Positions 1 through 32,000 of a DNA stretch of 32,000 bases are shown piece after piece. Origin of the DNA: Candidatus Pelagibacter ubique HTCC1062. GTDB lineage: Bacteria > Pseudomonadota > Alphaproteobacteria > Pelagibacterales > Pelagibacteraceae. Under the pieces are notes generated by a model, which saw only the letters and a program-made list of their open reading frames with translations, searched no databases and was not told the DNA's origin. Position 1 is the stretch's first letter; every line of letters starts with the position of its first letter. The position numbers and the translations under genes are program-made. Where the stretch lies: NCBI RefSeq assembly GCF_000012345.1, contig NC_007205.1, positions 30,001 through 62,000 on the forward strand. Direction: 5' to 3'.

Positions 1-991
1 TTTCAAAATGATGATGTATAGGTGCCATTCTAAAAATTCTTTTACCTGTAAGTTTGAATGAAAATACTTGGATTATAACTGATACAGCTTCTAGTACAAA
101 TAACCCTCCTGTTATTGCTAAAACAATCTCATGTTTAGTAATAATACCAATTGCCCCTAAAGATCCACCTAATGCTAATGAACCAGTGTCACCCATAAAT
201 ATTTTAGCAGGTGGAGCATTGAACCATAAAAATCCTAAACAAGCTCCTATAATTGATCCACAAAAAACTGAAACTTCCCCCATACCTTCAAGATAGGGAA
301 TATTTAAATATTCAGAAAATACAATATTGCCCGTTACGTAACTAATAAATGCAAAACATGCTGCAACTAATATCACTGGCACCGTTGCTAAGCCATCTAA
401 ACCATCTGTTAAATTAACTGCGTTGGAGGATCCAACAATTATAAAAATTGAAAATGGAATAAAAAACCATCCAAGATTAATAATTAAATTTTTAAAAAAA
501 GGAAAATATAAATTGGTAAGTTCAGTGTTTTGAGATAATTGAGTTAAACCATAAATTCCAACAATGGCTATTAAAATTTGAGAAATAATCTTAAATTTAA
601 ATGAAACGCCAGATGAATTTTTAAACTTAATTTTTTTATAATCATCATATGCACCTAATAGCCCAAACCCCGAAACAATAAATAACAAAAACCATATATG
701 GTAATTTGATAAATCACCCCAAAGTAATATTCCTGAAAAAAGTCCAAGTAAAATTAAAACACCTCCCATTGTTGGTGTTCCAATTTTCTTAACGATATGT
801 TCAGTAGGACCATCATCTCTTATTGGATTTAATATTTTTCTTGCTGAAAAAAATTTAATAAAAGGAGTGCCAATTAATAAAACTACAAACATTGATGTAA
901 ACATTGAAAGGCCCGTTCTAAATGTTAAATACTTAAATACATTTAGAAAACTATATTGATCAATTAATTGCGTAATAAGACTATAAAGCAT
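1..991 (-). CDS. mraY: Phospho-N-acetylmuramoyl-pentapeptide transferase MraY (3' end runs off the window start)
   Basis: Missing from the ORF track because it is open at the window edge. The reverse complement of 961-991 reads ATG CTT TAT AGT CTT ATT ACG CAA (MLYSLITQ). The reverse complement of 2-58 reads FKLTGKRIFRMAPIHHHFE in the same frame, which is the conserved MraY motif. My partial hand translation of this frame was hydrophobic with no stops (not checked over the full length). The ATG overlaps the murE-murF stop by 11 nt, and the gene sits at the canonical dcw position after murF. Confidence 0.93.
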   Translation of the reverse strand, partial: MLYSLITQLIDQYSFLNVFKYLTFRTGLSMFTSMFVVLLIGTPFIKFFSARKILNPIRDDGPTEHIVKKIGTPTMGGVLILLGLFSGILLWGDLSNYHIWFLLFIVSGFGLLGAYDDYKKIKFKNSSGVSFKFKIISQILIAIVGIYGLTQLSQNTELTNLYFPFFKNLIINLGWFFIPFSIFIIVGSSNAVNLTDGLDGLATVPVILVAACFAFISYVTGNIVFSEYLNIPYLEGMGEVSVFCGSIIGACLGFLWFNAPPAKIFMGDTGSLALGGSLGAIGIITKHEIVLAITGGLFVLEAVSVIIQVFSFKLTGKRIFRMAPIHHHFE

Positions 992-3827
992 TAAACTTTC
1001 CAGTTTTTAATTTGTTAACTAGATTGTTAAGTCCAGTAGAGTTTGAGCCCTTAATCATTAAATAATCATTATTATTTAAATCATTTTTAATCAAATCAAT
1101 TATTTTAGACTTATCTTTCAAAATGACCCCTCTTCGGTGCTTATCAAGGTTTTTATAAGTATGTAAAATATGTTTACCCACTACATTAATATTTTTAAGA
1201 GAAGTTTTATTAATTTCTTTGCCAGCCTCTAAGTGTAGTTTCTTTGAATAATTTCCTAACTCCAACATGTCACTCAGTATTAATTTTTTTTTAGAATTAT
1301 CAATTTTTAATTCATCAAAATTTTTTATAGCAGACTTTAATGATAATGGATTAGAGTTATAACTCTCATCTACAATGTAAATACTCTTTTTTTTTAATTT
1401 AACCTTTATAATATCACCACGGCCTTTTGTCATCTCATAATCAAGAAATATATTTTTTTCTAATTTTTGTGTATCTTTAAAAATTGATATAATTGCAATT
1501 GTGGCTAATAAGTTTTTTAAATTATTTTCAAAAATTAATCTTACATAAAAATAAATTTGTTTTTTATTAACATTTACAAATATTTTGTATTTAGATCTTT
1601 CTTTAACTATTTTTTCTAGATAAATATTTGCTGATTTATTTTTTAAACTAAATGTAAAAATATTTATGTTTTTTTTCTTGGCAATTTTTTTATGTAAATT
1701 ATAAAATCTGTCATCTTGGTTTAAAACAAGAATTCCATTTGTTTTTATATTATTAATAATTTCTGACTTTGCTAAAGCTACTTGATGAATGTTTTTAAAA
1801 TTTTTAATATGTGCGTAGGAAATATTTGTAATAACACCCACATCAGGCTTGATAATTTTTGATAGATAATCAATCTCACCTTTTTTATCCATTCCAATCT
1901 CAAAAATACCAAATTCATCATTTTTTTTTAGATTAAATAAACTTAATGGTACACCAAATTTATTATTAAAAGATTTTGGTGAATAAGTTACATTACTAAT
2001 CTTACTTAAAGTTTTTCCTAATAATTCTTTAAGAGAAGTTTTTCCACAACTGCCTGTTATAGATATAATTTTACTAGATAAATTTTCTCTTAATTTTGAT
2101 GAAGCCTCTGTTAAAAGTTGCAATGTATCATCTACTACAATTTTTTTTTTAGATTTTTTTTGATTGTTAGCTATTACTAATGATGCACCATTTTGGAAAG
2201 CTTCATTAACATATAGATTTCCATCTTTATTATTTCCTTTTATTGCAAAAAATATGTCATTTTTTTTTATTGTTTTTGAATTAATTGATGCATTTTTTAT
2301 TTTTATATTTGAATTAATTTGGGGAGAGTTGCTGATTTCTTTTAAAATATTTATTTTAATATTAGTTGAAAGAATTTTATTTTTTAATTTAATATTCTTA
2401 AGTATTTCTAATCTGTCAGAAAATTTGTTTACAAAATTTCCATAATCTTGTGTCTGTTCATGACCTTTGCCTGCAATAACTAAGATATCACCAGTTTTTA
2501 AGTCTAATATAGCCTTATGAATAGCTTTAGACCTGCTTGAAATCTCAAAAACTTTTGATTTATCAATAGTTTTTTTAATAGCTAGTCTTATTTTTTTTGG
2601 ATTTTCGTCTCTTGGATTGTCGTCAGTTAAATAAACTCTGTCACAATATTGATTGGCTATTTTTCCCATTATGGGTCTCTTGTCTTTATCTCTATTACCA
2701 CCACATCCAAATACAATGAAAATTCTTTTATTTTCAAATTGTTCTTTCAAATTAGTCAAACAAGTTTTTAATGCATCAGGTGTATGAGCATAATCTAAAA
2801 TAACCTTTGAATTATTTTTTAAAGTTCCAATTTTTTCAAACCTACCAATTACTGATTTTACTCTTGAAGCTAATTTTACTATTTGATCAAATTTTAAATT
2901 ACTTTTTTTAGCAGCAAGCATTGCCATAAATAAGTTTTTTAATTGAATTTTACCAATTAAGTTTATTTTTAATTTATAATGTTTCTGATTATATTTAATT
3001 TCGACTATTTGTTTATCATCCCTAAATTGATGAGAATAAATATCTATTCCATTATTACTTTTTGATAAAGCCTGAAGATCCAATTTATTATTTAGCGATA
3101 TTCTTTTTAAATTTTTATATTCGGGAATTTTACTATCGGTGATGATAGTTCCTCTAGGTTTTAATAGCTTCTCAAAAAGATATAACTTTGATTTGAGATA
3201 ATCATTAAATGTTTTGTGATAATCTAAATGATCATGAGACAAATTTGTAAAAATTGTAGTATTAAATTTTAAACCATCAAGTCTATTTTGCTTAAGACCA
3301 TGACTAGAAGCTTCCATTATAACATTGTCAATTTTTTGTTTTTTTAAATCATTTAATATTTTGCTTAATTTAATTGGATCTAATGTTGTATTAGAAACTT
3401 TCTTTAAACTATTTTTTGTCTTAACTCCTAATGTTCCAATAGAAGCTACTTTTTTATTACCTAAGTTGAGTAGCTGAAAATAAAAATCTGCAATTGATGA
3501 CTTTCCATTTGTTCCTGTTACAGCAATTAAATTTTTAGGTATATTTTTTTTTGTCTTATATGATAATTCTGATAATATTTTTCTTACATTTTTTGATCTT
3601 AAAAATAACACTTTATTTTTAATACCTTCAAATTTTTGCTCTGAAATAATAACTGTTGCACCCTTTTTAATTGCATGGTCTATGAATTTAGTTCCATCTG
3701 ATTTTGTTCCCTGGATTGCAAAAAAAATATAATTCTTTTTACAATCTTCACTGTTAAAACTAAGACCAGCAAACTGATGATTTTTAAATTCTTTTTTAAT
3801 ATTTTTAAGGAAGTTGCCAATCAACAT
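981..3827 (-). CDS. murE-murF: Fused bifunctional MurE-MurF: UDP-MurNAc-tripeptide synthetase plus UDP-MurNAc-pentapeptide synthetase in one 948-aa ORF
   Basis: The N-terminal half has Mur-ligase hallmarks: FFAIQGTKSDG, P-loop TGTNGKSS, EASSHGL, DYAHTPDAL, GCGGNRDKDKRP and AGKGHE. After a low-complexity K/N/I linker (about aa 480-515, nt about 2285-2390), a second complete Mur-ligase unit follows with FFAIKGNNKDGNLYV, P-loop TGSCGKTS and DESYNSNP. There is no stop or frameshift between the halves. Confidence 0.9.
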   Translation of the reverse strand: MLIGNFLKNIKKEFKNHQFAGLSFNSEDCKKNYIFFAIQGTKSDGTKFIDHAIKKGATVIISEQKFEGIKNKVLFLRSKNVRKILSELSYKTKKNIPKNLIAVTGTNGKSSIADFYFQLLNLGNKKVASIGTLGVKTKNSLKKVSNTTLDPIKLSKILNDLKKQKIDNVIMEASSHGLKQNRLDGLKFNTTIFTNLSHDHLDYHKTFNDYLKSKLYLFEKLLKPRGTIITDSKIPEYKNLKRISLNNKLDLQALSKSNNGIDIYSHQFRDDKQIVEIKYNQKHYKLKINLIGKIQLKNLFMAMLAAKKSNLKFDQIVKLASRVKSVIGRFEKIGTLKNNSKVILDYAHTPDALKTCLTNLKEQFENKRIFIVFGCGGNRDKDKRPIMGKIANQYCDRVYLTDDNPRDENPKKIRLAIKKTIDKSKVFEISSRSKAIHKAILDLKTGDILVIAGKGHEQTQDYGNFVNKFSDRLEILKNIKLKNKILSTNIKINILKEISNSPQINSNIKIKNASINSKTIKKNDIFFAIKGNNKDGNLYVNEAFQNGASLVIANNQKKSKKKIVVDDTLQLLTEASSKLRENLSSKIISITGSCGKTSLKELLGKTLSKISNVTYSPKSFNNKFGVPLSLFNLKKNDEFGIFEIGMDKKGEIDYLSKIIKPDVGVITNISYAHIKNFKNIHQVALAKSEIINNIKTNGILVLNQDDRFYNLHKKIAKKKNINIFTFSLKNKSANIYLEKIVKERSKYKIFVNVNKKQIYFYVRLIFENNLKNLLATIAIISIFKDTQKLEKNIFLDYEMTKGRGDIIKVKLKKKSIYIVDESYNSNPLSLKSAIKNFDELKIDNSKKKLILSDMLELGNYSKKLHLEAGKEINKTSLKNINVVGKHILHTYKNLDKHRRGVILKDKSKIIDLIKNDLNNNDYLMIKGSNSTGLNNLVNKLKTGKFNAL

Positions 3828-3834
3828 ATAAGTA

Positions 3835-5517
3835 TTAATTTTCTATATGTTTTGTGGCCAAAATAGGCCCAATTTTTTCTATGATTTTTCCAGCTACTTC
3901 AACAGATGTCCACCCTGCTGTATTAAATGGGGTTCCTTTATATGAACCTTTTTTATTTTTATATTCATATACGTAGTCTGATGAAGTTTTTGGCTCATCA
4001 AGTAGAACTATCAGCACATATTTAGGTTTAGAAGTGGGGAAAATACCTGCAAATGTATTTACTTTTGCTTTAGAATAACCTCCTACTATTGTTTTTTGAG
4101 CAGTTCCTGTTTTTCCACCAACTTCATAACCTTCAATGTTTACAAGTCCTGCTGTACCTTCTTTAGTATTTACAATTTTTCTAAGTATTGGATTTATCTT
4201 CTCTGAAATACCAGCTTTGATTATTCTTCTTTCTTTTTCAGGATCTTTTAATTCTTTTTTTATTAAGCTGGGCTCAATAGCAAAACCACCATTTGAAATT
4301 ATTGCATAAGCTTTTGCTAATTGTAATGGAGTGGTAGTTATTCCATGTCCAAAAGACACTGTCGCAAGTTTACATTTTCCCCACTTAAATGGAATAGGCT
4401 CTCCAACCTCCTCTATGTCAAAATTTATTTTACTTAAGATTCCAATTTTTTCTAAAAAAGCTTTTAATTTAATAATTTCTAATTTTTGTCCAATTCTTAC
4501 AGATCCTATATTTCCAGACCTAATTAAAATTTGTTCTACAGTAAGATCTGATGGTATTTTATTGTCATATTCAGAAATACTACTTTTTCCACATTGTAGT
4601 TTTTTTTCTAAATTTAAAAATTCTGTGTCAGTATCAATTAAGCCTTCCTCTAATCCAGCTGCTACTGTAAAAGTTTTAAATACCGAGCCCAGCTCATACA
4701 CTCCTTTTGTTGCTCTATTAATAAAGTTGAGATCAACTATCTTCTCTCTTTTATTTAGATCAAAATCTGGATATGAAACCATAGATATAATTTCTCCATT
4801 ATTAACATTCATCAAAATTGCTGTACTACCTTTACTTCTAAATATAGATTGAAACTTTACTAACTCTTCTCTAATTAAAAATTGTATGTCAGTATCTACT
4901 GTTAATTTAAGTGGTTTATTTGTTTGTTTTAATTTTTCATTAAAGGATTTTTCAAGTCCTGATATACCTTTATTGTCATCATCTATTTGACCAATGATGT
5001 GACTAAAGAGATTTTTTTGAGGATAAATTCTAGTTAATTTTTCTTCTGACTTAATTGATTTATCTCCAAGTAACATAATTTTTTCATAATTGTCAGAAGA
5101 TATTTTTTTTTCCAAATAAAAGAATTTATTTTTTTCAAGCTTCTTAGTAATCTCTTCATAGTTTTTATCTGGGAATATTAACTGTAAATTAATTAATAGT
5201 TTTTTTTTATCAATTACTTCAATAGGGTTAATACCAATATCTATCGACTTAACTGTTTTAACTAAATAATTTCCATTTCTATCAAGTATGTCTGCTCTAT
5301 AGTTTTTATTTATAGTTGAGAATTCCTTGGTATTTTCTTCTTTTAACGAGCCTAAATGAAGCAATTGTATTGAATAAATTACTGAAATCACCAAAAAAAC
5401 AAAAAAAATAAACGCTATTCTATTAAATTGTATGTCTAAATTAGTTTTACTTTTTTTATATGAAAATTCATTTTCATATTCTTCTAGAATAATATTCTTT
5501 TTATTATTCATTTCCAT
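3835..5517 (-). CDS. ftsI: Penicillin-binding protein 3 / peptidoglycan D,D-transpeptidase FtsI
   Basis: 560-aa ORF with an N-terminal membrane anchor (IAFIFFVFLVISVIYSIQLL). It carries the transpeptidase motifs SVFK (SxxK), SGN (SxN) and KTGTA (KTG). It sits at the dcw position between ftsL and murE. Confidence 0.9.
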   Translation of the reverse strand: MEMNNKKNIILEEYENEFSYKKSKTNLDIQFNRIAFIFFVFLVISVIYSIQLLHLGSLKEENTKEFSTINKNYRADILDRNGNYLVKTVKSIDIGINPIEVIDKKKLLINLQLIFPDKNYEEITKKLEKNKFFYLEKKISSDNYEKIMLLGDKSIKSEEKLTRIYPQKNLFSHIIGQIDDDNKGISGLEKSFNEKLKQTNKPLKLTVDTDIQFLIREELVKFQSIFRSKGSTAILMNVNNGEIISMVSYPDFDLNKREKIVDLNFINRATKGVYELGSVFKTFTVAAGLEEGLIDTDTEFLNLEKKLQCGKSSISEYDNKIPSDLTVEQILIRSGNIGSVRIGQKLEIIKLKAFLEKIGILSKINFDIEEVGEPIPFKWGKCKLATVSFGHGITTTPLQLAKAYAIISNGGFAIEPSLIKKELKDPEKERRIIKAGISEKINPILRKIVNTKEGTAGLVNIEGYEVGGKTGTAQKTIVGGYSKAKVNTFAGIFPTSKPKYVLIVLLDEPKTSSDYVYEYKNKKGSYKGTPFNTAGWTSVEVAGKIIEKIGPILATKHIEN

Positions 5518-5812
5518 TTTTGCTGATTAAGTCTTTTATTTCTAAAGTTTCATTATTTTTAAAGATTTCCTTAATATTCATAATTTCAATTTTGATTAAA
5601 TCTTTTTCAAAATATTGCGTTTGATACTGAACTAGTTTTTCAGGAGAGCTCAAATAGTTAAACTCAAGCAATACATCTTCAAGTTCCGATTTTAAAGGTC
5701 TTATATTTTCTTTAACTATAAAAATTTGATCTTCTATTTCTTTTGTAGAATTTTTAATAAGTGATGTAATTAATATTAATACTAAAATAACAGCTACCAC
5801 TAATTGTTTCAT
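5504..5812 (-). CDS. ftsL: Cell division protein FtsL-like (small bitopic membrane protein)
   Basis: 102 aa with an N-terminal TM helix ([16 protein letters not shown]) followed by a charged, coiled-coil-like region. It overlaps the rsmH stop by 4 nt and the ftsI start by 14 nt. The call rests on position and topology, not on sequence motifs. Confidence 0.6.
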
Positions 5813-6819
5813 AGTTTTTTTGACAAATTTTCAATGTCAATTAAATGTTTAAATTTATCCAAGATATCTGTTTCAAAATCAAAAAAATCTTCTTTTTTAA
5901 TTACATAACGTAACTTGGCTGATCTAGAAGGTGGATTTTCTCTAATTTCTTTATCACTTGGTACTATTGGTTTTTTTATAACAGATTTAAATAAATTTAA
6001 TTTTTCTTCTGTTTTTGGCATATGTCTTGAGATGCTTTTATTTTCAGATAAACTTTTAAAAAAGTATTTAACAATTTTATCTTCTAAAGAATGAAATGTT
6101 ACAACTGCAATAACTCCATCCTTTTTAACAACTTTAGCAGCATTAATTAATCCATAAATTAGTTCACTAATTTCTTTATTTACAAATATTCTTAATGCTT
6201 GGAAAATTTTAGTTGCACTATGTGTCTTATAATTTCTTTTTCTTTTCGAAGATTCTATAATCCTAACTAGCTCTTCTGTTGTGATCTCTCTTTTAGATCT
6301 GTCTTCAACAATATTGTGTGCTATTCTTTTACTGTCTGCTTCATCCCCAAAATATTTAAATATTTTGGTAAGTTCTTTTTCATCTAATTGATTAATTGCT
6401 TCTTTTGCTGAAAATTCATTTATACCCATTTTCATATTAAGTTCACCAATGCTATCGAATGAAAGACCTTTTTTTGGGTCTTTAATCTGGTTCAAGGAAT
6501 ACCCTAAATCAAAAATTACAGCTTTTATATTTTCATGTTTTAACTTTAGATTGTTTAATTGACTGAATTTTATATTTTTAAATAATAGCCTATCCTCAAA
6601 ACTATTTTGAAGTTCTTGAGCTTTTATAGAGCTCTCAGAATCTCTATCTAATGCAATTACTTTTGTTTCAGGAAAGTTTAATATTCTTTTTGTGTATCCG
6701 CCTTGACCAAACGTACAGTCAATAAATGTGCCACCATATTGAGGGGTAATAATGCTAATTATTTCACTTAGCAATACCGGATAATGATTTCTCACATCTG
6801 GTATTATGGTGGCTATCAT
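5809..6819 (-). CDS. rsmH: 16S rRNA (cytosine1402-N4)-methyltransferase RsmH (MraW)
   Basis: 336 aa. HYPVLLSEI and [10 protein letters not shown] (SAM-binding) near the N-terminus, FDLGYS, and [11 protein letters not shown] are classic MraW/RsmH signatures. Confidence 0.95.
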
Positions 6820-6837
6820 TTATTTTTTTGAAGACCA

Positions 6838-8325
6838 TTAATTCTTTTGTCTTCTTAAAAATGCTGGAATTTCTAGATCATCATCTTCTGAGGTATTTTC
6901 CGAAGTTTCAGTTGATAAAAATCCTTCTGTCTCTGAAGTTGCACTATCCGAACTAAATAGATCTGGCGCGTCTTCACCTTCTACACCAAAGTTTTCAAGT
7001 CCATTAGAAACATGCTCCTCCTCCATTGGGCTATTTTCTTCAGGCTTTGCAGTTGTAAGTGCCTCCTCTGAAAAAGATTGCTCATAATCATTTGATTGAT
7101 TGTTTTCAACAATACTTTCAACTTCTTGATTGCTAACAGTTTGCTCATTCATCATTTCTGATGATGTAGTATTTGTAACTGGTTCTGCAATTATTTCATT
7201 TTCTAACTTTAATGCATTTGCTCCATGAGAAATAGGGCTAGTCATTGTAGGTGAAAAATTAAACGATTGAGCAGAACTAGCACTGTTAAAATCTGAATAA
7301 CCAGGATTTCTATTTTGTATTCTGTGAACCATATTGATTACAGATTTACTTTCTGGTTGTTGTCCATCTAGTGCCGTTGCAACTATTGATACTCTAATTT
7401 TTCCATCAAGGTCGCCAGATGTAATAGCACCAATAATCACCTCTGCTTCAGGATCTACTTCAGCTCTTATTTTATTAACCACTTCATCAACCTCAAAAAG
7501 TTTAAGATCCTTACCACCGGTAATATTTACTAGTAATCCTTTCGCACCTTTTAACGTATAATCATCAATCAATGGGTTGCTAATTGCCATGTCTGCTGCT
7601 TTAGCTGCTCTACCTTCTCCTTCAGCTTCACCAGTTCCCATCATTGCTTTACCCATTGAAGCCATTACAGTTTCAACATCAGCAAAATCTAGATTAACTA
7701 TACCTGGTCTAACCATAAGATCGGTCACACTCTGTACACCTTGCATTAAAACATTATTTGAAAGATTAAAAGATTCTTCAAATGTAGTTTGTTCATTTGC
7801 AACCTTAAATAGGTTTTGATTTGGAATTACAATAATTGTATCCACATGTTTTCTTAATTCTTCTAGGCCTACCTGAGCTCTTCTCATTCTTGATGGCCCT
7901 TCATATAAAAAAGGAAGTGTTACAACACCTACTGTTAAAATATTTAATTCTTTAGCAGCTCTTGCAATAACGTGTGCAGCACCTGTGCCAGTTCCACCAC
8001 CCATACCAGCAGTTATAAAAACCATGTTTGCACCCTGAAGAGTATTTACAATTTCATTTAAAGATTCATCTGCAGCTGCTTGACCAATGTCATGTTTTGC
8101 TCCAGCACCTAAACCTTTTGTTAAACTTAGGCCAATTTGAATTCTTGCTTTAGCTTTACTTAACTTTAAATCTTGAGCATCTGTATTTACTGCTATGAAC
8201 TCTACTCCTTGAAGTCCATTATCAATCATTTCATTAAGTGCATTTCCACCTGCTCCGCCAACTCCCACTACTAATAATCTTGGTTGTAATTCTTTTATTT
8301 CTGGTGATTTAAAGTTAATTGTCAT
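6838..8325 (-). CDS. ftsZ: Cell division GTPase FtsZ
   Basis: 495 aa with [11 protein letters not shown] and the tubulin signature GGGTGTGAA. It also has NTDAQ, a long acidic/Ser-rich disordered linker, and the conserved C-terminal peptide [12 protein letters not shown]. Confidence 0.97.
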
Positions 8326-8327
8326 TT

Positions 8328-8795
8328 TTATTTCCCCTCATTGTTATTAAAATGTTTTTCCCATTTAAGACTTGCACGATTTAGATTTGCTTTTTTTCTT
8401 GCGTTGATCTTAAATTTTTCAAATGCTGCTGGTTCCCATATTTGGAATGTTTGACCTTGACCAACAAACAACATGCTATTTTTTATTTTTGCATGTTTTA
8501 ATAATTTTGTTGATAATGAAATTCTACCTTCACTATCAAATTGTAAATTCATACTCTCAGATAAAATTGATGTTGCAAAATAATCTCTTTTTTCTTCAAA
8601 TGGACTTAATGAATCTATACTTGCAGAAAGTTTTTCAATTCTATCTTGTGAGCAAGCTTCTATAGACTGATTATTAAATGAGGGATAACAGATAACACCA
8701 TTGTATCCTAAGTTAGAAAGGTGAGATCTAAAACTAGCAGGCACAGATACCCTTCCCTTTTTGTCTATTTTGTTCTCGTAAGTAGATAAAAACAT
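8328..8795 (-). CDS. mraZ: Transcriptional regulator MraZ
   Basis: 155 aa. It has two SpoVT/AbrB-like halves, each with the DxxGR motif (DKKGRVSVP and DSEGRISL). It is the first gene of the dcw cluster. Confidence 0.93.
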
Positions 8796-8823
8796 ATTTT
8801 TTATATTTCATAAATTCCATATT

Positions 8824-8848
8824 TGGGAATATATGGGACAATATGGGT
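8824..8848. promoter_or_regulatory. Three phased TGGGN direct repeats (candidate MraZ operator) in the mraZ 5' region
   Basis: TGGGA at 8824-8828, TGGGA at 8834-8838 and TGGGT at 8844-8848, with exactly 10-bp periodicity (unit AT[AT]TGGGA). They lie 29-53 bp upstream of the mraZ ATG (8795). The repeats read TGGGN on the plus strand, which is antisense to mraZ. A possible sigma70-like promoter on the minus strand is TTGACT (8866-8861), N17, TATTGT (8843-8838), whose -10 overlaps the repeats. Confidence 0.5.
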
Positions 8849-9049
8849 TTTTAAAGATAGAGTCAATATGTTCATTTTAGGCTTATTTGGCAATGATTGT
8901 AGATAACTTTTATGTATCTACATAAAGTCAAAAATCAATTTTTAGTTTTAACTCAATACAATTCTAAGACTAAAAATAAGAACAGAAATGATTCAATTAT
9001 GAATCAAAAGGTGAACATCTAAAGTTAATTAAAATTGAACTGTGGATAA

Positions 9050-9410
9050 GTTTGCTAGACAAACTATAAGCCGGGTTCTGTCATTTAAACCTATCATTTC
9101 TCTAGGCTTAAGATCACTCTTAAGCTCATGCAACTAACCCTGATGACTAGCCAAAGACGGCTTTTAGTTTTGCAACAATGTCATCTCTACTTAGTCTTGC
9201 TCCCAGTGGGGTTTTCCAGCGTTCATTGTTACCAATAGAACCGGTGCGCTCTTACCACACCTTTTCACCCTTGCCATGTTATGGCGGTATATTTTCTGTG
9301 GCACTATCCCTAGGGTTTCCCCCGCCAGGTATTATCTGGCACTGTGTCTTTGCGGAGCCCGGACTTTCCTCTTTAATAAATTAAAGCGATAAGTCGTTCA
9401 TCTAGCAAAT
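9050..9410 (-). ncRNA. rnpB: RNase P RNA, bacterial type A
   Basis: The reverse complement contains the universally conserved blocks GAGGAAAGTCCGGGCTCC, GTGCCAGATAATACCTGGCGGGGGAAACCC, AAGGGTGAAAAGGTGTGGTAAGAGCGCACC and ACAGAACCCGGCTTAT. A P1 helix forms between TTGCTAGA (5' end, about 9409) and TCTAGCAA (3' end, about 9052). The ends are approximate to within about 5 nt. Confidence 0.9.
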
Positions 9411-9447
9411 GTAATTTATTACTTAATTATAGAACTTCAAGAAAAAT

Positions 9448-10191
9448 TTAATTGTATGCTTTGATGAGGCTTTTATTGATTAATAAGGACTCTTGATCAA
9501 TTTTTCCATCAACCAACTCTTGTCTAAATCTTCTTTGAAAAGATTTTATTAATTCTATTAAATATTTATTCCTACCAATATTTTTTGGAAATGTTTTTGA
9601 ATATCCAATCTTAAACAGGTTTCTAAAAAAAATATTCTCTTCTACCTTGCTTATTTTTAGCTTTCTATTCTTTAGTAAATCTTGCTTATTTAATGTGTGC
9701 CATATCCCTATTTTATTTTTAGCCAAATATTCCCATGGGAACTTTTCACCTGGATCTTTTTTTCTAAGTACTGCTATGTCTGAGTGTCCCAAAATATTCT
9801 TAGGATTAATTTTATATTTTTTTATTAAAAACTTACTTAACTTTACAAGAGTAGTAATTTGTTTTTGTGTAAAATTTTTATAACCGTACTCATGTCCTGG
9901 GTTTGTAATTTCAATACCAATAGAATTTTGATTTAAAGACTTATAATTTTTCCAAGAAGATTTTCCTGCATGCCATGCAATATATAAATCAGGTACTATT
10001 TTTACAATTTCTCCATTATTTTTGATTAAATAATGACAGCTAACCTCAGATTGTATTTCTGTTAATCTTTTCAAAGCATCAGATTCGCTTTTCATACCCG
10101 TATAATGAAAGATAATAAATTTGATTTGCTTAGAGGTTCTTTTTTTAGGATTAAAATTTGGGGAATAGTTTAATATTGTTTTTAAAGCCAT
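9448..10191 (-). CDS. ampD: N-acetylmuramoyl-L-alanine amidase, AmpD-like (Amidase_2 fold) with a C-terminal extension
   Basis: 247 aa with no signal peptide. It shows FIIFHYTG, HYLI..NGEI, AWHAGKSSW, SIGIEI, ILGHSDIA and KKDPGEKFPW, the zinc amidase_2/AmpD pattern. The C-terminal 70 aa or so (QRRFRQELVDGKIDQESL) loosely resemble a peptidoglycan-binding repeat. Confidence 0.8.
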   Translation of the reverse strand: MALKTILNYSPNFNPKKRTSKQIKFIIFHYTGMKSESDALKRLTEIQSEVSCHYLIKNNGEIVKIVPDLYIAWHAGKSSWKNYKSLNQNSIGIEITNPGHEYGYKNFTQKQITTLVKLSKFLIKKYKINPKNILGHSDIAVLRKKDPGEKFPWEYLAKNKIGIWHTLNKQDLLKNRKLKISKVEENIFFRNLFKIGYSKTFPKNIGRNKYLIELIKSFQRRFRQELVDGKIDQESLLINKSLIKAYN

Positions 10192-10260
10192 TTTTGCGTC
10201 ATATTTAGAGCTAAATCTAGATTTACATTGATATTATATACATTATATAATCATAGGATA

Positions 10261-11046
10261 ATGAAAAAAATTTTAATAACTTCACTAATAAGTTTAATGT
10301 TAGCAACAAATGTGAGTGCTGATACAGACGGTGAAAACAACTTATCTAAAAAAAATTCTGGTGAAGTTAAAGACTGTTTTGAAAATGTAAATAGAGCAAC
10401 ATTTAAATTTAACCAAGTGTTAGATGGTGTTATTTTTGAACCTGTTGCAAAAGCTTATAGAATTTTACCCTCTCCAGTTAGAGCTGGGACAGGTAATGCT
10501 TTAGACAATCTCTCTACACTTGTAACAATACCTAATAATATTCTCCAAGGAGAATTTAAAAAAGCTGGAGTTAACACAGGTAGATTTATTGTTAATACAA
10601 CAGTTGGAGTTGTTGGAATATTTGATGTGGCTGAAAAAATTGGTTTTCCAGAGTATGAAAAAGAAGATTATGGCCAAACACTTGGTGTAATGGGTGTTGG
10701 TCCAGGATGTTATCTTGTTCTACCTGTTTTAGGACCATCCACTGTTAGAGACACAGCTGGATCATTTGCAAATATATTAGGCGGAGATGCTTGGTATAAC
10801 GTTACTGTAGCTAATGATACTCAGCATTTTTCTGACTTTGATTATTATGCATCAAGAGCAAGTTCTGGGATAGATTTTAGAGCAAAAAATATAGACTCGT
10901 TTGAAAACTTGGAAAAAAATTCAATAGATTTTTATGCTTCAGTTAGAAGTTTATATTTGCAAGATAGACAACAAAAAATAGCTAACTCTAATGCAATAAC
11001 TGAAACCCAAAACGATAGTGATTGGGAAGAAATAGAAGCTCAATAA
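10261..11046 (+). CDS. mlaA: Outer-membrane lipoprotein MlaA/VacJ (phospholipid asymmetry maintenance)
   Basis: The ORF is open from 10228, but the ATG at 10261 gives a clean signal peptide, MKKILITSLISLMLATNVSA. VacJ-family motifs are present: NRATFKFNQVLD, NNILQGEF, RFIVNTTVGVVGIFDVA, EDYGQTLG, YLVLPVLGPSTVRD. Confidence 0.85.
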   Translation: MKKILITSLISLMLATNVSADTDGENNLSKKNSGEVKDCFENVNRATFKFNQVLDGVIFEPVAKAYRILPSPVRAGTGNALDNLSTLVTIPNNILQGEFKKAGVNTGRFIVNTTVGVVGIFDVAEKIGFPEYEKEDYGQTLGVMGVGPGCYLVLPVLGPSTVRDTAGSFANILGGDAWYNVTVANDTQHFSDFDYYASRASSGIDFRAKNIDSFENLEKNSIDFYASVRSLYLQDRQQKIANSNAITETQNDSDWEEIEAQ

Positions 11047-11059
11047 ATTATAAAACTTA

Positions 11060-11653
11060 ATGAGATTAAAAAAGTTTTTAATATTTACCTTCGTCATAAT
11101 TAACTTTGTTGGTATTAATCAATCATATTCAATTGAACCAGATGTATTTGTTCAATCAACTGTGAATAGAGCCTCTGAGGCCTTAAATAACAAATATTCA
11201 AAAGAAGAAAAAATAGAAAAGCTAAAACAAATTGCAAGTGAAACAGTTGATATCAATGGTATTGGTTATTACACTTTAGGAGCTTATAGAAAAAATATAA
11301 GTGACAATGAAATAAATCAATATGAGATGCTTTTTGAACAATATTTTCTAAAAAGTTTTTCTAGTCGACTGGCTGAATACTCAAATCCAGAGATTGAAGT
11401 TGTATCTAAAGAGAAATTAAATGAAAATTATACAATGGTATCTAGTATTTTAGTTGGAACAGAACAAAGGCCTGAGGTTAAAATTGATTGGAGAATTTAT
11501 ACAAAAAATCCAGAAAATCCTTTAATCAGAGATTTAATTATTGAGGGCTTAAGTCTAGCAAGAACTCAAAAGGAAGAATTTTCTTCTATCATTCAAAGTA
11601 AGGATGGGGATATCAACGCTCTTTTTTCTATTTTAAAAGAGTTTATTAAATAA
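11060..11653 (+). CDS. mlaC: Periplasmic phospholipid-binding protein MlaC (Ttg2D/toluene-tolerance family)
   Basis: 197 aa with a signal peptide. It has the family-typical pattern: VD..GIGYYTLGAYRK, FEQYFLKSFSSRL..Y, and W.IY...........RDLIIEGLSLARTQKEEF. It lies immediately downstream of mlaA. Confidence 0.78.
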   Translation: MRLKKFLIFTFVIINFVGINQSYSIEPDVFVQSTVNRASEALNNKYSKEEKIEKLKQIASETVDINGIGYYTLGAYRKNISDNEINQYEMLFEQYFLKSFSSRLAEYSNPEIEVVSKEKLNENYTMVSSILVGTEQRPEVKIDWRIYTKNPENPLIRDLIIEGLSLARTQKEEFSSIIQSKDGDINALFSILKEFIK

Positions 11654-11673
11654 TCATCTATAAAAATAATTTT

Positions 11674-11750
11674 TGGTGGGCCCGCCAGGACTCGAACCTG
11701 GGACCAATACATTATGAGTGTACTGCTCTAACCAACTGAGCTACAGGCCC
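11674..11750 (-). tRNA. tRNA with CAT anticodon (elongator Met, or Ile2 read via lysidine)
   Basis: The reverse complement is GGGCCTG TA GCTC AGTTGGTTA GAGC A GTACA CTCATAA TGTAT TGGTC CCAGG TTCGAGT CCTGG CGGGCCC A CCA. This is a perfect 77-nt cloverleaf with canonical GG in the D loop, TTCGA in the T loop and an encoded CCA. The acceptor pairs C4:G69 and C5:G68 resemble Ile2 rather than Met. Confidence 0.9.
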
Positions 11751-11816
11751 TAAAAATTAAGCTTTAATTATATTATAATGTAACCGATGTCTAGCATAGG
11801 TAAAAGATAATGAAAA

Positions 11817-11891
11817 TGGTGGGACTGGTTGGTTACGCTCCAACTACCCCTGCAATGTCAATGCAGTACTCTACTATTGAGCTACAGTCCC
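11817..11891 (-). tRNA. tRNA-Val (anticodon GAC) with non-canonical D and T loops
   Basis: The reverse complement is GGGACTG TA GCTC AATAGTA GAGT A CTGCA TTGACAT TGCAG GGGTA GTTGG AGCGTAA CCAAC CAGTCCC A CCA. It is 75 nt with 7/4/5/5-bp stems, all paired (one G:U), and an encoded CCA. The D loop lacks the GG dinucleotide, and the T loop is AGCGTAA instead of TTCRANN. It lies 8 nt downstream of the rpoD stop. Confidence 0.7.
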
Positions 11892-11899
11892 TTTGAATT

Positions 11900-13723
11900 T
11901 TAACTTTCTAAAAAGCTTTTTAACTGTTTGGATCTGCTTGGGTGTTTTAATTTTCTTAAAGCTTTAGCTTCTATCTGTCTAATACGCTCTCTTGTTACAG
12001 AAAACTGAAGACCCACTTCTTCAAGAGTATGGTCTGTATTCATTCCAACACCAAATCTCATTCTAAGAACTCTTTCTTCTCTTGGTGTTAAAGTTGATAA
12101 AATTTTAGTCGTAGCTTCACTTAGATTAGATTTAATAGCTTGTTCTAAAGGTGCTAATGCTTTTGTATCTTCAATAAAATCACCTAAACTACTATCCTCT
12201 TCATCTCCAACTGGTTTTTCAAGAGATACTGGTTCTTTTGATATTTTTAAAACTTTTCTAACTTTATCTAAAGGCATTCTTAATTTTTGTGCTAGTTCTT
12301 CAGGCGTAGCCTCTCTACCAAACTCACTTAAAATTAATCTTTGGGTTCTTACAATTTTATTTATAGTTTCAATCATATGAACTGGAATTCTAATCGTTCG
12401 AGCTTGGTCAGCAATAGATCTAGTGATTGCTTGTCTAATCCACCAAGTGGCATATGTTGAAAATTTATAGCCCCTTCTGTATTCAAATTTATCTACAGCT
12501 TTCATAAGACCGATATTTCCTTCTTGAATAAGATCTAGAAACTGAAGTCCTCTATTTGTATATTTTTTTGCAATTGAAATTACCAATCTTAAGTTTGCTT
12601 CAACCATTTCTTTTTTTGCAATTCTAGATTCTTTTTCACCTTTTTGAACTCTGCTAACTATTTTTTTATAATCAGTTACTGAAATTCCAAGTTTATGACT
12701 AATCTCAATTAATCTCTCTCTTATGTTTTTAAATTCATCTTTATTTTTTGAAAAAAACTGTTTCCACATGGGGTTAGTATCCAAGAACTTTTTAAGATTT
12801 GGATTAATTTCATTGCCAATATAAAACTTAATGAATTCATTTCTTGGAATTTTTTGATCCATTGCTAGTCTCAGAAGATTTCCTTCTAGTGAAACAATTT
12901 TTTTATTTTCCACATAGTGTTTTTGAACCAATTCCTCTAATACAGAGGGTGACAATTGTAATGATTTAATATTTTCTAAAATATCACTTACAATTTTATC
13001 ATGTCCTTTTTCTTTAGCAGCAGAGAAACTTACTGCATTTAAAATACAATCAAGTTTTTCTTTTTGATACTTGATTAATTTTGCATATTCTTTTGTTAAA
13101 GTATTAACAGTTTTTAAAACTTTTGGTTTGATTTCAGTTTCCATTGCTGCAAGCGTTGGATTAAACTCATCATCGTCTCCATTATTCTCTTCATTTTTAT
13201 CAGTTTCCCCAGAATTTCTTTGTTTAGCACTTGGCCCTGTATTTTCATCTTCCATGTAGTTAGTATCAATATCAATAATTTCTCTAACTAATATTTCATC
13301 ACTTTGAAGTTTTTCATCCCATTCTACAAATTGTTGTGCAGTAATTGGGCTTTGTGCTAATGCGATCAGCATTACATCTTTCCCAGCTTCTATTCTTTTT
13401 GCAATTGCAATTTCACCTTCACGAGACAAGAGTTCTACTCCACCCATCTCTCTTAAATACATTCTTATAGGGTCATCACTTTTCTCAATTGTCTTACCTT
13501 CTTCTTTAGATGAATTTTCTTTTTTTCTTAAAACTTTAAAGTCAGATTTTTTTTCAACCAATGCTACACTCTCATCAAGAATGTGCATGAAGGCTTGTTC
13601 TAAATTTTCGTCTGAAAGATTTCTTTTACCTAATGATTTATTTAGCTCATCAAAAGTTATAAATCCTCTATGGGTTCCACGACCCATAAGTCTAGCAAAT
13701 GATTTTGTAATTATTCTTTCCAC
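11900..13723 (-). CDS. rpoD: Primary RNA polymerase sigma factor RpoD (sigma-70)
   Basis: 607 aa. It contains [11 protein letters not shown] (region 1.2) and an acidic non-conserved insert. It also has [51 protein letters not shown] (region 2), and [14 protein letters not shown]...[24 protein letters not shown] (region 4). Confidence 0.97.
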
Positions 13724-13789
13724 AATAGTATATTTGAGAAGACTTATATAAGCCCAATTTGAGAAAAATCCACGTATTTTTTGAAGGAT

Positions 13790-15565
13790 TTAATTGATGT
13801 TTTTTTGTTTTTTTAGCTCTCTTATTTCGTTGAAAGTGCTTTCGCTTAAATCTTTAGAAAACTTCGACTCGAGCTCTTCAATCCTAAACTCTAAATCGTA
13901 GTTTTTGAGGTCTCTAGAAACTTCGTCTAATAATTCAAACATTTTATTCTGATCATTTTGGTGATTATTTAGAATATGTTTTATTGAGGCAAATTTAAAG
14001 ATTTTTTCAGTTAATTGAGGGTCAATTGGAATTTGATCTAAGGTAAGTTTTTCTCCACTCTTTAGTTTAGTTATCAAAGTTTCAAGGATTAATTTATTTT
14101 CTTCACTAAATAGATTTATATTTTCAATCATGTGAATATTTTCTTGAAATAAATCCAAGTTGTTCATTATTAAATAAAGCAATGAAAATTCTTTAAGCTC
14201 AACACCGCTCAATAATTTACTTTCGTTAAAGTGTTTTTGAGTAGACTGTAATGACTTAACTTTTTTAGTATAAAATTGTTTTTTTCCAATATTGCTATGT
14301 GGGGTTAAAGATGAAATTTTCTCCAAGAAAAACTCTAGTACGTATTTTTTTATGAAATCATCTTTAATAGTTGCGGCAATAGTTCTTAATTTTTTTTCAA
14401 AAATAGCCATTGATGAAGGATTGTTATCAGTTTGTTGTTTGTAATGGTTAAATATAAACTGATGAATTGAAATTTTTGCCTGTTTTGTAAAATCAATAAA
14501 ATTCGCTTTACCATTTTTATTTGCATAACTATCAGGGTCTTCTCCATCTGGTAAAAAAAGAAACGAGATTTGTTTTTCTGGTTGTAATTCTTTAATTGAA
14601 TTTTCTGCTGCTCTAAGTGCTGCTTTGTATCCACTTTCATCACCATCAAAACAGATAATGATGTCTTCAAAGAATTGGTTAAGCATTAAAATTTGTCGAT
14701 CCGTTAAAGAAGTTCCAAGATTTGCTACAACATTCTCAATTCCATTTTTACTTAAACCAACCACATCCATATATCCCTCAACTAAATACACATGATCTAT
14801 TTTATTAGATAATCTTCTAGCTAAATCTAAATTATATAAGTTAGAACCCTTTTTAAAAAAAGGTGTTTCAGGAGAATTAATATATTTTGCTGAATAACTA
14901 TTTTCCTGGATGGTTCTTCCTCCTAATCCAATAGGTTGACCTGAAATATTGTTAATTGGAAATATTATTCTATCTCGAAATCTTTCAACGTATGTATTCT
15001 TTTTTTCATCTAAATAAAAAAGACCACTTTCAACTAAAACTTTTTCACTAAATTCATCTTTTAATTTTTCATAAAAATTTGAGTTTCTTTCAACAAAACC
15101 TATTTTAAAATTTTTAACTTCATCTTTACTAAGGTTTCTTTTCTTTAAATATTCTCTTGCAATAGTTAAGCTTTCATTCTTTAAAATTTCATCATGATAA
15201 AATTGAACATATTGATTGTAGATTGAGCAATATTCTTGCCAATTTTTTTCACGCTCTTCATCTTGCTTTGAAAACGTATAAGGTCTCATACCTGCAAGAT
15301 TTGCTAATGATTTTACTGCTTCTCCAAATTTCAAATTTTGAGTTTTCATTACAAAATCAAAAATATTTCCATGTTCCGATGTTGCAAAACAATGATAAAA
15401 TTCCTTCTCATCATTAACTGTAAATGAAGGTGTTTTTTCAGTTTTAAAGGGTGATAAACCTACAAATTCTTTGCCTCTTTTTTTTAGACTGACAGACTTT
15501 GATACAACTGTCGAAACCTTTAAACGAGTTTTAATTTCGTCCAAATACTCTTTTGGGTATTTCAT
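13790..15565 (-). CDS. dnaG: DNA primase DnaG
   Basis: 591 aa. The N-terminal zinc-ribbon region reads GLSPFKTEKTPSFTVNDEKEFYHCFATSEHGNIFDF, with only one Cys visible, so the zinc ligand set looks degenerate. The TOPRIM region has YLVEGYMDV and ICFDGDESG, and the gene sits immediately upstream of rpoD. Confidence 0.95.
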   Translation of the reverse strand: MKYPKEYLDEIKTRLKVSTVVSKSVSLKKRGKEFVGLSPFKTEKTPSFTVNDEKEFYHCFATSEHGNIFDFVMKTQNLKFGEAVKSLANLAGMRPYTFSKQDEEREKNWQEYCSIYNQYVQFYHDEILKNESLTIAREYLKKRNLSKDEVKNFKIGFVERNSNFYEKLKDEFSEKVLVESGLFYLDEKKNTYVERFRDRIIFPINNISGQPIGLGGRTIQENSYSAKYINSPETPFFKKGSNLYNLDLARRLSNKIDHVYLVEGYMDVVGLSKNGIENVVANLGTSLTDRQILMLNQFFEDIIICFDGDESGYKAALRAAENSIKELQPEKQISFLFLPDGEDPDSYANKNGKANFIDFTKQAKISIHQFIFNHYKQQTDNNPSSMAIFEKKLRTIAATIKDDFIKKYVLEFFLEKISSLTPHSNIGKKQFYTKKVKSLQSTQKHFNESKLLSGVELKEFSLLYLIMNNLDLFQENIHMIENINLFSEENKLILETLITKLKSGEKLTLDQIPIDPQLTEKIFKFASIKHILNNHQNDQNKMFELLDEVSRDLKNYDLEFRIEELESKFSKDLSESTFNEIRELKKQKNIN

Positions 15566-16026
15566 TATTTATTTAATAGTTCTTTTAGCAAAGGTCCAGC
15601 TTTAGCAAAATCTAGATTGTCAGGGTATGACTTCTTTAATTCACCCATTACTTTACCCATGTCTTTAATTGATGCAGCACCCAATTTACTTATTGTATCT
15701 ACACATATTTTTCTAGTTTCTTCATCACTTAACTGCTGTGGCAAAAAACTAGATAAAAGATCAAATTCATTTTGCTCAACTTCTAACAAATCCATTCTCT
15801 CATTTTTTTTATAAATCTCTATTGATTCGGTTCTTTGCTTAATCATTTTCTTTAAAAGTTTTTTTATATCATCATCGTCTGTTTCTTTTATGTTGGCTCC
15901 AGATCGATTGACAATATCAAGATCTTTTATTCCAGATAAAATTAACCTGTAGGTTGAGATTTCAACCTTATTTTTTGATTTTAGAGAATTTTTATAGTTA
16001 GTTTCTATTTTTTCTTTCAATGTCAT
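15565..16026 (-). CDS. yqeY: GatB/YqeY-domain protein
   Basis: 153 aa. The N-terminal MTLKEKI...NYKNSLKSKNK......RLILSGIKD and the C-terminal GAASIKDMGKVMGELKKSY....DFAKAGPLLKELL match the YqeY family pattern. Its TAA shares one nucleotide with the dnaG ATG (TAATG). Confidence 0.85.
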   Translation of the reverse strand: MTLKEKIETNYKNSLKSKNKVEISTYRLILSGIKDLDIVNRSGANIKETDDDDIKKLLKKMIKQRTESIEIYKKNERMDLLEVEQNEFDLLSSFLPQQLSDEETRKICVDTISKLGAASIKDMGKVMGELKKSYPDNLDFAKAGPLLKELLNK

Positions 16027-16154
16027 AATATTTTTTAATCTACTGCAAAGTGAAAATTCTTCAAAAGAAAAATTGTTTTTTTATAATTTTATAATACATC
16101 TCTGTTGCGATAATTAGGGTTTTATTGTATTAACCTTTAACTCATGAGTTGTAA

Positions 16155-17351
16155 TTGATCAAAAAAGCAAAAAAGATTAGCTCTAACAAAATCTCACAGA
16201 TTCACACAGGCGTTTTAGTTCTTGAAAATAAAACTATCTTTAAAGGAGTTGGTATTGGCTATCAAGGAACAGCAACAGGTGAGGTATGCTTCAATACTTC
16301 TCTAACTGGTTATCAAGAAATTATTTCAGACCCCTCTTACGCTGGGCAAATTATCAATTTTACCTTCCCTCACGTTGGTAACGTTGGAACTAATAAAGAA
16401 GATTTAGAGTCTGATAAAGTTTGGACCAAAGGTGTAATTTTTAACTCTGAAATAACAAATCCTTCTAACTATAGATCTTTAGCTAATTTAGACCTGTGGT
16501 TAAAAAAAAATAAAATTGTTGGGATCACTGGTTTGGATACAAGAGGCTTGACTAATTATATTAGAGATAAAGGAGCCCCAAAAGGCACTATTTCTTTTTC
16601 TAGTAAAGGAAATTTCAATATTAGTAAATTAGCAAATATCACAACGAAATGGAGTGGATTAAATAATTTAGATTTAGCAGAACAAGTAACTACTAAAAAA
16701 AATTATATTTGGTCAGGTTTTAAAACTTGGAAAAAAGAAACTGGTTATTTAAAAAATAAAAAAAATTCATTACATGTTGTTGCTATTGACTATGGGATAA
16801 AGAAAAATATTCTAAGATATTTCTCAGATCTTAATTGTAAAGTAACAGTGGTTTCGTGCAAAACGAGTGCAAAAGACATACTTAAATTAAAGCCAAATGG
16901 GATCTTTTTATCTAATGGTCCTGGTGACCCTGCAGCAACTGGTAAATATGCAATTGGAATCATTAAAGAATTAGTCAAAAATAATTTACCTATTTTTGGT
17001 ATTTGTCTTGGTCATCAAATTCTAGCTCTAACACTAGGTGCAAAAACTAAAAAAATGAAACTAGGTCATAGAGGCGCTAACCATCCAGTTAAAAATTTAA
17101 TTAAAGACAATGTTGAAATCACTAGTCAAAACCATGGCTTTGAAATTGTAAGAGCATCATTGCCAAAAAATATTGAAGTCACTCACAAATCTTTATTTGA
17201 TAATTGTATTGAAGGAATTAAATTAAAAAATAAACCTGTTTTTTCTGTTCAATATCACCCTGAATCAAATCCAGGACCGCAAGATAGTGTTTACTTATTT
17301 GAAGAATTTATTAACAACATAAAAAAAAATGCCAAAAAGAAAAGATCTTAA
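16155..17351 (+). CDS. carA: Carbamoyl-phosphate synthase small (glutaminase) subunit CarA
   Basis: 398 aa with [34 protein letters not shown]. The class-I amidotransferase triad region has GICLGHQ and QYHPES. The track start is a TTG at 16155, so the exact start is uncertain. Confidence 0.92.
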
Positions 17352-20300
17352 AACTATATTAGTCGTTGGTGCTGGACCCATTATCATAGGTCAAGCATGT
17401 GAGTTTGACTACTCAGGGACACAAGCCTGTAAAGCCCTTAAAGATGAAGGTTATAAAGTTATTTTAATTAACTCTAACCCAGCAACGATCATGACAGATC
17501 CTGGTGTTGCAGATAAAACTTATATTGAGCCAATAACGTTAGAAGTATTAGAAAAAATTCTAAAAAAAGAAAAACCAGATGCAATTTTACCAACAATGGG
17601 TGGCCAAACTGCTTTGAATTTAGCAATGGAAGCAGAGAAAAAGGGAATTCTTAAAAAATATAAGATTGAGTTAATTGGAGCTAATTCAAAAGCGATCTCA
17701 AACGCAGAGGACAGAAAAAAATTCAGAAAAAACATGTTAGATATTGGTTTGGACTTACCAAAATCTAAAGTGGTATCTCATATTAGAGATGCTGCAAAAG
17801 CTTTAAAACAAATTGGGTTGCCTGCAATCATTAGACCTGCTTTTACTTTGGGTGGTTTGGGTGGAGGAATTGCTAAAACTGAAAAAGAATATCTTAAAAT
17901 AGTTAAAGATGGTTTACACGAATCCCCTGTTAACCAAATTTTAATTGAAGAATGCCTTGAGGGTTGGAAAGAATTTGAAATGGAGGTTGTCAGAGATAAA
18001 AAAGACAACTGTATTATTATTTGTTCTATTGAAAACATCGATCCAATGGGAATTCACACAGGAGATTCAATTACCGTTGCACCCGCTCTAACACTTACGG
18101 ATAAAGAATATCAAGTTATGAGAAATGCCTCAATTGCTTGTCTTAGAAAAATTGGAGTAGAAACAGGTGGATCAAATGTTCAATTTGCAATCAATCCTAA
18201 AGATGGCAGAATGGTTATCATTGAAATGAACCCAAGAGTGTCACGTTCATCTGCCCTTGCATCTAAAGCAACTGGATTTCCAATTGCAAAAGTTGCAGCA
18301 AAACTAGCAGTTGGTTACACCCTTGATGAATTAAAAAATGAAATTACTAAAACAACGCCTGCTTCTTTTGAACCTAGTATTGATTATGTAGTAACTAAAA
18401 TACCAAGATTTACCTTTGAAAAATTCTCTACTTCTGAAGCGGTTCTTGGAACATCCATGAAATCAGTTGGTGAAGCAATGGCAATTGGGAGAAACTTTAA
18501 AGAATCTCTTCAAAAAGCATTGGTTTCTCTTGAAATTGGCTTTTCAGGCTTAGATCGTATTTTTCCATTAAACAAAAAACAAATTGAAAAAGAATTGAAA
18601 AAAAATATTCCAAACAGAATATTATTAGCTGCTGAAGCGTTTAGAAAAAAAATAAATCTTAAAAGAGTTCACCAACTTTGCAAAATAGACCCTTGGTTTT
18701 TACAGCAAATAAAGGAAATTGTTGATGAAGAAAATAATATACAAAAAAAAGGTCTTCCTAAAGACTATAATGAGTTTAACAGAATTAAATCAATAGGTTT
18801 TTCTGATAAAAAATTATCTGAAATCACTAAAATTCCTGAAGACCTTGTTAGAAAAAAAAGAACTGCTTTAAAAGTATTACCCGTTTACAAAAAAGTAGAT
18901 ACCTGTGCTGCTGAATTTAAATCATTCACTCCTTATATGTACTCAACCTACCAGAGAAATTATGCTCTAAACTCAGAATGTGAGGCAGAACCTTCTTCAA
19001 GAAAAAAAATTATAATCTTAGGCGGTGGACCAAACCGTATAGGCCAAGGTATTGAGTTTGATTATTGTTGTTGCCAAGCAAGTTATGCTCTTAAAGATAG
19101 CGGTTTTGAAACCATAATGATTAACTGTAATCCAGAGACGGTTTCAACAGACTACGATACAAGCGATAGACTTTATTTTGAGCCTCTTAAAGAAGAGTAT
19201 GTTTATAATATTATCAAAAAAGAACAGCAAAAAGGAAACCTTGTAGGTATCATTGCTCAGTTCGGTGGGCAAACCCCTATAAGACTTGCAAAGTTTTTAC
19301 ACGATAACAAACTTCCCATTTTAGGGACGCAGTACACCTCAATAGATCTTGCTGAAGATAGAGATAGATTTAGAAAGTTACTTGATAGATTAAAATTAAA
19401 ACAAGCTGAAAGTGGTATTGCTAAAACTTACAAACAAGCCATTCAAATTGCTGAAAAAATTGGACTGCCTTTAATGGTTAGACCTTCTTATGTCTTAGGC
19501 GGAAGAGCAATGGAAATAGTTCATGAGAAAAGCCAATTAAAAAACTTTGTAGAAGAAGCATTTAAAGCTGCAGAAGATAATCCCATATTAATAGATAAAT
19601 TTATTAGTCACGCTATGGAAGTAGATGTTGATGCAATATCTGATGGTAAACAAGTATTTGTTGCAGGTATTATGCAACATATTGAAGAAGCTGGAATTCA
19701 CTCAGGGGATTCTGCTTGTTGTCTGCCTCCTGTATCTATTAAACCTAAACTAATTTCTGAAATAGAAATTCAAACTAAAAAATTAGCCTTAGCTTTAAAT
19801 GTTAAAGGTTTTATGAACATTCAATTTGCCATTAAAAATGATGAAATTTATGTAATCGAAGTAAATCCAAGAGCAAGTAGAACGGTTCCTTTTGTATCAA
19901 AAGCTAAAGGTCTTCCTCTTGCTAAAATTGCATCACGTGTAATGGCTGGTGAAAAACTATCAAAGTTCAATTTAAAAAATAAAAACAAAAACCTATATGC
20001 AGTTAAAGAGGCTGTATTTCCTTTTAATAAATTCCCAAATAGTGATCTATTGTTAGGGCCTGAGATGAAATCAACAGGTGAAGTTATGGGATTTGATAAA
20101 GACTTTGGTATGGCTTACGCAAAAAGCCAAATTGCTGCATCAAACTCATTACCAACAAAAGGTCTAGCATTTATCTCTCTAAAAGATGGTCATAAAGATG
20201 AAGGTGTAGATCTTGCAAAACAATTAATAAAATTAAATTTCACTTTATGCGGCACTGGTGGAACTGCTGAGTACATTCGTAAACATGGAATAAAGTGTAA

Positions 20301-20553
20301 AACAATAAACAAGGTAAGTGGAGGATCACCTCACATTGTTGATGTACTAAATTCTAAAAAAATTGCACTTGTAATTAATACAGGTGGTGGAAATAGTGAG
20401 CATCGTCTTCATGATGCAATGGCCTTAAGAAGAGCAACACTAGGGAATAAAGTTCCTTATTGTACTAACATGTCTACTGCTCAAGCTTGTTTAATGGGAA
20501 TTAGATCTTTAAAGACAAAAGAAATTACAGTAACTGCACTTCAAGATATTTAA
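17329..20553 (+). CDS. carB: Carbamoyl-phosphate synthase large subunit CarB
   Basis: 1074 aa with two ATP-grasp halves: [22 protein letters not shown] and [19 protein letters not shown], and [21 protein letters not shown] and [23 protein letters not shown]-terminal MGS-like allosteric domain follows. It overlaps carA by 23 nt. Confidence 0.97.
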
Positions 20554-20649
20554 TGTGAAGACAGTCCAGTATTTGCAATACTGAAAATCATATCTTCGTA
20601 ACTCATATCAAGGTTTAAAACGTACGATCTATAAAAATATTAATGATTA

Positions 20650-22881
20650 TTAAAAGATTTTCTTTAAATTAATCGTTGCTTCATCAAAAGTATTTGGTTT
20701 CAATACATCTTGATTGTTTAATTTAAAATCAATTTCAAAATCATTAATATTTTTACTTATCTTAAATTCAGATCCTAAATTTTCTGAGCCTGCTAATTTA
20801 AAAGCATAATTAGTTTTTCTGTTTGGTAAATATCCTATAGCTAAATGTATTTTATCAGTATGACCGGTGCCTAATGCTTGATTTCTCTCATAGATTAAAA
20901 AGATACTAAAACTATCTGGTAAAATTATATCTATACCTAATTCACCATTTAAATTGTGTAAAGCACCTGAGTTTAACTTGGTATCAAATTCACCACTTGT
21001 TGCATCAGAGACGTAAGAATATTTTATATTAGAAGAACGATTTAAGTTTGCTTTGTATTCTAATTTTCCATGCTTTCTAATTTTATATTTTTCATTTTTT
21101 AATTCATCAACTGCAGCAATTGAAAGTCTTGCATTTCTTGATCGAATGCCTTGCTTTTTAAATTTCATAGCAGTGTTACCACTTTCTTGATAACCATCTA
21201 ATAAAGTGTAACCAAGGTCTATTTGTCCAGAAGGGATTAGAATTAAATTATTTTTCTTAATCTCATCTTTTAATTTAATTGTTCCATATATTTGTCTACC
21301 TTTTCTATCAGCTGTTACACGTTCACCATCAAGCACTGATAAAATATCTGAATTAAGGACACCTACTCCAATAACTGTGTCTATAAATTTTGTATCATCT
21401 TCAATTGGGGATGAGGAATAATGGGTTAAATTATAAGTATTCGTATCTAAATTGCTTCCAGCTGAGCCAACATCAACATCATTTTTACCAAACCTAAAAG
21501 CAAGCCCCCTTATGCCATTATTTTTGGTAAATTTATCTGCTCCAACTGTAATTGCGTTAGTTTTAATCTTTTTAAATGAAGAAACATTTGTCTCTCCAAC
21601 TCTGCCAACTGCAATACTTCCTTCGCTCCAATAAAATACGTCTTGTTGTTTATCTTTTTTCTTTGTAGTAGCTGAGGTTTTTACAACTTTAGTAAGAGAG
21701 GCAAGCATTTGATTGGTAAAATTAAGATCTAAATTAAGATTAGTTAAGTTTTGATTATCTTTGTTTCTTCTAATCCACTTTAATCTATTTAAAGCAGTGT
21801 CCGTTGAGTGTTCTATAGTTCTTGTTGCAACTTCTATTTGTGCAATAGCTATTCCAGTTCTGACACCTGTTGTGATACTCGGACATTTTCCTTCAATAAT
21901 ATTAAAAGGACACACTAAATCAAATTCAAAAACTTCATCCTTTCCGTTTTCATCTTTGTCACTACCAATGTACATTTTAAGACCAACCGCACTAAATGCA
22001 ATTCCTCTTGGTTGAGTAATATCACTAGATATTGAAACTGTACCGTCTATTGTAAATGAAGAAGTGGAAAAAGCCACATCAAGGGAAATTTGAGTTACAT
22101 CTTGTGTACTACCATTGTGATCAACAGCCCAAAATCTTTTTCCATCTGGACTAAATCTTATTCCTTGAGGGTTTGATACTTCATCATTTAGTTCTATTCC
22201 TGCATCTGTAATAATTGATATGGTACTTAGATCGTATGCAGTTGAAAGTTGGTACTCTAATAATCTTGTGTCTTGACCCGTCGCTCCATGAAAAATTGCA
22301 AATAATTTTGTTCCATCATTATTAATCTCAATACCTTGAAGTCTGTTATTAGTTCCCTCAGTAATATCTCCAGCATTACTACCATCTTGTAGAGTACCAG
22401 TATCAAGGTCTGAAGTTTGATTTGCGAATGCACATGTTGAAACATCATAGGGGGAAGTTAAATCAAATCTAAATACTCTATCATCATTTGCAGTACCTTT
22501 AGCATTTCCCCTAGACACAAACAGCATCAATCCATCATTAGAGAATTCTAGATCAGTAATAGCACTAATAGGACCCGAAGTCGTGTCACCACTATTTAAT
22601 ATACATACCTCATCATCACTCGCATAAGTTTTTGTAGAGACATTGAATGGTGTGCTTAAATCATATTCATTTATATGTGCATAAACACTAGAAATTGCTG
22701 AAACTTTTCTTTGGGTCACTGTAAACATTTTTGTTCCATCAGAATTAAAATGGATGCCGTTTATAAAGTCACTCCTATCATTGACTGCTGCTGACTGTAT
22801 TTTGGTAACCATAGCTCCAAATGAATTTGAGATGGGAAGTATAAATAATAAAATTAAAATAAAGTTTTTTATAAATTTCAT
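20650..22881 (-). CDS. Autotransporter-like outer-membrane protein, paralog 1 (propeller-blade repeats plus C-terminal beta-barrel)
   Basis: 743 aa with signal peptide MKFIKNFILILLFILPISNSFGA. Five repeats of about 50-70 aa (aa about 38-333) have the core [FI].[FI].[NSP]DG.K[ML][FY] ... [EF][YF].L[ST][TS].[YF][DN].S (HFNSDGTKMF, FSNDGLMLF, INNDGTKLF, FSPDGKRFW, FSAVGLKMY). A Cys loop C324-x8-C333 and a helical linker (ALNRLKWIRRNKD) follow. From WSEGSIAVGRVGE onward there are about 325 aa of alternating hydrophobic pattern ending ...INLKKIF (C-terminal Phe). Confidence 0.8.
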   Translation of the reverse strand: MKFIKNFILILLFILPISNSFGAMVTKIQSAAVNDRSDFINGIHFNSDGTKMFTVTQRKVSAISSVYAHINEYDLSTPFNVSTKTYASDDEVCILNSGDTTSGPISAITDLEFSNDGLMLFVSRGNAKGTANDDRVFRFDLTSPYDVSTCAFANQTSDLDTGTLQDGSNAGDITEGTNNRLQGIEINNDGTKLFAIFHGATGQDTRLLEYQLSTAYDLSTISIITDAGIELNDEVSNPQGIRFSPDGKRFWAVDHNGSTQDVTQISLDVAFSTSSFTIDGTVSISSDITQPRGIAFSAVGLKMYIGSDKDENGKDEVFEFDLVCPFNIIEGKCPSITTGVRTGIAIAQIEVATRTIEHSTDTALNRLKWIRRNKDNQNLTNLNLDLNFTNQMLASLTKVVKTSATTKKKDKQQDVFYWSEGSIAVGRVGETNVSSFKKIKTNAITVGADKFTKNNGIRGLAFRFGKNDVDVGSAGSNLDTNTYNLTHYSSSPIEDDTKFIDTVIGVGVLNSDILSVLDGERVTADRKGRQIYGTIKLKDEIKKNNLILIPSGQIDLGYTLLDGYQESGNTAMKFKKQGIRSRNARLSIAAVDELKNEKYKIRKHGKLEYKANLNRSSNIKYSYVSDATSGEFDTKLNSGALHNLNGELGIDIILPDSFSIFLIYERNQALGTGHTDKIHLAIGYLPNRKTNYAFKLAGSENLGSEFKISKNINDFEIDFKLNNQDVLKPNTFDEATINLKKIF

Positions 22882-22885
22882 AAGA

Positions 22886-23026
22886 TTAAAATGTTGTTGA
22901 CAATTTAATACTCAGGTCTTTAAATTGTTTATTTACCACTTCAACTATTCCAGCTTGTGCTTGCATCAAAATAAAAAATGATGACACAAGTGAACCGACA
23001 GCTAATTTTCTTAAAAAAAATACCAT
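22886..23026 (-). CDS. Candidate 46-aa secreted mini-protein immediately upstream of paralog 1 (below the ORF-track size cutoff)
   Basis: Hand translation of the minus strand gives MVFFLRKLAVGSLVSSFFILMQAQA/GIVEVVNKQFKDLSIKLSTTF*. That is a positive n-region, a hydrophobic core and an AQA cleavage-type motif, leaving a 21-aa mature peptide ending in Phe. The stop lies 4 nt before the paralog-1 ATG. No Shine-Dalgarno is visible. It may be a relic or a chance ORF. Confidence 0.3.
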   Translation of the reverse strand: MVFFLRKLAVGSLVSSFFILMQAQAGIVEVVNKQFKDLSIKLSTTF

Positions 23027-23176
23027 AATGAAAAATACTATATAAAATTTAATTTAGCGGTTTTTCAGCTCTTTTAAGTGCTCAAAACGGGCAGAAATTC
23101 TAATATTGAGTGCGTTTTATCGAGGATAAAATAATCTTCATCAAAAATTCAAATATATAAATTTTAATAAATCAAG

Positions 23177-25348
23177 ATGCTTAATTTAATAAAAAAAAGT
23201 AAAAAATTAATTATAAAAGGTGCTCTTAAACTAAAAGTATTTTTAGTTTTATTTAGTTTATTTTTTTCATCACTAGCTTTAGCTGAACCTACATTTATTG
23301 CTAATTTTAATGTCCAAGACAAAGAAACTTCACCTACTGGGATAACATTTAATCCTGATGGTACCAAAATGTTTATTACAGGAATAAATATGCGAAAAAT
23401 ACTACAATATAATTTAACTACAGCTTTTGATGTTACTTCAGCAGCTTTTGAAAAGTCTGTGTTAATCCAAGTAGAACAGGATAAACCACAAGATGTAAAA
23501 TTTAATTCAGATGGAACTGTAATTTTTCTTTTAGGAACGGGAACTGGAGTAATAGATGGAGTGGATGCTGCTAGAAATGGGATTCATAGATGGTCTTTAA
23601 GTACACCATATGATATTGGATCGATCACTCCAGCAAATACCACTTTTACTGAAGTTGGTGGTGATAACCCAAGAGGATTAGCTTTTAATAATGATGGAAC
23701 AAAAATGTTTATTTTGGATAATACTGCTCAGCGGGTAGAAGAATACAATCTTTCAACACCATATAACCCTGATACTAAAGGTTCTGTAGCCAACACACTT
23801 GGTAATGCAAGGAGTGCTAGTCATCAGGGACTAGGTTTTAATAATGATGGATCAAAAATATTTATAGTAAAACAAGACAATAAAATTGATGAATATGCTT
23901 TATCTACTGCTTTCGATCTATCAAGCGCAACATTAACTGGTACAGTCTCACCGACATTTCCAGTTACAAATAAAAGGTTAAGTGGCTTTGCTTTCAATAG
24001 TTCTGGAACAAAAATGTATCACTTAGATTGGCATACACTTACTGATGCTGACAATGTAAATGAGTATAGCTTAAGCTGTCCTTTTGCAGTTGTTAGTTCA
24101 TCAACGTGTGGAGCCCCACAAAAAAATAAAGATGTAAGGGGTGTAGTTGATGCACAAATTAATACTGCTAAAAATTTTGCTAAAGATTCAAGTCAGTCTG
24201 CTTTAAAAAGATTATCTATTTTAAGAGCGAATAAATACTACAACGCAAGTGCACAAAATATAGAGTTAAACTTTCAAAATGAATTATTAAAGAAAGTATC
24301 CAATAATGTTTTAAGTTCCGCACAAGCTAAATTAAACCCACTTCAAAAATTAGATCAAATTTTACCTAATGATTGGGAGGTATGGTCCGAAGGTAGCATT
24401 AGTTTTGGAAAAATTGGTGAGAGCTCCTTAAGTTCTGCTCAAGATATTGATAGCCTTGGTATAACTGTGGGTGTTGATACAAAAATGGATGATGATAAAA
24501 TATTAGGAGTTGCTTTAAGAGTGGGTAGCACTGATGTTGATGTTGGAACCTTTGGTTCTAAAGTTGATACAAATGCATTAAGTTTATCTCTTTATGGAAT
24601 TAACAGTTTAGAAAACAGTAATTATTTAAAACACGTTTTTGGAGTTAGTTATTTAGATAGCAATATTGCAAGAAAATATGACGGAAATACCGACGCAAAT
24701 AAGGGTGAACGTGAGGGTAAACAGGTTTTTGGTTCACTTAATTTTGGAAAAGAATATGAAAATAGTGATTTAATTATTACTCCAACAGGTCGTATCGATG
24801 GAAGTTATACAGCACTTAATGGTTATACAGAAAGTGGCATTGCAGCACTTAGTTATAATGATCAAGACATCAGTTCATTAATGGCTTCTTTAGGAGTATT
24901 AATAGACCAAGATGTTGATCTAGAAAATTCAACTGTAAGATCTAGAATTAATCTTGAATACAGTAAAGAGTTTGCCTCAAGCTCTAAGGTGGTAACAAGC
25001 TACGTATCAAACAGTGAAAGTTTTGAATATCAAGCTGATAACAAAAATAGAGATATATACACAGCAGGACTTGGTTTAGATTTTAAGCATGACCAAGGGT
25101 TAATAATTAGTACTGATTACGAAAGACAGCAAATCAAGGGTCATGGTTATATTAATAAATTTACATTATCAGCAGGCTTTTTATATAGAAAAGAAACAGA
25201 GTTTGCACTTGGTCTTGATGAAGAAATGACTTCGAGCTTTAAAATTTCTAAAGCACTAGGTGTATTTGATTTAGAATTTGATTTAGAAAATAATTTTTCA
25301 AATCAAGAAAATCATAATGCTAACTTATCTATATTAAGTAAATTTTAA
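23177..25348 (+). CDS. Autotransporter-like outer-membrane protein, paralog 2
   Basis: 723 aa with an extended signal peptide ending FSLFFSSLALA/EP. The five repeats are FNPDGTKMFI...QYNLTTAFDVTS, FNSDGTVIFL...RWSLSTPYDIGS, FNNDGTKMFI...EYNLSTPYNPDT, FNNDGSKIFI...EYALSTAFDLSS and FNSSGTKMYH...EYSLSCPF. A Cys loop C301-x9-C311, a linker (ALKRLSILRANK) and a barrel from WEVWSEGSISFGKIGE follow, ending ...LSILSKF. Confidence 0.8.
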   Translation: MLNLIKKSKKLIIKGALKLKVFLVLFSLFFSSLALAEPTFIANFNVQDKETSPTGITFNPDGTKMFITGINMRKILQYNLTTAFDVTSAAFEKSVLIQVEQDKPQDVKFNSDGTVIFLLGTGTGVIDGVDAARNGIHRWSLSTPYDIGSITPANTTFTEVGGDNPRGLAFNNDGTKMFILDNTAQRVEEYNLSTPYNPDTKGSVANTLGNARSASHQGLGFNNDGSKIFIVKQDNKIDEYALSTAFDLSSATLTGTVSPTFPVTNKRLSGFAFNSSGTKMYHLDWHTLTDADNVNEYSLSCPFAVVSSSTCGAPQKNKDVRGVVDAQINTAKNFAKDSSQSALKRLSILRANKYYNASAQNIELNFQNELLKKVSNNVLSSAQAKLNPLQKLDQILPNDWEVWSEGSISFGKIGESSLSSAQDIDSLGITVGVDTKMDDDKILGVALRVGSTDVDVGTFGSKVDTNALSLSLYGINSLENSNYLKHVFGVSYLDSNIARKYDGNTDANKGEREGKQVFGSLNFGKEYENSDLIITPTGRIDGSYTALNGYTESGIAALSYNDQDISSLMASLGVLIDQDVDLENSTVRSRINLEYSKEFASSSKVVTSYVSNSESFEYQADNKNRDIYTAGLGLDFKHDQGLIISTDYERQQIKGHGYINKFTLSAGFLYRKETEFALGLDEEMTSSFKISKALGVFDLEFDLENNFSNQENHNANLSILSKF

Positions 25349-25692
25349 TGAGTAAAATAAAAATAGTTTTCTATTTAGCTTTAGCTTTTATTTTTTATAA
25401 AGGCTTTGTTGCATTTCAAAATTTTGAAATTGGTGTTGATGACAGGGTTGCATCTATAGAAGAAAAAGCAGATTTTGAAAAAGAAGGTGAAGTAATTGGT
25501 CTCATGATGTACTTGGGCGACCCACCAGAATTATATGAACATTTATTAACTAAGAATAAATCTAGGTGTTTAGAAATGAGACAAACAGCAGAAGAGAGCT
25601 CCTCTGCATACTATGAATGCGCAAGAGTGAACGCCGTCCTTAAAGGTGGAAAAATTGTAAGTATTATTAATGAAATTGAAGTTATAGAATAA
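25348..25692 (+). CDS. Hypothetical 114-aa membrane-anchored/secreted protein, translationally coupled to paralog 2
   Basis: Its ATG shares the A of the paralog-2 TAA (TAATG at 25346-25350). It has an N-terminal hydrophobic helix (IVFYLALAFIFYKGFVAF), then a charged soluble domain with two Cys (C74, C91). I recognise no family motif. Confidence 0.6.
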   Translation: MSKIKIVFYLALAFIFYKGFVAFQNFEIGVDDRVASIEEKADFEKEGEVIGLMMYLGDPPELYEHLLTKNKSRCLEMRQTAEESSSAYYECARVNAVLKGGKIVSIINEIEVIE

Positions 25693-25700
25693 TTATTAAA

Positions 25701-27875
25701 TTAAAATTTATTTGAAATTTCTATATTTGCACCATAGTCAGGTACATCACTTATAAAATTATAATTAGAGCTCATCTTTAAATCAAATCCATTTATGTTA
25801 TTTGTATATGAGAAACTAGTATTTTCAAAATTATTCAGATCAAATACAAATTTCATTTCATCAATTGGCACATACCCTACAGATAAATAAATTTCATTAC
25901 TATGACCTTTGCCGTTAGATTGAAATCTCTCAAAATTTCCAACGAATGACCATCCTGTTATGGAAGTGACATCAAAACCATAACCAATTCTAAGATTATG
26001 CTTTGATTTATTTTCTACATTATAATTGTAAACTGTACTTTGACTATTAAGATAATAAAATTCTGCATCTGATGATGGGCTTAGATCTGCAATATATTCT
26101 AATCGACCATGGTGATTAATAATTTCATCTTCTTCTTTATCTGTATCTGTTTTATCTAAAAGGACACCAAGTGTTATTAATGCTGATTTAATATTTTGCT
26201 CTTTATAAAGTAGTGCATCAGCTAAACTATCTCCAACAACAGTTCTTTCTCTAAATGCTTTTAGTTTTGTGTACCCTAAATCTAATTTAATACCTGGATT
26301 GAGATTTAAATCTTCATCAACTATTCTTTTTCCAAAATTAAATGATCCATATATCTGTTGACCTTCTCGGTTTCCCTCTAAAATGTTACCATAAATAACC
26401 CTTTTTTGATCTATATCTAGTAAACTAACTCCAATTAATGCATCTGTAAAAACGTGATCATCTCTAAGTTTGGTATCATATAGGGCAAAACTATATGCAT
26501 CTGTCTCTAATTTTGTTCCACTACTTCCAATATCAACATTATCGTTTGCATACTGAAAGACGTATCCATGCATAGCATCTCTGTCATCATCTTTAATTTT
26601 ATCTGCACCAACTGAGATACCATAGCTGTGAAAATCTCTTGATGATGAATTTATAGATTTATTTTTACCTAAGCTAATTCTACCTTCACTCCATTTAAAC
26701 CAATCCTCACTATCATAACTTCTATCATTTTCTTTTTTAGAATTTTTAAGAGCACTAACTAATTTTGATATTTTTTCATTTGTAAAATCAATTTCTGCAT
26801 TAAGATTTGATAAATTATCTTTATTTTTATGTCTTCTTAACCACTCAATTCGATGAAAGATTGGAAGAGTATTGTTTTTAATTATACGTTTTGATAATTC
26901 GACATTTGCTTCAATGATTGCTTTAACATCATTATTATTTGAGGCATCAATACAAGTAATGGTACCAGCGCAAGCTAAACTATATTCAAAAATTTTATTT
27001 GTTGAAGCAGTAGAGCCAGCATCATTAGTAACAAACAACTTCGTAAAATTTGCTGTGAAAATAAAGCCTCTCATATGACTAACTCTGCTACCTAGCTCGT
27101 ATTCAGTAGAAGTAGAAGAAATAGTTGTGATATCCCAAGGTGTACTTAGAGTGTATTTATGTATATTATTATTACCATCACCTGCGACATACAAAATTGA
27201 CCCATCCGAATGCAATTGAATATTTCTCATTCCTCCGTCAGAAGAGCTGGCTAGACTGGCTGATAAAGAACCCACTGAAACTCCAGATCGAAGATCAAAA
27301 GGAGTTGTTAATATATATTCTCTTATTTTATCTTGAGTTTTTCCACCCACAAACATACGTGTTCCGTCAGGTTTAAATGTTAAAGTTCTTACTTGATCTT
27401 CATTGCCAACACCCGTTATGTCTACTTCAAATATTTTCTCACAATCCAATGTAGAAGTATCCCAAGCAGTTGTTAATTTAAATTGATAGACTGCAACTCC
27501 AGGATTTCCAGAGTGATCTTTGTTGGTAGTTATAAACATTCTTGTTCCATCAGGTTTAAATTCAATAGCGTGTGGTAACTGCATATCTGTACTACATGTT
27601 AATTTTGTTCCAGCTCCATCAACAAATGTTCTTGTTGCTGTACTTATATCGAATGGAGTGCTGAGCGAATATTGAACTATGTAGGCATCATGATTTGCAA
27701 CACGATTTGTTATATACATTATGCTTCCGTCTGGTTTAAAGTTTATTCCTCTAACACCAGGTACATCTGTGGATAGTATTTTTTCTTTTTGAAATTCTAA
27801 AAAAGCAAAAGCATTAGAATAAAATAATGCTAAAAAGCTAAATACAAAAAATGATGTTTTGAGAATTTTTTTCAC
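25701..27875 (-). CDS. Autotransporter-like outer-membrane protein, paralog 3
   Basis: 724 aa with a GTG start and signal peptide MKKILKTSFFVFSFLALFYSNAFA. The repeats are FKPDGSIMYI...QYSLSTPFDIST, FKPDGTRMFI...QFKLTTAWDTST, FKPDGTRMFV...EYILTTPFDLRS, LHSDGSILYV...KYTLSTPWDITT and FTANFTKLFV...EYSLAC. A Cys loop C302-x5-C308, a linker (IFHRIEWLRRHKNKDN) and a barrel from WFKWSEGRISLGK follow, ending ...IEISNKF. Confidence 0.8.
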   Translation of the reverse strand: MKKILKTSFFVFSFLALFYSNAFAFLEFQKEKILSTDVPGVRGINFKPDGSIMYITNRVANHDAYIVQYSLSTPFDISTATRTFVDGAGTKLTCSTDMQLPHAIEFKPDGTRMFITTNKDHSGNPGVAVYQFKLTTAWDTSTLDCEKIFEVDITGVGNEDQVRTLTFKPDGTRMFVGGKTQDKIREYILTTPFDLRSGVSVGSLSASLASSSDGGMRNIQLHSDGSILYVAGDGNNNIHKYTLSTPWDITTISSTSTEYELGSRVSHMRGFIFTANFTKLFVTNDAGSTASTNKIFEYSLACAGTITCIDASNNNDVKAIIEANVELSKRIIKNNTLPIFHRIEWLRRHKNKDNLSNLNAEIDFTNEKISKLVSALKNSKKENDRSYDSEDWFKWSEGRISLGKNKSINSSSRDFHSYGISVGADKIKDDDRDAMHGYVFQYANDNVDIGSSGTKLETDAYSFALYDTKLRDDHVFTDALIGVSLLDIDQKRVIYGNILEGNREGQQIYGSFNFGKRIVDEDLNLNPGIKLDLGYTKLKAFRERTVVGDSLADALLYKEQNIKSALITLGVLLDKTDTDKEEDEIINHHGRLEYIADLSPSSDAEFYYLNSQSTVYNYNVENKSKHNLRIGYGFDVTSITGWSFVGNFERFQSNGKGHSNEIYLSVGYVPIDEMKFVFDLNNFENTSFSYTNNINGFDLKMSSNYNFISDVPDYGANIEISNKF

Positions 27876-27978
27876 CTTAGCAGATTAATGAAATTAGGAT
27901 AAATACAACCGTGTTGGTGCCCAAATCGAATTAAATTTGTTAGCTATAATATCATTTTAGAGTTTTCTCACATGTCGT

Positions 27979-28005
27979 GTTGACAACTGATCAAAATGGG
28001 TGGAA
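27979..28005 (+). promoter_or_regulatory. 27-nt conserved promoter/operator-like element, copy A (upstream of the regulator gene)
   Basis: The sequence is GTTGACAACTGATCAAAATGGGTGGAA. It starts with a consensus -35 hexamer TTGACA. It is 26/27 identical to the inverted copy at 29873-29899. It ends 30 nt before the in-frame ATG at 28036. Confidence 0.5.
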
Positions 28006-29004
28006 AAAACAACTTGTAAGACTTTAATAGAAATCATGATTAAAATTACAAATAAAACTAATGAAGAACAAATCTTCAAAATTATTAATGAAAATTTTAG
28101 TCAGTTAGCACCCTCATATTATTCGTTGGTAACTCATTGGTTTATTAATGCTTATAAAAATTTTAAAGGTATCGATAAGTATATAATTTTAATTTATCTG
28201 ATTAATAAAGACTTTATTCACTATAGAAAAAATGGACTAATGGTTGATTATGATACGTTTTATAAGGATAAAACACTAGAAATTCCAAATATTAATATTT
28301 CAGATATTGCAAGAGACCTTCTTATACCTAAGGAAAATGTAAGAAGAAAAATATCTGAATTAGAGAAAAAAGGTATTATTAAAAGAGCAGGAAAAAAGAT
28401 CTTTGTTGAAAGACCTGGCTTTATACAAACAAAAGCTAATATAACTTTAAAAGATTTTAGTAGTTTGGTTTCTACGTTTAGTGAAATTTTAAAAGATAAA
28501 AAAATAATTAAAGAACCTTTAAACACAGATCAAATTTCAAATTTAATTAAAGAAAATTTTTCTTTTTGTTGGTATCAATTTTACAAATTTTTATTCATAT
28601 TTTCTAACCGTTGGAAAACAGATACTAAAACTCAGGATTTAGAAACAATATGTGTGGGATTAATTGTAATGATTAATACTGTTCAAAATAGGGGTTTCAA
28701 AGACAAGAATTTAGATAGACAAAAATATTTTAAAGCAGTTCAAAAATCTAATCACATTGGTATTAACGCATTTTCTATAGCTGATATTACGGGAATTCCA
28801 AGGGCTACCGTTGTAAGAAAATTACAATTTTTAATCGAAAACAAATTTTTAAATATTAGTGAAAAAAAACTTTATAACTTTGCTATGGGGACACAAACTA
28901 AACAATTTAAAGTGCTCACTAAATTACAAGATAAAAATATGAAAGCTTTAGGTAAATTTTTGTATAAGGTTTTTAATCAGATTAAAATAATAAACACTAA
29001 TTAG
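28000..29004 (+). CDS. Putative transcriptional regulator with two tandem winged-helix-turn-helix domains (internal duplication)
   Basis: 334 aa from the GTG at 28000, or 322 aa from the ATG at 28036, which I think more likely because the conserved element overlaps the GTG. HTH1 is NINISDIARDLLIPKENVRRKISELEKKGIIKRAGKKIFV (nt about 28291-28407). HTH2 is GINAFSIADITGIPRATVVRKLQFLIENKFLNISEKKLYNF (nt about 28765-28881). The two align with each other at about 12/39 identity plus conservative changes, each preceded by a hydrophobic helical region. Confidence 0.65.
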   Translation: MEKTTCKTLIEIMIKITNKTNEEQIFKIINENFSQLAPSYYSLVTHWFINAYKNFKGIDKYIILIYLINKDFIHYRKNGLMVDYDTFYKDKTLEIPNINISDIARDLLIPKENVRRKISELEKKGIIKRAGKKIFVERPGFIQTKANITLKDFSSLVSTFSEILKDKKIIKEPLNTDQISNLIKENFSFCWYQFYKFLFIFSNRWKTDTKTQDLETICVGLIVMINTVQNRGFKDKNLDRQKYFKAVQKSNHIGINAFSIADITGIPRATVVRKLQFLIENKFLNISEKKLYNFAMGTQTKQFKVLTKLQDKNMKALGKFLYKVFNQIKIINTN

Positions 29005-29845
29005 ATTTTCTTAAAATAAAAACAAAGATTACGGAGGTTGCCATCATTACTAATGCATAGGCAGCTGTGGGTACCATATAAATAATATTATCAAATAATT
29101 GAGTAGCAACAAAAACTGCTAGGGTTCCATTTTGCAAACCACATTCTAAAGAGATAGCTCTTTGTTGAGGTGTCCCTGATGCAAAAAATTTAGCAACATA
29201 AAATCCTATCACCATCATAGTTACATTTAATATTAAGGCTATTAAACCTGCTCGAGTTAAAAAGCTTACAATTTTATCCCACTCTTCAATATATATTGCA
29301 GCAAAAACAAGTAAAAATAATGCAATAGAAAATCTTTGAATAAACTTCAAATTTTTTATGACAAGGTCACCAGTAAAATGCCTGATAGTCATTCCAATTA
29401 TTACTGGAACCGTAACTACAAAAAACATTTTTAAAGAAATGGATACCATTGTTATTTCTCTCTCAACATAGGTGATATCAAACAGATTAATTGAATTGAT
29501 CACAATGAATGGCACTGTTACTATACTTAATAAGCTCATAACTGCTGTCAGTGATATTGATAGCGCTACATCACCCTCTGCAAATTTTGTAAGAACATTG
29601 GAGGTTACACCCCCTGGAGCAGCTGCAATTATCATTACTCCTAAGGCCATTTCAATCGGCACACCTAAGGTAATGATAAGTAGATAGGCAACGATTGGTA
29701 AAACAATTAACTGACAAATAAAACCAATAAAAAAATCTTTAGGGTTTTTTGCAACTCTTAAAAAGTCATCTACTGTTAAAGAAGCTCCTAGTCCAAGCAT
29801 AATAATAGCTAGAGCGATTGGAGCGATGTTGGTTACTATTTCCAT
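28997..29845 (-). CDS. Bile acid:Na+ symporter (BASS/SBF) family transporter
   Basis: 282 aa and polytopic. It has LGLGASLTVDDF, AAAPGGVTSNVLTKFAEGDVALSISLTAVMSLLSIVTVPF and ECGLQNGTLA, the characteristic SBF-family crossover-helix motifs. Its 3' end overlaps the regulator 3' end by 8 nt. Confidence 0.88.
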   Translation of the reverse strand: MEIVTNIAPIALAIIMLGLGASLTVDDFLRVAKNPKDFFIGFICQLIVLPIVAYLLIITLGVPIEMALGVMIIAAAPGGVTSNVLTKFAEGDVALSISLTAVMSLLSIVTVPFIVINSINLFDITYVEREITMVSISLKMFFVVTVPVIIGMTIRHFTGDLVIKNLKFIQRFSIALFLLVFAAIYIEEWDKIVSFLTRAGLIALILNVTMMVIGFYVAKFFASGTPQQRAISLECGLQNGTLAVFVATQLFDNIIYMVPTAAYALVMMATSVIFVFILRKSN

Positions 29846-29872
29846 TAATTTAATTTAAAATTTCATGCATAG

Positions 29873-29910
29873 TTCCACCCATTTTGATCATTTGTCAACC
29901 CATTTTGGTC
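29873..29910 (-). promoter_or_regulatory. 27-nt conserved element, copy B, plus an upstream direct half-repeat (upstream of the BASS transporter gene)
   Basis: The minus strand reads GACCAAAATGGGTTGA-caaat-GATCAAAATGGGTGGA. The two 16-mers (29910-29895 and 29889-29874) are 14/16 identical and 21 bp apart. The 27-mer GTTGACAAATGATCAAAATGGGTGGAA (29899-29873) matches copy A at 26/27. It ends 27 nt before the transporter ATG (29845). Confidence 0.5.
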
Positions 29911-30068
29911 GGTTGTAAACAGGACAAGATAAATCCTAAAAAAAAACTACAAATATTAAAGTTAATTCGATTAAAGAACTAATAAAGATTTATTCTAAAT
30001 ACACTAAGATGCTTAAGAAATTATAAGATTTTTATCTTTTAAAAGATGGTGTTTAAAAAAAGCAAAAA

Positions 30069-32000
30069 CTATCCAATTGATATTAAAGTAAGATCATCAC
30101 TTAATTTTCCAGATTTAGAGCTGTCAATTATTTTTTTACTAATATCTGATAAGTGTTTCTTCGAATCTTTTGTGTAGTTATCTTCAATTATTTCAATTGA
30201 ACCTTCAATACCTATTTCTTGTCCTTCAGCATTTAAACTTTCAGACAATCCATCTGTAAAAACATAAAATTTGTTTCCATTTAAAACTTGTTTATTAATT
30301 TTATAAATTGATTTATTTTTTTGGTGAATAACCCCCATCGGCGGCGCTTCACTATCAAAATTTTGGTATTTACCATTTTTGTCTCTAATGATAGCTGGTT
30401 GATGTCCCGCATTTACCCATGAAACTTCTTTGGTAATTAAATCATATTTTCCAAGAACACATGTCACAAACATGCCTGATGTTTTGGTGAGAAATAAATC
30501 GTTATTCATATGAAGCATCATTTCATCTGGATCTACCTGATCTCTTGACATGACTTCAAATAAAGTAGAGGCTTTTGCCATCACCATTCCAGCATGAACT
30601 CCCTTACCTGCTACATCTGCAATTATAAAATTAATACTATCATTATGGGGATAAAAACTAAAAAAATCACCTGAAACTTCTCTCGAAGCAATATTAATTC
30701 CTTGCACAGGATAATTTTGTAAATCTCTTTTTGGTAAAAAATTTTCTTGAACTTTTACAGCCAAATTTATTTCTTTGGAAATTCTACTTCGCCACTTTTC
30801 TTTTTCATTTTCGCTAACCTCAAGCTTGTTCATCAATTTATTATAATAAAGTCCTATTACCCCTCCTGCAGTGAAAGGATCTTGTGGGCCTCTAACAGAG
30901 AGATCTCCACTTTCAGACTGTTTTTCAAGGATTGAAATTAAATCATGTTCTACTGAAACTGCATTATGTTCAGCAATATTTAATCCTAATTCCTCTTGTA
31001 AAGGAGTTACTCTTAATGGATAAAAATAATTTAAAATTTTTAAAATAATATAAGATCCAAAAAATGCGAAAGCACCAATTGCTAATATTCCTATAACCTG
31101 GACTTCAATTTGCTCTAACCTTGTAAGTCCTGTTCCTAATTTTTCTAAATCACTGAACAAACCAACTGAAATAGTTCCCCATACACCTGCTCCTAAATGA
31201 ACTGGCACTGCACCTACGACATCATCTATCTCATATTTGTTTAACAGTTCATTTATAAAAATTGCTACGATTGCACCAATAATACCAACAAAAATTGCCG
31301 TAACTGATGTCATTGAATTACAACCAGCTGTTATAGCAACCAATCCTGCAAGAGGACCTAATATTACATAAAATGGATCTGGTTTTTTAAATAATAAAAA
31401 TGAAATACCTAGTCCAGTTAACAACCCAAAAGCAGCAGAAAGAAATGTATTTATCAATATTAATGGCACTGTTTCATCCATTGCTCCATTACTTCCGCCA
31501 TTAAAACCAAACCAACCAAACCATAAAATTAAGGTTCCTAAAACGGCTAACGGAAAACTAGAGCCAGTAAATTTACCTTTATTAGACTCAGAATATTTAC
31601 CAATTCTTGGCCCTAAAATTAATACAGCAGCAAGTGCAATCCATCCTCCAACAGAATGAACAATAGTGCTACCAGCAAAATCAACAAAACCAAGTTCTGT
31701 TAACCATCCAGTATTTTTAATTTCTCCCGTAACAGCCGATAACTGCATTACAGTATCATTCATATTATTTAGATAACTGGATGACCAAGCCCAATGACCA
31801 ACAATTGGATAAATTATGCCAGTTGCAATTATCGTTATTATTAAATATCCATTAAATTTCATTCTTTCAGCCACAGCTCCAGAAACTATTGTTGCAGCAG
31901 TTGCAACAAACATGGCTTGGAACACAAAATATGTCATGTAATCAGCTTTTTCGGTTTTAAAGAAAAAAAGATCTGTTCCAAAAAAACCATTATAACTTGT
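30069..32000 (-). CDS. amt: Ammonium transporter (Amt/MEP) fused to a C-terminal SpoIIE/RsbU-type PP2C serine phosphatase domain (5' end runs off the window)
   Basis: The reading frame stays open upstream of the track ATG (31937) to the window end (TSYNGFFGTDLFFFKTEKADY-MTYF...), so the N-terminus is outside the window. Amt motifs are AATIVSGAVAERMKF, DFAGSTIVHSVGGW, WFGWFGFNGGS, GAVPVHLGAGVWGT and EELGLNIAEH (Amt part is nt about 30965-32000). After a linker of about 60 aa come the PP2C/SpoIIE motifs SGDFFSF, ADVAGKGVHAGMVMA, NAGHQP, FTDGLSE and SDDLTLISI (nt 30069 to about 30785). Confidence 0.9.
   Translation of the reverse strand, partial: TSYNGFFGTDLFFFKTEKADYMTYFVFQAMFVATAATIVSGAVAERMKFNGYLIITIIATGIIYPIVGHWAWSSSYLNNMNDTVMQLSAVTGEIKNTGWLTELGFVDFAGSTIVHSVGGWIALAAVLILGPRIGKYSESNKGKFTGSSFPLAVLGTLILWFGWFGFNGGSNGAMDETVPLILINTFLSAAFGLLTGLGISFLLFKKPDPFYVILGPLAGLVAITAGCNSMTSVTAIFVGIIGAIVAIFINELLNKYEIDDVVGAVPVHLGAGVWGTISVGLFSDLEKLGTGLTRLEQIEVQVIGILAIGAFAFFGSYIILKILNYFYPLRVTPLQEELGLNIAEHNAVSVEHDLISILEKQSESGDLSVRGPQDPFTAGGVIGLYYNKLMNKLEVSENEKEKWRSRISKEINLAVKVQENFLPKRDLQNYPVQGINIASREVSGDFFSFYPHNDSINFIIADVAGKGVHAGMVMAKASTLFEVMSRDQVDPDEMMLHMNNDLFLTKTSGMFVTCVLGKYDLITKEVSWVNAGHQPAIIRDKNGKYQNFDSEAPPMGVIHQKNKSIYKINKQVLNGNKFYVFTDGLSESLNAEGQEIGIEGSIEIIEDNYTKDSKKHLSDISKKIIDSSKSGKLSDDLTLISIG

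Follow-up and report, generated by a model that had tools for sequence, protein, structure and literature searches.

Three neighbouring autotransporters of Candidatus Pelagibacter ubique HTCC1062 appear to display five-bladed propellers of a phage tail-fibre type, most likely exchanged as cassettes

Pelagibacter is an abundant ocean bacterium, and three neighbouring autotransporter-like genes of Candidatus Pelagibacter ubique HTCC1062 raise the question of what it displays on its surface, and how this cargo varies in nature. The genes appear to display five-bladed propellers of a phage tail-fibre type, and in wild populations the propeller appears to be swapped as a sharply bounded cassette, with the rest of the gene nearly identical. 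Neither the tail-fibre homology nor the swapping in natural populations was visible in the initial annotation, which was made from the sequence alone. That annotation had proposed three open reading frames of about 2.2 kb with one architecture, and all three were recovered with exactly the same coordinates and strands. Together they fill 20.6% of the window, the whole stretch of 32,000 nucleotides that was analysed:

20650..22881, minus strand: paralogue A, SAR11_0042 (AAZ20867.1/Q4FPQ3; WP_041185763.1), ORF of 743 aa, PF03797 match with E 5.5e-25
23177..25348, plus strand: paralogue B, SAR11_0044 (AAZ20869.1/Q4FPQ1), ORF of 723 aa, PF03797 match with E 2.5e-44, full-length AF2 model
25701..27875, minus strand: paralogue C, SAR11_0046, ORF of 724 aa with a GTG start, PF03797 match with E 3.2e-29

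Paralogues A and B exactly match HTCC1062 proteins, and C is 100% identical to protein P0139. In an older HTCC1062 annotation, paralogue C has 672 aa and lacks the signal peptide. Pairwise BLASTP over the full length gave identities of 32%, 29% and 30% (E 2e-95 to 2e-78). By domain, the barrels are 33-36% and the passengers 24-34% identical, in agreement with the earlier view of old, diverged paralogues whose barrels share about one third of their residues.

The common layout is confirmed: signal peptide, five blades of about 50 aa, Cys loop, helical linker and a PF03797 barrel with a final Phe. The predicted signal peptides have a basic n-region, a hydrophobic core and a cleavage site with small residues. 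Motif invariance was scored in an alignment of 35 sequences. Invariant positions comprise DG in every blade, C301/C311 in the Cys loop, R345/R350/K353 in the helical segment together with N356/N361, W403-S404-E405-G406 at the start of the barrel, and the final F723; the motifs previously picked out by eye were the repeat, Cys loop, helical segment, W-S-E-G and terminal Phe. A second pair of cysteines, separated by about 58 aa, is present in paralogues A and C; if oxidised in the periplasm, it could impede type V translocation.

The C-terminal segment had been read as a type Va translocator barrel, and a profile search found PF03797 in all three proteins. The segments concerned are:

20653..21639, minus strand: barrel of A, aa 415-743, with final Phe; PF03797 at aa 418-664, aligned with the barrels of B and C
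24374..25345, plus strand: barrel of B, aa 400-723; PF03797 at aa 402-649, Foldseek matches
25704..26699, minus strand: barrel of C, aa 393-724; PF03797 at aa 395-648, 96% identity inside the orthologue group
24113..24373, plus strand: Cys loop and helical linker of B, aa 313-399; predicted helix 318-354, of low to moderate confidence

When modelled, the C-terminal third of paralogue B gave a barrel that Foldseek matched to AaaA (9oqa), EspP (8bnz/3slo/7ye6) and EstA (3kvn) with probability 1.0; target-normalised TM values against the EspP barrels were 0.63-0.69. The AF2 model of this part is only moderately confident, with pLDDT 55-80, and below 50 for the final ~60 residues. Paralogues A, B and C are most likely classical (type Va) monomeric autotransporters, and annotations have listed them as autotransporters since 2005.

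The surroundings had been described as an otherwise streamlined housekeeping region, which they are not. To the right of carB lies HVR1, a published hypervariable region of SAR11 in which "tandem, divergent Type V" genes have already been noted (PMC2217521). Three smaller features lie next to the autotransporter genes:

22886..23026, minus strand: ORF of 46 aa, probably SAR11_0043, from the ORF list; ends 4 nt before the start of paralogue A
25348..25692, plus strand: SAR11_0045, 114 aa, with an N-terminal hydrophobic segment seen in the sequence
28000..29004, plus strand: SAR11_0047, winged-helix regulator with HTH Pfam matches, divergent from C

A hypothetical gene is listed between SAR11_0042 and 0044 (PMC2704228, PMC2217521). 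The start codon of SAR11_0045 (ATG) and the stop codon of paralogue B overlap in the sequence TAATG. The exact sequence of SAR11_0045 occurs on 193 contigs, its 90% cluster has 672 members, and it also adjoins autotransporters at four other loci; no Pfam or NCBIfam match was obtained. Homologues of SAR11_0047 (28-74% identity) were found on 13 related loci, usually with an SBF symporter alongside and the autotransporter a few kb away.

The passengers were proposed to consist of five propeller-blade repeats resembling NHL/PD40/lactonase-type blades, and both profile and structure predictions support a five-blade propeller, of the SGL/lactonase/YVTN type:

21901..22812, minus strand: passenger of A, aa 24-327, five blades with long insertions; five blade-HMM units
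23285..24112, plus strand: passenger of B, aa 37-312, predicted five-bladed propeller; AF2 pLDDT ~80-92, 20 strands
26958..27803, minus strand: passenger of C, aa 25-306, predicted five-bladed propeller; passenger-only AF2, BFVD Foldseek

A single-blade HMM made from an unrelated tandem-repeat protein recognised five units, no more and no fewer, in every paralogue (E 3e-15 to 1e-35 for the whole protein); the last of the five is the most degenerate. Modelled alone, the passenger of C reached pLDDT 86.6 and pTM 0.88 with 5 x 4 = 20 strands, and the 20-strand pattern recurs in the full-length model of B; the repeats were thus modelled as a propeller and not as a beta-helix. The ~280-aa passenger is most likely one compact five-bladed beta-propeller with a repeat of ~50 aa (P.GI.F..DGTKMF ... 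Y.LSTPFDIST); closure of the five-blade ring is suggested by the pTM of 0.88 and by predicted viral structures. No close solved structure was found with Foldseek against the PDB (best TM <= 0.55), and the sole PDB sequence match was 1L0Q (E 1.5e-5).

No dedicated Pfam model exists for the blade repeat, which matches 14,745 protein-cluster representatives at E <= 1e-3 and at least 580 viral stretches and occurs in giant proteins of Saccharibacteria and Nitrosopumilus, the same domain being repeated up to dozens of times within giant proteins. The passengers are homologous to phage tail-module proteins over the whole domain. With tblastn, the passenger of B matched Lentibacter phage ICBM2 with 95% coverage and 32% identity (E 3e-28), and a second tblastn match, likewise over 95% of the propeller domain, had E 1e-29. 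The passenger of C superposed on marine phage tail-module proteins, ICBM2 gp51 among them, whose BFVD structures are predicted rather than solved, with TM 0.74-0.82, rmsd 2.6-4.2 A and 21-29% identity (Foldseek). More than 100 viral ORFs outscore the own-genome paralogues against each passenger. ICBM2 gp51 is encoded among "tail assembly chaperone" genes, in a region described as a variable tail-fibre module (PMC6775973). Other viral ORFs with the domain adjoin baseplate wedge, tape-measure or tail-fibre genes, and some have tail-fibre PHROG C-termini, the PHROG matches being weak. Gene position and these matches suggest a tail-fibre role for the phage homologues.

Could the propellers instead be surface lactonases, phytases or esterases that free phosphate or carbon from dissolved organic matter? 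Pfam matches to Phytase-like in A (E 7e-9; 36.4 bits, cutoff 27.6), to Lactonase in C (23.0 bits, cutoff 21.7) and to SGL in all three proteins are in line with this, as are the JGI label "6-phosphogluconolactonase" on some orthologues and the presence of transporters in HVR1 (PMC2217521). However, these Pfam matches span one or two blades of 6-7-blade models (about two for Phytase-like in A), the passenger domain is five-bladed, and no solved lactonase or SGL enzyme matches it with a TM above 0.55. All invariant passenger residues in the alignment fall within the repeated structural motif; across the three paralogue groups no invariant polar residue lies outside it, and no shared catalytic site is seen. 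Dozens of repeats in giant proteins and the use in phage tail modules are also more readily reconciled with binding than with catalysis. We regard the enzymatic reading as improbable; position and analogy argue for binding.

Diversifying surface proteins had been suspected earlier, and the population data support this in the form of cassette-like replacement of the passenger beside a conserved linker and barrel. Compared with metagenomic alleles, SAR11_0046 is 95-100% identical in nucleotide sequence up to +60 nt, 35-82% over the propeller, and again 95-100% to the gene end. The variable part is:

26976..27815, minus strand: hypervariable cassette of C, nt +61 to +900 of the gene; identity profile against metagenomic alleles at 60-nt resolution

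Four discrete propeller types were found on barrels that are at least 95% identical. Inside the orthologue groups, passengers are 62 (A), 83 and 73% identical, whereas linkers reach 93-99% and barrels 91-96% (91% in the group of A). In every blade, the variable columns map to the B-C hairpin and to the D-A loop. Passenger dS is 1.11 versus 0.37 for the barrel, and dN/dS, for which a calculation by domain had been proposed, is 0.35 versus 0.18; with a passenger value below 1, gene-wide positive selection is unsupported.

Most of the alleles compared are short-read metagenome contigs, and conservation of linker and barrel is high enough for assembly graphs to collapse there. Assemblers might have fused, across the linker, the passenger of one strain or paralogue to the barrel of another. 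Such an artefact is highly improbable. One alternative propeller type was found with identical edges on 11 independent contigs from different samples, and identity is also high again upstream of the gene (-299 to +60); an artefact would thus require the same two chimeric junctions in every case. In single-cell genomes, passengers with 84% identity to one cassette occur with barrels that share only 61-64% with that of C, and the complete genome Uisw_137 has the same discordance (barrel 82%, passenger 48%). A mis-join would itself require a true linker near-identical over a k-mer. Most likely, the propeller is swapped by homologous recombination as a discrete cassette of ~840 bp, and it is because of this bounded exchange that old, discrete allelic classes stand on near-identical backbones.

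Together, these observations are probably best explained by surface-displayed, non-catalytic binding propellers on a type Va scaffold, diversified by recombination. By analogy with the family, the signal peptide would direct Sec export, the 12-stranded barrel would insert into the outer membrane with the conserved helical linker threaded through it, and the ~280-aa passenger would be displayed at the cell surface. The conserved motifs would form the propeller scaffold, and under standard propeller topology the two hypervariable loops per blade would lie on one face as the specificity surface of a ligand-binding module, probably for glycans or surfaces. At its upstream edge the exchanged segment would border the conserved promoter and signal peptide, and at its downstream edge the Cys loop, linker and barrel. 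Such an allelic pattern is to be expected where frequency-dependent or niche-dependent selection acts on a surface-exposed protein; as to ligand and selective agent, we infer both, and any role of phages among them.

A phage-host conflict would overlap with this explanation and differ only in selective agent and role: the autotransporters would be pelagiphage receptors, or else they would hide a surface receptor as shields or decoys made from a receptor-binding domain of phage type, with cassette diversity arising from negative frequency-dependent selection by phages. It could account for the hypervariable location, the old and discrete allelic classes and their sharp recombination edges, the one to four autotransporter copies per locus, the tail-module homology and the high scores against viral ORFs. 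It is nevertheless rather unlikely, as the domain was absent from the cultured pelagiphages of the isolate collection examined, most viral carriers have 40-56% GC, far higher than SAR11, and ligand or niche specialisation, or grazing pressure, could yield the same pattern.

For the preferred reading, binding propellers on autotransporters, known systems offer partial parallels. The family is one without characterised function, and of the two papers found in full text to name these locus tags, neither is functional. YVTN/lactonase/SGL/YncE propellers (PDB 1L0Q, 4QRJ, 3VGZ; PF10282, PF08450) are alike at the blade level in sequence and 3D, but they are 6-7-bladed, with TM to the passenger <= 0.55 and partial, near-threshold Pfam matches. 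Lentibacter phage vB_LenP_ICBM2 gp51 (A0A3G2YRG7) and Roseobacter phage CRP-9 gp42 are homologous over the whole five-blade domain (TM 0.81) and have the same blade motifs. Such phage proteins, of putative function, have a short N-terminal virion-attachment part where the autotransporters have a signal peptide, and often more blades or several propellers; none of 80 viral loci with the domain had a barrel match.

A propeller was described as an unusual autotransporter cargo. Unusual it is, but XatA of Xylella fastidiosa, an AT-1 autotransporter reported as important to the virulence of this plant pathogen, is a predicted precedent (PMC3426408). Its repeat family differs (LGxL), its propeller was predicted from sequence, and that paper makes no link to phages. 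Globular passengers other than beta-helices have already been solved in EstA (PDB 3KVN) and AaaA (PDB 9OQA) of Pseudomonas aeruginosa, the best structural matches to the C-terminal part. These share signal peptide, compact globular passenger, linker and 12-stranded PF03797 barrel in a single polypeptide with A, B and C, but they carry an enzyme as passenger (GDSL esterase and aminopeptidase, respectively), whereas those of SAR11 are predicted five-bladed propellers without a conserved catalytic constellation. Staphylococcus phage phi11 Gp45 did not appear in the 50 best PDB matches that Foldseek gave for the passenger and has no detectable relationship to it; it is a trimeric multidomain receptor-binding protein for a Gram-positive host. 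Its five-bladed propeller, with a cavity proposed for GlcNAc of wall teichoic acid (PMC4901313), is nonetheless a functional analogue for the way in which a small propeller may recognise a glycan.

The three autotransporter paralogs proposed in the initial annotation were recovered with exactly the positions, strands and lengths it gave:

20650-22881, minus strand, paralog A (SAR11_0042), 743 aa
23177-25348, plus strand, paralog B (SAR11_0044), 723 aa
25701-27875, minus strand, paralog C (SAR11_0046), 724 aa, start codon GTG

Full-length identities among the three proteins are 32, 29 and 30% (E-values 2e-95 to 2e-78). The alignments run from end to end, and each protein contains an Autotransporter beta-domain (PF03797) and five repeat units (blades), confirming the claimed common architecture far beyond chance. 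Paralog A corresponds to AAZ20867.1/Q4FPQ3, paralog B to AAZ20869.1/Q4FPQ1 and paralog C to the SAR11_0046 product, and the database name of all three is just "autotransporter". This annotation is old, not new. SAR11_0042, 0044 and 0046 open the gene list of the hypervariable region HVR1, described in 2007 (Wilhelm et al., 2007; PMC2217521). The locus is therefore no ordinary housekeeping stretch, contrary to its initial description as an otherwise streamlined housekeeping region. In the searched literature that names the three locus tags, the passenger (the N-terminal domain) is treated nowhere. SAR11 is the surface ocean's most abundant heterotrophic bacterial group (PMC12636525), and a large "autotransporter adhesin" has been reported from coastal members; this is a different gene, of 5-9.5 kb and located beside pilus genes (PMC12636525).

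The cluster lies downstream of carA and carB and is followed by a divergent winged-helix regulator, an SBF symporter and an Amt-SpoIIE fusion; two small ORFs lie inside it. The proposed synteny between carB and amt holds in HTCC1062, but in 80 related genome loci carB never lay within 10 kb of the autotransporters, and the arrangement is therefore specific to HTCC1062-like genomes. Other features of the window are:

9051-9405, minus strand, RNase P RNA (class A)
11677-11750 and 11820-11891, minus strand, two tRNA genes
22886-23026, minus strand, candidate 46-aa ORF, probably SAR11_0043, with a hydrophobic N-terminus, ending 4 nt before the paralog A start codon
25348-25692, plus strand, SAR11_0045, 114 aa, two Cys, hydrophobic segment at the N-terminus
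28000-29004, plus strand, winged-helix HTH protein, 334 aa, divergent from paralog C
30069-31937, minus strand, Amt-SpoIIE fusion: ammonium transporter (PF00909) with a C-terminal SpoIIE/PP2C phosphatase (PF07228)

The RNA genes are ordinary features, unrelated to the autotransporters. The ATG of SAR11_0045 overlaps the stop codon of paralog B (TAATG). No family matched the protein, whose sequence is conserved much more strongly than those of the hypervariable genes around it: it occurs unchanged on 193 contigs, and its 90% cluster has 672 members. It may act with the autotransporters as a partner in the periplasm. The winged-helix protein may regulate the cluster. Homologs of it were found on 13 related loci (28-74% identity); most adjoin an SBF symporter and lie a few kb from an autotransporter. 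Homologs of the Amt-SpoIIE fusion share a locus with an autotransporter in 6 of 80 related loci (51-81% identity; second copies 32%). An Rfam scan found no RNA family within 20650-27875, and a promoter/terminator scan was uninformative: it gave 23 promoter-like sites where chance alone predicts 41.

The scaffold of the three proteins is that of a type Va autotransporter by its C-terminal domain match, its N-terminal signal region and its final aromatic residue. As predicted from the sequence, PF03797 matched the C-terminal part of all three, with 89, 152 and 103 bits in A, B and C (cutoff 26); NCBIfam gave no further match. Read by eye, each N-terminus looks like a Sec signal peptide: a basic n-region, then a hydrophobic core and a cleavage site with small residues. 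In an alignment of 35 members of paralog groups A, B and C, the DG of each blade is invariant, as are the Cys pair C301/C311, the basic residues R345, R350 and K353 of the helical segment, the WSEG where the barrel begins, and the C-terminal Phe (35/35); these include the Cys loop, helical segment, barrel start and final Phe initially noted. In the AlphaFold2 model of full-length paralog B, calculated with this alignment, a long helix of low to moderate confidence (aa 318-354) follows the passenger, and the barrel (pLDDT 55-80) has about 11 clear strands, with low confidence for the last ~60 residues; a type Va barrel would have 12, with a linker helix in its pore. A Foldseek search with the C-terminal part matched AaaA, EspP and EstA with probability 1.0, and the predicted barrel aligned to EspP barrels with target-normalized TM-scores of 0.63-0.69. 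The passenger is probably displayed on the cell surface; type Va passengers are translocated there in a BAM-dependent manner, with or without cleavage.

The passenger is confidently predicted to be a five-blade propeller. An HMM of a single blade, built from P0361 (an unrelated tandem-repeat protein), found exactly five units in each paralog (E-values 3e-15 to 1e-35), the number counted by eye in the initial annotation. In the paralog B model, the passenger (aa 40-310, pLDDT about 80-92) has 20 strands, arranged 5 x 4, and the paralog C passenger modeled alone also has 20 strands (pLDDT 86.6, pTM 0.88). Both models agree with the suggested propeller fold, and the five blades would close into a ring. 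Family databases offered little more, as expected for a lactonase-type or unmatched N-terminus. Pfam gave partial, near-threshold Phytase-like, SGL and Lactonase matches of 1-2 blades each, of which only those of A (Phytase-like) and C (Lactonase, 23.0 versus 21.7) passed the cutoff. Taken together, Pfam and NCBIfam yielded at most such partial or near-threshold propeller matches, and PHROGs none. Against the PDB, a sequence search with the passenger returned a single weak match (1L0Q), and a fold search only generic 6-7-bladed propellers (TM at most 0.55). The A and C passengers (21901-22812 and 26958-27803) carry an extra Cys pair about 58 residues apart, additional to the invariant C-terminal Cys loop and absent from B; if these residues were paired, so long a disulfide loop would be atypical of type V passengers.

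The initial annotation had suggested diversifying proteins, and within all three ortholog groups the passenger is indeed less alike than the barrel.

Mean pairwise identity within ortholog groups
Group A: passenger 62.4%, linker 93.0%, barrel 91.0%
Group B: passenger 82.7%, linker 98.6%, barrel 94.7%
Group C: passenger 72.8%, linker 95.8%, barrel 95.9%

Variable columns cluster in two loops per blade, while the motifs themselves are conserved. The first loop is the hairpin from "KMFI" to "I.QY.L" (B-C), and the second begins with the strand that follows "STPFDIST" and reaches as far as the next "P.GI.F" (D-A). Standard propeller topology puts B-C and D-A loops on one face, where, by analogy, both variable loops of the SAR11 blades would lie.

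Among 53 metagenomic relatives of paralog C with an overall identity of at least 60%, the Nei-Gojobori method gave dN 0.40, dS 1.11 and dN/dS 0.35 for the passenger, versus dN 0.07, dS 0.37 and dN/dS 0.18 for the barrel. Since dS is also higher in the passenger, this domain is older at synonymous sites too, and not merely less constrained. Gene-wide positive selection on the passenger is not supported by a dN/dS of 0.35.

Passengers and barrels do not share a common history. Some pairs of paralog C relatives have barrels 98-100% identical and passengers only 47-50% identical. Comparing paralog C with three metagenomic alleles, we found a nucleotide identity of 90-100%, mostly at least 95%, from -299 to +60 relative to the gene, of 35-82% from +61 to about +900, and of 95-100% from about +900 through the gene, continuing past the stop codon in the two contigs that reach beyond it. 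The divergent block coincides exactly with the propeller. On 18 barrels at least 95% identical to that of paralog C, there are four discrete passenger types, 45-67% identical to each other. One alternative type was present on 11 independent contigs and is 84% identical to single-cell-genome passengers attached to barrels with only 61-64% identity to that of paralog C. In the complete genome Uisw_137, identity to paralog C is 82% for the barrel, 86% for the linker and 48% for the passenger. Gene conversion from A or B can be dismissed as the source of the alternative C cassettes, which are only 26-30% identical to them. Unlike passengers on near-identical barrels mean that the histories of the two domains are discordant, and the propeller shows cassette-like polymorphism. 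The simplest mechanism would be exchange of the propeller by homologous recombination through the conserved flanks.

A profile built from the three passengers was searched against 1.84 billion protein representatives and matched 14,745 proteins at E at most 1e-3 and 4,223 at E at most 1e-30. Giant proteins ranked best, the longest reaching 6,246 aa and single proteins showing as many as 38 matched stretches; the 150 best representatives contained no barrel. Two proteins from this search, P0359 and P0361, consist of near-perfect tandem units of about 50 aa, "P.GL.F..DGTKMY..G...D.VYQY.LSTAFDVSTASY...SFSV..QE". A dedicated Pfam model for this repeat was not found, only weak one-blade SGL or Lactonase matches. 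By sequence similarity, the SAR11 passengers belong, as a whole five-blade unit, to a "DGTKMF...LSTPFDIST" propeller-repeat family. Among the cellular genomes examined, the propeller-barrel fusion was confined to Pelagibacteraceae and to single-cell genomes of unclassified Alphaproteobacteria, with 1-4 copies per locus and occasional two- or three-propeller versions. Two SAR11 single-cell genomes encode a 1,229-aa protein with three propeller-profile matches (L024, 4695-8381) and a 1,092-aa protein with two (L034, 6448-9723) before the same barrel type; the passenger can therefore be multimerized. Giant repeat proteins without a barrel were found in Saccharibacteria and Nitrosopumilus as well as in single-cell genomes of Alphaproteobacteria; a Cyclobacteriaceae genome encodes a smaller repeat protein (795 aa). 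Giants with dozens of blades include P0259 (6,246 aa), with a C-terminal sequence resembling a type IX secretion sorting domain, a Nitrosopumilus protein (L074, 4,185 aa) and three from Saccharibacteria (L062/L065/L078, 2,930-3,697 aa).

The propeller domain is also homologous over its whole length to phage tail-module proteins. In a whole-domain Foldseek search of BFVD, with predicted structures on both sides, the paralog C model matched nine phage proteins (TM 0.74-0.82, rmsd 2.6-4.2 A, 21-29% identity), the best being gp51 of Lentibacter phage vB_LenP_ICBM2. By tblastn, 95% of the paralog B passenger aligned to ICBM2 (32% identity, E-value 3e-28) and to Roseobacter phage CRP-9 (95% coverage, E-value 1e-29), with further matches in Synechococcus and Maribacter phages. 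ICBM2 gp51 is flanked by "tail assembly chaperone" genes and belongs to a variable module assigned to tail fibers (PMC6775973). At least 580 stretches in IMG/VR match the profile. In the viral ORFs (290-1,556 aa), the repeats typically come after a short N-terminal stretch; no barrel was present in any of them (80 viral loci). They neighbor baseplate wedge or baseplate genes, a tape-measure gene two genes before, or nearby tail-fiber genes, and some end in a motif common to tail-fiber PHROGs. The sole low-GC viral carrier among 80 loci is an IMG/VR contig (L083, 33% GC) without a close relative in the phage collection. Its positions 13-3697 hold four consecutive plus-strand ORFs; the first two combine the propeller repeat with a terminal ~40-aa tail-fiber-PHROG motif, and the fourth matches a tail-fiber PHROG too. 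Each SAR11 passenger scores 115-157 bits against more than 100 viral ORFs, versus 65-99 bits against the passengers of its own paralogs, a difference that could be due just to rapid divergence from a consensus-like ancestor and is no proof of transfer.

These observations suggest that the passenger binds a ligand, probably a glycan or other surface polymer, rather than catalyzing a reaction, and that the variable face sets binding specificity. Enzymatic passengers are less likely because the three paralog groups share no invariant polar residue beyond those of the repeat motif, Pfam enzyme-model matches span just 1-2 blades, and the domain is used in many copies within giant proteins as well as in phage tails. 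A full-length 6-7-blade match to PF10282, PF08450 or PF13449 was not obtained for these five-bladed passengers, placing them outside the lactonase/SGL/phytase enzymes by this measure. The diversity of such binding domains would be maintained either by niche-dependent selection or by a frequency-dependent one exerted by phages or grazers. A direct role in phage conflict, as receptor or shield, is attractive, but no pelagiphage among the isolate phages carries the propeller domain, and viral carriers are mostly 40-56% GC. To our knowledge, no pelagiphage receptor has been identified so far. We regard it as rather unlikely that the cassettes are the host side of an arms race between receptors and receptor-binding proteins, acting as outer-membrane receptors of pelagiphages or as anti-phage shields under negative frequency-dependent selection. 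As shields, phage-type receptor-binding domains would mask the cell's own surface glycans. In either role, recombinational cassette swapping would keep ancient classes of alleles in circulation among SAR11 lineages.

The binding interpretation turns three "autotransporter" annotations into a testable case, with a candidate surface-displayed binding domain of the phage-tail-fiber kind and discrete, swappable alleles with defined recombination edges. A ~50-aa repeat present in 14,745 protein clusters also deserves its own family model. In the searched literature, we found no description of a five-blade phage-type propeller as passenger, of passenger kinship with phage tail-fiber modules, or of modular passenger replacement in natural SAR11 populations. 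The receptor-binding protein of phage phi11, unrelated to the SAR11 passengers, contains a five-bladed propeller with proposed GlcNAc binding (PMC4901313). A propeller had been considered unusual autotransporter cargo, and it is, though not without a predicted precedent: the passenger of Xylella XatA is predicted to be a propeller, from a different repeat (PMC3426408), and the solved passengers of EstA and AaaA are globular. Compared with the usual beta-helix, a closed beta-propeller passenger would fold very differently during C-to-N translocation.

Follow-up and report, generated by a model that had tools for sequence, protein, structure and literature searches.

The 32,000-nucleotide stretch of the Candidatus Pelagibacter ubique HTCC1062 genome that we analysed (NC_007205.1:30001-62000; hereafter the window, with positions counted from its first letter) lies in the SAR11 hypervariable region HVR1. 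The gene order there is autotransporter, SAR11_0047-type regulator, BASS symporter and amt-PP2C:

25701-27875, minus strand: autotransporter open reading frame, divergent from the regulator.
27876-28035, plus strand: regulator intergenic region, delimited by ORF calls and by conservation in orthologues; contains the regulator promoter and box.
27906-27950, no strand assigned: second conserved block, ACAACCGTGTTGGTGCCCAAATCGAATTAAATTTGTTAGCTATAA, kept in L008, L014 and L015 and in the transporter-side paralogue of L027 and L031.
28036-29004, plus strand: SAR11_0047-type regulator, 322 aa, internally duplicated, with two winged-helix modules and an ATG start at 28036.
28997-29845, minus strand: BASS/SBF sodium-symporter family transporter of the SAR11_0048 type, 282 aa.
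29846-30068, minus strand: transporter-side intergenic region, from the amt-PP2C stop to the BASS start; paralogous to 27876-28035, inverted and diverged, and longer by a 21-bp unit.
30069-31937: amt-PP2C gene, partly within the window.

The regulator and BASS genes are convergent, and their 3' ends overlap by 8 nt. The amt-PP2C gene had been taken to lie outside the window in the first-pass annotation, and is in fact partly inside it. The second conserved block may serve the divergent autotransporter gene as a promoter or 5' leader; it gave no Rfam match. In L001, partner-switching genes encoding two STAS proteins, an RsbW-like kinase and PP2C fusions are present near the locus. The transporter was assigned to the BASS/SBF family by a PF01758 match of 119.5 bits (cut-off 24.3) covering positions 1-190 of the 191 in the profile, and it matched the ASBT structures 3ZUX and 3ZUY (E = 1e-27). 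Its scores fell below the TIGR00841 and PanS equivalog cut-offs.

The regulator had been proposed to carry two tandem winged helix-turn-helix (wHTH) domains in one polypeptide, and three analyses agree on this architecture: Pfam wHTH matches at residues 95-137 and 254-284 of the 334-aa open reading frame, the AF2 model (pLDDT 76, pTM 0.81), and an hhalign comparison of one half with the other (E = 3.5e-4, 32% identity over 111 columns), which indicated that the halves are homologous. Full-length relatives span 315-360 aa. The family profile matched SlyA (E = 0.0018) and other MarR/Lrp-type wHTH proteins. The MarR (PF01047, 23.1 bits against a cut-off of 24.6) and MarR_2 (PF12802, 21.5 against 27) models scored below their gathering thresholds, and the N-terminal wHTH passed that of TrmB (PF01978, 26.9 against 25.6 bits) over 34 residues only. 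A fold search with the AF2 model returned local wHTH matches, all with E > 0.07, and no full-length structural match in the PDB. The names 'MarR family' and 'Lrp family' given to relatives in databases are automatic. Conservation across 97 unique sequences was highest in the 12-residue windows 251-262 (TGIPRATVVRKL), 171-187 and 94-105 (LLIPKENVRRK); the first and last of these are the two recognition helices.

The feature that drew attention to this locus is a 27-mer, GTTGACAACTGATCAAAATGGGTGGAA, found at 27979-28005 on the plus strand and again, with one mismatch (26/27 identical), at 29873-29899 on the minus strand. The repeat had been described from the sequence by eye as present in these two copies only. 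This was confirmed by a search of the 32-kb window, which found no further match with up to three mismatches, and its occurrence is beyond chance, with 0 matches in 100 dinucleotide-preserving shuffles. The copies end 30 nt (28006-28035) and 27 nt (29846-29872) before the ATG codons of the regulator (28036) and transporter (29845), respectively, and each contains a perfect -35 hexamer, as had been noted. A 16-mer core, GAYCAAAATGGGTKGA, occurs in exactly three perfect copies, at 27989-28004 (plus), 29874-29889 (minus) and 29895-29910 (minus). The latter two, already recognised as direct repeats 21 bp apart, belong to a tandem 21-nt unit that is 81% identical between its copies. The similarity extends past the 27-mer, to a 36-nt inverted-repeat arm with 83% identity. 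The 27-mer is not the discrete element first supposed, and is better described as the conserved core of an inverted paralogous copy of the whole intergenic region. The promoter-like elements and boxes at the two sites are as follows:

27980-27985, plus strand: TTGACA, -35-like element of the regulator promoter, read from the sequence; hexamer register fixed in orthologues.
27988-28001, plus strand: Box R, TGATCAAAATGGGT, 14 nt, operator-like, within the -35/-10 spacer of the regulator promoter.
28001-28009, plus strand: TGG+AAAAAA, weak extended -10-like element, 18 nt after the -35, also read from the sequence.
29869-29876, minus strand: TG-G-AACTAT region, -10-like element of the transporter promoter; AACTAT occupies 29874-29869, 18 nt after the -35.
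29877-29890, minus strand: Box T1 (proximal), TGATCAAAATGGGT, within the -35/-10 spacer of the transporter promoter.
29893-29898, minus strand: TTGACA, -35-like element of the transporter promoter, invariant in 12/12 box-bearing transporter-side sequences compared.
29898-29911, minus strand: Box T2 (distal), CGACCAAAATGGGT, 21 bp upstream of T1; its final T coincides with the first base of the -35.

The -10-like element of the regulator promoter overlaps the annotated GTG start at 28000, and the alternative start proposed for the regulator, ATG 28036, was supported. While the -35 hexamers are perfect on both sides, the -10 elements are weak (AAAAAA and AACTAT), each preceded by TG-n, and a consensus promoter scanner predicted no promoter at either site in the window. 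Orthologues carry AAATAT, AAATAC or TATTAA where the regulator-side element stands and have better -10 sequences (AAATAT, TATTAA and CAAAAT), and AACTAT was part of the best -35/-10 pair in six unique transporter-side sequences. The best -35/-10 pair of a sequence overlapped or abutted the box in 75/82 unique regulator upstream sequences and in all 17 box-bearing transporter upstream sequences. The hexamer itself (TTGACA, TTGATA or TTGACT) stood at a fixed register to the box in 75 of the 82 regulator sequences. Three registers were observed, with the box starting at -9, +12 or +22/+23 relative to the TTGACA/T hexamer; the T2-type register, in which the box abuts TTGAC, also occurs in regulator promoters of deep clades. 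Since the same 10-mer is kept in all three, it is presumably recognised as a unit of its own and not as part of a promoter hexamer. The text of a Red Sea transcription start site paper makes no mention of this gene.

Comparison across SAR11 points to an asymmetric 14-nt box, TGnyCAAAATGGGT, as the functional unit. Retrieval by protein similarity gave 90 loci in which 100 nt or more of DNA preceded the regulator (regulator identity 57-100%), and in every one of them the box lay 45-75 nt before the regulator ATG. It was also found upstream of the regulator in at least 33 further GTDB Pelagibacteraceae genomes, whose regulators are 28-55% identical. Every orthologous regulator promoter examined by phylogenetic footprinting therefore carried the box (123/123 in the pooled logo, from 90 protein-retrieved and 33 GTDB loci), where base composition gives an estimated chance of about 0.5% per locus. 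In the logo, a nearly invariant 10-mer is preceded by T-4 (0.89) and G-3 (0.98), flanking positions that lie outside the selection pattern; the only dyad in this asymmetric sequence is 3+3, CCA..TGG. The invariance of the box matches the strong conservation of the two recognition helices in the regulator.

Sites carry at most two boxes, spaced 21 bp apart on the transporter side and 28 bp or 31-32 bp apart in other lineages. It had been suggested that each wHTH domain would bind one of the 21-bp direct repeats. This does not fit the single box at the regulator's own promoter or the variable spacing, both of which indicate that the conserved unit is one 14-nt box.

The concern that the motif might be scattered over unrelated loci was not borne out. 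In 857 kb of SAR11 DNA, 160 of the 168 copies of the 14-mer lay upstream of the regulator (125) or BASS gene (35), with three more at locus edges and five elsewhere. The additional exact 10-mers in L129 and L130 lie within ABC-permease coding sequence and were taken as chance. We also scanned a genome collection with the pattern CAAAATGGGT-N8-30-CAWWWTGGGT. About 200 chance matches are expected for this pattern and many unrelated organisms were among the matches listed, so that only the Pelagibacteraceae matches are informative and the scan is no complete census; more distant regulon members with single boxes may exist. Among the matches listed were 38 Pelagibacteraceae tandem pairs, 33 of them beside the regulator, three at locus edges and two (L104 and L126) at the ancestral position with the regulator missing, and none at an unrelated locus. 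The tandem pair of the complete genome of Ca. Pelagibacter sp. Uisw_116 (L188) is on the BASS side, with the regulator alongside. No box was carried upstream of amt-PP2C in L001 or upstream of other autotransporter genes, where the first-pass annotation had advised looking.

Our literature search for the regulator, the motif and the BASS gene in SAR11 returned only an HVR1 gene table and a list of intergenic regions. Meyer et al. 2009 surveyed this intergenic region and assigned no RNA motif to it (PMC2704228). The 14-nt box in front of one regulator gene throughout SAR11 thus appears to be new.

On sequence grounds, the transporter-side copy is best explained as the best-kept core of an old inverted duplication that took in the entire regulator intergenic region (about 160-190 nt), to which a tandem duplication of 21 bp was apparently added, giving T1 and T2. 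As wholes, the two intergenic regions are collinear and diverged, and their paralogy spans about 160 nt; local alignment against shuffled sequences gave z = 25.8 in L031, 11.0 in L027 and 2.5 in the window, where the flanks are down to about 65-70% identity around the 26/27 core. The double box with 21-bp spacing precedes BASS in the strain cluster of the window (L001-L003, L016-L027), at eight loci with 74-79% identical regulators, and in Uisw_116. The DNA further upstream varies among these loci while boxes and BASS stay together, which indicates that the box follows the transporter. In a clade with 66-69% identical regulators, the regulator and BASS genes are instead co-directional, 12-20 nt apart, with one box in front. 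This operon behind a single box in a sister clade constitutes an independent link between regulator and BASS.

Convergent BASS genes without a box were found in the close relatives L014, L015 and L038 and in all deep clades. It follows that the transporter would be under this control only in some lineages, and the only universal target of the regulator would be itself. The suggestion of a promoter and operator shared by both genes fits the lineage of the window, where both promoters carry the box, but not these relatives and deep clades. The proposed self-contained, autoregulated module of sensor and symporter is likewise not universal.

Taken together, we estimate a probability of about 0.68 that the 27-mer is a conserved promoter and operator core that serves as the autoregulatory site of the adjacent SAR11_0047-type regulator and has been copied to the transporter here. 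The 14-nt box would be embedded in a sigma-70-like promoter (TTGACA, 17-18 nt and an A-rich -10), and its likeliest reader would be the adjacent regulator, a single chain whose two diverged winged-helix modules may form a covalent pseudo-dimer. Because a box-binding regulator would be encoded beside its own box, its synthesis would be under its own control. Duplication and inversion would have placed the whole regulator intergenic region before the convergent BASS gene, and one 21-bp unit would then have been duplicated in tandem. The two resulting boxes would lie on the same face of the DNA, one adjoining the -35 and the other within the spacer, and would bring the transporter under the same control as the regulator. 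The sister clade would have reached this outcome by another route, through an operon in which the transporter immediately follows the regulator. Since the boxes overlap core promoter elements, the likeliest mode of action is repression. By analogy with MarR-type systems, in which ligand-relieved repression is expected, this might be relieved by a small molecule, and one regulator molecule probably occupies each box. That the regulator binds the box we infer, as we do the sign and stoichiometry of its action, the existence and identity of a ligand, and the 'sensor' role.

The box could instead be a real cis-regulatory DNA element that is read by another transcription factor or by an alternative sigma factor, which we consider unlikely. 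Such a reader would account for L104 and L126, which carry two boxes at the ancestral position with no regulator gene there; either the regulator of these loci is encoded elsewhere or was recently deleted, or another factor does read the box. The partner-switching genes close by in L001 would also be compatible with this explanation, as would two promoter resemblances: the reverse complement of the box, ACCCATTT, resembles a sigma-32 -10, and the regulator-side reverse strand reads CTTACAA-N14-CCCATTT, like the sigma-32 consensus, while GTTKAC-N13-GGGT resembles a sigma-B-type promoter. However, the site of a sigma or global factor should recur, and the box is confined to one locus in the 857 kb of SAR11 DNA. 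Moreover, no partner hexamer is conserved 3' of the box, where the logo holds at most 0.6 bit from +13 to +34, second boxes excepted. The invariant CAAAAT would be spacer, which is normally unconserved, and the sequence of the 10-mer is constant across three TTGACA registers. A sigma-32 promoter on the opposite strand with ACCCATTT as its -10 was rejected for want of a conserved -35 partner and for its spacing in deep clades, where TTGAAC-like sequences stand about 20 nt from CCCAT, which is too long. A sigma-B-like GTTKAC-N13-GGGT was rejected as leaving the invariant CAAAAT and the three registers of the box unexplained.

Rather less probable still is that only the regulator copy is functional and that the transporter-side repeat is a functionless by-product of recent inverted duplication or gene conversion. 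Paralogues in HVR1 are known to be duplicated and deleted (PMC2217521), the two intergenic regions are themselves paralogous, and some relatives have no transporter-side boxes. However, the duplication is old, as the flanks retain only about 65-70% identity in the window, whereas both transporter boxes and TTGACA are intact, and the boxes also remain intact where the regulators differ by 25% and the upstream context differs. In addition, the non-functional hexamer of the distal unit has drifted to TTTACA or TTTATA, while the proximal TTGACA has been kept.

We regard as very improbable an element acting in RNA, either as a 5'-leader motif or through a tiny upstream ORF from the ATG in the box. 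This ATG is invariant, and the short ORF that it opens reads MGGKNNL* at the regulator and MGGTMHEILN* at the transporter. However, the length and frame of the ORF vary by copy and clade: distal and deep-clade boxes give MG*, and the ATG shares the reading frame of the regulator in L069 but not in L088. It also lacks a Shine-Dalgarno sequence and lies only 10 nt past the -35 in this clade. An upstream ORF was rejected for its varying lengths and frames. An RNA structure or riboswitch was rejected since an Rfam search of 27800-30150 with E up to 5 returned only noise and folding was no better than for shuffled sequences (z = +1.7, +0.5 and +1.1); the conservation is in sequence, with no covariation.

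Finally, the inverted 27-mers flank a 1.9-kb two-gene unit and the direct repeats are 21 bp apart, and the regulator has a weak Phage_rep_O match (22.7 bits, below the cut-off of 28.7), but there is scarcely any likelihood that the repeats delimit a mobile or invertible cassette (terminal inverted repeats, a MITE-like element or a recombination substrate) or are the iterons of a Rep-like two-winged-helix protein: the locus has no transposase or recombinase, the regulator-side copy is present in every lineage, mostly without a partner copy, the element is not dispersed in the 857 kb of SAR11 DNA, none of about 25 loci is an inverted variant (the regulator invariably faces the autotransporter flank and BASS the amt-PP2C flank), and the protein has no Rep_3 family match and no fold match to RepE- or pi-type proteins, with no more than two boxes per site.

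Autoregulation through the box, as preferred above, can be compared with several known systems. MarR-family repressors encoded by a transporter gene (MarR/marO, MexR, EmrR, SlyA) likewise use winged-helix DNA binding, at sites that overlap the -35/-10 of their own and the adjacent transporter's promoter, although here the promoter is an inferred one. However, they are homodimers of one-wHTH subunits of about 140-170 aa and bind palindromic operators, whereas SAR11_0047 is one 322-aa chain with two diverged modules beside an asymmetric box; its sub-threshold Pfam MarR score and lack of a full-length PDB match also set it apart. The AraC/XylS-type activators MarA, SoxS and Rob resemble it in having two DNA-reading heads in one polypeptide and non-palindromic sites of about 14-20 bp. 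The orientation of the marbox and its distance to the -35 fall into few fixed classes, similar to the -9, +12 and +23 found here. In contrast, these proteins have AraC-type HTH motifs in place of a winged helix, and they activate large regulons, while the boxes described here overlap the core promoter and belong to one locus only. Iteron-binding initiators (RepE, pi, RepA) bind direct repeats of 19-22 bp and autoregulate through sites in their own promoters. They share two winged-helix domains per chain and 21-bp (two-turn) direct repeats with this system, but here the locus is chromosomal and syntenic in all SAR11, with one or two boxes and no origin features. In sugar-responsive TrmB regulators the likeness is confined to the N-terminal wHTH that just exceeded the Pfam cut-off; no sugar-binding C-terminal domain was detected, and the second half is another wHTH module.

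With the odds somewhat against it, we also put forward a bolder reading, namely that the SAR11_0047 family may be a distinct regulator class, in which a fused two-winged-helix pseudo-dimer would read an invariant asymmetric 14-bp box as a single chain, in three discrete registers around the -35/-10. It would be one of a handful of dedicated transcription factors that the streamlined SAR11 lineage has retained throughout, and BASS would have been captured repeatedly, by fusion into an operon in one case and by duplication of the promoter in another.

No heterotroph in the ocean is more abundant than SAR11, which has very few transcription factors and poorly known regulation. In kind, the system described here is ordinary bacterial gene control, with no new mechanism. 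It yields a precise, conserved 14-bp box together with a candidate cognate regulator of unusual, fused two-winged-helix architecture, and corrects the mis-annotated start codon of this regulator. The two routes by which the same transporter appears to have been brought under the box provide a natural experiment, and the pair of regulator and putative operator offers a handle on the cargo of the HVR1 BASS symporter. If the family does form a distinct class, the ligand of the regulator would reveal a metabolite that SAR11 actually senses.

One copy of the 27-mer GTTGACAACTGATCAAAATGGGTGGAA occupies 27979-28005 (plus strand) and a second, differing at a single base, 29873-29899 (minus strand); they end 30 nt and 27 nt, respectively, before the ATGs of a regulator gene and a BASS/SBF symporter gene. 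No further match at up to three mismatches was found in the whole 32-kb window, and none appeared in 100 dinucleotide-preserving shuffles. This bore out the first-pass annotation, which had described two inverted, 26/27-identical copies beyond chance expectation and no third copy. The gaps to the two ATGs and the two TTGACA hexamers were also as it gave them, as was the direct repetition on the transporter side, where two of the three perfect copies of the 16-mer core lie 21 bp apart. The following features were located in the window, which has a G+C content of approximately 30%:

9051-9405, minus strand, RNase P RNA (class A, 282 bits), ordinary
11677-11750 and 11820-11891, both minus strand, two tRNA genes, ordinary
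20650-27875, three autotransporters
28036-29004, plus strand, regulator of 322 aa
28997-29845, minus strand, BASS/SBF symporter
30069 to beyond 31937, minus strand, ammonium-transporter-PP2C fusion

The locus is the published SAR11 hypervariable region HVR1, in which SAR11_0046 is listed as an autotransporter, SAR11_0047 as a 'lexA/cap' regulator, SAR11_0048 as a sodium symporter and SAR11_0049/50 as ammonium transporters (PMC2217521). A survey of structured RNAs in SAR11 intergenic regions listed the SAR11_0046/0047 spacer with no motif assigned (PMC2704228). The GTG at 28000 lies within the repeat and the -10 region, and the proposal that the regulator instead starts at ATG 28036 was confirmed: gene callers take this ATG, all relatives align from it, and an in-frame stop precedes it, downstream of the repeat, in locus L015 and many others.

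Orthologous loci came from three sources: exact-protein look-up, a search of metagenomes with a protein pattern (80 loci, whose regulators share 57-100% identity) and a motif scan of the GTDB genome collection that also yielded such loci (regulators sharing 28-55% identity). The regulator's relatives were named Candidatus Pelagibacter or Pelagibacteraceae. Phylogenetic footprinting, which had been suggested as a check, was scored as CAAAATGGGT with at most one mismatch, on the same strand and no more than 160 nt before the regulator, in loci whose upstream DNA extended for 100 nt or more. The motif was retained in 90/90 protein-retrieved loci and, among the matches listed, in 33 motif-retrieved genomes, against a chance expectation, estimated from base composition, of approximately 0.5% per locus. 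In a logo of 90 unique 60-mers, conservation outside the selected positions was seen for T at -4 (0.89), G at -3 (0.98) and a pyrimidine at -1, with a weaker TGA at +10 to +12 and near-background values farther out, which argues that the conserved unit is an asymmetric 14-nt box, TGnyCAAAATGGGT. No earlier account of this box was found in the literature searched.

The box was largely confined to this locus. In 857 kb of redundant SAR11 DNA centred on the regulator-BASS locus, the 14-mer occurred 168 times: 125 before the regulator, 35 before BASS, three at locus edges and five elsewhere. Two of these five were 'orphan' boxes in L126, a locus without the regulator-BASS pair; the others were a third box (GATGGCCAAAATGGGTA), one each in L064 (393), L072 (1703) and L086 (1088), approximately 300 bp before those of the regulator itself in deep clades. 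Beside it are two ORFs of 66-77 aa, each ending in a hydrophobic C-terminal tail, divergent from the regulator (L069, 2372-2886), and these small tail-anchored-protein genes may be further targets. No box was found before other autotransporters or amt-PP2C genes, where the first-pass annotation had advised looking. The genome-collection pattern carried an expectation of approximately 200 chance matches and gave at least 120; among the matches listed, 38 were from Pelagibacteraceae, 33 with the regulator alongside (the L188 pair being on the BASS side), three at locus edges and two orphans. The orphans, both in single-cell genomes (L104, AH-326-D14, 2633-2674; L126, AG-911-G16, 6653-6698), keep two boxes adjoining a divergent small membrane-protein gene, but downstream of these the regulator gene is absent. 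L126 has an Amt-like gene in the regulator's place, and its boxes no longer have a -35 between them.

Relative to a TTGACA/TTGACT hexamer, only three start positions of the box occur. At -9 it abuts the -35, the last T of the box being the first of the hexamer; at +12 it lies inside the spacer; and at +22/+23 it covers the -10, its CAAAAT forming the hexamer. In the window the regulator promoter uses +12 and the transporter promoter -9 and +12, while deep-clade regulator promoters use -9 and +23, a box spacing of 31-32 bp. In 75/82 unique regulator upstream sequences and in 17/17 box-bearing transporter upstream sequences, a box was overlapped or abutted by the best -35/-10 pair. Since both -10 elements found in the window (TGG-AAAAAA, TGG-AACTAT) are weak and a simple promoter scanner gave no call, both promoters are putative. 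Another factor or an alternative sigma might instead read the box; however, the same 10-mer is kept in every register and, in the 857 kb scanned, the box is largely confined to this locus. That the 10-mer is conserved whatever its register indicates recognition in its own right, not as a component of a sigma-factor hexamer.

BASS is preceded by two boxes at a 21-bp spacing in the window's strain cluster (L001-L003, L016-L027), in eight loci with regulators 74-79% identical (L030, L031, L033, L034, L035, L042, L048, L066) and in the complete genome of Ca. Pelagibacter sp. Uisw_116 (L188), with differing contexts farther upstream. Alignment identified the transporter-side spacer (29846-30068), in its entirety, as an inverted paralogue of the complete regulator-side spacer (27876-28035), enlarged by one extra 21-bp unit. 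The paralogy takes in a second conserved block, ATAAATACA..GGTG..AAATC.AATTAAATTT.TTAGCTATAA, kept on the transporter side in some strains. Outside the box region, local alignment against shuffles gave z = 25.8 (L031), 11.0 (L027) and 2.5 (window). The weak flank similarity in the window argues that the 26/27 identity reflects not recent copying but an old duplication with decayed flanks and a retained core. A functionless duplication would not readily account for a core kept while its flanks decayed, nor for the invariant proximal TTGACA on the transporter side. The distal unit's hexamer has drifted to TTTACA/TTTATA, the pattern expected if the proximal hexamer alone serves as -35.

The second conserved block, at 27906-27950 (..ACAACCGTGTTGGTGCCCAAATCGAATTAAATTTGTTAGCTATAA..) between the divergent autotransporter and the box, was also seen in L008, L014, L015, L027 and L031. 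It had no Rfam match. For the box, action at the RNA level or as the start of an upstream ORF had specific evidence against it. The idea of a cassette, mobile or invertible, was likewise opposed by specific evidence, including the occurrence of almost all boxes in the DNA scanned at this locus.

Pfam searches of the regulator gave weak winged helix-turn-helix (wHTH) matches in both halves, with TrmB and HTH_24 just above cut-off and MarR just below, and the family profile matched SlyA and Lrp/AsnC-type wHTH domains only marginally. An AF2 model (pLDDT 76, pTM 0.81) has two modules, each a helical bundle plus wHTH; the halves align with each other by hhalign (E = 3.5e-4, 32% identity, 111 columns), and the gene contains an internal DNA repeat with copies 462 nt apart. 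A fold search gave no full-length PDB match to this model and only local wHTH matches (E > 0.07), which speaks against the repeats being iterons. Conservation across 97 unique sequences (28-100% identity) peaked at 251-262 (TGIPRATVVRKL), 171-187 and 94-105 (LLIPKENVRRK). The two recognition helices correspond to the first and third of these segments, and their conservation is consistent with an invariant DNA box. With 579 representatives at E <= 0.001 among 1.84 billion, the family is small; its full-length members have 315-360 aa.

We propose that the regulator binds the box and so regulates its own gene, that binding would block RNA polymerase and repress transcription, and that a small molecule related to the transporter's substrate would relieve this repression. 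One molecule probably occupies each box, because only one box is present in the promoter of the regulator itself and a rigid two-domain reader could not span inter-box spacings that vary (21, 28, 31-32 bp). The earlier suggestion that the two wHTH domains of one chain read two direct repeats does not fit these same two points. Class II activators sit near -42, where the box at -9 would be centred, so a dual or activating role is also possible. The box would work like a MarR-type autoregulated operator adjoining a transporter gene, and MarA/SoxS-type monomers likewise combine one chain bearing two reading heads with an asymmetric site. However, the regulator is not a canonical MarR member: its Pfam score is below cut-off, it is not a 150-aa subunit and its site is not palindromic.

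In a clade with regulators 66-69% identical (L004-L013, L044-L063), BASS is co-directional with the regulator and follows it by 12-20 nt, operon-like, behind a single box, an independent link between the two genes. Two sister lineages have thus each put the transporter behind the box, one by operon fusion and the other by duplication of the promoter. The two genes are convergent in the window clade and in deep clades, so transporter orientation has flipped at least once in SAR11. No box precedes the convergent BASS in L014, L015 and L038, which carry a CHASE2-PP2C neighbour and not amt-PP2C, or in deep clades, where BASS follows a hydrolase-like gene by approximately 25 nt. The regulator-BASS link through the box is thus not universal. 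Of the autoregulated shared-operator module first proposed, the conserved promoter-proximal boxes at both genes stand for the window's lineage.

The 3' ends of regulator and BASS overlap by 8 nt (28997-29004) with no terminator-like hairpin between them, the sole call lying inside BASS (29614-29600), so their transcripts should run antisense into each other. The three paralogous autotransporters share approximately 30% identity and have beta-propeller or lactonase-like passenger domains; the last has internal repeats of 180-183 nt (27351-27741) and ranges from 48% to 99% identity among otherwise close strains. Two tandem Amt-SpoIIE/PP2C phosphatase fusion genes (30069-31937; L001 1-9777) lie near two STAS (anti-sigma-antagonist-like) genes and an RsbW-like HATPase_c_2 gene, adjoining type II secretion and pilin genes, and an Amt 'transceptor' could feed a partner-switching cascade there. 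Compared with 25701-31937, six loci (L030, L031, L033, L034, L042, L066) are 99% identical in amt-PP2C, 94-95% in BASS and up to 91% in the autotransporter; their regulator is only 75-78% identical and begins MIKNIPSIS, versus MIKITNK in the window. This mosaic looks like allele replacement by recombination inside HVR1, with the box nonetheless unchanged. The box is not mechanistically surprising; it is useful for SAR11 biology and annotation.

Follow-up and report, generated by a model that had tools for sequence, protein, structure and literature searches.

The closest characterised relatives of the protein described here are two Amt-like receptors, Ks-Amt5 of Kuenenia stuttgartiensis (PDB 6EU6) and Sd-Amt1 of Shewanella denitrificans (PDB 8QJ3/8QJ4), both of which bind NH4+, do not translocate it, and modulate a fused domain (PMC5764959, PMC11152129). 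A related fusion in SAR11 bacteria, in which a HAMP-like linker joins an Amt domain to a PPM phosphatase (IPR001932), was described in 2025 as Amt-GI5 and put forward as a candidate ammonium sensor (PMC11796062). That study reported no cognate partner and no further PPM domain in the gMED genomes, and, within its marine dataset, gave the fusion as confined to SAR11 (PMC11796062). SAR11 lacks PII, GlnD and NtrBC, in agreement with the "lineage with minimal nitrogen regulation" of the original prediction, and its nitrogen sensing has been an open question since 2013 (PMC3870248).

Here we analysed a DNA stretch of 32,000 nucleotides (the window), at the end of which lies the greater part of a gene for an Amt domain fused to a SpoIIE/RsbU-type PP2C phosphatase (Amt-PP2C). 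The window gene belongs to the same protein family as Amt-GI5 of SAR11 gMED and SAR11_0049/SAR11_0050 of Candidatus Pelagibacter ubique HTCC1062 (PMC11796062, PMC3870248), and its locus is syntenic with that of HTCC1062, where carA and the tandem amt pair are numbered SAR11_0040 and SAR11_0049/0050, respectively. The fusion itself is therefore not new, having been reported as Amt-GI5 and as SAR11_0049/0050 (PMC11796062). What we add are the linked partner genes and a proposed pathway, neither of which accompanied the published fusion. Judged from sequence, Amt-PP2C probably serves a partner-switching module as an ammonium-gated input phosphatase. The gene and its domains are as follows, with residues numbered throughout as in the full-length homolog P0001.

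30069-32000, minus strand: 3′ 1932 nt of the Amt-PP2C gene (643 codons and the stop; an open reading frame cut by the window edge, 98% identical to P0001)
30960-32000, minus strand: Amt-like membrane domain, apparently of the ammonium-receptor type (P0001 residues 74-420; PF00909, with Sd-Amt1 and Ks-Amt5 as best matches)
30744-30965, minus strand: helical HAMP-like linker (P0001 residues ~419-492; a short helix, a loop and a long helix into PP2C in the AlphaFold model)
30072-30743, minus strand: SpoIIE/RsbU-type PP2C (PPM) domain (P0001 residues 493-716; PF07228)

The Amt-like domain and its linker

The Pfam Ammonium_transp profile (PF00909) matches aa 3-347 of the window protein with an E value of 1.1e-93 over profile positions 63-396 of 399, shortened by the window edge alone; the homolog P0121 and the paralog in L010 cover the profile in full. 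In the AlphaFold model of P0001 (pLDDT 90.2), 11 transmembrane helices (residues 6-399, pLDDT mostly >90) are followed by the linker and the PP2C fold. Among solved structures, the sequence matches Sd-Amt1 best (E 1e-117), then Ks-Amt5 (4e-84), with transporters at 1e-42 to 1e-29. A Foldseek search with the whole model also placed Sd-Amt1 (TM 0.94, 45% identity) and Ks-Amt5 (40% identity) ahead of all transporters, the best 50 matches all being Amt/Rh structures. Structures of Mep2 are among the matches of both searches. The motifs of this domain are listed below, with the Sd-Amt1 twin His numbered H169/H323 (PMC11152129).

31881-31892, minus strand: TIVS with T110 and S113, the N1/N2-site residues that lie within the window (aligned to Sd-Amt1 T104/S107; nearly invariant in 65 relatives)
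31671-31685, minus strand: VDFAG with D180, just upstream of VHSVGG
31644-31661, minus strand: VHSVGG with the first twin His, H188 (aligned to Sd-Amt1 H169; invariant in alignments A2, A3 and A4)
31491-31517, minus strand: GWFGFNGGS with the second Phe-gate residue F239 and the vestibule Ser S243 (G238, F239 and N240 invariant)
31185-31205, minus strand: PVHLGAG with the second twin His, H341 (aligned to Sd-Amt1 H323; invariant)
30966-30995, minus strand: EELGLNIAEH, the C-terminal Amt motif, read from the sequence

Seven residues of the N1/N2 site (Q29, E36, N52, D55, F56, T110 and S113) align to Sd-Amt1; the first five fall in the part of the protein past the window edge and are taken from P0001, which is 98% identical. 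By alignment, all seven are conserved in 114 of 114 full-length close homologs and vary little or not at all across 65 diverse relatives. The published signature, QX6EX15NX2D[F/T]X54-60TX2[S/T] (PMC11152129), is not matched literally, since the spacer between DF and T is 53 residues in P0001, one short of the range. Both the Phe gate and the twin His (H188 and H341) are intact, and the twin His are invariant in SAR11 and non-SAR11 Amt-PP2C proteins alike. The Phe-gate and vestibule residues F104, F239, W145 and S243, which we presume to be equivalent to those in the E. coli numbering (F239 and S243 being equated with F215 and S219 of E. coli AmtB), are likewise kept across the relatives. Furthermore, 50 sampled closest relatives carry HisKA (30), SpoIIE (5), GGDEF (3), cyclase (3), EAL (2) and MCP (1) domains. 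Together, these observations support the assignment of the Amt domain to the ammonium-receptor type.

The original prediction had called the protein a transceptor. The part of that reading which concerns ammonium signalling through Amt is supported, while "receptor" fits better than "transceptor" because the two nearest characterised relatives, Sd-Amt1 and Ks-Amt5, bind ammonium without translocation (PMC5764959, PMC11152129). A true transceptor would retain useful ammonium transport and would tie its signal to flux rather than to the occupancy of a dead-end site. We regard this as rather unlikely, although every canonical pore feature is in place (vestibule Trp/Ser, Phe pair, twin His and D180) and the cluster that carries the N1/N2 signature includes plant AMT1 and other proven transporters, for which a bifunctional role has been suggested (PMC11152129). 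The exit-funnel residue Asn-269 of Sd-Amt1 is not kept in Amt-PP2C, where it aligns with Leu; since it is changed even in Ks-Amt5 (to Thr), we dropped it as a test of transport, and loss of transport is not readable from sequence at this position. One argument against useful transport is that SAR11 genomes retain a separate pair of core Amt genes for uptake (PMC11796062). SAR11_0049/0050 protein levels are equal in nitrogen-replete and nitrogen-limited cells (PMC3870248), and such unresponsiveness to nitrogen limitation would be expected of a sensor more than of an inducible uptake system.

Between the receptor-type domain and the phosphatase, the AlphaFold model contains linker helices at residues 423-437 and 451-492 (pLDDT 74-92), with the first PP2C strand at 505, so that 75-85 aa is a closer estimate of the linker length than the approximately 60 aa given from the sequence at first reading. 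The alignment to Sd-Amt1 continues through the linker, as far as residue 481. Q434, T450, G453, Y459 and N460 are invariant in alignment A2, and in the larger alignment A3 Y459 and N460 are still invariant and Q434 and G453 nearly so. The Pfam HAMP profile (PF00672) gave no match to the linker even at E values up to 10, and we therefore use the term HAMP-like only, the two-helix-plus-connector form being taken from the model and from homology to the Sd-Amt1 linker.

Linked STAS and RsbW-like genes

No STAS or RsbW-like partner had been noted in the window, and this holds for the 21 Pfam-scanned ORFs out of 22 ORFs of at least 100 aa; as STAS genes elsewhere encode 94-120 aa, the absence applies to ORFs of the scanned size. 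Candidate partners are found just beyond the window edge. Contig L098, which shares 99.56% nucleotide identity with window positions 27001-32000 and extends past the window, carries a tandem Amt-PP2C paralog directly upstream of the window gene, then two small ORFs, two pilin genes, a divergent STAS-STAS-RsbW-like operon and pilC. The two STAS genes and the RsbW-like kinase gene are thus located 4.5-5.5 kb past the window end, within a type IV pilus cluster. The products of the module match Pfam STAS (E 2e-18 and 5e-14) and HATPase_c_2 (E 9e-20), both STAS proteins exceed the NCBIfam cut-off for anti-sigma factor antagonists, and the best match of the kinase is RsbW.

The STAS/RsbW-like module is present at 63 of 73 Pelagibacteraceae loci, counting one genome per species and requiring at least 3 kb of upstream sequence, which counters the objection that SAR11 might offer no partner-switching substrate. 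At these loci, 1.15-1.8 kb separates the ends of the STAS genes from the first Amt-PP2C start. The YMDSSG motif is retained in all 78 STAS copies, and the N-box and GGLG in all 63 RsbW-like kinases. A CHASE2-PP2C gene is present at 18 loci. The other 10 of the 73 SAR11 loci, together with P0050/gMED-type loci, have no STAS gene within 8-10 kb, and no sigma factor of the sigma-B/sigma-F type was found near the module. An Rfam search of the window and locus L006 at the gathering threshold returned only RNase P RNA and two tRNAs, with no riboswitch near the gene. No glnK or other PII gene occurs among the window ORFs or in the neighbour tables of L001-L006.

Outside SAR11, the Amt-PP2C architecture also occurs in SAR324, in Leptospiraceae and in MAGs. 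Linkage to STAS/RsbW-like genes recurs in two of the five unrelated Amt-PP2C loci that were examined, and a third has STAS genes within 10 kb. In L113, the rsbW-like, STAS, permease and Amt-PP2C genes are all co-directional; in L114, STAS-STAS stands ahead of an Amt-PP2C-HATPase_c_2 fusion. The SAR324 locus has two STAS genes within 10 kb, and two of the five non-SAR11 loci have no STAS gene within 8-10 kb. Fusions of the form Amt-(GAF)-PAS-PP2C-HATPase_c_2 occur as well.

This linkage also bears on a second alternative, in which the phosphatase would act on Amt (itself, its paralog or the core Amts) by C-terminal dephosphorylation, as for plant AMT1 and fungal Mep2, and no downstream signal would be produced. 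C-terminal phosphorylation of Amt/Mep proteins is an established mode of control in eukaryotes, and a PP2C is described as activating AMT1 (PMC9516733). In addition, some Amt-PP2C loci have no STAS genes nearby, and a plain Amt gene lies about 3.3 kb from Amt-PP2C in loci L051, L052 and L055. We nevertheless consider this very improbable, as a dedicated STAS and RsbW-like pair is linked to Amt-PP2C at most species-representative loci and in unrelated lineages, and we know of no SAR11 kinase for Amt tails. STAS proteins are moreover the targets on which SpoIIE-family PP2Cs typically act (PMC11418112). The linked genes thus favour an input phosphatase with STAS partners.

Reading frame and phosphatase domain

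The minus-strand frame is unbroken from nt 32000 to the TAG stop at 30069-30071, and about 73 codons of the Amt-PP2C N-terminus lie past nt 32000, outside the window. The full-length protein is 716 aa in P0001, and the complete ORF in L098 likewise encodes 716 aa. Both domains reside in a single ORF of 710-716 aa in more than 100 homologs, and a genome scan, whose query consisted of three SAR11 sequences and which speaks for SAR11 taxa, yielded at least 171 matches confirmed as relatives. Since so many two-domain homologs of about 715 aa exist, the fusion is genuine rather than the product of a frameshift or an assembly artefact, and a separate upstream gene is ruled out. The original prediction of an Amt-SpoIIE/PP2C fusion is thus borne out, with PF00909 followed by PF07228 in one open frame, both far over their gathering scores, and with each of the motifs it listed (EELGL.I.EH, GDF, DV.GKG..A, NAGH.P, TDG..E and DD.T) present in the window ORF.

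PF07228 matches aa 454-642 with an E value of 1.6e-35, covering profile positions 3-189 of 192, and the score of 123 bits is far over the cut-off of 25. In a phmmer search, the PP2C domain matches the structures of RssB, SpoIIE and Rv1364c, and the AlphaFold model of the domain is a beta-sandwich with helices at 541-559 and 564-577. On the basis of the SpoIIE structures, we take D518, D535, D656 and D708/D709 to be the metal ligands.

30660-30674, minus strand: SGDFF with the presumed metal-binding Asp D518 (aligned to SGD of the SpoIIE chains 5MQH/3T91; invariant in 11 Amt-PP2C proteins)
30600-30620, minus strand: ADVAGKG with the presumed metal-binding Asp D535 (aligned to SpoIIE ISDGMGNG; D535 invariant)
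30396-30413, minus strand: NAGHQP motif
30240-30257, minus strand: TDGLSE with the presumed metal-binding Asp D656 (aligned to SpoIIE SDG; D656 and G657 invariant)
30087-30101, minus strand: SDDLT with the presumed metal-binding pair D708/D709 (aligned to SpoIIE EDDMT; invariant)

All of these Asp residues are present in the window protein, and they are invariant in 11 Amt-PP2C proteins from SAR11 and non-SAR11 bacteria that share 38-54% identity, which refutes the objection that the domain might be degenerate and supports a phosphatase that is intact by its motifs. A degenerate or artefactual fusion (a frameshift, an assembly join or a dead scaffold phosphatase), for which the N-terminus beyond the window is the sole weak point, is effectively refuted by the continuous ORF, the independent two-domain homologs, the confirmed genome matches, the invariant catalytic Asp residues and the detection of the protein by proteomics (PMC3870248).

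Proposed circuit and comparison with known systems

The receptor-type Amt domain, the intact PP2C and the linked STAS/RsbW-like genes support the original proposal that, in a lineage without PII, ammonium occupancy is converted into the removal of phosphate from a phospho-STAS protein. By homology, periplasmic NH4+ would enter the Amt-like pore and pass via the Phe gate and the twin His into the lateral N1/N2 pocket, which is predicted to be built from Q29, E36, N52, D55, F56, T110 and S113. Occupancy may then alter the packing of the C-terminal HAMP-like helices, which would run as one long helix into PP2C and switch its activity. The conserved gene linkage suggests that one or both of the small STAS proteins encoded nearby are the substrate, and that the RsbW-like GHKL kinase, encoded beside them, phosphorylates the Ser of YMDSSG. 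A second input phosphatase would be provided by the tandem Amt-PP2C paralog, or by CHASE2-PP2C in other strains, and the genes of the partner-switching module lie inside the type IV pilus gene cluster. One point against this mechanism is symmetry: Amt proteins form trimers, but it is as dimers that PP2Cs of the RsbU type become active. The symmetry problem has likewise been discussed for Sd-Amt1 (PMC11152129). A classical anti-sigma output is doubtful as well, since sigma factors are very few in SAR11.

More tentatively, sensing of external ammonium by Amt-like receptor phosphatases might set a sigma-B-independent STAS switch that controls pilus production or DNA uptake, or a wider nitrogen response, thus forming a PII-independent pathway in SAR11 whose alternative inputs (the Amt-PP2C paralog or CHASE2-PP2C) are swapped between strains. 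We see this as a possible but doubtful extension of the circuit. A literature search turned up no relevant report in which SAR11 or Amt proteins are connected to STAS, RsbU, anti-sigma factors or pili; a comammox Nitrospira preprint that mentions RsbU is unrelated.

The conserved STAS and RsbW-like pair turns an orphan "sensor" into a defined and testable three-component circuit, and the position of the genes suggests a possible link between ammonium and type IV pili. The outputs of ammonium receptors characterised so far are a histidine kinase and a diguanylate cyclase only, so that protein dephosphorylation, if confirmed, would be a third output type of this class. SAR11 bacteria dominate the surface ocean, where nitrogen often limits production. 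Should the more tentative reading hold, the switch would be the pathway, independent of PII, that has long been sought for nitrogen sensing in these most abundant bacteria of the ocean.

Compared with the Amt-GI5 study (PMC11796062), we find STAS/RsbW-like genes nearby in most Pelagibacteraceae species, CHASE2-PP2C genes, and occurrences of the fusion outside SAR11. Sd-Amt1 (PMC11152129) shares the N1/N2 residues, the twin His and F25/E29 (F32/E36 here) with Amt-PP2C, and differs in its output, a GGDEF diguanylate cyclase instead of PP2C, in Asn-269 and in a DF-to-T spacing that is one residue longer. Ks-Amt5 (PMC5764959), the second-best match, is likewise an Amt-like NH4+-binding receptor that modulates a fused cytoplasmic enzyme; its output is a histidine kinase, and it has no HAMP module according to its authors (PMC5764959). 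AmtB-GlnK has the same role as that proposed here, informing regulation inside the cell of how much ammonium is available at the membrane, whereas the coupling in Amt-PP2C is covalent and would operate through Ser/Thr dephosphorylation. The RsbU/RsbP-RsbV-RsbW and SpoIIE-SpoIIAA-SpoIIAB modules of B. subtilis contain the same three parts, namely a PP2C with a sensor and linker, a DSSG-type STAS protein and a small GHKL kinase, and, as in B. subtilis partner switching, several input phosphatases here appear to converge on one STAS/kinase core. Unlike in the B. subtilis modules, the input here would be a membrane ammonium receptor, and the genes lie within a type IV pilus cluster.

The Amt-PP2C fusion and its domains

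The Amt-PP2C gene, in which an ammonium-transporter-like domain is fused to a SpoIIE/RsbU-type PP2C phosphatase, is a continuous 643-codon frame on the minus strand of the window (G+C about 30%), open from nt 32000 to a TAG at 30069–30071. Both domains of the original prediction were confirmed by profile in the window protein (Pfam Ammonium_transp, E 1.1e-93, aa 3–347; SpoIIE, E 1.6e-35, aa 454–642) and matched by NCBIfam, and all the motifs it listed were found, each where it had placed them. Since the gene crosses the window edge and has a full length of 716 aa in the homolog P0001 (98% identical) and contig L098 (99.56% identical), about 73 N-terminal residues are missing from the window. 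The best 120 homologs (645–716 aa; 114 of them ≥700 aa) each carry both domains in a single ORF, and thus the fusion is genuine, rather than separate genes joined by a frameshift. The locus search, with one genome per GTDB species, gave Ca. Pelagibacter sp. Uisw_116 as the best genome match, which assigns the window to SAR11.

By its similarity to characterised receptors, the Amt domain is predicted to be receptor-type. In a comparison with all PDB sequences, the top match is the ammonium receptor Sd-Amt1 (E 1e-117, aligned residues 10–481, including the linker), followed by the receptor Ks-Amt5 (E 4e-84), whereas transporters score lower (Af-Amt1, 1e-42; E. coli AmtB, about 1e-29). The fold ranking of the AlphaFold model (pLDDT 90.2) repeats this order, with Sd-Amt1 (TM 0.94, 45% identity) ahead of Ks-Amt5. 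An N1/N2 binding-site signature defines ammonium receptors (Pflüger et al., PMC11152129), and all seven signature residues align (Q29, E36, N52, D55, F56, T110 and S113 in P0001 numbering), only T110 and S113 falling within the window. The literal pattern is unmatched because the last spacer is 53 residues, not the published 54–60. F32 and the twin His pore residues (H188/H341) are also kept in the alignment, the latter pair being intact over the full-length protein; signature residues, F32 and twin His are invariant or nearly so among 65 diverse relatives.

The phosphatase domain is intact at its catalytic Asp sites. D518, D535, D656 and D708/D709 match conserved acidic-motif positions when aligned to SpoIIE structures and are invariant across 11 Amt-PP2C proteins at 38–54% identity, which argues against the degenerate domain that the original prediction had considered. 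In the AlphaFold model, the linker comprises a short helix (423–437), a loop and a long helix (451–492) running into the PP2C fold; its sequence is conserved between lineages and is unmatched by the Pfam HAMP profile.

Candidate partner genes and pilus setting

The absence of STAS or RsbW-like genes from the window, as originally noted, holds for the 21 Pfam-scanned of its 22 ORFs of ≥100 aa, and the candidate partners lie outside it. L098 matches the last 5 kb of the window at 99.56% identity and runs in the same direction (adding 25713 to an L098 position gives the window position). Past the edge it continues with a tandem paralog, genes for two small secreted proteins and two prepilins, a divergent STAS-STAS-kinase operon (RsbW-like kinase, 145 aa) and pilC, assignments backed by Pfam and NCBIfam.

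Features beside the Amt-PP2C gene (L-numbers, relatives' loci)
L098 6610–8847; L006 3–1763; L010 6531–8768: Amt-PP2C paralog, 745 aa, 49% identical, tandem, just past window nt 32000
L098 8861–9190 and 9323–9613: two small secreted proteins, with the pilin genes on one side and the first Amt-PP2C gene on the other
L094 350–8080; L098 9686–13027: STAS/RsbW-like operon between pilC and two prepilin genes
L043 11003–15717; also L048, L053, L063, L066, L073 and others: CHASE2-TM-PP2C region

The paralog, which has intact N1/N2 residues and catalytic Asp and an extra N-terminal helix of ~30 aa, corresponds with the Amt-PP2C gene to the SAR11_0049/0050 pair. One small secreted protein (109 aa, Cys-x-x-Cys motif) may be heavy-metal-associated-like, and the second, a 96-aa ORF, is lipoprotein-like; further copies are present in L016, L043 and L073.

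The linkage is conserved. In a set with a single genome for each species, 73 Pelagibacteraceae loci had ≥3 kb of upstream sequence, and the STAS/kinase pair is present in 63 of them, with the STAS genes ending 1151–1801 nt from the first Amt-PP2C start. YMDSSG is kept in 78/78 STAS copies, and the N-box and GGLG in 63/63 kinases. The tandem paralog is also found in 19 of these 63 loci, and a CHASE2-PP2C, accompanied by FecR-like and outer-membrane partners, in 18. In unrelated genomes, rsbW-like, STAS, permease and Amt-PP2C genes are linked (L113), or STAS-STAS precedes an Amt-PP2C-HATPase_c_2 (L114), and in SAR324 two STAS genes lie ≤10 kb from Amt-PP2C. Linkage was absent within 8–10 kb at two other non-SAR11 loci and at P0050/gMED-type SAR11 loci.

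The CHASE2-TM-PP2C (457–573 aa; 18 Pelagibacteraceae loci, the tandem paralog in none) is encoded ~3.5 kb downstream of Amt-PP2C, after genes for an outer-membrane/TPR protein and a protein with a FecR domain; its presence contradicts the published claim of no other PPM domain in SAR11.

In the most likely mechanism, Amt-PP2C would serve a partner-switching module as its input phosphatase and be gated by ammonium: ammonium would bind the protein, the signal would pass via the linker, and STAS would be the substrate through which all downstream steps proceed. Pilus genes surround the module, with pilB, pilQ and pilM/N further along from pilC, a setting at most suggestive of a link to output; no alternative sigma factor was found near the STAS/kinase module. 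The type IV pilus cluster is complete (pilM/N, pilQ secretin, pilB with an MshEN domain, pilC).

Other features of the window

The Amt-PP2C gene is followed by genes for an SBF transporter, a double-HTH regulator, three autotransporters and carBA.

Further window features
29874–29911, intergenic, upstream of the SBF gene: direct repeat CAAAATGGGT, two copies around a TTGACA-like hexamer
28997–29845, minus: SBF gene
28000–29004, plus: 334-aa protein, two weak winged-helix/HTH matches, no other recognised domain
20650–27875: three paralogous autotransporters, about 725–745 aa
981–8795, minus: division/cell-wall cluster, unusual order
9051–9405 and 11677–11891, minus: RNase P RNA (282 bits) and two tRNA genes

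The repeat and hexamer have been conserved in both the window and L006 within an otherwise diverged spacer, and the region is probably a promoter or operator of the SBF gene. The 334-aa protein gene overlaps the SBF 3′ end by 8 nt and is conserved in L006 and L010, again beside Amt-PP2C. The autotransporter passengers are beta-propeller-like (weak lactonase, SGL and phytase-like matches), and their region differs in L010. The division cluster runs mraZ, ftsZ-like (495 aa, Tubulin and FtsZ_C), rsmH, a small ftsL-like ORF, ftsI and a 948-aa ORF that is apparently a murE-murF fusion, its Mur ligase domains occurring in two sets. The RNA genes adjoin rpoD, dnaG and mlaA/mlaC.

Distribution and relation to known systems

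Across 1.8 billion representative proteins, this Amt subtype occurs fused to many different outputs (among 50 sampled representatives, 30 HisKA, 5 SpoIIE, 3 GGDEF, 3 cyclase, 2 EAL and 1 MCP), PP2C being the output in 11 of the top 150. Outside SAR11, Amt-PP2C also occurs in SAR324, Leptospiraceae and some MAGs, and longer forms add PAS/GAF, receiver or C-terminal RsbW-like HATPase_c_2 domains. Relatives of the SAR11 form number at least 171 candidate stretches (one genome per GTDB species), the best 80 of which are without exception from Pelagibacteraceae or Pelagibacterales.

The SAR11 gMED pangenome paper (2025) described 'Amt-GI5', a 716-aa protein with an Amt domain, HAMP-like linker and PPM phosphatase, grouped it with SAR11_0049 and SAR11_0050 of HTCC1062, proposed an ammonium sensor, found neither cognate partner nor other PPM domain, and regarded the fusion as seemingly exclusive to SAR11 within its dataset (PMC11796062). 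The two HTCC1062 proteins SAR11_0049 and SAR11_0050 were both detected at levels unchanged by nitrogen limitation, in a study that also showed PII, GlnD and NtrBC to be missing from SAR11 (Smith et al., 2013, PMC3870248). Already published, then, are the fusion itself and its interpretation as a 'sensor', and the ammonium-receptor class is established by experiment, with other outputs. The mechanism is not in print, and no partner-switching context for Amt-PP2C was found in the literature searched.
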